Below, one piece after another: positions 1-64,000 of a DNA stretch of 64,000 nt. Positions within the stretch are counted from its first letter, which is position 1, and each line of letters opens with the position of its first letter. The stretch spans positions 4,402,001-4,466,000 of the forward strand of contig OZ365118.1 of the NCBI GenBank assembly GCA_977030845.1, written 5' to 3'. The DNA comes from Fimbriosthenelais zetlandica (lineage: Eukaryota). Below the pieces are notes generated by a model. The model worked only from the letters and a program-made list of their open reading frames with translations. It did no database searches and had not been told where the DNA came from. Both the position numbers and the translations under genes were made by a program.

Positions 1-150
1 AGTTGTCTGAGCTGTCTGAGTTGTCTGAGCTGTTTGAAGCCGACTTATTAAAAAATAAAATCTAAAAAATAAGAAAAGTAAAATACAAGGCCACAGACCT
101 TGGCTCAGACCATGTCTCAGACCTTGTCTCAGACCTTGTCTCAGACCATA
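1..150. repeat. Short degenerate tandem repeats (about 9-bp agttgtctg-type units, then about 5 copies of a 12-bp tcagaccttgtc unit)
   Basis: Seen directly: agttgtctgagctgtctgagttgtctgagctg at 1-32, and cagaccttggctcagaccatgtctcagaccttgtctcagaccttgtctcagaccat at about 94-148. Confidence 0.6.
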
Positions 151-393
151 TGAAAAAATAAATTCCAAATAAAAAAAAATATTGAGAAATAAAATACAAG
201 GCCTTCAGACACTGAAACCGGAAGAACGCTTCCTATATTTAAAATGGAAGACTTTAAAGTGATGGATATAACACCATAGTTTTAATCGATTGATCAGTTT
301 TATTATCCCTAATTAACATGCGTATTAAATACATAGATGCGATATAATCTCTTTAATTTGCATTACTATTTCCAGCAGAAATCGTAAAGTTGT

Positions 394-3300
394 TCACAAT
401 TTCTTGTACTGCATGGCTTCAGGCTGATTCTCCTTCATGAGCATACCGGGTTGATGGACTAAATCCACAATGTACGGCTTGGTAGGGAACCTCGGACCTC
501 CAGTCTGAAAAAGAATCAAAAGAAACTGAAAGATTTATTTTTTTTTATTATCTGACTAAAACAGTACACTTGAGACTTTCTATGTTGGGATGGCTTTTAT
601 TGTCCAACGTTTCAGAGACTGGCTTTATATAATTTAATAATAATTTAATTTCCGTTTTAATATGGAAAATCAATGTGTAGAATACATACCGCTGGGTCCT
701 CATCTGCTAGCATGACAACATTCCAGGCTCGATTATACTGCCCTCTCACCAATGTACAGCAGATAGCAATACGGTCAGCTAATGCCTAGAAACCATAACA
801 GATATAAATATAGTTTATACCTTCCAACATTATAGGAAAGTAATGGCAAGTAGGCTGCCATATGTATGCGACTTATTTATTAATTATATTATAGGGGTGT
901 GGAGTTAGCTCAGTTGGTTAGAGCACCAGCTCATGCTGCAGGGTGATTGACCAATGATCGAAGGGTCAATCCCCCGAACTGTCCAAGGCATTTCCAATGC
1001 CTCCCTCCTCAGGGTGTTGGTGTGTTGTACATCAGTTCTATAGCACATGCACCTAGGAATATCCATTGCGCAGAAGGCAATGTAGATGTGCACGTAGATA
1101 AAGAGCCCCCAGTCGAAAACCATACGTAAAACTTGAAGATATGGCTCTATAAAAATTCTAAATTAAAAAAAAAAGATTATCTTACCTTGAAGAGCAGGGC
1201 TCGGTGGTAGTGGATGCCAGTCCTGATCATACCAATAGGAATAACATTAGATTTGAGATCCAGCTTTAGCTGACTGACAGGTAACTCCCAGGAGAAGTTA
1301 GATACCTGTCCTCTGTCTATAACGCCACCCATCTTCTCAGCCACAAACCTAGAAAAGAACACGAATTTTATTAAATTAAGATAAATTATAATATATAGCC
1401 ATGAATATCAAAATTCCTCTCAATATTACACAGGACCACCATAGATTACGGGTTTGGTATAATACGAAAAAAAAAAAAATTTAGAGCCAAATTAGAGACT
1501 CTAAAATAGCTCCACAACCCCAACCACTTCTATCTTCTTCTGGATCAGACATAGGTCATTTTAGATCAGAATTAATACTTGTAGGACGTACTTGGCCAGA
1601 GCGGTGACTTGATCCCTGGTGGTGGGTAAGGGTTGGATCCGTTCCTGAAGGTCCTCTATGTCCTTCATCAACGCCGGATCACCAGGGGGCGTAAACACCT
1701 GCACTTCCGGTGGCGACTCTTCCTCTTTCGTCACATCCTCTTCTTTCTTCCTATCATCTTCCCTATCCTTGTCACCTCTCCTTCCCTTGCTGGAAAAGAA
1801 AATGTTAAAACAAACTCAATACATTATAAGTATTATGAAGTATTATTCACACTTGTCAAAGTATTCATAAACTTTCTGCATAGATCATCTACATGATGTT
1901 TCCTATTTGCCTTCCAAATTTGACATGGGCAACAAGTGTTGAGTCAGGCAAAATAGTCAATTTAATTGAAGAGCATATAAAAGAAAAATAACCCTGAAAT
2001 ACAATTAATTAACCCTAAATCTATCTACTGAAGCATGCACATTTAATTGACAATTTATACTTTATACACATGTAAAATTTACAGATATATGTGACATGCG
2101 AATACAAGTATGGAGAGTAGAGAACAATCATTTCAGAAGTGTGCTTTGCAGATTTTTACCAGTTTCCTTCTAGTTTAGGTGGATTCTTCCAAATCTAATG
2201 AGTATGTCAATCACAGTCATTACCAATGATAGTGTATCTATTTTCTCGTCTTCTAGAAATGTGTTTCAATTACAGATTTACAAGCGTGAGCCCACTACTT
2301 CACCAGACATTGCTCTACAGGGTAGAACCAGACTAAAGACTGGCCTCCTCTTTATTCATTTTCAAGTGAATCCATATCAAACCTGGATGATTCCCTCTCT
2401 CTATTAATCATGAACAACATAGGAAAATCAGAAAGGAAAATCAAACAGAAATTAATTATTTACATCGAAAATTATTTACATCAAAAATAACAAGATGCCA
2501 TATTTCTTCTTCTTGAGAAGAAAATGGCATATTAATTACATGGTCGAGACTTGTAAGAGAAAGTTCGATTAGATGACTTCATTGATCAGTATACTAGATA
2601 CAGTACTTAGTTTTTCCTTATCCTTTAATATTATTATTTAGACGTTTTACCTTGATTTTGAAAGTCTACTTCTGTAAGATGAAAAATATGAGTATCTCCA
2701 GTGAAAGGCTCTTTTGAGATTTTTCAACCTTTCAACAATTTACTTTATAGATATAGGAACTTAAATTCAAGTGAGAGCATGTTTATCTCATCTTCTTTTA
2801 TGAAGGGTCTTCTTTACAATCATAGATATGCCCATAAGTGCTGTCATAATGCAGTCAAAGACAAGGGCACACTTCTGACTTAGATACTTACTCAGGCGAC
2901 TTTAGTCTGCAGCGTGGCATAATACCAAGAATCATACATTATTATCATCAATGCTTTTATATCAAATTAATTTATATGTGCTGTCAGTAGTTACATGAAA
3001 ATTAGAAACCTTATCTCCAGCATTGATTAGTCATTATCAGCTTTGCTTTGAATTTAGTAAGGTTAGAAAGAACTAATCTATGGAGTATTAGTTGTGTACA
3101 TCTAATAGTTTAACATATGATTCTCACCCTCTTCCCCCAGTCCTAGAACTACGACCTGTAACTGATGATTTGGAGGATTTCTCCAGTTGTTCCATGTCTA
3201 CAGATTGTGGTGCAGGTGTTGGGGATTTACTGGAAATAATGTCATGGCAACCAATGCTCAACTTCAGCAACATAAACAGAACTTTTAACCACAAATCATA

Positions 3301-6300
3301 AACGCAACCTTATAAATGCAACAGCAACGTATAAATGCAATGAGAGAACGTAGAGAAAGTCTTAAAATTTGAATTAATATAATTCTTAGAAGTGTTTTAA
3401 GGTAGAAGTGTTAAGGACATACTCGGGCTTGGCGTTGATGAGTATGATGGGTCGCTTCTGGTTAATATCAGCAGCACAGTACTCCTCCAGAGTTAACACC
3501 TGTGTACCTGGCCGTACTTGGCCAATATCATAAAAGCCGTCCATAATCATATTGTTAGCAGCTGAAAGTACAAAAATTAGATACAGAAATTATTAACGAC
3601 ATATATTATAGATATTTCATATTATGAAATTCATATCCAATGTTTAAAGAAAGATCCATTGCACCTCTGAACGTTAAAAATCCAAGGTACCTTCAAAATG
3701 AATTTTGAGTAGATCATATCAAATCCAACCATCAGTTTTATACTCACTTAAATGACCTTTGAGGGCATATTTAGCTGAGAGGTTATTGTCCAGTAATTTA
3801 GTGGCAGCAATCTCTGTGAATGCATTTCTTTTCGTCTCTGACAACTGCATGGTTTGGAGAACCTCCAAGCCTCTGAAATAGTAACGACCAAATTATTCAG
3901 TCTCATCATCTATGTCTCAAAGACCAAATCTCTGTCTTGTAAACCGCAACGACCAAATCTCTGCACTCGTAACAGCAACGACCAAATTCCACATCTTCGA
4001 CTATTAGTTTTGTCACTTACCCATATCTACACACGTCCTCAGCAGTGGCTTCATCTACAGAGACGACGGCGATCGCCCACGACGCACTGCGACGAACATC
4101 ATCATTCCCAGATTGTAAGAGAATGACGAGGGGTTCGATACCATTGTTCTCCCTGAACTGTTTAAGATAAAAACACAATGATTTATCAATATAATTCATA
4201 TAGGGACTTGGATACGGCACAAATTGCAATAGATTTTATATCAATGGATATTCTAATATTCTGAGAAACTTACAACAGTACGGGATGCATCGTCCACAGC
4301 AAAGGCAGCCACAGCCAAGGCGGCCTTACTCGCGACGTCCGTGTTCCTTTAAATCAAAAATATTAATCAAAATTATCCAAAAAGAATCTTAAAATCGGGC
4401 TCAAGCTGTGGCAGAATATCAATTAAGTTGAAACCAGCTTTAGGAAAAGCCAACTCTTTGGGATCACTTTTGAGTTTTTGGTACTATAAATCAAGGCTTT
4501 AATAAATTATAATACGATTAGAAATTTGGTAAATTTTACTCGGGAAACTATAAGGAAAATGTCTGCTTACTTTGATTTGAGAGGTTCTATAAGGGCAGGC
4601 ACCACCGCAAGTCTCTGAATCTCTGATCGCAAGGCCTCATCGGTTGACATGTTGGTGAGAACACTGGCAGCATTAGCACTGGCTAACTCACAGCTATCAG
4701 CGAGCATCTCAATGAGTGGCTCGATACCTTTCTTATTCATCACCTCACTAGGAACAGATGAAACATAGACCATTAATATAAGCAAGTCACAACATCAGAA
4801 CTGGTCTTATTTCTAAATGTATGTGTGCCACATTAAGGTTTATGGATTAATTGGAGAAAACCCTTTCTTGAGTTTTATGGATAATGTCGACCTTTACGTT
4901 TGACTTCAACGTAAGCAGAATTTTAACTTACTTGCAGTTGTTGCTGTTTGCTTGAGAGAGATTGGCAAGAGCCATTGCAGCTGCTTCACGGACTTCCCCC
5001 ACATCATGCCGCAACATCTTAATCAACGGGTCGATTCCATCTAAAACAAATCATCAACTTAAATTAATAAAATACTCACATTAATGCTTAGAAATATCAA
5101 TATTTCAATATCCCAGTTAGCAGCACTGGGTGGCTTTATATTCACTCACCCCATTGACCTATGACGTCTCTGGATGTGAGGTTTTCAGCCATCACACCCA
5201 GCGCCTGCGCGGCAGCGATCTGGACGTTAAAGTCATCGTGCATGAGCAGCTGAATGAGCATCTTTTCAACCTCCTGCTCGTGTAGGATCTTACGATTCTC
5301 AGCTGAAAAATAAAACCAGAAATTCTCAGATACAAGAGAAAGAGAGAGAGGGAGGGGGGAGGGAAAGGAGTGAAGAGAGATTGGGAGAGCAGATTGAGTT
5401 GCTCTAATAGTTTAAATGCCATTGACTTACCATTGCGAGCTGCTCGGGCTATAGCCTTGGCTGCATGCTGTTTCACTTCTGGTAATGTAGGGATGACCGA
5501 CTCCCCATCACCTTTCCTCTTATCATCTGCAGGCAGGGGAAATGCCATTAGATTTTACAACACAGACAAATTAATATAGTAAGGACATATTCCAATACTA
5601 TAATTCCAAGTAGTCCAACTACGATGAAGTAATCCAGTTAAGAGCATAGTTACATTATTATATTCAAATATTGACTTGTTTCTGTCACGGTATTTCATAT
5701 AATTATTATTCCAAAATATCAATTATTCTATTACTTCTTTTTATATTTCCACAAAGTTATCTTCTCACTATTCAGCTAAATGCAATTGAGTTATGACATG
5801 CAATCCTTTTCAGAAAATCTAGAGAACCATGCATTGTAATTGCTGATGATTGTGTTGGTTTTCAGCAAATAATCATACTCATAATCTTACTCTATACATA
5901 TGCCTATATCTTCTCTGTATACTGACTTACAGTGCAGAGTGTGACTAAGAAATATAGTGATTGCCCTTCAAAAAGTTACATACTTGTAGGTAAATAAATA
6001 TACTGACAGCAAGTGTTAGTGACACGAGTACCTTTTCATGCGTCTATAATTAGTAAAGTGCCCCTCCATTACCATATTTATTGTTCTACATTCTGATATA
6101 AATGACAGACAAAATGAGGCAAATAGGTGAGATAGGTGTATACGACTTCTGTAAGAAAATACCTATACACATTAATATATTGTATGTATTTTACCATCGT
6201 CATCATCCGAGTCTGAGTCACACAAAATTAATAGGAAGGTCAGATTATTGAAACGAGACAATTCATTCAATCAAAATGGGTCCGAGAGTTCTGACGAAGG

Positions 6301-9300
6301 GAAAAAGATGAGAAAGCAGAATTTAAGGCATCCTACTACAAGGGTTGGAGAAAGACATTGAGAGATTGAAATGTTGGAAGGAGGCAGGGATTAAAGGGTT
6401 CGGGGTCAACACTATATGTTATATTTACATCTGGACTAGGACTTCTTAAGCTTACAAGGAGTCCATCCACCTATCCAGAAACATGGAGTACCTTAGGCTT
6501 AGATCCACAAGAACACCAGTTCCATTCTTACCATTAATGAACAAAGGGAGTTAAGGGATTGAGAAGGAACATGCACTGACTAGTACAAATCTGGGCAGAA
6601 AGCTTAATCATTTCCCATTATCAAACTTTATTCAGATCTGGGCTTATGATTGCCACTATCTGCCATACTCCAAAAACAAATATACTTATATACATGGAAA
6701 CTTGAGGCCTTATGCCCAGAGGTTCCAGAGATGGGGGACTAAGATCTAGAAATCATTAAATGACAACTCAATACCTCCTTTGCCTTTGCCTTTAGCAGAA
6801 CCTGATGAGCAGAAATAAACAAGTCAATAATGGTGCTAATTAATAATTATTAGTAGTGCAACCTGCAACCAAAATATACCAAAGATCATACCATGCAAGC
6901 TAAATCTTGGTATTATATATCTGCCAATTCTTTTGGGAATATTAAGCAAATCATACCACAAAACAATGAGCTAGAAAAGGCAGTAGATGAGAGAAAAGGT
7001 AGCTCTCTAAAGAACTAAAATTCTGTAATAAAATGGACATGTTATTACTTATTAAATGGCCATAACAAATCACATTTTTTGGGGGGATAGAATGAGAGGA
7101 ATCCTTATCAAAATCACTCCAAACTCTTAAAAAGTATTAAGTTATTTCTTGGTCCCATGCATTATTTAATGTGCACTGGTTCGTTAATGTGCGAATGTAT
7201 GACATCATGTTCTCACGATTACAAACACCATAGCTCCAACCAATGTTAAAACTTAGCCAGAACACAGTTTTTATCTTAAATTTATGTGTTATATAACTCA
7301 ATGACTGACCATATCCCTTGGTGTTAAAATCCCTTAATACATGTACTTTCTTTTATAAGTAACTGAGCAGAAGGCCTCACTCTCTCACTCTTAACTACTT
7401 ACTCGGCTTAGGTGTGCCTCGCTGACTCTCTGAAATATTGCCTCAATTTTCACTACTTTTCCAACTTATTTTCAAATTAAACTTTTATTTCAGTTCTATC
7501 TCTGGACTTTCCAAATTGAGTTTTGCGTTATAAATGTTGAGTTGAGTGAATATGAACATACCGTCATCCTTGCCCTTCTTGCCGGCCCGGGAGGCAGCAC
7601 CTTTCTTGTCTTTAGCTGCTCCACCTTTCTTATCGTCCTCCTCGGGCGGCTGAGAGTCTGTGATAAACGCTACTAACTTCAGCAATCCACCGTTCTCCTT
7701 GATCATCTGAAAATAAAGTGTTTAAAATATCATAAATTATTCTAACAAAGCAATGTGGCTCACTACCAATTATTAATGGTTAACATGTAAAAAAGTTAAT
7801 AAGTAATACATTTTTTATTATTTTTATAAGTTATAAATTATTATGTTACAAATATTTCATATTTATGTCAGAAACTCTGGGCTTTGATTTCCTTATAATA
7901 CCTGCCTACGTCAACCTATAATAGATCTATTTGACCATGACTATCTGGCTATACATACCTCCATGGTTTCCTTGTCCTCTAGACAGTTAGAGATGACCAT
8001 GACGGCAAACACGTGCATGTCACTCCACTCAGGTGTACCGATAAAATCAATCAGTCGGTTTACTCCCTCCAGCTCCCGCAGTGCCGCCCGATTATCAGCT
8101 GAAACACACAACACATAAACCTCTTAATATTCATAAATATTCTCTTCAAGAAAGTTATAAAATATCAATAAAATCTCCCTAAATATTCACTTCAAGAAAG
8201 TTATAAAATATCAATAAAATCTCCCTAAATATTCACTTCAGGAAAGTTATAAAATATCAATAAAATCTAAATATTCTCTTCAAGAAAATGATAAAATACC
8301 AATAAAATCTCCCTAAATATTCTCTTCAACAAAGTTATAAAATATCAGTAAAATCCCCCAAGACCATTCAGGGGACATCGCCCTCCCAAGTATTCAAGTG
8401 GTTGGCGGGACGGTTATCTAGATTTTTATTTTATATTTTTATATTTTTTGGCATAATTTTATCTTAATTTAACACCACTCACCATCTTCTGTAGCTCGCT
8501 GTAAGGCCACCAGTGCCTGGTGCTGGATGACGGGATAATCCGACCTCAACAAATCCATGATGGGATTAAAACCGTTAAGCTCATTGATGGCTGCCTTGGT
8601 CTGGTAATCCTACAAATCAATTTGATACAAACTTTAAATTATCGCCAGAATATATTTACTTAGTGGATAAATTATTGAACATTCGGTATTAACTCTAGAA
8701 CCACAAAATGAAACCAATGTATAGTCTATGCCGGTGGCGAGAACGAACAGCGGCAAGTACATAGTAGTATAGAAAGGGTGGCCATCGACTCAGGGTTATA
8801 AGATATCTTAACAGATAAAATAGCCAAACCGGCTTGAAGATATCTATAACACATGTACATATAAACCCATGGAGTCTATGTATACGAGAGATATGGTGGA
8901 TTATAAGATATCTATGTTCATCTATAGAACAAACTATCAAGTACATAGTAGTATACAAAGAGTGGCTATAGACTCGGGATTGTAAGATATGCTAATCTCT
9001 GTGATAGTGATAGTACATTTTGGATTGTTTTTTATATCTATATCAGATCTATATTAATTTATTATTACCTGAAGCATTAGAGCTATGGTCTCCACTGCGT
9101 TTTTCTGGACGTCAGGATCAGGAGAGGTGAGGAGTCGGATGAGGGGCTCCAGTCCATCCTGCTCATAAATGGTTACCTTGCTGCTAAAGTCCTGAGCAAG
9201 ACTAGTCAGACACAAGCAGGCAAACTCGTGTACTACCGTGTCTTCTGTAACCAAAAGGAAATTAATTAATTTCCAGAGGAATCTTCGACCACTGAATATG

Positions 9301-10421
9301 AATGAATTATAAGATCTTATAAGAGAGATATAATAAATTAGAGGCACTACTGACCCTCGGGGGAGAGCAAGCTGACCATTGCAGGAATTGTTTCTTCACG
9401 TTTCCTGAGCGCGCGTCGCGTCTCACCTGAAAAAAAAATAAAGATTTCATCAGAAAAAGCACTAGAGAACCCTGTTTGGTACTTTATTCTTTACCAAATA
9501 TTAATAAAAAATCGGGTTAAATAACATATTTACAGGCAGAAAGCCGGGAATGCCAGGAATCTATAGGAAAATAAAGTTCCTACTGAATAAGAAAATATGG
9601 CTCATATATAGTTACAAGTAATACTATAAGTATCTTCTAAGGTGCATAAAATTTCGACAAAGGTTGATAATTATGGTATGGGGGAGGGGGTTGGGTGGGT
9701 GGACGTAGAGAGGTAAGACTAACCATGAGCGGCCATTACGCCCAGACACATGGCTGCGTTGCGTCGTACAATACGGTCCTCATGGTTGATGAGACGTAAC
9801 AAGCCGTCTACAGCTCCAAGATCCAGCAGTAACTTCTTATTCTCATCACCTGGAAAAGAAAAATTCAATTATACATTATGAAAAAAACATGGTATGGAAC
9901 AGGGGGTTCTAGAACTCTTCTAGTATTTAATATCATTTCAAAATATCAATTATTCTATGAAAACTAAAGTTAATATGACATGAAATTCTTTACCGAAAAT
10001 CTAGAGAACCATGCTGACCATTGTGTTATTTTCTCTTTTATTCTTGGTCAATTTCCAGATCAAGATAAGATCAGTATTTTGAGATATGCATCATTTATAT
10101 GGATCAATACCGGTATATATGAAGACCTACATTTATCGACGAACTTGTAGATGGCCTCACAAGCCTTGGCCAGTACATCCTCCTCAGGACTGTTGAGCAT
10201 CAATACAACAGTCGCGGCCTGCTGAGACTCGACCAGCAGTGGATCAAACTGAATATGACAGACAAATAATACAGTTATACAAACAGATAGACTCACGGGT
10301 TGTTCTCTCTCAATATTTCAATATAAAATATTTCACAACTCTTTATATCATTCATCAAAGTTACTCCACTTACCACATCATCTGGTGGAGCCTTCTTATC
10401 TTCTTTCACTTTTTTGCCCAT
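394..10421 (-). CDS. ARMC3: Armadillo repeat-containing protein 3 (ARM repeats plus C-terminal EDR1-like domain), about 876 aa without microexons
   Basis: 21 core exons joined with GT-AG ends and consistent phase: 10374-10421, 10131-10248, 9724-9849, 9355-9426, 9069-9244, 8483-8609, 7959-8098, 7562-7706, 5431-5526, 5150-5302, 4932-5040, 4571-4747, 4274-4346, 4021-4157, 3748-3872, 3423-3561, 3128-3229, 1592-1789, 1186-1348, 690-785, 394-504. The N-terminus MGKKVKEDKKAPPDDVFDPLLVESQQAATVVLMLNSPEEDVLAKACEAIYKF and the C-terminal FVAEKMGG...FSWEL...KSNVIPIG...YHRALLFKALADRI closely match vertebrate ARMC3 as I recall it. Confidence 0.93.
893..1155 (+). mobile_element. tRNA-derived SINE (or tRNA pseudogene head with unrelated body) in an ARMC3 intron, antisense to the host
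   Basis: Pol III A-box TAGCTCAGTTGG (906-917), then TTAGAGCA, then a B-box-like GGGTCAATCCC (963-973). About 170 bp of non-tRNA body follows, ending in an A-rich tail. The cloverleaf does not fold properly. The 3' boundary is approximate. Confidence 0.7.
2160..2906 (-). other. ARMC3: Candidate ARMC3 microexon cluster 2: 2892-2906 (15 nt), 2651-2671 (21 nt), 2540-2549 (10 nt), 2160-2194 (35 nt)
   Basis: Each is flanked by AG and GT (gtaagt, gtaaaa, gtaatt, gtaaaa). Together they keep the phase-2 frame between exons 3128-3229 and 1592-1789 with no stop codon. Confidence 0.55.
6195..7429 (-). other. ARMC3: Candidate ARMC3 microexon cluster 1: 7403-7429 (27 nt), 6775-6801 (27 nt), 6195-6212 (18 nt)
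   Basis: ttcag/gtaagt, atcag/gtattg and ctcag/gtaaaa boundaries. All are multiples of 3, symmetric phase 1 and stop-free, encoding ESQRGTPKP, SSAKGKGKG and DSDDDD. Confidence 0.65.
8134..8359. repeat. Intronic minisatellite, about 5 copies of a 46-bp AT-rich unit
   Basis: Unit taaatattctcttcaagaaagttataaaatatcaataaaatctccc repeated with minor variants. Confidence 0.9.
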
Positions 10422-11111
10422 TCTTGATTTGGATACTGAAAAATAAACAGGAAAATGTTGACATGATAGACAAAATTTAATTATATTGACACATTAGATA
10501 AAAGAAAGAGAAATTCCAACATAGATTCCTTCATATTTTTCACTCCACACGAACAGGGGCAGAAAAGAAAATTTCATAGGAATGACAAGCAATGCAAATC
10601 TGGAACAGGAACTAAACTAAAAAGTGAATTAACCTCACAATCTTATGGAAATGGGAATATAGGATGCTGAATGTCGCAGGGAATGGATTCTTTTCTGAAA
10701 GGGAAAACATTCATGATTTCTGGAAGGGAAAATATTCATGGGTGAAAACAAAATGAAGGGGTATAGTCTATCGGGATTTATGTGTTTATCTGGAGGGGGT
10801 TTTGTGCATTCGTCACTCGGGTGTGGGGGTCACCTCTCTCACCTCCCCCGTGGTCAGAAAGCACGCTCATAGAGCGCTGTGCTTTCTTCATCACAGTCCC
10901 AGCGCGCGTCCCTGTACGTAGATCCATCTTATTAGGGATCGCCAGCCGCGACATTCGAGAAGAAGCCTTCATTGTCAACTGTACTGTGGCTAGTAGAAAG
11001 ACTGATAGACAAAGTGATGGCATTAGCCGCATAATGCGATAAGTGTCTTATAAATAGCTATAATATTGTCACATACATTTCCCTAACAAAATCCAACCGT
11101 TCTGAAATAAA

Positions 11112-14100
11112 AGTATAGTATAGTATAGTATAGTATAGAAGTTTCGGCTTGTAGGAGCGTGTGTTCCTTTGAATAGCCGCTCTTAGTTAATGTACTGTAA
11201 TTTGTGGTGATGCCGGGCAGTCCAATGCTCTGGGGTTATACACCATCCCGTGATATTTGAAGTGATTGTCTATAATGTTCTTGAAAGCGTTGGTAGATTG
11301 GGCCACCACTGCCTCCTGTGGGAGTGAATTCCACCACGGTACTATACGATTATTAAATACATATTTATGTCTATCTGTATTTGCTCTCATCTTTTTGAGT
11401 TTGAGTGAGTGGCCCCTTGTTTTTCCAGAGTTATCTATTTCGTTTACACACGGTTCCACATTGAGAAGTCCTGACATGTATTTGTATGTGTTAATTAAAT
11501 CCCCGCGTATTCTTCTATATAAGAGCGTGGGTAAGCCTAGCTTGCTCAGTCTTTCCTCGTAAGTTTTATTCTTAAGACTTGGCACACGCTTGGTGGCCCG
11601 TCGTTGTACCTTTTCCAGTTCTTCTGCTAGTTTCCACTTGTAGGGTGACCATACTGGAGCTGCATATTCTAAATGAGATCTCACCATACTTTTATACAGG
11701 GCAAGGAACATCTCCTCATCAATATATTCAAAAGTGCGCCATAGTAGCCCCACCATCCTATTCGCTTTGTTTACTATACTGTTTATATGGTCTTCAAATT
11801 TCAAGTCTTTGTCCATGAATACCCCCAGGTCTTTCTCGGTGTCCACGGTTTTCAATCTTATTCGATTTTGACCATCGTGCATATAGTAAGTGAAGTCTGG
11901 TAAGTTCTTTCCTTGTCTTAATACTGTACATTTCGTGGGATGAAAAGTCATCTGCCATGTCCGTCCCCAGTCTTCTAACTGAGCTAAGTCTTTTTGTAGT
12001 TTCTCACAGTCTTCCTTTGATTTAATTTTTAGGTACAGCTTTGCATCGTCTGCAAACATCTTTATGGGACATAGAGCACTTCCTGGCATATCGTTTACAT
12101 AGAGAATGAAAAGCATTGGGCCTAACACACTCCCTTGCGGAATTCCACTTGTTACTGGTATCCACTCAGATAATTTACCGTTAACTGTTACTCGTTGTCT
12201 ACGGTTAGATAGGAATGCTGTAATCCACTTATGTAGTTTTCCATTTATTCCATAGCTTTCCACCTTCCTCAATAGCCGCTTATGTGGAACTGAGTCAAAA
12301 GCCTTTCGAAAGTCAAGATAGATTATATCACAGCCATGCCCTTCATCTAATGCTCTTGACCAATATTCTAGTGATTCCAGTAACTGCGTTACCGTTGATC
12401 GACCTTCCATAAATCCATGCTGTTCATCCGCAAATAGATTGTTAGCTGCCATGTGTTTCCTGATTTTATCCCTTAGGATTCCCTCCATCACCTTACACAC
12501 AATTGATGTCAGGCTCACTGGCCTGTAGTTTCCAGCGTCTGATTTCTTTCCCTTCTTGAATATAGGGGTTATATTCCCCAGTAGCCAGTCCACTGGTATG
12601 GTTCCCTGGTCCATAGAGTCCTTGAATATAAGTCGTAGTGGGTGTGCTAAGACAGTTGCCATTTCCTTCAGGATTCTTGCACTGATTTCATCAGGACCCG
12701 GTGATTTATTAGGTTTAAGGTTCTTCAACCTTTTTATAATGTCCTCCTCGGCAAACTCAATGTTCGTAATTGCTTCTAGGTATTGCTGGGCTGGGGGGGT
12801 TGGTATTTCGCTGATATCTTCCTTCGTGAAGACTTGTGCAAATGTGTTATTTAGGACTGCTGCTTTCTCTGAATCACTCTCTGTTAAGGTTCCATCCTCC
12901 TTTAGTAGTTCTGACACAGGCTGTCTAGTTTTCAGTTTAGAATTCACATATTTCCAAAACATCTTTGGGTTGGCTTTAACATTCGCTGCTACAGTTTTCT
13001 CATAAGATTTAACTGCCTTGCGGGCTGCCCACCTAGCTTGATTTCTGGTCCTTGTGTAGTTTAGGTAATCCTGTGCTTGTTTAGTTTCGCGGAATCTCTT
13101 CCACGCCTTGTACTTCTTGCGGACTGTCTGGAGAATTTTCTGGTTGAGCCATGGTGGCCTTTGGGAGTCTGATACGACATATTGTTTCCGTGGGACACAT
13201 TTCTGTACCGCTTGGAGTACAATTGTTGCGAAGGTCTGCCACTTTTCCTCAACATTTTTATTTGATAGTAGAGTGTCCCAGTCTAGTTCCAATAAGTTCT
13301 TCATTTTATTGAAATCTGCCTTGTTGTATAATAGACAAGATTTAACCATCTTCTCCATGTCCATATGGCATCTGAATTTAAATTCAATCACGATATGATC
13401 ACTCTTCCCCAGGGGGGGTCCCGATGTTATGTCCTCGACCATGGATTCCTCGTTTGTAAACACCAGATCTAATGTGTTTGCTGTCTGTCCTTCTCTGAAT
13501 CTGGTGAAGAAGTCAACATGTTGGTACAGGAAGGCATCTTGTACTGCTTCGAGAAACCCAGCTGCATCGGCCGATGGCCTACTGAGTCTACCTTCTTTAC
13601 TCCAATCTATTTCTGGGTGATTAAAATCTCCCATGACTAGGATGTGGCTATACTTGGGCTTTTCAATACTCCTTAACAAGTTATTTACAAGTTCATTATT
13701 TTCCCCACTGCTGTTAGGGCTACGGTATATTCCTAGAATTAGTAGTCTATCGTTTCCCTTCAATTTAATCTCTGCTGCAACTGCTTCTTCCACTTGTGGT
13801 AAGTTAACTTCTATGGCTCCCAGATGGTCTTTTATGTATATGGATATTCCTCTCTTCCCCTGGTTCGCTGCGTTTGTTAGCAAGTCATAACCTTTTATTT
13901 GTAGCTCTGCCATGGACGTTGCTGTTGATTGGTTTTTGGGATTGACTTCTGAGATCATGACGATATGAGGTTTGTTTTCCTCTATTCTCGCCAAGAGTTC
14001 CACTCTTTTGTTCAATAAACTGTCAGCATTGGTTGTCATTACTTTAACGTATTTAATATTACCGTTTGTTTTCCTGTTGCGTTTTAGCGTCTGGGTGGTG

Positions 14101-14192
14101 TTTTTAACCCCTAAACACTGTTCCGTACATACAACCAACCATACAATAAAACCAACGTTATATTGCCTGAAAATATTACATAAATTGCACAA
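11112..14192 (-). mobile_element. CR1-clade non-LTR retrotransposon, 5'-truncated (ORF2, 3'UTR and tandem tail; no ORF1 seen)
   Basis: Uninterrupted APE-RT ORF, a short 3'UTR of about 50 nt and a terminal pentanucleotide repeat (AGTAT)x5 at 11112-11136, which reads (CTATA)n on the element strand. The C-terminal TRGHSLKL...RIVPWWNSLP segment is typical of CR1 ORF2. No clear TSD. The 5' boundary is approximate. Confidence 0.92.
11187..14192 (-). CDS. LINE ORF2: apurinic endonuclease plus reverse transcriptase (open frame of 1001 codons; first ATG at 14039)
   Basis: APE motifs TNADS, ISEV, IYRSP, GDFNHP, LDLVF, SDH. RT motifs KSPGPDEI, YRPVSLTS, QHGF, YLDFRKAFDSVPH, GIPQGSVLGP, FADD. No stops or frameshifts. 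Confidence 0.95.
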   Translation of the reverse strand: MCNLCNIFRQYNVGFIVWLVVCTEQCLGVKNTTQTLKRNRKTNGNIKYVKVMTTNADSLLNKRVELLARIEENKPHIVMISEVNPKNQSTATSMAELQIKGYDLLTNAANQGKRGISIYIKDHLGAIEVNLPQVEEAVAAEIKLKGNDRLLILGIYRSPNSSGENNELVNNLLRSIEKPKYSHILVMGDFNHPEIDWSKEGRLSRPSADAAGFLEAVQDAFLYQHVDFFTRFREGQTANTLDLVFTNEESMVEDITSGPPLGKSDHIVIEFKFRCHMDMEKMVKSCLLYNKADFNKMKNLLELDWDTLLSNKNVEEKWQTFATIVLQAVQKCVPRKQYVVSDSQRPPWLNQKILQTVRKKYKAWKRFRETKQAQDYLNYTRTRNQARWAARKAVKSYEKTVAANVKANPKMFWKYVNSKLKTRQPVSELLKEDGTLTESDSEKAAVLNNTFAQVFTKEDISEIPTPPAQQYLEAITNIEFAEEDIIKRLKNLKPNKSPGPDEISARILKEMATVLAHPLRLIFKDSMDQGTIPVDWLLGNITPIFKKGKKSDAGNYRPVSLTSIVCKVMEGILRDKIRKHMAANNLFADEQHGFMEGRSTVTQLLESLEYWSRALDEGHGCDIIYLDFRKAFDSVPHKRLLRKVESYGINGKLHKWITAFLSNRRQRVTVNGKLSEWIPVTSGIPQGSVLGPMLFILYVNDMPGSALCPIKMFADDAKLYLKIKSKEDCEKLQKDLAQLEDWGRTWQMTFHPTKCTVLRQGKNLPDFTYYMHDGQNRIRLKTVDTEKDLGVFMDKDLKFEDHINSIVNKANRMVGLLWRTFEYIDEEMFLALYKSMVRSHLEYAAPVWSPYKWKLAEELEKVQRRATKRVPSLKNKTYEERLSKLGLPTLLYRRIRGDLINTYKYMSGLLNVEPCVNEIDNSGKTRGHSLKLKKMRANTDRHKYVFNNRIVPWWNSLPQEAVVAQSTNAFKNIIDNHFKYHGMVYNPRALDCPASPQITVH

Positions 14193-14256
14193 ATTAAAAC
14201 TATCTCTGTTTCATCTTGTTCATATATTTTGTGGAAAATAATTAATATGTTATACA

Positions 14257-15160
14257 GTATCCATGGAAACCCATCGATTCCGGGATTAAGTCAAGTATCG
14301 ATCTCCACCAAAATTGATCCAAGGTATACCTATGCTATAGTATATTCCTGGTACCGTATGTAGTCTAGATATACCTGCCTGTATAACAAGCCTATACCGT
14401 ACATTGGTTAGAATGAATTGTGGAAATGATTTTAGGCTTAGACAAACTCCAGTCAATGAAAATTAATGGTGATTTTAACACCATGCGGGCAGTTAAAAAT
14501 AGCATGAGCAGCTCAGCCTGAGCTGCTCAGTGAGACGGAAGATCATTATTTATGCGTACAACAAAGTAACATTTATCTGTGTAATGTATCACTACCTGAT
14601 AAAGTCTCTTAAAGTAATATTAGATGTCCAGAACCAAACTTAATTCCATCCGCACCGAGTGGTGCCTATCGACTAGCAGCGTGCCCCGCCCACCCAGCAC
14701 TGGAGGCGGGACTCCAGGCTGAACGGGCACCGACTGGTCCTTACCGTCTGATTTCAAAGTCTCAAAACTCGAAAATTCGCAGGATAAAAATAACGAAACT
14801 TACATATATCACAGCCAGAGACGAGCCAGTTACGACGGTTGTCGATTTCAAAGTCTAACCTCAGTTATAATCCCGAAATCCGTACCTTTTCTACTTGTCG
14901 GAGCACCTGCTTTCTCACCTTCTCGGTTTGTTTTGTTAAGTTGCTAGATGACGTAGCCAGATGTGTGTACTACGTCACCATTTTAGTGGCGCTCCCTGCA
15001 CCGGAAGCCAGACTGCGCGCGCGTACCGGAAGCGTCAAGTGACAACAAATTTCAAACAAGTCTGAACCTATGCCAGCGATTTAGTCGCCAAAACCTCTGC
15101 AACTTCGGCTTTTCAGTTAAATTTAGAGAGATCTGGATGTGCACAAGGTCGCTAGGTAAC
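14257..15160. promoter_or_regulatory. Bidirectional ARMC3/PIBF1 promoter region with RFX X-boxes and ETS sites
   Basis: X-box matches GTATCCATGGAAAC (14257-14270), GTCGCTAGGTAAC (15148-15160) and a weaker GTTGCTAGATGAC (14940-14952). CCGGAAG at 15001-15007 and 15026-15032. CpG-rich island between two divergent genes. Confidence 0.65.
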
Positions 15161-15168
15161 TGAACATC

Positions 15169-18100
15169 ATGGCTGAATCAAAGAAAAGTAGTAGATCCTA
15201 CCGAGAGCTGGATTCAGAGGACTTTAGCATGGAGACAACCAACGCTACAGTGACAGATATGTCACTCTCCCCTGATGAGAGTGACATGACTGATCACTAC
15301 ATAGACAAGAGGAGAAAGATAAGTAAACAACTGCTAGAGAGAAAACAACTAATCCATGACATGCAGGTAGTCAAGATTGAACTGTCACAGAAAAATATGA
15401 TTATTGACAATATGAAAGCTGACAATATGCAGCGAGTTGAAGAGCTGGAAGAAAAATTAAATGAAGCTCAACATCAGAAACAAATTTTGACAGCTCGCCT
15501 AGAATCTCAACTTAAAATCCAGCAGGACGAATCTAGGAGAAGGCAGGAACAAATACAGAGAGAACTTGATACAATTTTAAAACGACAGCATCAGCTTGAA
15601 GATACAAATGAACGATTACAAGAAAGAGCTGGTAATATTAGGAGAAGTTTAGAAAATTTAGAGATAACAGAGCATCAATATTTAGAGGTTCGAGGCCAAA
15701 AAGATGAGGACCTGTCATTAAAAGACTATGTGTCGGTAAGGAACATAAAATATCTAAACCGAACCATGAATTTCAATTAAATATAGCTCTAATTTTAAAG
15801 TTGAAATAATGAATAAAATGCTAAGTTAATAATTATTTTCAATCCCAGGTGAAATTGTTTGAAGCTGTGAGGCCATGGAAAATAGAGACAGAAGAGTTAC
15901 GTGTCCGTGTAAAGAATCTAAACGAGGAGCTTACTCGATACAAGAGAGACTATGACAGATGTCAAGAGGTAGGACTTTCTCAAAAGTGAAATAAAATGAT
16001 TTATATTTTAAAATCAAATTTAAAGAAGTAACGACTATAGGCATTTAATAAAATTGATATGGGTGCAGTACACTATGTAGAAAATATTAATTTGCTTAGA
16101 ATCCTATATTAAAAACAGTTATAATAACACTTTTGATCTTTTTCTTCAGCTCCTAACAGACGAAAGAAAGGAGCATTCTAGTCTACAGACACAGCATCAG
16201 AAACTGGCACTGTCTCTAGCTGACAGCAAGAATCAGGTGATCACTGGCAACTACAAGGTGGAGAACTATGACAAAGTGAAAAAGTAAGCCCAGAAAATAA
16301 ATATTCCATACCTGAGCTCTGAAATCCCCCCGCAGCCCATCCTAAGTTCAGCCAAATTATTAGAATTTTAAAATGACACAGAAAGAATCCAGGGTTACAT
16401 TGTATTCATGTGGGTAGTATATCAAGGAGTAAAAGATTTAAAATTAAATTTTCAGAGATCGTGATGATTTTGAGGTGGAGTTGACCGACCTTAAAAAACA
16501 AATGGCGTACCTAGAATCAGCGCACCAGGGGGTGATGCGTGAGAGAGATGACCTCAATGCTGAGGTAAATATTTTAGCATTTCTTACAATTTATAAAATT
16601 GGTGTAAAAGGCCATCCAAATATTGTCCTTTTGGTTTAATAATATTTATTTAATCCAGTAAAACAGCGATATATTTCTTAAAATTTCCTATCATTATTTT
16701 CTATCTTTCTCTTGGACATATTCTCATAAATTTATGACCATTTATTTCAGCTTCTGTCCACTAAGCAGTCAGTGACATTGCTGAGGCAGGATAAGGACTT
16801 CCTGAGCAAACAAACCAGTGATTTATCAAATAAACTAACGTACGCCGAGGAGAGATCAAGACAGTCTAACGAACACCTGGACAGAGCAAAGAATTCACGA
16901 GAAGAGCTCTACGAGAAATACGTGGCTTCCAGGTAAAATTAATTATATATTAATGAGCTAAACATACTGGAACTTATTATAAAAATCTGGGACTTTCCTT
17001 CATTTAATATAGTATACGTCTTCTCTCCTTCCCTTTCTCTCACTCCCCTGCCTCTCCTGTCTTGCTCTCCCTCTCTCAGTTTAAATTTAATAAAATGAAT
17101 TAAATGCTTGTTAAATGATTACTTTAAGCCTATTTTAACATATATTCCTCTGTATTCAGGGACCAATATAAGAACGAGTACGAGTCTAAACTACAGCTGG
17201 AGTTAGAGGCCATCAGAACGAGGACCAACGTGGAGATAGACCGACTAAAATCAACCACCCGCGAAATGTACGAGCGAGAGAACAGGTCAGTTATTACAAT
17301 ATTTAATATAGCTACAGGTCAGTCACCACAATATTACAATATATAATATAGATACTCAATATATCCACTGAGAACCCTAGCAAAAGTTAGTGAATGAATT
17401 AATTAATTTTCAATGAATTTCACTCTAAATTTTCTACTATTTCAGGAGTTTAAGGGAAGGCAGAGATCTCGCCTTATCAGAGAAAGATCGAGCTGTGGCT
17501 GCTGAGAAAGAAATCTCAGAGAGACACGACACCCTACTTCACGAGTAAGTGCCCCTCAATTATCTGAAAACTAAGCTAATCTATTCTGATATTTTTTTCC
17601 CATCCTCAGAACCTATCATGGATTAGTTAGTGAATATATATGTTATTGGAAGTATCTTATAACTTCAGATTTCGAGCCTTACAAATCGCCATGGACTCCA
17701 AGATGTCTGAACTACAAAATAATGTCAAACTTAAAAGTTTCGAAACGGAAAGAACTCAAATGGTGTACGAGGAAACGGTCCGTAACCATAAAGAGGTAAG
17801 TGGGATTTTATTTTATGGTTTAATTTACTAAAATTTGGAGTTGTTCCATAGACTGATAATTGATTGTCTATTTTTGCAGGTACAGTTGGAGAATGAGAAG
17901 TTGAGTAAGAAGTTGGAGGTACTCACTAAAGAGTACTACACGCTGCAAGCCTCGCTGGAAAAGCGGGTATCCGAGCTGGAGGCTTTACTCAGTGAGAAAA
18001 ATAATAAACTAGAGACGTACGAGAAGTTAGAGCAAGAGCTGGACGAGGTGGTCATGCAATCAGCGGAAAGTTAGTACCAATTGATGCTCTTTGAAAAAAT

Positions 18101-19967
18101 AAATGTATTAAAAAAAACATTAAAAAAAAACATCTTTTTAATATATTTAGAATTCAAAAAACTCTAGATTATTAAACTTTAAGACCTAATCTAAGATGTT
18201 GAATTTATTTTAATTTCTCTCGGAATTCATGTAAGTACACGAGAAATTAAAAAAATATTAATTTTCTTTTTAAGTGGAGAGTGAGGCAGAAGCAGAGAGG
18301 GTGCTCTTCTCTTACGGCTACGGCGCTAACGTTCCTACTACGGCTCGCCGCAGACTAAAACAAAGGTAATCAAAAATATCATCTACCACTTCTCTATCTT
18401 AATTCTACCTGAAATATATTTAACTTCAGTTAATTGTGGGAATCAACCAAACATCTAGGCTTATAAGGCAGACAATTTGATCTGATATTCATACATTATA
18501 TTTGTGTATTTTAGTGTTAATTTGGCTCGGCGTGTTTTGGAGTTAGAGAGAAACGATCAGACTCTGAGGAAGGAGATAGAAGCTGAGAGAACCAGGGTCC
18601 AACAACTCACTGATGAGGTAAGACATTTTGTCTATTTCCTGACTTTTCTATTTAATATATTCTATCTTGTACCTGTATATTGAACCTATATCCCCCAGCC
18701 ATCCATCAATTCATTTAAATTCAATCCACTGATAAAGTTTATATAATGTATATTGCCATTGTGATTTTGGGATGCACCTTTTACATGTGGTTGCCCTACA
18801 TGTTCACTATCTTAACGTTAACAGTTGAAGAGTGCTAACGACGTTCTCGACCAATCAGAGCAGCCGTATCATTACCTGGTGGAGGCTGTCCGTACCCGGG
18901 ACGCTCAAATAAACCAACAAAAACAGATCCTAGCTAAACATGAGGACAAAATAAGGTAAAGTTAACTCAAGAAGCCCCAGCAAAATCAGCTTTGAATTCA
19001 GAAATCAAAATGTGAAAAAAAAATTATTTAAATCTTCATACCTGCAAGAAACAAGATCTAAGCTTTGTTTTATAATGTATTGTGTTTGTTAATAAATTTC
19101 TTGTTCTGATTTTGCAGACAGTATGAGAAAGAACGAGGGAATTTAATTAAGTCCAAGAATGAGCTGGCGGCTGATCTTGAACGAATGCTCAACCAACGAG
19201 AGGTGAGATTTATAAAATTATCTAAAACACATATAAAAGTGGTATCTCAGAATTTGTAATTATGACATAAATTGTCAAATTCTAGGTTTTATGATGTACC
19301 TATTTTCCATTTTGGGTTTTATTGTATAAATTTGATAATTTTCTTTCGCTTTTCTTTGAAAGTTACAAATTAATTTTCTATTTGTCAGGAGATGTCAGTG
19401 ATGAAACAAGTGGTATTAAACTTGAGTCAGCGGAGGTATGGAGATGAGGCTGTGAGGTCACTCATGACCACTACCTCCACCCGATCACCCAGATCTACCA
19501 GGCCTAAATCAGGCGTAGTGAGCAAGAAAGGTACTCCCTCAAAAACTGGTAAAACTCCCATCTACCGCGGCGAACCTGAACTAGATAACCATCCACATGT
19601 TCCAGCTCCCACCGAATTCGTAAGTTTGCTAAAATTATATTACAATTAAAATTATTTTCATTCAAATTTAATTAAAAATATAATCAAAATTTTGATAAAA
19701 GTATGGATATTTGTAATTTAGATTTTGGTATATTTAGTAAGTTTTTTATTTTTGTTGTTTGCATTTTTGATTCAGTCATTCAAATAGACCATTTCTGTGA
19801 AATAAACTCATTCCTAAATAATATTTTTTTATTTGTTTCAGACAAAAAGTGAAATGCCAAACTGGTATAAGAAACTTCAGACCAAGACGAAAGGGCAACT
19901 ACCGACAAGAGGTCCCCGGTCTACTAAACCTCACACCCCCCGAACAGTGAATAAAATACTCTCCTAG
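15169..19967 (+). CDS. PIBF1: Progesterone-induced blocking factor 1 / CEP90, a centriolar coiled-coil protein, about 806 aa
   Basis: 15 exons: 15169-15735, 15849-15968, 16150-16283, 16456-16564, 16751-16932, 17160-17285, 17446-17544, 17669-17795, 17880-18069, 18275-18365, 18515-18617, 18825-18955, 19118-19202, 19389-19619, 19842-19967. All GT-AG and in phase. Contains the diagnostic [29 protein letters not shown] motif and an N-terminal [13 protein letters not shown]. Confidence 0.93.
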
Positions 19968-22900
19968 TCCAGACGAAAGTACCCGCCCCCACCCCCCGAG
20001 AATCTATACAAATATTTATACCAGGCATTCAATTTTTACTTGTTATCTCAATGTTCTTTTCTGGATTTAATACGAGGTCTTGTCTCATAAATTCATTGTA
20101 ATATTTAGAAAAAAAGTCTAAGATCTGCTATGAGATTAGTCCATCTTTGAATGGCATGAGTAAGATTTTGACAAGAAAAGCAGGGGTGCACTCAGAGGTC
20201 CAGTTTTGGGCCTCACTCAAAATATTGTATATTATTTAGTTCTCTAATAATGTTCTGTATTTAATATATTCCTTCTATTTCCTATGTAAGATTTTAATAT
20301 TTTATTGTTGATGTTTTATATATGTTTATGCCCAAATTGTTGTTAGTACCAAAAGTATTTTTATATGTTAATATAGACATATCAGTTTCCTCCGATGTAA
20401 CATATGAATCATGGCAATGTAAGCGATGATTGGGATTCATAATTCCAGGGAGAAAAGGGAATTTAATTTCCATGGATTATAAATAACTAATCGTGTCACA
20501 AAGTAAGAAATACTCTCAGTGATAATTTGTAAATGTTTTATCAACTTTTATACAAGTATCCGTCCAAAGGTAAACCTATATTTGTTATCACTGAAGTGAG
20601 AAAATGTATATGTTGTAAATTTTAATACGTCATAATAAAATTTTATTTAACTATACCTTGCTTCTCTTCAAATCTAATAATGATGGAATGTATGGTAATA
20701 TGTAGATGAAAAATGATATCAAATAATTTATAGTTTCTGCATTTTCTTGGATACAAAATAATTGAAACTATAGAAATGCTTCAAAATGCTAAATTAACGT
20801 TTGACATTTGACCACTAGGTGTCGGGTATGGGCTAGAAGAAATCCCAGGTAGATACTGCGCATTTCACTCACTAGGCGTCACCCTTGTGTATTGACCCAA
20901 TTCCATGGATTTGACCTAGAAAAGCACCCCCCATACAGTATAGTCCACCCACCCCCCGCCCCACACACACCATCAACACACGGCCCCGCCAAGCTACCCA
21001 ATACACAGGTAGGTCGTATCTTATCTCTCTCTCCTTACCTCCATCACCTATCCTTATCATTACAAGATTACAGCATTATCAACTCCCACTTAATCTCTCC
21101 TTATCCCCGATCGTCCATCAGGAGTGGATTTAGATAATTACGAGGCATTTCTCAGGCCTTAAAGGTGTAGCGGGGAAGGCCCGGTCTTATGCATTAACGG
21201 GTGGAGGGGGGAGGATATTTGATTGGCCCATTTTAACAGGTGCGAATCTGAGATCATATATGATTTATTTTCATGATTTTTGTGGATATTTGGGTTAGAT
21301 TGTGTATTGTGATGGGGTTATTTTAATGTATAGAGGCTGGGTGAGGGTAGGGTTGATTTGAATGCACACCTGTATAAAGGTAAGCTCAGGTAGACACGGG
21401 AACTCCAGGATGTGTGTCACACCTGTGACCTAGTTTAAACACCAAATATGGCTACCGATATATACCTGTGACAGCTCCAATATACCCCCAATATGCTGAT
21501 ATTCCAGGTGTTAAATTTAATAATTAAAGGTCCTTTATGCTGTGCTTAGTGTAAGGTAATATATCTGTAGATATGAAGTTATAGGTAGGGATGGGGAAAC
21601 GGATCAGGACCAATATTCAAATCATATTCTTTGGCCTAATTCTGTATCACATCCACTGGTGGAATGAATAGGAAGTTTGTCCTTAAAGGAAATTAATTTA
21701 TGAAATTGTGTTTCCTGCTTTTTCTATTAAATATTCATATCCCTTTTGAATGTCATTGAATGTCAGAAGTATAAAGTATGACATCTCTCAAGTTCCATTA
21801 AGAAAGTCATCTTTATCTTGGCTTATTCTGTCAGCTTAGTCATAGATTCCATTGACTGTATTTTCAGATGATAAAATCCAAATTCCAAATAATAACCCAA
21901 CTGTAAAATAATATTTCAGTTGGGTTAAAGAATATTTAGTAGCACAGCCACATTGTGTATATTGGAAAATAAATACATATACGGGAGTGGAAAAAAATGT
22001 AAAGCATTAGAAGATGGGCGGATAATTGGTATGGAAATAGCCAAATGCCCATCTCCCATTAAAACCATAGACCATTTGAGGATAGATTGCCTCTTTACTA
22101 CCAGTTTAGGAGAAGCAAATGCAGGGAGCTTATGCCGGCCATTATTCCATGATAACACGACCATTTACATAAATGCCTTACGTTCATTCTGTTGACATTT
22201 GCCAGAACTTTTCCCCATCCAATCCAAGCGGGCTGAGAGTGGGATAAGCGGGGGGTATCCCCTAAAGCCCCATAATGTGTTGAGCATTACATAGGGTAAG
22301 GTAAGCATATACGAGTCTCCATGGAGACTGGGCTGTCTTCACCCCCAACCCCCCCGTTTCCATGGCAAGCCCCATCCATGATCCCCCACTTCCTCCAGGG
22401 GATTACTAGTATCCACTCTGTATTCGGACCGTTACTACTAGCCCCTATGTTGAGGGTATTTCTAACGCTTCCAGCCCCATCTTCAAGGCCTCTACATAGA
22501 CTGGGCCTCATAAAATGAAGGGGGTGGTCCCAGAGGCCACTGCTCTCCCACCCCTCAACCTCCTATAAAAATTCACCGTCCTGAATTTTATTTCAATAAA
22601 ATGAAGGGCATCCTCCGAGTCCATCAACTTCTCTCATCCTTCTTTAATGGATTTATACAACGGAAAAAAGAGGAAAAAACGTCATCCAAGACGTGCCATA
22701 AACATTGTTAGTAACCAAAAAAATGCCTACCAAGTAGAGTGTGGATATGGCGCTGAATTAATTAATGTATAAAGGGTGCAAGTTGATGTTTCTCCTTACC
22801 ATGCACACTCTCTCCTTCATATTCCATCTTCCTATCTAACACCCCATTCCCTCTCCCTCCCTAACCCCCAATCTCTCCCTACATACCCCCACCATCGTCC

Positions 22901-25900
22901 CTCCCTGTCTGTCTCCCATCCCCCCATCCCACCCCTCATCTCTCCCCCCCCCACCCCCACCCCTCCCCCACCCCTCCACCAACGTGTATTGTCATATCAG
23001 GGCAAATGCAGGCAGTTCCCCTCTTCCCGCCAGCCTCCCATTTCTGATTGTACAGACCTCAATTTTTATCATGCACTTTCCTTTTTGACAACCATTCTGC
23101 GCGGTCTGAATTGATTTTTTAAGGAATATTATAATACAGTTTGTCATTTTATCATAACAGCAATCTGCTGCGAGCAGCCATAGCTTGAGGCTCCAGCTTT
23201 GCCAGACTTTAATTTGATTGCTGTAAAACCCATAAGTCATCCTGATTTAAAAATAATCACTCTCCAGCGTCCCATTCAGGAATCTTGATGGGATTCAATA
23301 ATGCCGTAATATTCAAAATATTTGATTTGGAATAATCAAATATTCTCAAATGATTGTCTCTTACATGTGCTTGAGTCACATAACTGACATTGTTGTTCCA
23401 GGATTATAGCAAAGCAGACTGTAAACTAATTCCACATTTGTTTTAAATCATGATAAATATAGTAGTATTTCAATACTAGATGTAAAGTTATGGGCGTAGA
23501 AGCGACACACAAATATGACTATTTACAGTCTCTAGAAGTGTAAGCCTTGTAATAGATAAAAACAGTGCTAAGCCGAGTAGTGCGGAGAGTGGGATGGACG
23601 GTCTTGATGAATTCCTGATTTAATTCCTCCTATCTTTATTGATTTCTTTTTCTATTTGTTTTTGTGGGGTTAGAGCTGGAAGAAGGTAGATATCACAGGC
23701 CATAAGATCAGGGTGGCTAGCTTAGGGAGTTCTTCTTTGATTAATCACATTTTTTTATCTCTTTCATGCCAAAAAAAAAGGCCAGAATAGTACAGGACAA
23801 GGATTAGATTATACTTGTTTCTCTTTAAAAGAAACCCGAGTAAATTGAAGGATGAAGGGTATCAAAATCTGAATTGTACGTATCAAATCCGGTTTTATCA
23901 TTTCACAAAATGATGTATAAGTATTGTACACATGTTGAACACATGTAACTTTGCTGCATGGTGAATGAATTTTACCCAGTTCTGTTTAAAACATGCTTTT
24001 GTATGTAGCACTTAAAGCAGATTTGTTTGCCCTGCGGTGACAAAGGCTTGCGTCCCTTTACAAAATAAGAGATCAAAATGAATATGCGCTGCTCCTTTTG
24101 AGCTTGCATTCACACTACATTGCATAGAAAATATCAAAGGTTTTAGGGAACTCGGACTTTCAAATATTGATTTTCTGTCCCGAGAAAAAAACATCACCAA
24201 TTGTATGAATAACTTTTTGAAGTAGAGTCATGTAAAGCTTTGCTGTTTTTTGCTCCTTCCCCATGTTGGTTGTGGATGTTTTGAGCTCGAGTCCTTTCCC
24301 ATGAGTTAAAGCCCACATTTTAACAATCCATTCATCCAGAAGGAATTATTGTAAATGGCAACTCTTAACTCTTAAGTCGCCTATTTGCTGACAAAAGAAA
24401 ACCAGATCACCAAATAATAGGAGTGTCAATTTCTGACACCCACTTCACCAGTGGAAATGAGCCACTTCCTTGTGGTGAGGCAGTCGGTGTGACTTTTGTA
24501 TTGGCCTAATCGCCGCAGCTTTTGATGGCTGTATTGATTTTTCCAGCCTATAATGTCACTGTTTCATTACTGGGCGTGGAATAGGACAGAGTCTTGCTCC
24601 CGCCTAATGGAATCCAGGACGTCCTCTATCTCAACCCATGTGAACTCAAGCAAGTGGAGATAAAGCTATGTCCTGCTCACGTCCTCACTGCTCGAGCAAC
24701 TCTCACCCAACCGAACCCTACAATCTGAGCAACTCCCGACCGACTCGCTCACCAGGGGAGCAGCTCCTACTACATATTGATTATAGGGGCCCATGCAAAG
24801 AAATCGAAATCAAAAATATTCTTTGACAATTTAAAAAATGATCAAATGAGAAACTCTGGACCCATTACTGAGTGAGTCACTCATGGGGAGCAGTTATTAC
24901 ATTGATCAGAGCAGCTCATGTGAAGATATTTAACACTTTTTTCGAGTCCACCAAGTGTTCACTAAACACACGCAAAGAAATGAAGAGCAAAGTTATTCCC
25001 TTTGATTAGGGAACACCTCAATACAGTGACCATTTTTCAGTGTTTACTGTAAATGTATGGTTTGTATTAAACAAGGGACTTGTCATTTTTTAAGTGTAAT
25101 AGATTTCCAAGTCTGCTGTAAATACTGTCGGCCCTGTGAGTGTATAATTGTTGGGCCTGCACCACCGCTGACAGTCCACTCGCTGCCAGCTCAGCGCTTT
25201 TGATGGATGCAGCAGGTCGAATGCTTGTATAAAGGGCTAATAGGATTTGCTACAGCACATAATGGCTAAATGGGATGACTTTTTTATTGCTACATCACAC
25301 TTTTCTCCTTAGAAGCTGGGAGGAAGTATGTGGGTACAAGGACATATAAGGCCTCTTTCATATTAAGGGAAGGGAGAGAAATGGATGGGCCCCGCTTAAA
25401 AGGGCTGGAGGGAAGTGGCTCTGACATTCACGATGGAAATGTTACATGTCGGGGTCTATTGATGTAAGCGTTCGTTATAAAGGTGGCCCTGTAGGTTGTT
25501 AATTACTGGTATTGTTAGGGTGAAACATTGCGCCATACCATTGTTCTATACGGTGAGAAGTGGGGATGGCTGAGCCCTTATCAAAGTGGAAACTGTTTTA
25601 CTTATGTATTGTGAATCACAGAAGAAGTTTAGGGTCGTATTTATGATTCCATCCTACTAGTATTACATTCTAGATTCCCCGAAGATAACTCAAGATTAAT
25701 TAGATTCTAAAAAATGGCATAAATACACTTGATGCATAATAATATGATACATCATGTGCCAAGGAAAAGTAAAGTAGATTTGTTGCTTACATTTACACTG
25801 TAAAAACAGTGCCCCCAAACTTCATCCCCTGGAAAATAATCTATATTTTGAATGATAATTCTCAGTGTATCAGTATGATTACATGTCGTTAGATGAATGA

Positions 25901-28900
25901 ATGCCACCCTGTCAAGTTATTTATGAGACATGTGCCATGAAGCGCACAGAATCATCTCCACACTATCTGCCTCCCTATCTCCAACCTATAAATTTTCCTT
26001 CTCAATTGAATCTAATGGGGAGCAGTGCATTGAGCATGCACGTCTCGATCTGCTGTACTTGCTTTGACTAGTAGTAGGGACTTGTGTGAGGCTTGGCAAG
26101 TTGTATGGCGGTAAACCTTGTTATCTTACAGCTGAAGCTGGCTATTAAATCACATGGGAATGGTGAGGAGGGGCTAGCACACAGACACCAGCCGCACACT
26201 GATTTACCTACTTATTCCCACCAAAATGACAAGAATTAATCCTAATTGTCATCAGGGGAGATTGTGGCTTCAAGCTCGGCTGAGATAATGGATATTCCCC
26301 AAATGGTCCTATTCCATTTTAGGCAAACGCGAAGTTGTTGCATTGTCAATGAGATGTTTTATTGCCCTTATCAGGACTGTGGTTGAGATTGTTATTTTGC
26401 GTGGGATTCTTCTGTATTAAGGATGGATATTTTAGGAGGACTATTTTATATTTCATATCAATAGACAATGCCTAATTGCCCCTACCAATATCTCTAAAGT
26501 TGTCCCATTTAAAGAAATAATATTTAATATTTTATTTCACCATTTATAACCCCGCAGAGACAAAGAGTCTGAGAAGACAATAGTCCAGAGCCCACTTTTA
26601 CAATCAGTGGGGATGGTCTTCACTTTACTAGATTGAATGGGAGCTAATAAGTTCACGTTTTGGAGTCATTTCCCGGCACTCCCACTGTTTTATCCTAGTG
26701 GTAGAAAGGATTAGAACCAGCCTCAAATGGTGAGTGAACTTAGGGCCTGTCTTCACTTCAGAGATCTCTATCGTACGACTGTCTCATGGCATTTACTTCG
26801 CCGGACCTTTTTCATAAATCATTAAGGCACAATTAGACAAAAATAAGTCTTTCCATATACACAAATTAGATGCAAACTATTTGTCATTTCATCAAAGAGT
26901 CCCGTAGTGGAGCAAAACCATAAGTGTACATGAACAAAAAAAGATTTTGAATGGATTGCTCTAGTGTGGTGACCGACTCTTGTAGGGATCTAACATTTAC
27001 TGGTGATGAATGGAATGATAAAAATCAGAAGCCATCCTCCCAGGAATGCTTTGGTAAAACCCCATTTATCACGCTGATAGCTTTAGTTTAATGAGGTATC
27101 ATGGTTTCATACTGGAAAGATTAGAGAAGATAACTGTAGAGAGACTATAAAGCACTAGCGGAAGGCTTGGTCAAGATTGCTAGCTTTAATCTGGATATTG
27201 GGAAATGCAATATTGTGGCAATTTCTCGGTTATAATTGGGCTTAAAATTGATATGTTGCGTTCAGGGCTTTGCCATGGTAGTAGTATATAGAGATGACAC
27301 CTTTCATATGGCTACAATCGAGCATATTTGTTCATTCAATGGACCCTCCTATACTGGCCAATTCCACTTAATCTACCCCAGTATTATAAATGCATTTAGA
27401 CAAGACCCCGACCAATATGTTGGATATTCCAGTGTGTAGATAAATAGGTAGTTGCTATGAGGAGTGAGCATGGTATCTTGTCTTTTCTTTTTGAGAAGAA
27501 GTGTGGTGGAGGAAGGGTCTGGAGGGAGACAGGGATAAAGAAGGCAGCTTCTCTATATGTGACTTGTCACTTGGTCTACTATCTCCCCTTTTACCCCTAG
27601 CAACAAAAGCAATGTGGGCAAAAAATGGGGAAAATAAGAGAGTGGGGTAAGGCGCAGCTAGTAGCTCATATTTTAACTTTCAATGCTCCTTAAAATTTTA
27701 AGTCTGGAATTAAAGGAGATGGGGGGGATACAATTCCATCAAAGACGTTTCGTGCTTTAAAATATGTCGGAGGGATTATGAACTTAAAAGTTTCTGAGCG
27801 ATTTTCAAGTGAATTATTAAGTTGATAGTATAAATTCCATCAGAAGAGTAAGGAAATGCACTCTTCTCCTCGCCTCATCACTCCCCTCTCTTTGAATCCT
27901 TGCCCTGATTTGAAGTAGATGGATGGGAGGGTTGGCTGGCCTATAGTCGGGAGCCTGCCCCCCCCCCCCCTCCCCCACATGTGATCACGTTTACACTGAT
28001 TGCCCTGGGGACAGTAAAGCTGACTGATTACATTTATAAAAACCTGTCAGATCACGGTAAACTTAATTGTTTCTCCTGCTCCCCTCGCCGCCTCCCCCGG
28101 GGGTTTAGTCCAGGGTCAGAGATACTGCTGTGCTCATGTGATATCTGATGGACTGGATATGACCAACTTCTACAAGATTCTATCCTTACAGAGTCTACCC
28201 CGGGGCTGGTTCTTATAACAGATCAAAGGAATGAAACGTCTTTAAATGTTTGGGAAACTATGAAGTGTTTAAAGACATTGTGGAAGAACACAGGGCTACA
28301 CACAAGAACTGATGTCCTTTTGGAATTCTTCCAAGTAATGTTTTTCAGGATCAATTTGGTGAAATTTGCTTCGTTTTATCTTTGGATTTGTTGAAAGGGA
28401 ACTTTATATGTTTAAGAATGGATGGATGAAGACTCAGTTGTGTATAAATGCAAGGATGGAGAGACTCACTGGAGCTGCTCATTATTCAGGCCCAATACTG
28501 GAGCAGTCAGATATGAGCAGCTCAGAGGGTATGATAATCCCATCAGAGGGTACCTGTCTATGTGCTGCTCCTATAATAAGCTCATCTAGCTGGAGATAAT
28601 CCCCTGTCAATGTCAGCCCGCTCCTCTAATGGTAATCTACTCGCACTGATCACAGCTCCTTATGATTACATTACATTACCACGTCTCAAGTAATCAGCGT
28701 CAGAAAACTTAGAAAATACATTTAAAGGACTCACTTAAAGGACCGAGTAAAAGTGGTCGCTATAATGGAGATGTTTGCCAATCAGAGGTAGCCTTATATG
28801 AGACAGCAAGGATTGTATTGTGAGAAATTATTTTTCAAAAAGTGCTCATTTCTGAAACTTTTAATGTAATTCTAATGTCAATTCCATCAGCTGCTTTCCA

Positions 28901-30979
28901 TTTAATCTAAAACCAATGTCTTTGAATGGATTCTGTATTGTTTCTGCTAATACTTGAGTTTGTATAAGCATAGTACCCAGCACTAGAGGTGTAAGTGTAT
29001 ATATACTGTATTCAATGCACACTTGATGAGCCCATATCTACCTTCAATGCCTGCCCTCAGCACCTCAATAGACCCTCCCACATGGACCGCCTGGCGTTTT
29101 TTAAAGATTTGATTCTTACTGGGCTCTTCATGGTCCATTCCCAGTCAAAGCCTGTACGGAGGTGGCGTGTGAGGTCCGAGCACCACCTCACAGATCAATG
29201 TATAGACCTGAGCTGTCTTCATGGCTGGTCAACCTCCCTCAACATCCCCCATCCCACACTCACCGACTCAAATAACCCCAGCCTCTAAAGGCCGAAAAAA
29301 CTGCGGAAATGTGTCTGCTAACACCTAGCAATCTAGCCCGCTTAATGGCCCTTAAAAAGTATCAAACTATTTTGATGTGGATCAATTTTCAAGTGGGGAG
29401 AGGGAATAGGAGCAGACTTCAGGAAGAAGGATTTAGAAAGAGATAACATGGAAAAAATGATCAAATTCCCTAATTAAGATCAAAATAATTAGTCAGATCT
29501 GAGAATATTTGTATGCAAAATCTTAGGAAGTTGTAATTTGAAAACTTCAATTTTTAGATTCTAATTAACATGGTTAAATGGGTGTATATTTGGCAAAGTT
29601 TAAAGTGGAAATAAACATAAGAAGTGAGTTATTTTCTAGAGGAGCACGTATAGGTGAGAGTGATAATGAATGCTAAGAAGTCACTGTGTCTAGAGGGTCA
29701 TGTGTATTTGTGAGTGAGGTATTTTTAGGGGCTTGTCTCTGTATAGGATGTAGGAGACCTAATGATCCAGGGTGCTGTAGATCCCGCCAGCTCCACAACT
29801 AACAGATTACCCAGCAGTCATAAAGGCATATTTGAAGCAAATCGCATATGGGGGAAGCTGATGTATGGTGACATGGGTTAGAGCCTGATCAGCTTTAGTA
29901 CTCCAGGGTCCCTCCCCAGACAACACTGACGGGGTTAGGGGTGGTGGGAGGGGGTGGAGAGGTGTTCACTGGAGAGGGGGTGGTTGGGGGATAGGTCTCC
30001 ATTTTGCATCTGTTAAGTTTAATATTTTTTTTTTATTATTTAAATGGATCAGACTGGTAAAATCGTTTTTCGTTTTGTACTATATATAAAATGGAGACAA
30101 ATTAATCAAATGAACATATCACAAAATATCAATAGAATATTTATTCTATTCCACCAATATATTCTTAATAAAATATTTTAATAATATCTTTTATAGTCTC
30201 CCAAAATCTAGCTTTACAATATACTTAATGCGCTGAACATATCGAGTGAATTGAACTTCAATTTAGATTTGCATTAAAACTGGAGGCAAATCTGGGGAGA
30301 AGCCTGGGAATTATTGCCTCAGATAAGTGTCCCAGTTCAATTCCACCATTCTGCGAGCAGCTCATTGTAGCTCAGAGGAAGCAGGAGGAATACTGATAGA
30401 GCCACATGAAACAAAGAGATACATATCATAGTGGCGCAGACTGATAGATCTCCTACAGGCATTGGTCGGGCATGACTCGGGTATGGAGTCCGGGCTAAGA
30501 TGGGTTCATACTTGTGTCTTAAACACTATGTCATATTCCATACCTATTCTACACAAGTCTCTCTCCTTATGCCTCACACCTACAACAATTCATTGACCTT
30601 TTAGATTTTACAGAAAACAATATCCTGTTATCAAGTAAGGGGATATTATTCTTCCAAAAGGGAATGAATAACAGTTTACTAAATGTAAAGAACTAATAAC
30701 GTTTTCTCGTGAATAAGAAGTCAATCACTTCCTATTTGTCCATTCAGTTCTAGTTGGGTACAATTAACTGGGCAGATTCACTATAAGGCTGTGTGTATTT
30801 CTATATTGGCTTGGTCAAAACTATTAAAGATATCTTCTAAGCCCACATTGCCTCGTGGGCAGTTCCAATATCCATGATCAATGCTATAGACTAGAGGCTA
30901 TAGTGAACCATTTATTACCGGAGATTCCCTGCCCCAATCCCCTTATATGTCTTCAGTGTTCTCTCTTCTTTCCTTACTT

Positions 30980-30984
<5 letters not shown>

Positions 30985-31025
<41 letters not shown>
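30985..31025. repeat. (CTTT)n microsatellite
   Basis: About 10 copies of cttt seen directly. Confidence 0.9.
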
Positions 31026-31027
<2 letters not shown>

Positions 31028-32493
31028 AAACTTTCTTTCCTTCCTCTGTCCTCTCTCCCCATTCTCTCTGTCTCCCTCCCCACACCCCTCTGTCGATATG
31101 TCTATCCATTAACTGATCTATCTCTCTATCTCTCGACTTGTCCCACTGCTTTGCGCGTGTCTTCGCCACTTCCCCATCTTCCCCTCCCCCCGCTCCCTGT
31201 GTGGTCCATGTGGGACGCCTTAGCGTCACATCTACAATCCCTGACGCCTCTATATAAGCGCCAATGTCTGGTATAGGCGCCATCAAGTGCCTATAGAGAA
31301 CCGCAATATATGTCATACACATCCACAATTTCTCTACTGAATGATACAGAATCCTGTTAATCCTGCAAAATTCACAGTTTATGGGATACACTATTCAGTT
31401 ATGTGATTGATATGTGAATTAAAGAAAAGTAGCAATCTCTGGAGGGGATTCCCAAGAAAAAAAAACCAGGATAATTTGCCAATATATCTGGCCTGTAACC
31501 CCAGGCCATCTGTGATATAGGAGCAATGACCCAGAGTCACCAAATCACATTTTCATGTCCTACTTCAATATTTCATTCTTCCATGGGCAAACCAACACAT
31601 CCGTCCTACCATAACATTACATTGCTCATAGCCCCTCCCAATAGCTTGTCTGTCCTTCCAGGCCGAGAAACATTGCTTCTCTTTGCTTCCAATAACAGAA
31701 AAATATAACAAAAATATCCCAATGTTCTATAGATTTACTTAGGTCAAAGAGCTTATACCAATATAAGCTTTTTAGTCATGCACGGGACTAATATATAGAT
31801 GCTTTGGGAAGTGGTTTGGAAAAGAAAATAAGGTAAATTTTTGACTCAAGGGTTAAGAGATTGGATTGAGTCTGTGAGAGAGGATGGAGGATTGGAGAGG
31901 GAGCTTTTCCCTGGCCTTATTGACCCGGGTTTGGTTATGTCCGTGACTCGCCAGTCGCATCCTGACAAATCAGCCTATTCGGGGGTGAAGAAGTGGCCCG
32001 GGTGGCCTGGCCGAGATGGATATAGATATCCCTACTGACCATTAACTACAGCTTACCACTATACTTCACTGAGTCTGACCACCGAGAGGGCAGAGCAAAG
32101 CTCGGGGGTATTGAGACGGGGGTGGGGGTAGGGGAAGGGGGGTAGGGACGGGGGACAGGGGGTAAGGGATAGGGAGTTGGGGGCATAGGGGCAAAGGGTA
32201 TAGAAATGGTGGGGACAGGGAATAGAAGCAGACTTCAGGAAGAAGGATTTAGAAAGAGATAACATAGAAAAAATGATCAAAACAGACATACAGCAAGACG
32301 GAAAGCGATTAGATGAAAGGGGTCAGAAGGAGGAGGAAATAACATTTTGGGAAGGTTGGAATACGTAGATGGGATAGTTGGAAGGAGAGAGATAAAGAGT
32401 AGGAAGAATCTTTAATTGGTATCGTTTTCCATGAGCACTAAATTCTGTTATTAATTTGAAATATTCTTTTTTTCAGGGTGGCCAGTTTACAAG

Positions 32494-35400
32494 ATGGGAC
32501 AACAAAGTTTAGGCGTGTTAACAGCCCTGATTGTCATCTTCACCTTCCCTTCCCCACAACTAGCTCAGTTTGGTAAGTCTTTCAATCTGTTTCTATTTGC
32601 TTCTAATATTAAAAATGAAAATGAGAACCTCTGGAAATGAATAAAAACCCATACTAATTAGGACAACAAATCTGCGTTCCATTAAGAAAAGCAATCTCCT
32701 TTTTAATTGAGAAATAATAGATGTATGGCTGTACTAATGAATCTTCAATCTTTCAGATTGTCCTAATCCGTGGGACAGCTTTGAAGGCAAATGTTACAAA
32801 TATAAAATACTCCCAACTAGTTATCAGGACGCTGTCCAAGATTGTGCGGTGAGTGAAAAAGACCCAACTAGATTTTAAATGAATGAATGGTGATTTAAAA
32901 CCAGCTGCTATATATATTCATGGCCAGATTTCACATACTGACTTTAAGAATCATCAGATAATTGTGTTTCTCTGAAATAATGCTCATTTGTGTTAATTTT
33001 GTTCATTTTTCAGCGGGATGGAGCGTCTCTGATCAGTCTCAATAGTAAAGCCGAACACGACCACTTTTCCGAGTATCTCATGAATAACGATAAGGGAAAG
33101 TAAGTCGCACATTTATTGTATCGCAAATTTATAAAGTACTTAGGCACACACAATACAATCACATTCGACTATATAGCCTTATTCTAGCACTTGGCTAACA
33201 TATGGCATAGACATGTCCACAAGTCTAGACTTTTCTCCCATAAAACTAGGAAAATCATTTCAATAGAAACTCAGTGACAACCTCTGACATGTTTGTTGTT
33301 CTTTTCGTCTAACAGCCAGGAATGGTTCACCAGTGGAAAGAGGCGTGAGTCGTCTGATATAGATCCACGGTTCTTCTGGGAAGGTGACGGTACAGAGATC
33401 CAAGGCAGTCAGTTCTGGCTCTCAACTCGCGAGAGATTCAGCAAGCGTGGTGAAATCATTGTCTACCATACAGACAGTAAGTATAAACTAACTCAGGGAC
33501 TTAACTCAGTCTGTTAGAGCACAAGCTCATAACAATGACTGAATGGTTGGCGCCTCAAGCCCCGAGAGGTCATTTTCACTACCTCCTTAAATCCTTAGGG
33601 CTTTCTGTGGATATATTCCAGAACTAATACACATTTTTCGTTTATTAGCTGGCAGAACGTATGGGTGGGTGCTAAGGGACCAGGATGTAAGAAGACCTTA
33701 CGTTTGTGAAATCAGCAAAGAAGAGATTTACAAAATCATCGATACATCACGAGGATATGGTACGTTCAACTCAATATCTCCCAATCACAATCTCTCTGAT
33801 TTTCTGTCTGTCCTCCCCTTCCATATGTCATTCTCAATTTGATCTTCTTGATATCTCTTCCTATCCTTACCTTGGTGCCATGCTCTTTGGTTTTAACACA
33901 GATTATGGCGTCAGTGAGATGGACCCACACAAGTTGCCCCGTGGACCCAAGTTCTCATATGAACCGAGGGACTTTGTCTATGATGCGGCTAGTGTGGACG
34001 ACTTTGTGGCATTAGAGTGTATCGCTGAAGGTATGCCACAACCCACCTACCGCTGGTTCAAACAGAGGGAACAGCAACAAGTGGTAAGTACAAACAAGCC
34101 TGTCTCATTTTCTGGTATTCAATTCAGAGACACTTTCCTGGGAATATTCCATCAAAGGTTTCAACCTTGAGCTCTATATGCATACAGGAATGTCTGAAAT
34201 GACACAAGCATGACTGCTTTTTTTTAGTTAGAATTTTTATAGAGCCTGTTATGGGTGAATACCAGCTCTTGATTACTCAAGTTTCTCGTATAATCCATGA
34301 AAGCTTTTTGAGGAACTCCCAAAGGTCAAAAAATCAATCTCAATCCTGCAAGGTATCTGGTATAGGAACATAACCTACCCAGCTATGGAATATTTGATTT
34401 TAGGGTCGGGCCAAGTTCACCAATATTGCCAGCATAAATACTTGCAGTAAAAGCAAGTCTTTATGTCTGATTTTCTGGAATTTTTCATCATGATATTTGA
34501 CATCTGTCAATACTGTAATTGCTCACAGTTGGTGACCACAGCCCGGGATGAGCGATATACGATCACTAATGGTAAACTAGTGATCAATGAGCCATCAGAC
34601 ACGGAGGATAACGGTGACTATCAGTGCGTGGCTGAGAACAGATACGGCTCCATCCTCAGTAACCAAGTCCAACTCAGCTTCGGTTATCTCCTCGACTTCC
34701 CCAAATCCAAGAGAGACGATGTCACCGTGGCTGCCTATGCCGGGGTTGGAATTGAATGTAATCCTCCAAAGCATTACCCTGGTAGGCTCAACTAATCTTT
34801 TCAATCCTTTCAATACACAACATAATATTGTATATATAGCTGAAAAACTTCCTTAAAATGGGGAGCTATGTAATGGTAATAATGTCTATAAATTATAAAT
34901 AAATTTTAACAATTCATCCTGGTGTCAAGTGCTCTGACTTTGCTGGTTCCAAGTCGTCCTGGACATTCATTTTTGTTATTTTTTAGTTAGAATTTTTATA
35001 GAGCCTGTTATGGGTGAATACCAGCTCACACTCTTGATTACTCAAGATTTCGTATGATTTTCAGCTGGGGCTCTTTCTAATAATGTGGTGACAATTTTTC
35101 TTTTCAGAGATTCTATACTCATGGTACAAGGACTCTATATTGAACTTTGTACGGCCACGTTTAAAGCCGTACATTTTCATATCACATAACGGTAAACTCT
35201 ACTTCTCTTCCGTGACCAAGGACGATGAAGGAGAATACTACTGTTTAGTGTTCAGTCCCAGAGCTGGGGTCTCCTCAGCTGAGGGCAAAGTCAGCATGCC
35301 CATCGTACTTACAGTGAGGGAAGCCAGTAAGTACAACTTAACTTTGTGATCATACACTTCATATAAAGCTTTTTCTGGTAAAGTTAGAGAAACTAGGCTT

Positions 35401-38400
35401 GGTCCAGTTTAAAATGGCTGGACCCAGTTTAAAATCGTTACTCAAATTTATATGAGACCTTTGATTTTCGGCCTCCATTGACTTTTGTCAGCTCAGGTTT
35501 CCTTGTTAGTAAGGTAACTTCCGTTTTAGTCTCTAGTTTCCATCTAGTGTTTATCTGGTTGCATTCATTTGAATATCTTTTCTTTATTCTAGTTGCCAGT
35601 GTGAGGGAGCCACAGATAGCTAGTGGATTCCCTACAGTCTTCCCCAGCAGTCCCAAACAGGGAGATGATGTACGAATGGAGTGCTTCGCTTGGGGAACGT
35701 AAGTCCTTTCACTTATTTCCTTCTATATCCTTCTAATCCCCAATAAATTAATTCTTGGGTCATATCAGGATGAAATGTTATTTGTCAAATCAATTATCTT
35801 TCCAGGAATGAGATTGGTAACTTGATGTATGAGTGGAGGAGGGTAGACAAACCTATGCCAGAAAATCATGTCTACGAAGATTACAAACGTGTTCTTAAAA
35901 TCCCCAACGTTAAAATCATCGATGCCGGTACTTACAGGTGTACTGTCACCAGAGTAAATGGTCAGTCCAGCTCCGGTAGTGTCCAACTACCAGTCGATGG
36001 TAAGTGTTTGTGGAGGGGAGGTATATTCGTTGATAAAAATCCCTGCTGATTCTAGGGTTTACCAATGAACAGATTGGCATTGACTCAATATCCAAGCCTC
36101 CAAATAACTTAATAATAGAGATTATATAGCAGTTAGTCCATGTCACTAGGGTATGCTACCTCAGATGTGCTTGCATCAGTAATACAATGAATGAATGAAT
36201 GAATGAATGAATGAATGAATGAATGAATGAATGAATGGTGATTTAAAGCCATGCCAGCTACCATGGCGATATTCATGGCAAATGCATCAGTAACCGTATG
36301 TAAAAGTAAGTATAAGTATGTCTCAAAATTCTAACTGAACCCATAATAAATATATCACATATAAATCTTTCCAGCTGCGCCTTTCTTCACCATCCCACTT
36401 CGCCATGCTCATGTGGACTTGAACGGCGAGCTACGGTGGTTGTGTATTGCTAATGGTAAGCCAGCTCCCACCTACAGATGGTACCGTAACACAACACTGA
36501 TAGAGCCTGACCAACTACCAGCTGAGGACCAGCAGAGAATCATCATACAGAACAATGTCCTCATGATCAGCAACATACAGGAGAGAGATGCTGCCATGTA
36601 TCAGTGTGCTGCTAGTAATCTACATGGTGTCAGATATAGCTCTGCTCAACTCAGGGTGCTCTGTAAGTATACAGTTAACTGTATCAAAGCTCATTGCATA
36701 AAAACATGGCTCATTGCATAACAAAGTAAAGATTTGTTCAAAGAGATCTTAAAGATTTCATTGAGCTTGAGATGATTTCAAAGGGTGTCCACGACCCCTA
36801 AAAATCATGTTGTCCCCAAAGCTTAATCAAAAGGTATGAAAACCTCAATATGGAGGACTCTAGATTGCATACCTATAGATCCAGTTGAAACCAAAAAATG
36901 GGTTTGTAAAAGCCATCGATATCTATTTAGAAGAGGGTCTTTACTGAAAGTTTAGTTCAAGTCTGAGCCACTCAGAAGTTCACTGAAACATTGCTTCTCA
37001 CTTTTTGCAGCGTTTGCGCCCACGTTTGATAAGTACCCCATGCAGCCCACGACTTACGCCACAAAACGTGGAAACGTGACAATCCTGTGTGAACCGGAAG
37101 CTGCTCCACGGGTAGAGAAGGAATGGAAGAAGGACGGGAGGCTGCTGAACCCAGGCCGGGATGAAACCTCACGAGTTCAACTACTCCCCAACGGTAACCT
37201 CCGTATACAAGGGGTTTCTACAAACGATGTGGGCAAATATACATGTGTGGCTACCAATGATAATGGCCGGGCAGAGAGCTCCAGTGAACTCGAAATTCTG
37301 TGTAAGTGTCTTATCTTTCATATTTGTTGCTTTAAAATGTTACTCAGTTCCGTGATGTTGATGGTTTGATTTGTTTTGTGTCCTGAAGCTGATGTCTTCT
37401 GGATGTTTTCCAAAGTGCAGATGTTGGATTCTTGTATAGATGTGTTTTGAATAGTTTCCTAATTTTCTGAAGCTGATATCTTGACTAGTTTCCTGAAGCT
37501 GATGTCTTGGCTAGTTTCCTGAAGCTGATATTGTGGCTAGTTTCCTGAAGCTGATATCTTGGCTAGTTTCCTGAAGCTGATATCTTGACTAGTTTCCTGA
37601 GGCTGATGTCTTGGCTAGTTTCCTGAAGCTGATGTCTTGGCTAGTTTCCTGAAGCTGATATCTTGACTAGTTTCCTGAAGCTGATGTCTTGGCTAGTTTC
37701 CTGAAGCTGATATCTTGGCTAGTTTCCTGAAGCTGATATCTTGGCTAGTTTCCTGAAGCTGATGTCTTGGCTAGTTTCCTGAAGCTGATGTCTTGGCTAG
37801 TTTCCTGAAGCTGATATCTTGGCTAGTTTCCTGAAGCTGATATCTTGGCTAGTTTCCTGAAGCTGATATCTTGACTAGTTTCCTGAGGCTGATGTCTTAG
37901 CTAGTTTCCTGAAGCTGATGTCTTGGCTAGTTTCCTGAAGCTGTTGTCTTTATTAGCATTCTGAAGTTGATCTCTTGTTTTTTCAGCCTCGACCACCATC
38001 AGCCATTTCCCACGTAACACCGTTGTCCAGTTGAATCACACGGCCTTCCTGCCCTGTCAGGCATCCTACAACCCTCTCCTCGACCTCACCTACCTCTGGT
38101 TCCACAATGGCCGCCAGATCGACTTCATCCGCATCCGCTCCATCAGCAACGAAGTCTACATAGAAAACAACAGGTACTACTCCCGTGGTACTGGTATCAA
38201 CAGAGGCGGTCTCTACATAGAAAGCGCCAAGTTTGAGATGGCTGGGGAGTATACCTGTGTGGCAAGAACAGCCTCTGATCGGATCAGTCGATCAGCAACC
38301 CTCAGGGTGATTGGACCACCTGGAATGCCTGCTGGTATATTCGGTGGCAGCGTTGAAGCCACTAGTATGGTCATAGCATGGGTGGATGGAGAAGACAATG

Positions 38401-40945
38401 GTCGACCGATCACATCATATATAGTTGAAGGATACAGTAATCATGAGAAAGTATGGAGAGAGATGAAAGGAAACATCAAGGGAGCCGACATGGAAGCTCA
38501 GAGGACACTGATAAAGGGGCTGTCACCCTGGACGGAGTATAAGTTCCGTATCAGAGCTGAGAATTCACTAGGTATTGGTGAACCAAGCAGAGAGTCTGAA
38601 CTCTATACTACAGATGAGATGACACCACAGGTGGTACCAGAGAATGTGGGCGGCGGTGGGGGGAAAGTGGGCGATCTGGTCATTACCTGGGATCCTGTAC
38701 CTCCAATTGATCAGAATGGAAGGGATGTCTACTACATGGTCTATTGGAAGAAGAGATTCGTCATCGATGAGGAATGGTCATCGGTAGGTGGAACTATCTC
38801 CTGAGATTTGTTTTCTCTGCTTTTGTTTTATGCTTTCAAGATATCCTTGGTCATGTAGTTTTAAAATGGCAATGACCTTGGTCATGTAGTTATAAAATGG
38901 CAATGACCTTGGTCATGTAGTTATAAAATGGCAATGACCTTGGTCATGTAGTTTTGAAATGACTCATAACCTTGGCCATGTAGGTATAAAATGGCAATGG
39001 GCTTGAGGATGTACTTGTAGTTATAAAATGTTTCTATTTGCCTCAGGTAAGAGTGGACGGAGCAGAGAGCCACAGGAAGGTGGTCTTGGTGGGTCAGAAT
39101 AACTACTTTAGCCCTTACGATGTGAAGGTGCGGGTAGGCAATAGGAAAGGCCTGGGTATAGACACCACAAAGGAGAACCCATTCACATCTATCATGTCTG
39201 CTGAAGACAGTAAGTATATCATTTATCTTTGGGATATCCTTTTCCATTTTCCTTCCGTGTATATTTTCCTTTTCCATTGTCCTTCTTTTGATTTACAATA
39301 ATGCATTCCTAGGTTTGTTAATGCCATGTTAGGTCTATGGGAAGAAACGGGCTCCATTTGAGCTTAACATTAAATACAAATATAGATGTTGAATATAATG
39401 TTTTATAATTATTTCCTTTCAGTTCCTATCGGTGTGGCTACTAATGTCAGGTCATACTCGTATAACGCTACGGCGCTAATTGTAAGGTGGAATCCAGTTC
39501 CAGACACAAGAGAAACTATCAAGGGCAACCTGCTAGGCTACAGGGTAAGACTACTTGGTCCTAGCTTACTTATCCTTAAACTTCAGTGGGATTCTCGCAG
39601 ATCTCACTGCCATCTTTTAGTCATTGTTGTAAGCAATATTCCTGATAGCATTAATGTGTTTTTTTTTTACAGATTAACTATTGGAAGGAGGATGGCGAGG
39701 ATGAGACCATGTCTATATATAATGTCATAGCTGGGCAGGCAGAGAATGGACTGGTCATAGGACTGGAGCATCATAAATACTACTATGTCAACGTGCAAGT
39801 GTTTAACAGTGCTGGAAATGGTCCTAAATCACAGGATTACCTCGAGGAAACTCTCAGATCTGGTGAGCTTTTCTCTGTGTTGATTTCTCAATGAATTCAG
39901 GATTTCATTCAATGGATTCAAATCACTGAACTGAATTTATGAATGGATGTGTATTGTCTTTCAGCACCTAAGAACCAGCCTACTGAAGTACGAGTGAAGG
40001 TTGTGGATCATGATTCTATAGAGGTTGATTGGAGGGGTGTGAGTACTGGGATAGAAGAGGAACCACTCCAGGGTTACATGGTAAGTGTCATTGCTAGCTC
40101 TGCTCATTAGAGCTGAATGGATTCGTACAAAATGCTTTAAATTGTACTTGCACCATCTTTATGGAATTCAATTTAGAATTCAACGAATTCGAACTACTTA
40201 CCCTTGTCTCATGACAGTCTAATAATGACGGAAAACTTAAAGCTTTCCTGGCCCAAACAATTCAAATTACATTTTCAAGATCTTTTAAAAAAATCCTTAA
40301 TTTCCTCTCATGAATGTCTAATCATGACGGAAAACTGAAAGCTTTCCTGACCCCAAAAATTCATATTACATTTTCAAGATCTTTTAATAAATGCGTCAGT
40401 AGGTCTAAATTATCCCTTTCTGTGACAGGTGAGGATTTGGAGGTTGGGAGAATCCATCTACCACCCTACAGATTACGACTCATCTAAGAAGACGCATTAC
40501 GTCATAGACAACCTGGAGCAGTATGTCTACTATAACCTCCGTGTGTACGGGTATAGCCGTGGAGGGGAGGGTCTCATGAGCTCTCCAACCATACAGTTCG
40601 TGCTCGGCGAGTCCTGCCAAATTTTAGAAAGTAAGTATCTTCTATAACTCATCTGCCAGGGTGGATTCAGGGGAAAAGGAGCTATTCTTAGGGCTAACTA
40701 AGATCACTCCTACCTCTTGGATCTGCCCCATTTGCGTAATTCTTTATATTATGGAATTTTAAAGTATGTTTTTTAATAAAAATACATTAAGATTATGGTA
40801 TGAATGAGATGAAAATAAATATGTTTTTTTCTTCACAGCTTCGCCAGACCGGCGTTTTGTCTATGCCTGTGATGGTTGTATGATTAAGAGCTCTATCATG
40901 CTCCTCCTAGCTTCCTTTATACTTCATCTACTCACCAAATTATAG
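32494..40945 (+). CDS. Cont: Invertebrate-type contactin: signal peptide, C-type lectin-like domain, 6 Ig domains, 4 FN3 domains, GPI-anchor signal; about 1252 aa
   Basis: 19 exons: 32494-32572, 32757-32848, 33014-33099, 33316-33476, 33649-33759, 33902-34083, 34529-34781, 35108-35326, 35593-35698, 35806-35999, 36375-36662, 37011-37301, 37987-38783, 39047-39209, 39423-39544, 39673-39862, 39965-40080, 40429-40630, 40839-40945. Ig motifs (DNGDYQC, DEGEYYC, DAGTYRC, DAAMYQC, DVGKYTC, MAGEYTC) and FN3 motifs (LSPWTEYKFRIRAEN, YNLRVYGYSRGGEG). Hydrophobic C-terminal IMLLLASFILHLL with no cytoplasmic tail. Confidence 0.92.
36186..36236. repeat. (AATG)n microsatellite in a contactin intron
   Basis: About 12 copies of aatg. 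Confidence 0.9.
37469..37950. repeat. Minisatellite, about 18 copies of a 26-bp unit, in a contactin intron
   Basis: Unit gaagctgat(a/g)tcttg(g/a)ctagtttcct, head-to-tail with no spacers. Confidence 0.95.
38845..39030. repeat. Minisatellite, about 6 copies of a 31-bp unit, in a contactin intron
   Basis: Unit aatgaccttggtcatgtagttataaaatggc with variants. Confidence 0.85.
40208..40391. repeat. Diverged intronic direct duplication (period about 101 bp)
   Basis: tcatga..gtctaat.atgacggaaaact.aaagctttcctg...ttacattttcaagatcttttaa occurs twice. Confidence 0.8.
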
Positions 40946-42077
40946 TCCAACAGGTACGTTCAAAGATTATATTTACATCTGATTTACAATCTCATACCAA
41001 ATTAGAAATTATGGAGTAGCTGCTTTGACTTGAACATTTTCTACTATTCAATCAGTAAATGCAGCAAACAATTGCTGAACAAACAAGGTAACCAAGACAA
41101 TTGTAATTTGGTCGCCTGATGTGACTATAACTAAGTTTGGGTCTGTTTTTTTTGTCAGGATTCTTGTTGAAGTGGACCACAGTTTTCCCTGCCATTGCTT
41201 CAACCTTGACCTCAAATAGAGGAGGAGAAATAGCCTCAAGTGACCTTGACCCATTCCAGCCTCTTTCTTTACCTTGTGTACATAGATATATCTCTACATC
41301 ATATCAGGACATTCCAGTGATAGTGACTATTCACCGAAATGTAATTTTAATGTAATTTTTATACAGGAATAATCAGGAAGCACACTTGTTGCTTCCTATC
41401 AGTTATTTTATGTTTTTTCATGTAATACTCGCTCGCTATGTGAAATATTTCTTACTAATTGTGCTGCAGGCACAGAAGGGGAGATTAAATATATTTGAAG
41501 AAAATTTGTATATGTAGGCCTATGGCTAATGCTTAATAAATATGTAAATAGGTTATTTTTATCATCAGGACCACTCGTGCCTGCTTAGAAAGGTGGAAAA
41601 ACTTCATTGAATACAACATTATTATGTATCAACTACAGGCTTGAATAGTGTCCTCTGTGAAACATAAGATCAGCTTTTTTATTTTGTGACTGAGATCAAA
41701 ATGAAAGCAAATGCTCAGTTACATATTCCAATGCCATCTGCATGTACTCATGACCTTTTCAAAGGTTATTCCGCCAATATGTACATACCTTCCCTTCAAG
41801 TAAGCTTAGTTCTATCGAATTTCTATTTTGAAACATTTTCTGGATATTCTGTAAAGTGGGGGTGGGATCGATTATACTTTCTGAAAAATGTATATTGCCC
41901 AGGAAGAGAATTTTAATGTAATTTCTTTTTAACAGTTCTATGCGGGAGGGGAATGAGATTAGAATTGAGCGGAAGCAACCATAGGAGTTCACAGTATTGA
42001 TAATGTCATTCATTTGTTGCCTAATTATGCAAACTAGAATGTAAATACTGATGTATTAAGAGTAAAAGGATTGGTAT

Positions 42078-42626
42078 GTTGCCATAGAGATAGATATAGC
42101 GGAAGTCTTTCTTTTCCGTTTACTGGTTTAATTTTAAAATCTGCCTTGTATGGCTGCTTGTAAATATGAATACAATGCTAATATGTTACAGAGGGCTACC
42201 TTAAAACCGCCATTATAGCAGGGATAGCCTCCGTCCTTAAGGCTAAATGCAGTACAAATAATAGAAGCATTTTGGTTCAGATCGAAGACATATTTTTGTA
42301 CAAATTGAATTTCATCTTTTAATCTGTTACGTATTGGGATGGATCAAAATGCGAGTTATTCTGCACGATTTTAACTTGAAATGCCATGTTTTAACATTCC
42401 ATTAAATTTATCTGCCAGAAAAACTCGGAAATAAAATATATAAAAGACATATTTTACTGTTTGTTCTCAGTAGCCATCCCACGCACTTAAATGTTAATTG
42501 ATTAGGTAAGTCCACAATTAACTACAAATTTCTTCGGCCACTGCTGGGGGTCTTTTCGGGTTTGTTAAGAAGGCAGTCTTCTGAGACAGAGTCCGTATCC
42601 TTGGTTACCATGGCAAGTATATAAAA
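42078..42626 (+). promoter_or_regulatory. Putative promoter of the 7TM gene: two X-boxes and a TATA box
   Basis: GTTGCCATAGAGAT at 42078-42091 (reverse complement ATCTCTATGGCAAC). GTTACCATGGCAAG at 42604-42617, directly followed by TATATAAAA at 42618-42626. No ATG between the TATA box and 42784. Confidence 0.55.
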
Positions 42627-42783
42627 CCTTCCCTAGTACCTGGAGAGTAGCAGGCACTTGCTTCATTTGACTTGGTATTTTCAAACATCAAACTCAGAAA
42701 TTAGCATCGATCATCATTTGCCTGGTACTTTGATCGTTTATATCAGACAGAATCTTTTGGCATCTTACACATTACATTACAAG

Positions 42784-44425
42784 ATGGACAATTGCACCTT
42801 CAGTGCCAATCTCACCAACAGTTCTTCCTCTGACTGTGGAACTCGGATTCTAACACCAACTCAAGTTAACAAGTATTTTCATTATGACGAACTCTATCTC
42901 ATGGTATTGGTGCTGATGTGCCTGGTGCTTACTCTGGTGCTCACTCTGGTGCACCTAATGAAGGTGCTACTAGGCTGCACCAGCAGTTTAAGGCAGGTCA
43001 ACTATCAAACAAACTGCATCAGAAGGTGCGCTGGGAGTTTCATCCCTCCAGTTCTTGCCTTCCTCTGTCAGCTGAGTATCTTACTCATTGTAAGGTGTCG
43101 GCTTAGCAGCATGGACTCATCAACGATAGCAAAAACCGCCCAAGGTACAGTTCTCACTCATCTATTCCTTCAGTTTCCACATTTTAAAGCATTTCTGTGT
43201 CATTGGGGATAGGGGGTAACCTAAAGTAACATATCAACGCCTCCTACTACTCTTTCAAAAACCAAACTTTTCGAACCACATATCTGACCATTTAAACTCA
43301 TTTACTTTGAAAATTGAAATTTGATCTTCGTTGAGCTTGGGTGTTCCAGAGAATTTCTGTAACTTCCAAATTTCCCTTGACAGGTAACTATATGGGTATA
43401 TTCCTTTAATTTCAGGAGGCCTGCTTCATTTTGCAATGTTCAGCCTATTGGCAATCAACGTTCTACCTTGTGCCTACCAGTCTAATCTGGACAACCCGGT
43501 ACTGGGTGGTGAGGCGAGTATGGTCAGCCATCTTGTTTACCTACTCCTTGCCTTTATCATGTCAGTCATACTGACCACTTTCCACCACATCCAGGGTGTC
43601 CAGTCCCTGGAGGAACACTGCTGGTCATCTAATTCCCCTCCTATTGGGATCATACCTCTTGTTGTTCTCATTATATTGCTACTTGTAGTTGTGATGCAGA
43701 GCTTTAAGGTTATCTTTGGTGATGTTAGTGTGGCTGATGTCAACGCCCCCAGTAAAGGCCCTATCAGGGTCAAGGTATGTGCCAACATGCTGGTTGCCTT
43801 GATATTTGGCCTGCCTTTCGCGCTCACCTATCTTTCCCTCCTGATCTACCCCCAAAATACAACCTTAGAAACGATCAGTGGGAGTCTCTTATGCATCTAC
43901 AGCCTTCTCTTGGCGGCTCTGCCTGAAATTTCATGGCTGGTGCATTTGATGACATTTGAGAAGAAGAGTGAAATTGCTGCAGGTGCTATACCAAGTGCAC
44001 CTGAGGCTGCCCCAGGTGCAGGTGCCGCACCAGACAGGGCTTCAACAACCAATATCCAGTTTGACCATGAGGTGCGTTTAGTTGCCGAGTATTCCCCTGG
44101 TAAAAGAATTGTGGATGACCCCTCCATTGTAGCTAGCTGGAGAGCTTCAAGATCAACGACCAGCCCAACATGGACCATTCAAAGCAAGGTGACGGACATA
44201 CCACCCCTAGAAGATCACTCAATGAGAAGGCAGAGCAGGAACTCAACACAAACAAAGAAGATGTCACAGATGAGTGTGGCATCAGATAGTTCCCTACTGA
44301 TTCTCCAGTCACTCCGACGACTGACTAATATCAGGAAGCCCTCCTTTCTTCCACCCAGGGCTGCTAACCCAACTCCCTTCAGAGCTGAGGCCAGCCTAAC
44401 TAGCAACAAAGGTATGGGACTTTAA
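42784..44425 (+). CDS. Divergent seven-transmembrane protein, class B (secretin/adhesion)-like 7TM fold with a very short N-terminus; 456 aa
   Basis: Exons 42784-43144 and 43416-44425 join in phase 1 (AAG|gtacag ... tttcag|GA). Seven hydrophobic segments, an N-glycosylated N-terminus (NCT, NLT, NSS), a TM3-like GLLHFAMF, an ECL2 HCW, a TM5 IIPLVVL and a long S/T/R-rich C-tail. Confidence 0.7.
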
Positions 44426-45400
44426 GCTTTATAATTAAGACAGATCTAAATCATATAATTAAAGCAAGTATCCATTTTCTGAATATTTTTCTCTTGTCAA
44501 AAATACTTATTGCAAATAATTGCAAAAGGGTACAAGGGTACAGTTTCCTGCTGGGCTGCAGGAGTTTGTAATATGGATATCCCCAACTTCTGACATTATT
44601 AATGACGAAAAGAAACTGAAACATTATCTTCTTTTCAGATGTTACAACTAACAATCCAGGGGAAGGTAATATCAAAACTTGCTGGGTACTCCCTTATGAA
44701 GTTACTTCAGTTGTCTAAACAACCCACGGGACAATTCTCATCGAAAAGACTATGAATATTAAAACTGTTAAAAACCCATAACCATCATAGGTATTTATTT
44801 ATTGGTACCGTTCAGCAGAATTCAATAGAGACGTATAAAGAGGCATTGAAGCCAATGTAGAGACGTATATATAGAAACGTCTTTGTTATGAAGATTTGAC
44901 CAACTTATCTGCCAGAAGTCAGGAATTAACTGAACTAGAGTTAGTAACATGGACAAACTGAAATAAATGTATGTTTTGGGTAGCAGTTATATGGTGAATA
45001 ATAAAGCCTTCCCTCAGAACTGTTTACTATAACTGAATGTGTAAATCATGTTTGGCAAACCGAAGTATATAATACGTTGTATAATGAAATATTCTTGAGC
45101 AATAGATAATGAAATATATATATTGAATGGAATATATAATAGAATAAATATATTGTTGTATCTGTAATATACAATGGAAGAATATAATACCATCTCAATC
45201 GATGATCAATATATAATAATCATAAATAGAAGATAAATATAGGCAGCCATCAATAGAGGTATTGTGATAATAAGTCTGTGAGATTAATGTTATAAAGTCT
45301 AAGCTTCTGCTACAATCATGAATAAATTGGAACTGGCACAGATACACCTCAAAGGTGGTACTGTTGAGTGTGCACCCTCAACTTTGTTGATTTCAAATAG

Positions 45401-47179
45401 TTATATTTTTGAATGTACAGGTGATGAGTCTTCATGAAGGAATTTAAAGGTCATGTTACGAATGGTAGTATTACCGCCATATTTGAGCAGCTCAGAGTCA
45501 GAAGGGCAAGCCACTGAGAGCTTGCTGTGCGGTGTCATGTCAGATCTTGAAAAATTACTCAAACTCGTCGCTGAGGGCAATCGTGAGCCCTTCTTTGGCT
45601 GAAGACGTACGAAATAATAATCCTTGATTTGCCTCTCTCGGTCGTGTTTGTATGAATCGAGGCCGTCACAGAAGTGTTGTATTTTCATCTTAAACTCAGC
45701 AGACTTGACGCGCTCTCGTTGGAGGGTGAAGGATCGGAGTGACTGAGGTCGGGAAGTCTGGCGAGAGAGAAGATCGAGAGATTGTTGCGGAGTAGACAGG
45801 AGTGAAGAAGATGGGGGAGGAGCGGTTTGAAGTTCCTCCATACCCTGTGCAGTTTCAGCAGGGAAGGTGGGAGGGAGGGGAGGGTTATCCTTCACTATAC
45901 TAGTCACATCTTCTGACGCTTCCTTCTGATCATCAAGGACCGGATGGAACAAGCTTTTTGTATGCAGTTCATGAGCTGTTTTGGGCCTTAGCGTCAGGGA
46001 AGCTGTGCTACTTCCAATCACAGTCTTGGTCTTCCCAGTATCAGAAACTACTTCACTGTCTCTTTGTCCAACTGACAAATTGACTTCATCAATCTTGGCG
46101 AGTTTGGGAACTATCGGAGTTTCGTGTCGAGGTTTCTTAGGTTGACCTTTGAGGATTTTGAGGGCTGCGATTTCTGACTCTTGCTGATGGAGGACTCTGT
46201 TGGTTTGAGGTACAGCTGGGGAGATCAAGACGCCAGAGTTGTTCACTTTCTCTCTCTTGTTGAGAGCTCTGGGCAGGGCTGACATGGGTTTAGCCCTGCT
46301 GGAGATGACCTTGATTTTCTGACGTGGTTTGTGTCGAGTGGGTGATCTAGGCTCGGTTCCATCAGTCTGGTCTGCCACCATCTGTATACCATCAGAATGA
46401 TGGTTAAATTGTCCATCATTTCCAACAATCATCCGTGCACTGTTTCCTAATGGTGTCTTCCTTACATTATTAGTTAAAGATGTAATTTCAATCTCACTTT
46501 GTGGTGACCTAAAGCTTTGCTTGCTCGCTCCTTCGGATCTACCATCTTGTGGTCTTACGTCATTGGCAGTTTGTCTTGCTTTCACTTTGACTCGAATACT
46601 CCCAGCAGAATGGCCCCTGCCATCATGTACCTTGCTACTTGGTGTACTGGAGAGAGGTCTCAGTCTCAGACCTGCAGAATTCACACCACTGCTGGTCGCT
46701 ACTGGTTTGATCTTTACTTTAGCCACAGGGGGCGCAGCAAAGGAACTTGTTAATGAGGGCAGTTGTTTCGGTTTGGCTTCTGGCGTTCCCACTAACAATT
46801 CCTTATAGGGTTTCCTTATAGGGGCACTCCTGAAGGCTAAACTTCCTTCTTTCCATATTTTAGCTAGCTGAGCATCGGCTGCCCTGACTTCAGCCGCCCC
46901 GGGTGGGGGGTTGGTGGGAGATGTGGAGGTGGCCCTCAATTGTCTTTCGGTCGCCCTGTCACCCACGATTCTGGCGTGGGAGATGTTGGACTGAGCAACT
47001 TTACGGTGGAAGCGGCGACAGAGAATCTTCTGATGGCTTGATATTGTACTTATTACCGCCTTCTCTCCTCGCTCGAGATTCCGAAGGTTGCGGTCCAATA
47101 TAAGGTTTTCTTTAGAATTGGCAAAGAAAACCCTGGAAAACTTTTCAGCTGCAGCAATGTCTTCCTTCTTCTGAGCCAT
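45401..47179 (-). CDS. Uncharacterised 592-aa protein with a single coding exon; predicted helical N-terminus and a largely disordered basic S/P/K/R-rich middle
   Basis: 1779-bp stop-free ORF in AT-rich DNA, ATG in good context (ATC ATG G), and a plausible upstream acceptor. By eye, the N-terminal FANSKENLILDRNLRNLE...HQKILCRRF loosely resembles the CCDC190-type N-terminal motif (unverified). Confidence 0.75.
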   Translation of the reverse strand: MAQKKEDIAAAEKFSRVFFANSKENLILDRNLRNLERGEKAVISTISSHQKILCRRFHRKVAQSNISHARIVGDRATERQLRATSTSPTNPPPGAAEVRAADAQLAKIWKEGSLAFRSAPIRKPYKELLVGTPEAKPKQLPSLTSSFAAPPVAKVKIKPVATSSGVNSAGLRLRPLSSTPSSKVHDGRGHSAGSIRVKVKARQTANDVRPQDGRSEGASKQSFRSPQSEIEITSLTNNVRKTPLGNSARMIVGNDGQFNHHSDGIQMVADQTDGTEPRSPTRHKPRQKIKVISSRAKPMSALPRALNKREKVNNSGVLISPAVPQTNRVLHQQESEIAALKILKGQPKKPRHETPIVPKLAKIDEVNLSVGQRDSEVVSDTGKTKTVIGSSTASLTLRPKTAHELHTKSLFHPVLDDQKEASEDVTSIVKDNPPLPPTFPAETAQGMEELQTAPPPSSSLLSTPQQSLDLLSRQTSRPQSLRSFTLQRERVKSAEFKMKIQHFCDGLDSYKHDRERQIKDYYFVRLQPKKGSRLPSATSLSNFSRSDMTPHSKLSVACPSDSELLKYGGNTTIRNMTFKFLHEDSSPVHSKI

Positions 47180-48715
47180 GATTAGGGTTTTTTGGTGTAG
47201 ATTTAAAACTGGTTATGAACGATGGCAAATCCAAGATTCATAAAATGACAATATGCATAACTGTTGCACTCAGCTTGGCACATGATAATGCCAGAAGTCA
47301 GAAGGAATGATTTACAATGTTTAGTTTGGTATTGAGCATGCAGTGTGTATGTAATATAGCCTCAGGCATTTCCAGTCAGAACTGGATGCAATACTTTCAA
47401 GCGTCACATAGCCTCATTGGCTCCGATAAAGAAAAAAAATCCAAGTATTCACAGCATGAGCTCCTTGCAGACCCTTCAGCCAAAGATAGTATATGGTCTT
47501 CGCTTTTGCAATAGTGTTGATATGTTATCCATATCTGACTATCCAGAAAATTTACTGGTGTAGTCCACAAGTTCACCAATGCATCTTATCAAAGGGATCC
47601 ATTCCTACTGAATTGAGCTCTAAAGAAAGATCTGCCACACAACTCTGTTAGTTTCTATGTTAGGGTTTTTGCCCTTCTCTCAACCCTCGAGTTTGGAGGG
47701 ATTTGTGGGGCATTAGTGGTACTAAGCTGTGCTATGTTCCTATTACCTGCCGCTAATCTGGATGTAAATGCAGGTGATCTACCATACAGCCCACACCTGG
47801 CCCACTAAGTGGCTACTTTATTCACTGTATATGATTCGCTCCGCTAGTTGTTTATGGTTGCACTTCATTGCCTCAGTTCATATTGAGAGGACAAGAGGAG
47901 GTGCCCAGGGAAGTCTGGGTGTATAGTTTGGTTTGGCACGCATAGGTTAGTAATATGTTCAGCTATCAAAACTTATAGATGATCATCATGATATGATAAT
48001 ATTATGGTATGAGAATATGGTTATGAAGGAAGTGGAAATCATGGGGGAACCCAGGGATAGATCAGCAAAATACTTTTCATAAACATATCAACTTTTAAAA
48101 AAAGTATATGCGGTCTTAAATAGATATAAGGGAAAAAGCATCCAAGTATCTACCTATATTCATATTATTCATGTTACCAAGCATGACACATAAGGCAATC
48201 TGATGCAAACAAAAATCACCAGCTCTGAAAAAAACACCCTTAGATACCTTAACCCATATATTAACAAACAAATTAACAGGCAAATACATCCGAGATGTGA
48301 TGCAGAGTATATGGCAAATCAAATGAATGTATAATTGATTATTGACGACCCTCTGTAGTAGGAAACAATGAACAATAAGGCGACAATGACGGTTTGAAAG
48401 GTGTCCTGATTGGGTATAGAATGGTAAGTCTTATGCAATGAGAGAAATGTGAACTTACCTGGGATTCCCTGGAGGATGAGGGTAGGTGTAGGTATGGAGG
48501 CTGGTGGATGGCATTAAGTTGAACTGTAGACTAGCAGCAGGACCGTGGAGGAGCCCCAACCAGCATCCTAAAACAAGGATTATATTCTTCAAAATTCAAT
48601 CAACTTTACGCAAGTAGGTGGCTTTAAACTTAGTCAATCTGACTAAAGCAACTTGAGTAGAAAGCAGAACTGTTTCCTTTTATTGAATAGTTTTTTTTAT
48701 TAAGATTTAGAAGCT

Positions 48716-51700
48716 ATGGATAATGTGACCGGAAGTGACGTGTTTATGGTGAACGCCACCACCGCGACGTCAACTGTTAAGGACGTCAGTCTGCAGAGTT
48801 GGGATGACGCTACGTGGATTCTGACGTCATCCTTCATTATATTTACCATGCAGTCAGGTACAGTTATCCGGGATTTGATCCATATAATTTCAGTGGAAAA
48901 TCATTGATTGCCAATACAAAATGAATAGGTACATGCAACCGCAAGAACATATAGGTTCTTCTCTTTGGTTTGCATTGATTTTTCTTTGCATCTAAAAGAT
49001 ATCTTCTATGCAAATAATTCAAATTTAATGTAGAATAAATTCAAAAGCATTGGCAAGAGGAACAATAAATCTATAGAGCATTTGCCTTAATAGTAATAAG
49101 TTAGAGAATCAAAATGATTTCTCACCTTGTTTTTTTCATGTCAGGTTTTGGGTTGCTGGAGGCAGGGTGTGTGAGCTCTAAGAATGAGGTAAACATCATG
49201 GTAAAGAACGCCGTGGACGTGGTGTTTGGAGGCCTCACTTACTGGATGTTTGGTTACGGTTTTAGTTTTGGTGCTGATCCGGGTTCTAACCCGTTCATCG
49301 GCTGGGGCAGCTTCTGTGTCGACTCCAGTGATCCCATCATCATGGGCACCCTCTTCCCGAACTTTGTCTTCCAGGTGCGAGTCTAAAAAACAGTTTGATT
49401 CAATATGATTAATATAAGTAACTTTAATAAATTCTTGGTTAAATTATACAAAAATGACATACGAAATATTGACGTAAATCTTGTCACTCAAAAGAGCAAT
49501 AGATATTTCGAAATACTTTCATCACTAACCTAGTATATGTGTTTTTTTTTATGAAATTGCTTTTAATTTTACAATTGAATTCCTTTACCTTTCAGTTGTC
49601 CTTTGCCACAACAGCGACCACTATCGTATCGGGAGCGATGGCCGAGCGGACAAGGCTGACCTCTTATATAGTCTTCTCTCTCCTCAATACCATAGTCTAC
49701 TGTATTCCTGCTCACTGGGTAAACATTTTGATCATAAACCTGTAAAAAAACAATAAATAATGATAATTTTCTGTGTTTTAACTGAAGTTTTACATAGCAT
49801 TCTTCATTTTGTGATGATTTATTAAAGGGAAGTCCAACATATAACTGTTACTTTTCACCACCAGGTTTGGGCTGATAATGGTTTCTTAAAGCAGCTAGGG
49901 GTACTAGATTTTGCTGGCTCAGGTGTGGTTCATATGCTAGGTGCTGTGTCTGCACTAGTGGCGGCAGTTATGCTGGGTCCCAGGATGGGGCGGTATGATG
50001 AAGGACTAGAGGCGCCACCAGCCGGCAATGCTGCCAACTGCCTCGTCGGCATGTTCATGCTTTGGTGAGTGAATGTTTTTATTAATTTGTTTCTTATTTT
50101 CTTCGAATTTCCTAACATAAAATATATGAATTTACGTCTGAAACCTACATTATACTGACACATAAGTTCATATACTTTGCGTATTGTTTCAAATCCTAAT
50201 TTAACTCAGCGATACAATCAGAAAGTTTTGTTACATAAAAACTGAATGATTCATTTCTCTGGAACAGGTGGGGTTGGCTTGCCTTTAACTGTGGAAGCAC
50301 ATACGGTATTTCAGGAGGAAAATGGATTCTGGCTGCCAAGTATGTACACTACAAACAGACCTTTTTAACCCAAATTTTTACAAATTAACTCAACAAGTAG
50401 TAAAGACTTAGAGTTAAATGGGCACCTGTTTCTTTTTGACAGATCAGCTGTGACTACCCTCAATGCATCCATGGCAGGGGGCCTAATGGGTGTTATTTTC
50501 ACGTAAGTCTAATTCATTTGACGACCGGCAGAACTGATTGAATGAATGAGGAGGAAATAAGTATGGAAGAAGAATATACCATGGTTTAACACCTCCTAAC
50601 TGTTGCTTTATCTTACAGATTCTTCTACAATAATCATAAATTCATCATCACTGATATTGTGAACAGTATTCTGGGGGCTCTCGTGTCTATAACAGGTACC
50701 ATCTCTTTCACCAATCTATATAGTATTATGTATTAATATGTCCGAAATTAGGAGCAATAGAAACACTCATTTTAACAGAAAATAAACAAAAATTAGCATT
50801 AATTGGGTAATAATTTACCTTGTTTCAGCTAGCTGCGCCATGGTGAAGCCGTGGGAGTCTCTGGTGATAGGAGCGGTGGGGGGTATCATATCTATACTGC
50901 TAGCTATGGGTGTAGACAAGCTGAAGATTGACGACCCTGTCGGTGCTGTAGCCGTGCACGGAGGTGGAGGACTCTGGGTCAGTTCATCAACTTATCTTTC
51001 ATCATCAACAGTTGACTTCATTCTGTCAAAAAGAGGATATTTTAATTGTAAATTCGACAGCGTTCAACAGCAGATATTCGGTTTAATATTATACTTCATT
51101 GAGCAAGAAGAGCTCTGGGGATAGACTTTTAGAGACAGCAAGGATATGTTTTTCTGTTCCAAATCTAATTTTACAGACCTGAACATTTGAACGCAAAAGG
51201 TCCTGTAAATCTAATTTTACAGAACTGAATATTTGAACGCATACGGTCCTGTAAATTTTACAGAACCCTCATGTAATCTGTGTTCGTATAGGGAACTATT
51301 GGAGACACCCTTCTAGAATGTTCAACTGCCAGCTTTATGTCCCTTAATCGTTCTACAAACTGAAAGTTGAACAAGGCTCTAGACTAACATTATCATACTA
51401 TAGAATTCCAAAAACTGAAATCTCTCAGCTTACCATTGGTTACAGGGGATGCTGGCTGTGGGCCTGTTCGTGGGCCATGACCCGCTGGAGGGGATCAATG
51501 GAGGAAAGGTTGGCCTGTTCCACGGTGGAGGTTTCTACCTGTTAGGGGTACAGACACTGGCTGTGCTCATCATCTTTGTCTGGAGCGGTCTCGTATCATT
51601 CATCCTACTCTTTGTAAGTCCTTCATCCTCATTTATTATTGCCTGAAAATTAAAAAAAAATCAATTATGGTAATGAGAATAGGTTGTCACTGTATTGTGA

Positions 51701-52506
51701 TGTTTGCTAATGGATACAGATATAGATATTAGATTTAGATATTTTTCTTTTCAATTTAATTCAATAAATTCATTGCTGACACAAATATATATTAGGGACA
51801 AGATACATTATATATAGGTCAATTATGTTTTTTTAATATATTTCTAACTTTTAAACTGTTTTTTTTTAGTTTGTTGACCGTTGCTTTGGATTGAGAATGT
51901 CAGAGGAGGAGGAGATACTGGGAGCAGACGCTGTGGAGCATGGACTAGCCATGGATGACATGGATGATGATCATCTCAGTCATGTCATCAGTGTTCGTCC
52001 CGCCACAGCCACCAGTAAAACCAGGTATATTTAATATAATATTACTTAAATCCATAAACAAATTGTCAAGGCCACTGCTTGATAATTTGTTTGATTTGCT
52101 ACTATTTTAAGCAGAGCAGCATGGAAAAATAGGAATCCCCCATAAAGGCGTAGATCTAGGATTTGGGATGGAAGTCTAGCCTTGTGACAAAAAAAGTCTT
52201 ATTTTTGAGTGACAAATAATTGTCTCCAAAATGTGTTTCATGTCTCTCTGGACCCCCACTGGATCCGCTTCTGCTAAGTGTGTAAGAATTGTTAGTTACT
52301 TTATGGTTTCTTGTTCTAGCATGCCCACGGCGAGGAAGAAGCGCTCAGCGTTCAGCTCTAGGAAGGTGCCTTCCAGACTGAGAAGGAGCAGCTCTGTCAT
52401 GCCTGAGCAACTCCCTAACGGTGCCACCATGCCCCGAACACCTGATACACTCACCAAAAGAGGGCGCCACCTCACTGTGGACGGTATTTCTACCATCAGC
52501 ACCTGA
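48716..52506 (+). CDS. Amt: Ammonium transporter (Amt/Mep family), about 520 aa
   Basis: 11 exons: 48716-48857, 49145-49374, 49596-49718, 49865-50064, 50268-50339, 50443-50502, 50619-50695, 50829-50977, 51446-51613, 51870-52024, 52320-52506. Signatures FQLSFATTATTIVSGAMAER, AHWVW, DFAGSGVVH, WWGWLAFNCGS and DDPVGAVAVHG show the twin-His pair and Phe gate retained. Confidence 0.95.
51162..51268. repeat. Short intronic tandem repeat (about 46-bp unit, about 2.3 copies)
   Basis: aatctaattttacaga.ctgaa.atttgaacgca..ggtcctgtaa repeated. Confidence 0.75.
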
Positions 52507-53051
52507 CCTATAGACATGTGCAAGACTTTGATTACGGCATTACGACATGTAGGCCTATAACAGGAACGACAAAAGCTGTGGTTTTTAAATATTAAATCTT
52601 TACTTTCAATAACAATCCGTCAAGAGGCAAGATAACAGGCCTTCAGATTTGAAACCATTGTTTGTGAAAAATTCACTTATATATATACGCATCAGCAAGC
52701 CCATTACTCATTATATAACAAATTATATACGGGTATAGGACAAACAGATCAGATAACTATGCAAAGAGATGTTAATAAAATTATCACAAGGTTTTTATAC
52801 TGGCACCAAGGAAGGAAGTTAATAGATAATATAACATGATGTATACATTGTATGTACATATTATGACATGACATTACATGCTCACAATTGACAAAAAAAA
52901 GATTAGATACCCCAGATGATTCGTTATCAAAAATACTACGTATATTACACCCAAGAAGTGATTCTCAATATATAAATAGAAGACACCATATTATGGATGG
53001 GGGTGATAATAAAATGATATGAAGATGGGAAAAAGTTATAAATAAATTATA

Positions 53052-54128
53052 TCACCCAGAGCTGAAACCTGTGGAGGTGGTGCTGACAGAATCTCTCATA
53101 TGGACAAATAACTGCCTCAGTTCCTTTCGGAACTTGGAACCCCCGATACAGTAAAGAAAGAAGTTGACGGCATTGTTGGTATAATAAAGTTTAAGGGTGA
53201 TATGATAAACAAGAATGTATGTGGCTAAAACCGCAGGATCGGATCTGTAGTCTACAATAGTGTAAACTATGTACCTTACATACACAGGCATGGCTAGTAT
53301 CAAAAACACGAAATTAACCAACAATAACATCACAGTCAACTGAGACTGCTCCTTATCTTCTGAATCTTTTGATTTTTTGTTATCAGAAGGACCTTTAACG
53401 CGGGAGAATTCAGTGGCATCTTTGAATGATTTGGTGGCATTTCGTGTGGTCTTCAATAAGATAATGTTCATCACAAGTAGGGATACAAAGGGAATGAAGG
53501 CATTCAGAATAATACACAAAATAGCATAGACTCGGACCCATGCGCTCTTTCCATTGAATGTAAGACAAGTATAGTTTAGGCCAGAATCAAGCAAAACCAA
53601 GTGAGGTATGTTGAAAATGATGACGAAGACAACAAGGATGCCGATCATGATCTTCGTCCGTTTCGGTGTACAATGTGCGCGGCGGAAGGAACTGAGTGAG
53701 AAACGGACTGCGATGAAACGATCCACTGTCATAGCCACAATGATTAACATCCCAAACTGGGCTGAAGCCAGGAGAATGTAGCCAAGTATGGAACATTCCA
53801 GATTATGGAATATTGGGACCTCAAAGGTGGGCTTGATCCAGTAGTATCCCATAATGAGGAGGCAAATGTTATCCGCTACAGCTAAGGCAGCCATGTAGAG
53901 ACAGCAGGAGAGGCGACGGTTGTGCTTCTTCAGCATGATGATCAGAGCTAGACTATTACATAGGATACCCACCAATACGATAATAGGTGTCCAGTAGATA
54001 TGTAGACCAACACCTATCTTATAGATGGTGTATTCTGAAGCTAGTTGAGCCACGGACTTGTTAGCATTCGTCCAATCAAACTGCTCAGGCGCGCCTTCTG
54101 CCATTGGAAGTTCAGTTGTATACTCCAT
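53052..54128 (-). CDS. Intronless class A (rhodopsin-like) GPCR, FMRFamide/peptide-receptor-like orphan, copy A, 358 aa
   Basis: Seven TM segments, TM1 GILCNSLA, TM2 YMAALAVADN, TM3 MTVDRFIAV and TM7 NNAVNFFLYC..GSKFR. The first ATG is at 54128; the ORF-track start at 54149 is a non-ATG codon. Confidence 0.92.
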   Translation of the reverse strand: MEYTTELPMAEGAPEQFDWTNANKSVAQLASEYTIYKIGVGLHIYWTPIIVLVGILCNSLALIIMLKKHNRRLSCCLYMAALAVADNICLLIMGYYWIKPTFEVPIFHNLECSILGYILLASAQFGMLIIVAMTVDRFIAVRFSLSSFRRAHCTPKRTKIMIGILVVFVIIFNIPHLVLLDSGLNYTCLTFNGKSAWVRVYAILCIILNAFIPFVSLLVMNIILLKTTRNATKSFKDATEFSRVKGPSDNKKSKDSEDKEQSQLTVMLLLVNFVFLILAMPVYVRYIVYTIVDYRSDPAVLATYILVYHITLKLYYTNNAVNFFLYCIGGSKFRKELRQLFVHMRDSVSTTSTGFSSG

Positions 54129-55435
54129 TTTTCTAATTAGAAATATCAATTTCCCTTGTCCTTGTCCGCAGTATTTCCACAGTCCTTCTCTTCTAAATAA
54201 TTCAAGTGTTGGAGATCCTGGGTTTAGAAGTTTCTTGCTGGTAACTATTTTCCTTGGAAATAGATTCGGTATTGATTTCTCACAAGGTAAGAAAGTGGCA
54301 ATATAATATCAGACATGTGTAGTACAAGATATTAATTGAGATATGGGTACCAAGTGACAACAAATATCCCTGGACAAATACTCCAGAATGGACAAAGAGC
54401 AGAATTATTACAGTCCCCTTGTCAGCTGTGGGATTATTTCCTCATTTATTCCACCAATCCTCTAGGCTTCCTGTTACAATCGATGCCTTGGAAGCAGAAC
54501 AAATTGATCACGATACAGATTAAATCTGAAAAATCTTCATGGCTGAAGCTTTTTCTAAACTTCTAATGGGGTCCAAAGTCAACTGAAAGGATTAGAATCG
54601 CACAAAGTGTTTCACGTTTCACTCTAACCAATAAGTGTGTAAGATGTACATGCATAATGTTGCATCTCGACTGAGCCAACTGTGGAGTAACTGAGAAGGA
54701 GGGGGTGGGGGGCTGATGGTATTGGGATGAGCGTTCGTCTACTAATGGGCGTGTACGTCACCAAAAGATATCATATTTGGAAACTATATATTGGACCAAA
54801 ATATTAGACTACACACACACCAAACAACCCTCTAAATTGACCACTCTCTAAACCATGTTTGGCTGATCTATTTTCCTTCTAATGTTTAAAATGCCCGCTT
54901 AAATGTAGCAACCATCACCCCATAAAGACCACTTCCGGCCAATTATGAAGATGATCAAATATCGGAGGAGCACTGTATTATGCAACACCTGCATGCATTG
55001 ACTTAATGTAACAAGTGTATTAAATATATATACATGTAAGAGTAAAGACAGAAGCAGTAGTTTTTAAATATTAATTCTTTATTTTAAATAACAATCCCTG
55101 AGAAGGCAAGTGAGCGAACCTTTACATTTGAAACCATTGTTTGTGAAGACATCATACACCGATAGGCTATATATACACATCAGTACAAGTATTAATAACA
55201 TTACCACAAGGTTTTTTGGCACCGGGGAGGATAATACATATCACTAAATAAATATGATATATAAATACAAAATTTAAATGATTGTAAAATATACACCAGT
55301 TATTAATAGGAAATTACAATTTAAATTATATCAATGAATTAAGTGATTCCAACTTTAAATGTTACGTAAACAACGGATGGTGGTGATGAGAAAAAGATGT
55401 GAAGATGAAAAAGAAAATAAATTAGAAAAAATATC

Positions 55436-56536
55436 TCAGACAGAGCTGGAATTTGTGGAGTTCGTTGGAGAGCTCACGGAATCTCTGATATGAACAAATA
55501 ACTGTTTCAGTTCCTTTCGGAACTTGGAACCCCCGATACAGTACAGGAAGAAATTGACGGCATTGTTTGTATAATAAAGCTTATGAGTGATATGATAAAC
55601 AAGGATATAAGTGGCTAAAACCGCAGGATCGGATCTGTAGTCTACAATAGTGTAAACTATGTACCTTACATACACAGGCATGGCTAGTATCAAAAACACA
55701 AAATTAACCAACAATAACATCACAGTCAACTGAGACTGCTCCTTATCTTCCGAATCTTTTGATTTGTTCTTATCACAAGGGCCTTTAATCCTGCAGAATT
55801 CAGTGGTATTTTTGAATGTTTTAGTGGCACTTCGTATGGTCTTCAATATGATAATGTTCATGGTAAGCAGGGACACAAAGGGTATGAAGGCATTGAGGAT
55901 AATACTCAACATAGCATAGACTCTGACCCAAGCGCTGTTTCCACTGAATGTAAGACAAGTATAGTTGAGGCCGGAATCAAGCAAAACCAAGTGAGGTATG
56001 TTGAAAATGATGACAAACAGAAGAAGTACACCGATCATAATTCTGGTCCGTTTTGGTGTGCAATGAGCTCGACGGAAGGAACTGAGGGAGAAGCGAACTG
56101 TGAGGAATCGATCCACTGTCATAGCCACAATGATTAACATCCCAAACTGGGCTGAAGCGAGAAGTATGTAGCCAAGTATGGAACATTCTAGATTATGGAA
56201 TATGGGGATCTGAAAGGTGGGTTTGATCCAGTAGTATCCCATTAGGAGGAGGCAAATGTTATCCGCTACAGCTAAGGCAGCCATGTAGAGACAGCAGGAG
56301 AGGCGACGGTTGTGCTTCTTCAGCATGATGATCAGAGCTAGACTATTACCTATAATGCCTACCAGCACGATTACAGGTAGCCAGTAGATATGCAGACCAA
56401 CACCTATCTTATAGATGGTGTATTCTGAAGCTAGCTGACCCACGGACTTGTTACCCGCCACGCTTCCAGTCTCATTCGACCAATCAAACTGCTCAGGCTC
56501 GCCTTCTGCCATTGGAAGTTCAGTTGTATACTCCAT
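55436..56536 (-). CDS. Intronless class A GPCR, FMRFamide/peptide-receptor-like orphan, copy B (tandem paralogue of copy A), 366 aa
   Basis: Same motifs as copy A with high similarity. Flanking non-coding DNA is also duplicated (about 52570-54600 versus about 55050-57110). Confidence 0.92.
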   Translation of the reverse strand: MEYTTELPMAEGEPEQFDWSNETGSVAGNKSVGQLASEYTIYKIGVGLHIYWLPVIVLVGIIGNSLALIIMLKKHNRRLSCCLYMAALAVADNICLLLMGYYWIKPTFQIPIFHNLECSILGYILLASAQFGMLIIVAMTVDRFLTVRFSLSSFRRAHCTPKRTRIMIGVLLLFVIIFNIPHLVLLDSGLNYTCLTFSGNSAWVRVYAMLSIILNAFIPFVSLLTMNIIILKTIRSATKTFKNTTEFCRIKGPCDKNKSKDSEDKEQSQLTVMLLLVNFVFLILAMPVYVRYIVYTIVDYRSDPAVLATYILVYHITHKLYYTNNAVNFFLYCIGGSKFRKELKQLFVHIRDSVSSPTNSTNSSSV

Positions 56537-58949
56537 TTTTTACAATTTCAAATTTCGTCGATTTGAAATCAGAATTTCTCTTGTCCTTATCCGGAGTATT
56601 TCCACGGTCCTCTTCTAAATAATTCAGGTATTTATGGTTTAGAAGTTCCTTAATGTAGCTATTTTCTGGTGCTTTAAAACATTCCTGTCTTTGATCTTTG
56701 ATATTTTCGATTAACAGTCAGGTTTTTAGTACCGATAGAAGCAGAAATGTTTTGGTCCAGAGTGAGAGGGTTTTGATTCCTCACAAGGTAAGAAAGTGGC
56801 AATATAATATCAGACGTGTGTAGTACAAGATATTAATTGAGATATGGGTACCAAGTGACAACAAATATCACTAGGCAAACACTCCAGATTCGACACAGAG
56901 CGGAATTATTACAGTCCAGTCGTCAGCTGTGGGATTATTTCCTCATTTATTCCACCAATCCACTAGGCTTCCTATCACAATCGATGCGTTGGAAAGGTAA
57001 AAACTTGGTAATTGATCCGGATTCAGAGTAAATCTGAAAAATCTTGAAGTTTTTCTAAACTTCTGATGAGGTCCAAAGTCAATTGAAGGGATTAAAATCC
57101 AACAATAAGTTTCACTGTAGATAGTAAGAAGTGTGAACTATCTCTATCTCAGAGAGACTACCCCTCTGGTGAGATTTATGATGTTGCTTTTCTCAGATCC
57201 CAATCTGTGTGTTTTCAGAAAGTCTTTCTCTCACTATTTGTACTTGGCAAACACGGACCCATCCCTGTGAGTTCCTCCCCCTTCCCCCCCACCCCGATCC
57301 CTTTTTCGTCACTATTACAGCATGGATAACGTATTGAGTGAAACTATATATCCTTTTAGTCATTCGTCCCTGACGGTGGTTACTATGAAATGTAGTGGGA
57401 GACGGGGGTGGGGGGGGGGGGGGGGGGGTGCTGGGAGAGGAGGGGAGGTTAGGAGAAGGGAGGGAGGGGACTGGAGTAAGGGTGGTGGAGGTGTAGGAGT
57501 GAGGAGGAGACATTGACATCCGGGATATTCCCAAGTAAATCCCTGTACTCTCACATCCTCCTGTACCCTATATTGGACAGGTCGACATCTCTGATGTCAT
57601 TCACATGATTTTCCATCATTTTCTATGAACAGTGAATAGGTCTGAGATGGATGGAAAGTACATGTATAGCGTTGATCTTTTCACCGCATTATAATATCCC
57701 CTTATTCCTGCCGCAAATATGTATAATATGAACTCAAGCAATATCTAATTACAAGCTATTAACATTCAAAAGTACATTTACTTAAATTCAATAGCCGCTT
57801 AAGGCACAGTATAGTCCATTAACATAGTCAGTTTACTGGCCAAGGATTGTACCTGTTGTATAAATACGTAAATAAAATAAAAATAAAAAAGTAATGTATT
57901 TCTTTCATTTTCACTTTTGTTATTTTCTGTTCCTTTTCTCATTTTTAAACGTACTTTTATATATGCTGGTTGTTGTGGTAGGCTACTATTTGTCTATTAT
58001 ATAAATCCGGGAAACCCCCCTGGTTTTTAAACCTACTCCAGTGAAAACAAACCAGAGTGATACCAGTGGGATCTCCCCTATGAATCACCATCATATGTTT
58101 CTAGTGACCTATTGTGGTAACTGGTACTACAATGTAGGATTTACAATATAGGACACTCGGAACTAGGAGAAGTGCATGGAGCGACGTCTCTATTTCACTA
58201 GTTATAGGATAACAATGGAAAAGCAAATATCGGCGAAACATCTTTAGGCTACATGGGGATGATGGGTACTGTACTACAGCCATGCTATAGGCGCGGTAGG
58301 ACACTGCTTTTCATCTCGACTTAAGACTTAGGCCTACATGATTTTATATTGAGAGTTGTTTACTTTTGTATTAGGCTAGAATGTATGTGAAGATTGCGTT
58401 GCATTGTAACCGATATAGAACATTTTGCTGGTTATTTAGGTTCCAAGAAATTTGGAGTCCAATTGAAGCCAATACGGTCGGGTCTGCCATGTAATAATGT
58501 GTAGGCTAAGTGGGGAGGGGATCGGCTGGGGTGGTGTTGGCACTCGGCCAGGTAGGGCCTATACCTTTCCGAATGGGAACCTGTTTTAGGGGCTATAGAC
58601 TTGAAAGATAGATATTTCCAAATAATGAGATTATTTTGTTGTCATCTCCAAAATACCTCCTTGTGTCAATTAATCCTAGGCCTATGCATGGGCTTAATAG
58701 CCTAGTGGCTAGGCCTAAAGGCTATAGAAAAAATATGGCGTCTCCCTATAGTAAAAGTTGGTAGGCCTATTAAACATAGGCCTATATAACGTAGGCCTAT
58801 GCTCTAATATCTGGCACATAGACTAGGCCTACGGCTGAACTTACTATAGCTATAGCTCAGCTGGTCTATAATGGTCTAGTTGAGGGAATACATGTGGAGG
58901 CCTGAGCGATAATAGGGGACTCTGAGAAATAATGAGTAAAAAACGCAAC

Positions 58950-59560
58950 TAACCTGAATAAAAATTCTTATCAAGCACCCCGAGGCGTTCATAGTAACAG
59001 TCCTTTCATTCCATAGATACAGAATGCTGCCATTGAGAATAGCCAGAAATACAAAGCATGCCAGCTCTGAGGCTCTGTGTGGGAGGCGGTCAAGCGGCCA
59101 TGATTGGGCCTGTGGCGTGGCTAGTGACGGAAAGCATGGGTGGGGCGGGGGCTACTCCTATTAGGCCTACTAAAGCATTGGGTAGCATTTCTTGTTTAAT
59201 TAAAATTATAAAATTGTGGGAAATATGTCTCTCTTTTGTGAATGCCTGATGTTAATGGACAGAGGCCGTTATCGAATATCCGTCATTGATTGGAATGATT
59301 TGATGATCCAAGACCTGATCTTAGTTCCTCCCTTGGCCACTGGTGGCACTAGCGCACGCTCGCGCCTACGGGAGGACTTTAAAATGGTCCCGTACGCTCC
59401 TATTCACACGAACAGAACTTGCCCTATGGTCTCATCTTATGAAGAAACTCATTAACTATGTTATCTTAGAATTTGATCAAATATCCTCGTATTTTAGTAG
59501 GGAAATCGACCATTCATTTCTCTGCCATTCTCCCTTAGATTGACGGCCGCCATGTTGGAT
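58950..59560. promoter_or_regulatory. CpG-enriched promoter-like island with no assigned gene
   Basis: GC-box GGGGCGGGG (59142-59150), ATTGG (59103-59107), TGACG (59125-59129), YY1-like GCCGCCATGTTG (59546-59557) and a minus-strand donor CAG|GTTAGT at 58954. Confidence 0.4.
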
Positions 59561-60034
59561 TGAATAAACTTTAGGCCTATGAATGTAATTTAGGAGTTTA
59601 GTAGACTATTGTAGGAACTTAGGAACTGTTTCCAGCTTTATTTTAAATATGCACACATTAAGGGATATGGGAGAACAACTTAAAAGTTCGGAATTAATTA
59701 TTACTCGAATAAAAATGTGTTTTAATTGTTAAAATGATAAGGAAATATCAATGGATGTGGAAGTATGGAAGGAAAAGACATTCTCCATGACGGCAATGCT
59801 GTCATTTCATTTTAAATCTGTAGCCCCCACCTCCCTGCTAATAGTTAATAATCAGACCTATTAATATGATATTCCATATAGGCCTACCGGTACTTATTAA
59901 TTGATACTTCAGACCAAAAAATCTTGTATTTTTCCCAGAGCTAGCCTATATTACGATTAGTGTAAGATTAAGAGTGATGCATTGGCCTAGGTCTACTCAG
60001 AGAGGTTCTAGTCTCTCTGGTCTACTTTAAAATC

Positions 60035-62197
60035 CTAGAAATTCGCTGAGGACCACTGGAAATCAGGAGTTGCCACGCCGGGTGAGATGACAGGGACAAA
60101 TCCGGCAGGTCCAAACTTGTTAGCGAATTGACCGGGAGGAGAATGGCACTCGGTTGATAAACGCCTTTGTCGACTGTATCTGCCTCCCTCACGGAAAGCC
60201 CAGCCTCTCACATACATACAGCAAAGGCAACTAACACACGTCACAATGACAACGCCTGGAAAACCAACCCAAATTTAAATCAAATTGAGTCAAATTTAAA
60301 AATTGCATAAATTATAGGGCTGCAGGCAAGATTTTCTGAAGGGGAGTATGTAGGAAATCACAGATTTCCCTTTTCATTTATAGAAATATTGATCTTTGAA
60401 AAAGATAAATGAAATAATTGGCTAAATATTAATTTTATGGAATTATGAATTCCTACCATGGATGCCGAGAGAGACGATGACCAGCAGCATTATCAAGAAG
60501 CCCTGGGGTTTCCACGGATCGTAACACTCTTCATCTCCATCGGGGCTGAAGTGATCCAGAGACAAATATAATTATACATCTTTGTAAGGGCTTGTAAGGA
60601 TATGTCAATATAATTGTTATTGTGTATACGATTTATGGGGATTAACAGAAATATTTGTTTTTCTTTTGGTGAACATTTAACAAATAAATAATAAAAAAAA
60701 ATGTGCATGGAATGGATGATAATTATTATTTTTCTTTTTAAAATTTTATTTTTCTTACCAACATTGAACTTCGCCATCTTTCTTCACCTCACATTCATCC
60801 TCATCACATAATCCAAGGGCTTCATATATAGGGCAAGGTTTGTCTGCTAACGACACTAGATAAACGTAAAACACCAATATATACTCTCAATGAAATAATA
60901 CTGGGAGAGATATAGGAACCCACTTTGGTTCTGAGTGCAATGAAAAAGGTTGTAGGCTTATCAAAATATATCATACCGCATTCCTCCTCTTCCGGATCCC
61001 AAAAATATTCCGGCGATTTGCATTTACAAATAGCTGACCCACGCATATTTTGGCATACAGTTCTTTTCTTGTCTGGACAAGGATCGTCCTCTTCCTCCTC
61101 GTAATCTGCTTCACATTCATTTATGTCAACTGAAAAAATACATGACAACTATTATTACATTAGCTCATTTATAGGGGTTGAAGGGAAGGGTGGTGAGGGG
61201 TGGCAGGAACGGTGGGGGGGGGGGGGGGGATCGGGAGGAATTGGTGGGAAGTGTGGGGAGGGATGGTGGGACGGGTGGGAAGGGTTGGTGGGAGGAAGAG
61301 GAGAGATGATAGGATGGAGGAGAGATGATAGGATGGAGGGGAGAGATGGTACTATATATGGGAGAGAGTCGATGGAGAAAGGGAGGAATTGTGGGGAAGG
61401 AGAGGAGAGAATTAGGGGAGGGGAGATGAGGGAGGGAGGGGTGATAAGGGGAGAGTTGAGGGAGGGAAGGTGAGAGTGGAGGGGAGATAGAGAGGGAGTG
61501 AAGCCACCTACCTGAGCACGTTTCATCGAGTTCCTCACCGTCCATATTCATCCAGCGTCCATTAAGACAGGTAATGTTGAACAGGGAGTTACCAAAGTTA
61601 GTCTCCCATCCCTTCATGCATATGATCTGTGTATTGCCACGAATTCCGTCAATGCCTATACTATTTAAATCACACCCATTGTGGTAAGCGTTAGGTCCAA
61701 CGACTGGACATGTACAGAAGTTAATAGCTCCAGCTAAAAATAAAAAATGTATATTCACATATATAGATATAGTCAAGTTGGAGTGAAGTCAAATCTTACT
61801 TCTTAATTGATAGGCTTATACATCATACAATCGTTCAATTCTTTGAACCTTTCAGTTATTTAAAATACCTATAAACGATAGAGACATTATCATAGTTAAT
61901 ATATCATATATCTTGAAAAGGAATACGTAAAAATACAGAAAAAAAAAGTTAAAAAATAAATTCAATTTATTGATGTATTTTCTTTTTTTGTCGTTGCTAT
62001 ATTTACAGTGTACTTGACAATTCCTTATCCGTATTTGACCAGAAATAAGTAAAATATCTGTCATTTAGGCAATTGTTTTGATATGATAAAGTCAACGAAC
62101 TGCCAGGGCCAGGAGGTGGTGTTACACCTTGCACGGTTGTTACCATAGAGAGGACGAGAAGGATGGTCCCCGCCTTTAACCCCCACCCTCCCATCAT
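60035..62197 (-). CDS. Small type I membrane protein: signal peptide, Sushi/CCP-like Cys domain, Ca-binding EGF domain, acidic Cys-rich linker, TM, short cytoplasmic tail; about 280 aa
   Basis: Exons 62101-62197, 61512-61733, 60977-61129, 60759-60819, 60457-60545 and 60035-60255 total 843 nt in one open frame. cbEGF consensus DINEC...C.N..GS..C.C; TM FLIMLLVIVSLGIHGVVIVTCV. The exon-1 donor (gttcgt) and exon-4 acceptor (gaag) are weak. Confidence 0.72.
61180..61500. repeat. Purine/G-rich low-complexity intronic tract
   Basis: Nearly all G and A on the plus strand, with a long G run at about 61212-61229. It lies in the intron between the Sushi-like and EGF exons. Confidence 0.8.
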
Positions 62198-63505
62198 TCA
62201 GCTCCTCTCCACAAATCTGTAATAAAATCATTTTGAAAGTTTAATGATTCTTTTGATAGAAAAATACAACCTATTACAATGTCCCAAGTCATTAAAGCCT
62301 AAAATATTTTTCCTTTTCTTGGTACTGTACATAAAACCCCATGTATATATTTCATAGGTAATCAACCAGGAAATGTGAGTTTTTTTCGGATGGTACGTAG
62401 GCCTATAAGAGCTACTTTTGGGTGGTGTCATATCTGGTCTTATCAAGTGGAAAATGTAAGGGAGTCAACCAAAAAACATAATACAACTCCTTTGTAGGCT
62501 CTATACAGTTTGGCATATACCCCAAAAGCAAACATCTTATATATATTTTACGCTCATGCCAAGGGAAAATAGAGATATATTCGCTTCATAAAATTGGCAT
62601 TATGAAAAGAAAAATTCCCAGCCACGATGTAAACAATAATGAATAAAATAATCATTGACTCCGTTGGATGTCGAAAATGTGGAATGAAATGAAGGTAAAA
62701 CTAATTGTCAAATAAAATTTTAACTCTACAATTTAGAGCGTAGGTCGATGTACCTAACTTTGAATTTTTTGCTTCTTTCGAAGGGATTTTGTGTCAAAGC
62801 TAAAGAAAAAACCAATGACAATATGTACAGATCTAAATCTAAAAAAGATTTAAATATTCAAGAACTAACCTTAAAATCTATGGTTGATATGGGAACGAAA
62901 TGAAGCTGTCCAACGTACAACCTTCCGCTTCTAATGACAGCCAGCAGTTTAATAAGGGAGGAGCATATGACGATACTTGGACAATAATAAAAAAACACTC
63001 ACCACCACACTCACTACACACCCAACGACAGAACCCATCGTCCAGAAACATTACTCTACATGCCATGTCAGCTATTGATAAGTGACATGGCATTGAGCGG
63101 AAAACAGTGAAGAGGTTTTATTCAATTAATAAATATATAATTACTTTCAGATCTCGGATTTTGATCTTATAACATTGGTTAAACAACAATCGAAAAAAAA
63201 CTGGAAAAAAATTAAGATTAAAATATGTAGGCTATGTCAGAAGGTAAGAGACAAAAAGTATTGTTTCTTAAAATATATTTCTTAGTTTATTACTTTCTTT
63301 ACATATATTTTGCCTTAATGCCTAAGCTAAACTACATGTACATGTACTCCATTAATATGCAGTTTTACATTTATAATGAACTTAACATAAATATTCTTGG
63401 CAACTTATTGAATCAAACTGAACATCAGCCAACAATACTCTTGCTGTTACAGAAGCAGTCATAATTTAACATTTGCAGGAAAAACACACATGTATTTTAC
63501 AAGCA

Positions 63506-64000
63506 TTATTTCTCAGGATCACTGAGCAAATCACTTTTGCAACTGTTTTTGCGGGTTGAAAACAACTTCCGAAGATCCTCTCTAAACTTGGAACCTCCAA
63601 GACAGTAGAGGAAGAAATTGACGGCGTGGTTGGTGTAGTAAAGTTTGTGTGTTAAATGGTAAAGGAATATGTAGAGAGCATGATCAAAGGCGGACGCATT
63701 GAAGTCAACATAAGTGTAGACGATATAACGTACATAGACTGGTGTAGTCAGGAGGAGAAAGACTATGTTAACCAGTAGAAGAGTGACTGTCAGTTGGGTC
63801 TGGTAGTCACCAGATTTCTGCTTCACCTCCAACTGTCCTCGACTAATGTTCATCTGATATTTATTAATGAGCTTCCATTCCCTCTCCTTCAGTGTTAAAA
63901 TGATCATCATGTTTATGGTGAAGAGACAAATGAATGGTAAAACTGCATTAACTACAATGCTAATCATAGCAAAAACCTTCACGAAATTCCCATCTCCTCT
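63506..64000 (-). CDS. Third class A GPCR of the same family (TM5-TM7 and C-terminus; 5' part lies beyond the window)
   Basis: The frame is open to the window edge (RGDGNFVKVFAM...). QLTVTLLLVNIVFLLLTTPVYVRYIVY and HKLYYTNHAVNFFLYCLGGSKFR parallel copies A and B. Confidence 0.9.
   Translation of the reverse strand, partial: RGDGNFVKVFAMISIVVNAVLPFICLFTINMMIILTLKEREWKLINKYQMNISRGQLEVKQKSGDYQTQLTVTLLLVNIVFLLLTTPVYVRYIVYTYVDFNASAFDHALYIFLYHLTHKLYYTNHAVNFFLYCLGGSKFREDLRKLFSTRKNSCKSDLLSDPEK

What the first reader, a model, noticed from the sequence alone, without database searches (positions are those of the whole stretch)
42078..44425. Headless class-B-like 7TM receptor behind two RFX X-boxes and a TATA box: candidate new ciliary receptor
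Seen: the two ORF-track fragments splice into one 456-aa protein with seven hydrophobic helices. By eye its pattern follows secretin/adhesion GPCRs (TM3 GLLHF similar to LLHY, TM4 VYLLLAF, ECL2 HCW similar to CW, TM5 IIP, TM6 LIFGLPF). It has only about 36 extracellular N-terminal residues (no hormone-binding, GAIN or GPS domain), lacks the usual Cys at the top of TM3, and has a C-tail of about 150 aa rich in S/T. The promoter reads X-box (42078), X-box (42604), TATATAAAA, an ATG-free leader, then AAG-ATG-G. Established: X-boxes mark genes of ciliated cells, and some short-N-terminus non-class-A receptors (e.g. GPR157) are ciliary. Inference: a lineage-specific, RFX-driven ciliary or sensory 7TM family outside the standard GPCR classes. 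This is my best candidate for an undescribed system here.
Basis: partly seen in the sequence, partly recalled or inferred. Interest (0 to 1): 0.75.

Follow-up and report, generated by a model that had tools for sequence, protein, structure and literature searches.

The report
Orphan seven-helix membrane receptor gene
This is a real, single-copy animal gene for a seven-helix membrane protein with a short outer end and a long, conserved inner tail. It has only one detectable relative in public data, its likeness to class B receptors is faint, and the proposed link to cilia rests on one near-perfect RFX binding site.

Summary
Exons 42784-43144 and 43416-44425 join through a GT..AG intron of 271 nt into a 456-aa protein. 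It has seven hydrophobic segments, a 37-residue N-terminus carrying sequons, and a 157-residue tail.

The gene is real. Its one homologue (P0001, 37-39% identity) has an acceptor at the same place and phase. Synonymous sites are saturated and dN/dS is about 0.18.

It is not a family in this genome: there is no paralogue in 447 Mb. Only one relative was found among 1.84 billion representatives.

'Class-B-like' is only faintly supported:
- Pfam, a PDB sequence profile and an own-genome 7tm_2 HMM give nothing.
- A profile-profile comparison aligns TM4-ECL2-TM5-TM6 colinearly with this genome's adhesion-type receptors. The score is 27.8, HHalign probability 10%, and 0 of 60 shuffles reach it.
- Language-model neighbours are 7tm_2/Dicty_CAR/Frizzled clusters, below threshold.
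- The structure model was too poor to judge.

Only the X-box at 42604 is good (one mismatch). The one at 42078 is chance level. Perfect X-boxes number 2,354 in this genome, so one site is a weak pointer to cilia. No RNA run was listed, so promoter, ends and expression are untested.

The scan's index returned only this same stretch, not other DNA.

Verdict: an orphan 7TM receptor-like gene of moderate to low interest.

The parts
42078..42091 (.). Weak X-box-like string (GTTGCCATAGAGAT; one good half-site only)
   Evidence: Matches only the degenerate consensus GTHNYYATRRNAAC, with 1 mismatch. That class is at chance level in the window: 22 found against 14.7 +/- 4.9 expected.
42604..42617 (.). 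Near-consensus RFX X-box, GTTACCATGGCAAG (last base G instead of C)
   Evidence: One mismatch to GTTNCCATGGNAAC; 3 such sites in the window against 0.18 expected. Genome-wide, the ...AAG variant occurs 57 times against 7 for the reversed control, and the perfect palindrome at 2,354 sites against 3. The surrounding 391 nt are unique in the genome.
42618..42627 (+). TATA-like element (TATATAAAA) directly after the X-box, about 160 nt before the ATG
   Evidence: Read. TATAWAWR occurs 95 times in the window, so this is weak evidence alone. X-box followed by TATA within 15 nt occurs 59 times in the genome against 0 for the control, mostly in repeat families.
42634..42636 (+). First in-frame stop (TAG) upstream of the start codon
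   Evidence: It limits any N-terminal extension within this exon. No ATG lies between the TATA element and 42784.
42784..43144 (+). Coding exon 1: N-terminus with three sequons, TM1, a long first inner loop, TM2 and the first outer loop (residues 1-120 plus 1 nt)
   Evidence: Single copy in the genome. No Pfam match.
43145..43415 (+). Intron, 271 nt, GT..AG, phase 1
   Evidence: Donor CCCAAG|GTACAG and acceptor TTTAATTTCAG|GA. The orthologous contig L002 has an acceptor (CCCCAG|AC) at the aligned position and the same phase.
43416..44425 (+). Coding exon 2: TM3-TM7 and the 157-aa cytoplasmic tail, ending in TAA
   Evidence: Homologue P0001 at E 6.8e-27, 37% identity. Conserved blocks are FGLPF..YL.LL..P (TM6), LAALP (TM7), HE.RLVAEYSP.K and SLLI.QSLRRLT...PS.LP.RA.NPTP.RA. 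dN/dS is about 0.18.
44458..44463 (+). ATTAAA, a likely polyadenylation signal 33 nt after the stop
   Evidence: In the orthologous contig an AATAAA also begins 33 nt after the stop (L002:1275).

Best explanation
A real, single-copy, taxonomically restricted gene of at least two coding exons. It encodes a 456-aa seven-helix membrane protein with its N-terminus outside and C-terminus inside.

The most likely mechanism is inferred, not shown. The protein is a cell-surface receptor of the GPCR type, possibly a very divergent ectodomain-less offshoot of the adhesion/class B branch. It would sense a ligand with its short glycosylated N-terminus and with the fast-evolving TM3-TM5/ECL2 face. It would pass the signal through the conserved proline-bearing TM6 (FGLPF) and TM7 (LAALP). 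Output would go through a long cytoplasmic tail whose distal motifs are the best-conserved part of the protein. These motifs presumably dock a conserved partner or are phosphorylated (RRLT is a basophilic-kinase type site).

Transcription probably starts shortly after a TATA-like element. That element is preceded by one near-consensus RFX X-box, so RFX input is plausible. Expression in ciliated cells is only one of several possibilities.
For: Gene model:
- Consensus splice sites and frame.
- The orthologue has the same intron position and phase.

Purifying selection:
- 73 of 115 identical residues use different codons, dS is saturated and dN/dS is about 0.18.

Topology:
- Seven hydrophobic segments.
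- Sequons only on the predicted outer side, apart from one in the tail.
- My count from the sequence: K/R 4+0+4 plus the tail on the inner side, against 2+3+0+0 on the outer side.

GPCR likeness:
- ESM-feature neighbours are all 7tm_2/Dicty_CAR/Frizzled-type clusters, at 0.88-0.89.
- HHalign to 16 own-genome 7tm_2 domains scores 27.8 over 99 colinear columns, TM4 to TM6. Shuffles give mean 15.3, sd 2.4, maximum 23.1.
- Class A and Frizzled profiles give null scores.
- Foldseek's top rows for the weak model are nearly all GPCRs, though not significant.

Tail conservation:
- Distal tail 32/55 identical, against 22/95 in TM3-TM5.

Promoter:
- X-box with one mismatch, TATA-like element, ATG-free leader and in-frame upstream stop.
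- The locus is not repeat DNA.
Against: - No family-level match: Pfam, PDB sequence profile, Dicty_CAR and 7tm_2 genome scans.
- An HMM of this genome's 7tm_2 domains scores the protein at -14.2 bits, below its shuffles.
- Each sequence alone gives a null HHalign score.
- The AlphaFold model of TM3-TM7 has pLDDT 52, so the fold was not established.
- The first inner loop is about 25 residues, which is long for a GPCR (own knowledge).
- Class B hallmarks as I recall them are absent: a TM3 Cys, GWGxP in TM4 and QG in TM7.
- There is no RNA evidence for the splice, the start, the end or the expression.
- The C-to-G X-box variant is about 40 times rarer than the perfect site in this genome.
Confidence: 0.6

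Rival explanations
1. One reading: an RFX-driven receptor of ciliated or sensory cells that localises to cilia, comparable to GPR157.
For: - A near-consensus X-box lies directly before a TATA-like element, about 180 nt upstream of the ATG.
- The X-box motif is under very strong selection in this genome: 2,354 perfect sites against 3 for the control.
- GPR157, a short-N-terminus non-class-A receptor, is ciliary (PMC4855140).
Against: - Only one site is better than chance, and it carries a mismatch at a strongly selected position.
- The number of X-boxes probably far exceeds any ciliome (inference), and many sit in repeats.
- A single X-box not shown to be conserved is not predictive (PMC2375033).
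- RFX factors also drive spermatid and other programmes (PMC4498915, PMC4745085, abstracts only).
- I saw no ciliary targeting motif that I know of (AxxxQ in the third inner loop, C-terminal VxPx) that is also conserved in the orthologue. This was checked by eye only.
- There are no expression data.
Confidence: 0.15
2. A seven-helix membrane protein that is not a G-protein-coupled receptor, for example a transporter-like, scaffold or trafficking protein. On this reading the important part is the conserved cytoplasmic tail, and the GPCR likeness is only the generic look of a helical bundle.
For: - No GPCR family is detected by any HMM.
- The only Pfam hint is a sub-threshold WLS-like_TM match, E 0.026 and 14.3 bits against a cut-off of 28.3.
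- The tail is better conserved than the helices.
- The first inner loop is long.
- Structure prediction gave low confidence.
Against: - The profile-profile signal is specific to 7tm_2, is colinear and beats all shuffles.
- All language-model neighbours belong to one GPCR clan.
- The Foldseek rows are dominated by GPCRs.
- The N-out/C-in topology with N-terminal sequons and a long tail is the usual GPCR layout.
Confidence: 0.2
3. The gene model is incomplete. Either the protein has further coding exons upstream, giving an ectodomain (perhaps even the Ig/FN3 exons at 33.7-40.6 kb on the same strand), or it has further exons downstream that replace the last four residues.
For: - AG dinucleotides with moderate pyrimidine tracts exist between the upstream stop and the ATG, for example at 42745 and 42749.
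- The end of exon 2 looks like a donor (AAAG|GTATGG at 44411/44412). The orthologue has AGTG|GTGAGC at the aligned codon and phase.
- A 27-nt exon-like piece lies at 44639-44665, between TTTTCAG and GTAATA.
- A contactin-like gene lies upstream on the same strand.
Against: - A Kozak-like ATG follows an ATG-free leader, with a TATA-like element, an X-box and an in-frame stop upstream.
- An N-terminus carrying sequons and no signal peptide is typical of receptors with short N-termini.
- Both species have a polyadenylation hexamer beginning 33 nt after the stop.
- About 2 kb without coding ORFs separates the last FN3 exon from the ATG.
Confidence: 0.15

Closest known systems
ADGRA1 (GPR123), the one adhesion GPCR without adhesion domains or a GAIN domain
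   Same: The architecture is the same: a short extracellular N-terminus, seven helices and a long cytoplasmic tail thought to carry the function (PMC13178472). The only above-noise profile signal of the window protein is to adhesion-type 7tm_2 domains.
   Different: ADGRA1 is a clear 7tm_2 member, 37-44% identical to ADGRA2/3 in the 7TM region. The window protein fails every HMM test for 7tm_2. No PDZ-type C-terminus is established here.
GPR157 and cAMP-receptor-like (Dicty_CAR) receptors
   Same: A short N-terminus, not class A, and GPR157 is ciliary (PMC4855140). Dicty_CAR-bearing clusters are among the nearest language-model neighbours.
   Different: There is no Dicty_CAR match in Pfam at E<=10. 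The Dicty_CAR genome scan did not hit this locus. Ciliary localisation here is untested.
The intronless adhesion-type 7tm_2 receptors of the same genome (L012-L027)
   Same: Colinear likeness over TM4, ECL2 (HCW against iCW), TM5 and TM6 (LIFGLPF against WIFGF), with HHalign score 27.8 and P 0.003.
   Different: Those genes have open frames of roughly 450-1,030 aa, mostly 750 or more, around a 250-aa 7tm_2 match, so most leave room for a large N-terminal part. They score 60-120 bits on PF00002. The window gene has a 37-residue N-terminus, one intron and no HMM match. TM1-3 and TM7 do not align.
Lineage-specific orphan 7TM genes of invertebrates in general
   Same: Narrow taxonomic range, fast-evolving helices and no assignable family (own knowledge).
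   Different: Such genes usually occur as expanded, often tandem families. This one is a singleton, and its tail is conserved.

Membership tests
Secretin/adhesion GPCRs (Pfam 7tm_2, PF00002) | Match to the family HMM above its cut-off | tested here: not met
   There was no 7tm_2 row at E<=10 for either exon product. The locus is absent from the PF00002 genome scan at E<=0.001. An HMM of 16 own-genome 7tm_2 domains scores the protein at -14.2 bits, against a shuffle mean of -9.3.
Secretin/adhesion GPCRs (Pfam 7tm_2, PF00002) | Profile-profile similarity across the 7TM core | tested here: inconclusive
   HHalign gives score 27.8, probability 10% and P 0.003 over TM4-TM6 only. None of 60 within-segment shuffles reach it (maximum 23.1). 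The known pair 7tm_2-Frizzled scores 32.1 in the same set-up. Each single sequence alone gives a null score.
Secretin/adhesion GPCRs (Pfam 7tm_2, PF00002) | Conserved TM3-ECL2 disulfide (Cys at the top of TM3 plus the Cys-Trp of ECL2). This definition is from my own knowledge. | tested here: not met
   C189-W190 is present, but there is no Cys at the top of TM3. In the orthologue the Cys column is kept and the Trp is not.
Secretin/adhesion GPCRs (Pfam 7tm_2, PF00002) | Extracellular hormone-binding or GAIN/GPS domain before TM1 | tested here: not met
   Only 37 residues precede TM1. An in-frame stop lies at 42634 and the leader has no ATG. Upstream coding exons are not excluded without RNA. 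ADGRA1 shows that this feature is not universal.
cAMP-receptor-like / GPR157 (Pfam Dicty_CAR, PF05462) | Match to the family HMM | tested here: not met
   There is no row at E<=10. The genome scan gives three sub-threshold hits elsewhere and none at this locus.
Frizzled/Smoothened (PF01534) | Match to the family HMM or profile | tested here: not met
   There is no Pfam row. HHalign to four own-genome Frizzled domains scores 15.2, a null value. The HMM gives -4.2 bits.
Rhodopsin-type GPCRs (PF00001) | Match to the family HMM or profile | tested here: not met
   There is no Pfam row. HHalign to 21 class A domains scores 14.7, a null value. The HMM gives -3.3 bits.
GPCR-type seven-helix fold (any class) | Seven membrane helices, N-terminus out and C-terminus in | tested here: met
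   Seven hydropathy peaks. Sequons lie at 3, 9, 12 and 268 on the predicted outer side. Basic residues favour the predicted inner loops.
GPCR-type seven-helix fold (any class) | Three-dimensional superposition on solved GPCRs | tested here: inconclusive
   Only TM3-TM7 could be folded, with a two-row alignment, giving pLDDT 52. Foldseek's best rows are GPCRs, but at E 0.09-2 and TM 0.3-0.5. The full-length protein could not be handed to the fold tool by reference.
RFX (X-box) regulon | X-box matching the consensus close to the start of the gene | tested here: met
   GTTACCATGGCAAG lies at 42604, with one mismatch, 180 nt before the ATG. It fails the restricted consensus GYTRYY N1-3 RRHRAC of PMC2375033 by its last base.
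RFX (X-box) regulon | X-box conserved in orthologous promoters | not testable with these tools
   The only orthologous contig (L002, 1,332 nt) holds exon 2 alone. The exon 1 search found nothing.
RFX (X-box) regulon | RFX-dependent expression in ciliated cells | not testable with these tools
   No sequencing run was listed for this stretch.

The most novel reading that the evidence does not exclude
A previously undescribed, taxonomically restricted receptor lineage. On this reading it derives from adhesion/class B GPCRs by loss of the whole ectodomain, as ADGRA1 did independently in vertebrates. It would be switched on by RFX through an X-box-TATA core promoter in ciliated or sperm cells, and would signal through a conserved tail motif set (HE.RLVAEYSP; SLLI.QSLRRLT; PS.LP.RA.NPTP.RA) that has no known binding partner.
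Probability: 0.1. Interest if true: 0.55.

Novelty: new variant of a known kind. Interest (0 to 1): 0.33.

Why it matters
If the faint class B likeness is real, this would be a second, independent case of an adhesion-type receptor stripped of its ectodomain. Its output would depend on a conserved cytoplasmic tail, which bears on how such receptors are activated without a tethered agonist.

The gene is also a clean example of a protein with essentially no relatives in 15 billion public sequences that is nevertheless under purifying selection.

The side result may matter more for reading this genome. Perfect RFX palindromes occur about 800 times more often than the reversed control, and many are carried by repeats. 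Single X-boxes should therefore not be read as ciliary marks here.

Tried and rejected
- **Word-indexed homologue searches.** Exon 2, exon 1 and the two-row profile gave nothing beyond P0001. P0001's cluster has one member and no name.
- **RNA evidence.** Two look-ups listed no run.
- **Rfam.** No match in the window.
- **Structure.** AlphaFold2 on TM3-TM7 with two rows gave pLDDT 52. Foldseek against PDB and AFDB clusters gave no significant hit. I do not count the GPCR-rich top rows as evidence.
- **Full-length fold.** The spliced 456-aa protein has no reference form and I did not type it, so it was never folded.
- **Complex prediction.** The exon 1 product against the exon 2 helices gave 'no answer' (score 0.14). 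This is neither for nor against.
- **What X-box-TATA modules drive elsewhere.** Five copies showed only repeat DNA, with no informative ORFs downstream.
- **Rejected: the 7TM exons are the 3' end of the upstream contactin-like gene.** It is unlikely (see the rival explanations) but is not excluded.
- **Rejected: the WLS-like_TM hint (E 0.026).** It is below the cut-off, and the protein lacks the large luminal domain of that group.
Full report
**What is in the sequence**

The window is animal DNA, 39% G+C and without N. An ATG at 42784 (ACAAG-ATG-G) opens a frame that runs to a donor CCCAAG|GTACAG after 43144. An acceptor TTTAATTTCAG|GA precedes 43416, and the frame continues to a TAA at 44423-44425. 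The intron is 271 nt, phase 1. The joined CDS is 1371 nt and encodes 456 aa.

Hydropathy gives seven peaks: 38-56, 85-103, 122-140, 156-174, 196-214, 246-264 and 278-296. NxS/T sequons lie at 3, 9, 12 and 268. All four are on the side predicted to be extracellular if the N-terminus is outside. Basic residues favour the predicted inner loops. The tail after TM7 is 157 aa, with 22% S+T against 18% overall. The observation on the protein is therefore confirmed.

**Is it a real gene?**

An exhaustive HMMER pass over 1.84 billion representatives found one relative. This is P0001, 316 aa, E 6.8e-27, 37% identical by BLASTP. It sits on a 1,332-nt genomic contig from run ERR14368249 (L002).

Upstream of P0001's called start, the frame stays open back to an acceptor CCCCAG|AC. 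This lies at the aligned position and has the same phase as the window's acceptor.

Of 115 identical residues, 73 use different codons. dS is saturated and NG86 dN/dS is about 0.18. The conservation is therefore at the protein level.

Conservation is uneven:
- TM3-TM5: 22/95 identical.
- ICL3-TM7: 31/75 identical.
- Proximal tail: 30/84 identical.
- Distal tail: 32/55 identical.

The conserved blocks are FGLPF..YL.LL..P (TM6), LAALP (TM7), HE.RLVAEYSP.K and SLLI.QSLRRLT...PS.LP.RA.NPTP.RA. Both species carry a polyadenylation hexamer that begins 33 nt after the stop. This favours the stop at 44425 as the true end.

**Is it a family?**

No. Neither exon product, nor the two-row profile, finds a second copy in the 447-Mb genome. 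The word-indexed searches add nothing, and P0001 is alone in its cluster. The gene is a singleton with a very narrow known range.

**Which kind of seven-helix protein?**

Sequence models give nothing:
- Pfam has no GPCR family at E<=10. It shows only sub-threshold WLS-like_TM and TMEM240 rows.
- A PDB sequence profile finds nothing at E<=10.
- The Dicty_CAR and 7tm_2 genome scans do not touch the locus.

Two weak leads point the same way.

First, the language-model neighbours are all 7tm_2/Dicty_CAR/Frizzled-type clusters. Their scores are 0.88-0.89, with 141-153 shared features. The tool itself rates this as a lead only.

Second, I built profiles from this genome's own receptors:
- 16 intronless adhesion-type 7tm_2 domains.
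- 21 class A domains.
- 4 Frizzled domains.

I compared these with the profile of the spliced protein plus its orthologue. Against 7tm_2, HHalign gives score 27.8, probability 10% and P 0.003 over 99 colinear columns. Residues 158-257 align to positions 111-224 of 245. This pairs TM4 with TM4, HCW with the family's iCW, TM5 with TM5, and LIFGLPF with WIFGF.

Sixty shuffles that keep each helix and loop in place gave mean 15.3, sd 2.4 and maximum 23.1. Class A (14.7) and Frizzled (15.2) are at null level. The known distant pair 7tm_2-Frizzled scores 32.1 in the same set-up.

Against this lead:
- Each sequence alone is null.
- A plain HMM of the same 7tm_2 domains scores the protein below its shuffles.
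- TM1-3 and TM7 do not align.
- The Trp of 'CW' is not kept in the orthologue.
- The class B hallmarks that I recall (TM3 Cys, GWGxP, QG) are missing.

Membership of class B is not shown.

**Fold**

The spliced protein has no reference form, and I did not type it. Only TM3-TM7 was folded, with two rows, and the model is poor (pLDDT 52). Foldseek rows are mostly GPCRs but not significant. A two-chain fold of the exon products gave 'no answer'. The fold question stays open.

**Promoter and the cilia idea**

The site at 42604, GTTACCATGGCAAG, has one mismatch to the palindromic X-box. Three such sites lie in the window where 0.18 are expected. The site at 42078 belongs to a class that is at chance level.

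The X-box is directly followed by TATATAAAA. There is no ATG before 42784, and an in-frame TAG lies at 42634. TATA-like octamers are frequent here, however (95 in 64 kb).

Genome-wide, GTTRCCATGGYAAC occurs at 2,354 sites against 3 for the reversed control. The ...AAG variant occurs 57 times against 7. The motif is clearly selected, but the terminal C matters and the variant here is the rarer, weaker kind.

X-box-then-TATA within 15 nt occurs 59 times against 0. Most of these are dispersed or tandem repeats, and five copies showed no informative gene downstream. The 391 nt around this gene's X-box are unique, so this site is not repeat-borne.

Laurencon et al. found that an X-box upstream of one gene's ATG is not predictive by itself. 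For X-boxes that fit the restricted consensus and are conserved between species, 16 of the 25 genes they tested proved to be RFX targets (PMC2375033). RFX factors also run spermiogenesis programmes (PMC4498915, PMC4745085, abstracts). RFX input is therefore plausible, at perhaps one in three. A ciliary role is a further, untested step. No RNA run was listed.

**Comparison with known systems**

The nearest architecture is ADGRA1/GPR123. It is the one adhesion GPCR without adhesion and GAIN domains, and it has a long cytoplasmic tail (PMC13178472). The window protein works like these at the level of layout only. It fails the sequence tests for both families.

**Verdict**

This is a real orphan seven-helix receptor-like gene:
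- Single copy, with one known orthologue.
- A conserved tail.
- A faint adhesion/class B likeness.
- One credible but imperfect X-box.

It is a new variant of a known kind, of moderate to low interest until expression and a full-length fold are available. The scan's own index held only this same stretch (s1-210724) and no copy on other DNA.

Noticed in passing
whole genome G000: The perfect RFX palindrome GTTRCCATGGYAAC occurs at 2,354 sites against 3 for the reversed control. Many copies are carried by repeats. One is a dispersed element reading GTTGCCATGGTAACCAAAATTTCCAGTTATAAAA. Another is a tandem array of 34-nt period at C29:1362918-1363319. A third is a multi-copy GTTGCCATGGTAACGGTATATATAAAA module.
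   Followed up: partly
window 14257-14270: An X-box, GTATCCATGGAAAC, lies 65 nt beyond the start of the 1,001-aa reverse-transcriptase/endonuclease ORF (11187-14192, minus strand). It is about 900 nt upstream of a coiled-coil ORF at 15169 (plus strand). It could belong to the retroelement's 5' end or to the neighbouring gene.
   Followed up: no
window 22315-22369: Two X-box-like palindromes 41 nt apart: GTCTCCATGGAGAC and GTTTCCATGGCAAG. No gene was assigned.
   Followed up: no
window 44411-44760: The last codons of exon 2 look like a splice donor (AAAG|GTATGG), and the orthologue has AGTG|GTGAGC at the same codon and phase. Downstream lies a 27-nt exon-like piece (44639-44665, between TTTTCAG and GTAATA). 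After it comes an acceptor-like site near 44709 that would add Val-Val-stop, followed by ATTAAA at 44758. This may be an alternative C-terminus. There is no RNA to test it.
   Followed up: partly
window 53052-54149, 55436-56536, 63506-63982 (minus strand): A tandem array of closely related intronless class A receptors. 7tm_1 matches at E 1.5e-22, with a weaker Srw-type match.
   Followed up: partly
window 33706-40647 (plus strand): A multi-exon Ig/FN3 (contactin- or DSCAM-like) gene ends about 2 kb upstream of the 7TM gene on the same strand.
   Followed up: partly
window 45401-47179 (minus strand): A 592-aa open frame, rich in S, P and K, has no Pfam match. It is convergent with the 7TM gene.
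   Followed up: partly
G000 loci L012-L027: At least 16 intronless adhesion-type 7tm_2 receptors with open frames of roughly 450-1,030 aa. Several are in tandem pairs: C25:34885652/34888708, C21:8516240/8520322 and C21:20295987/20300041.
   Followed up: partly
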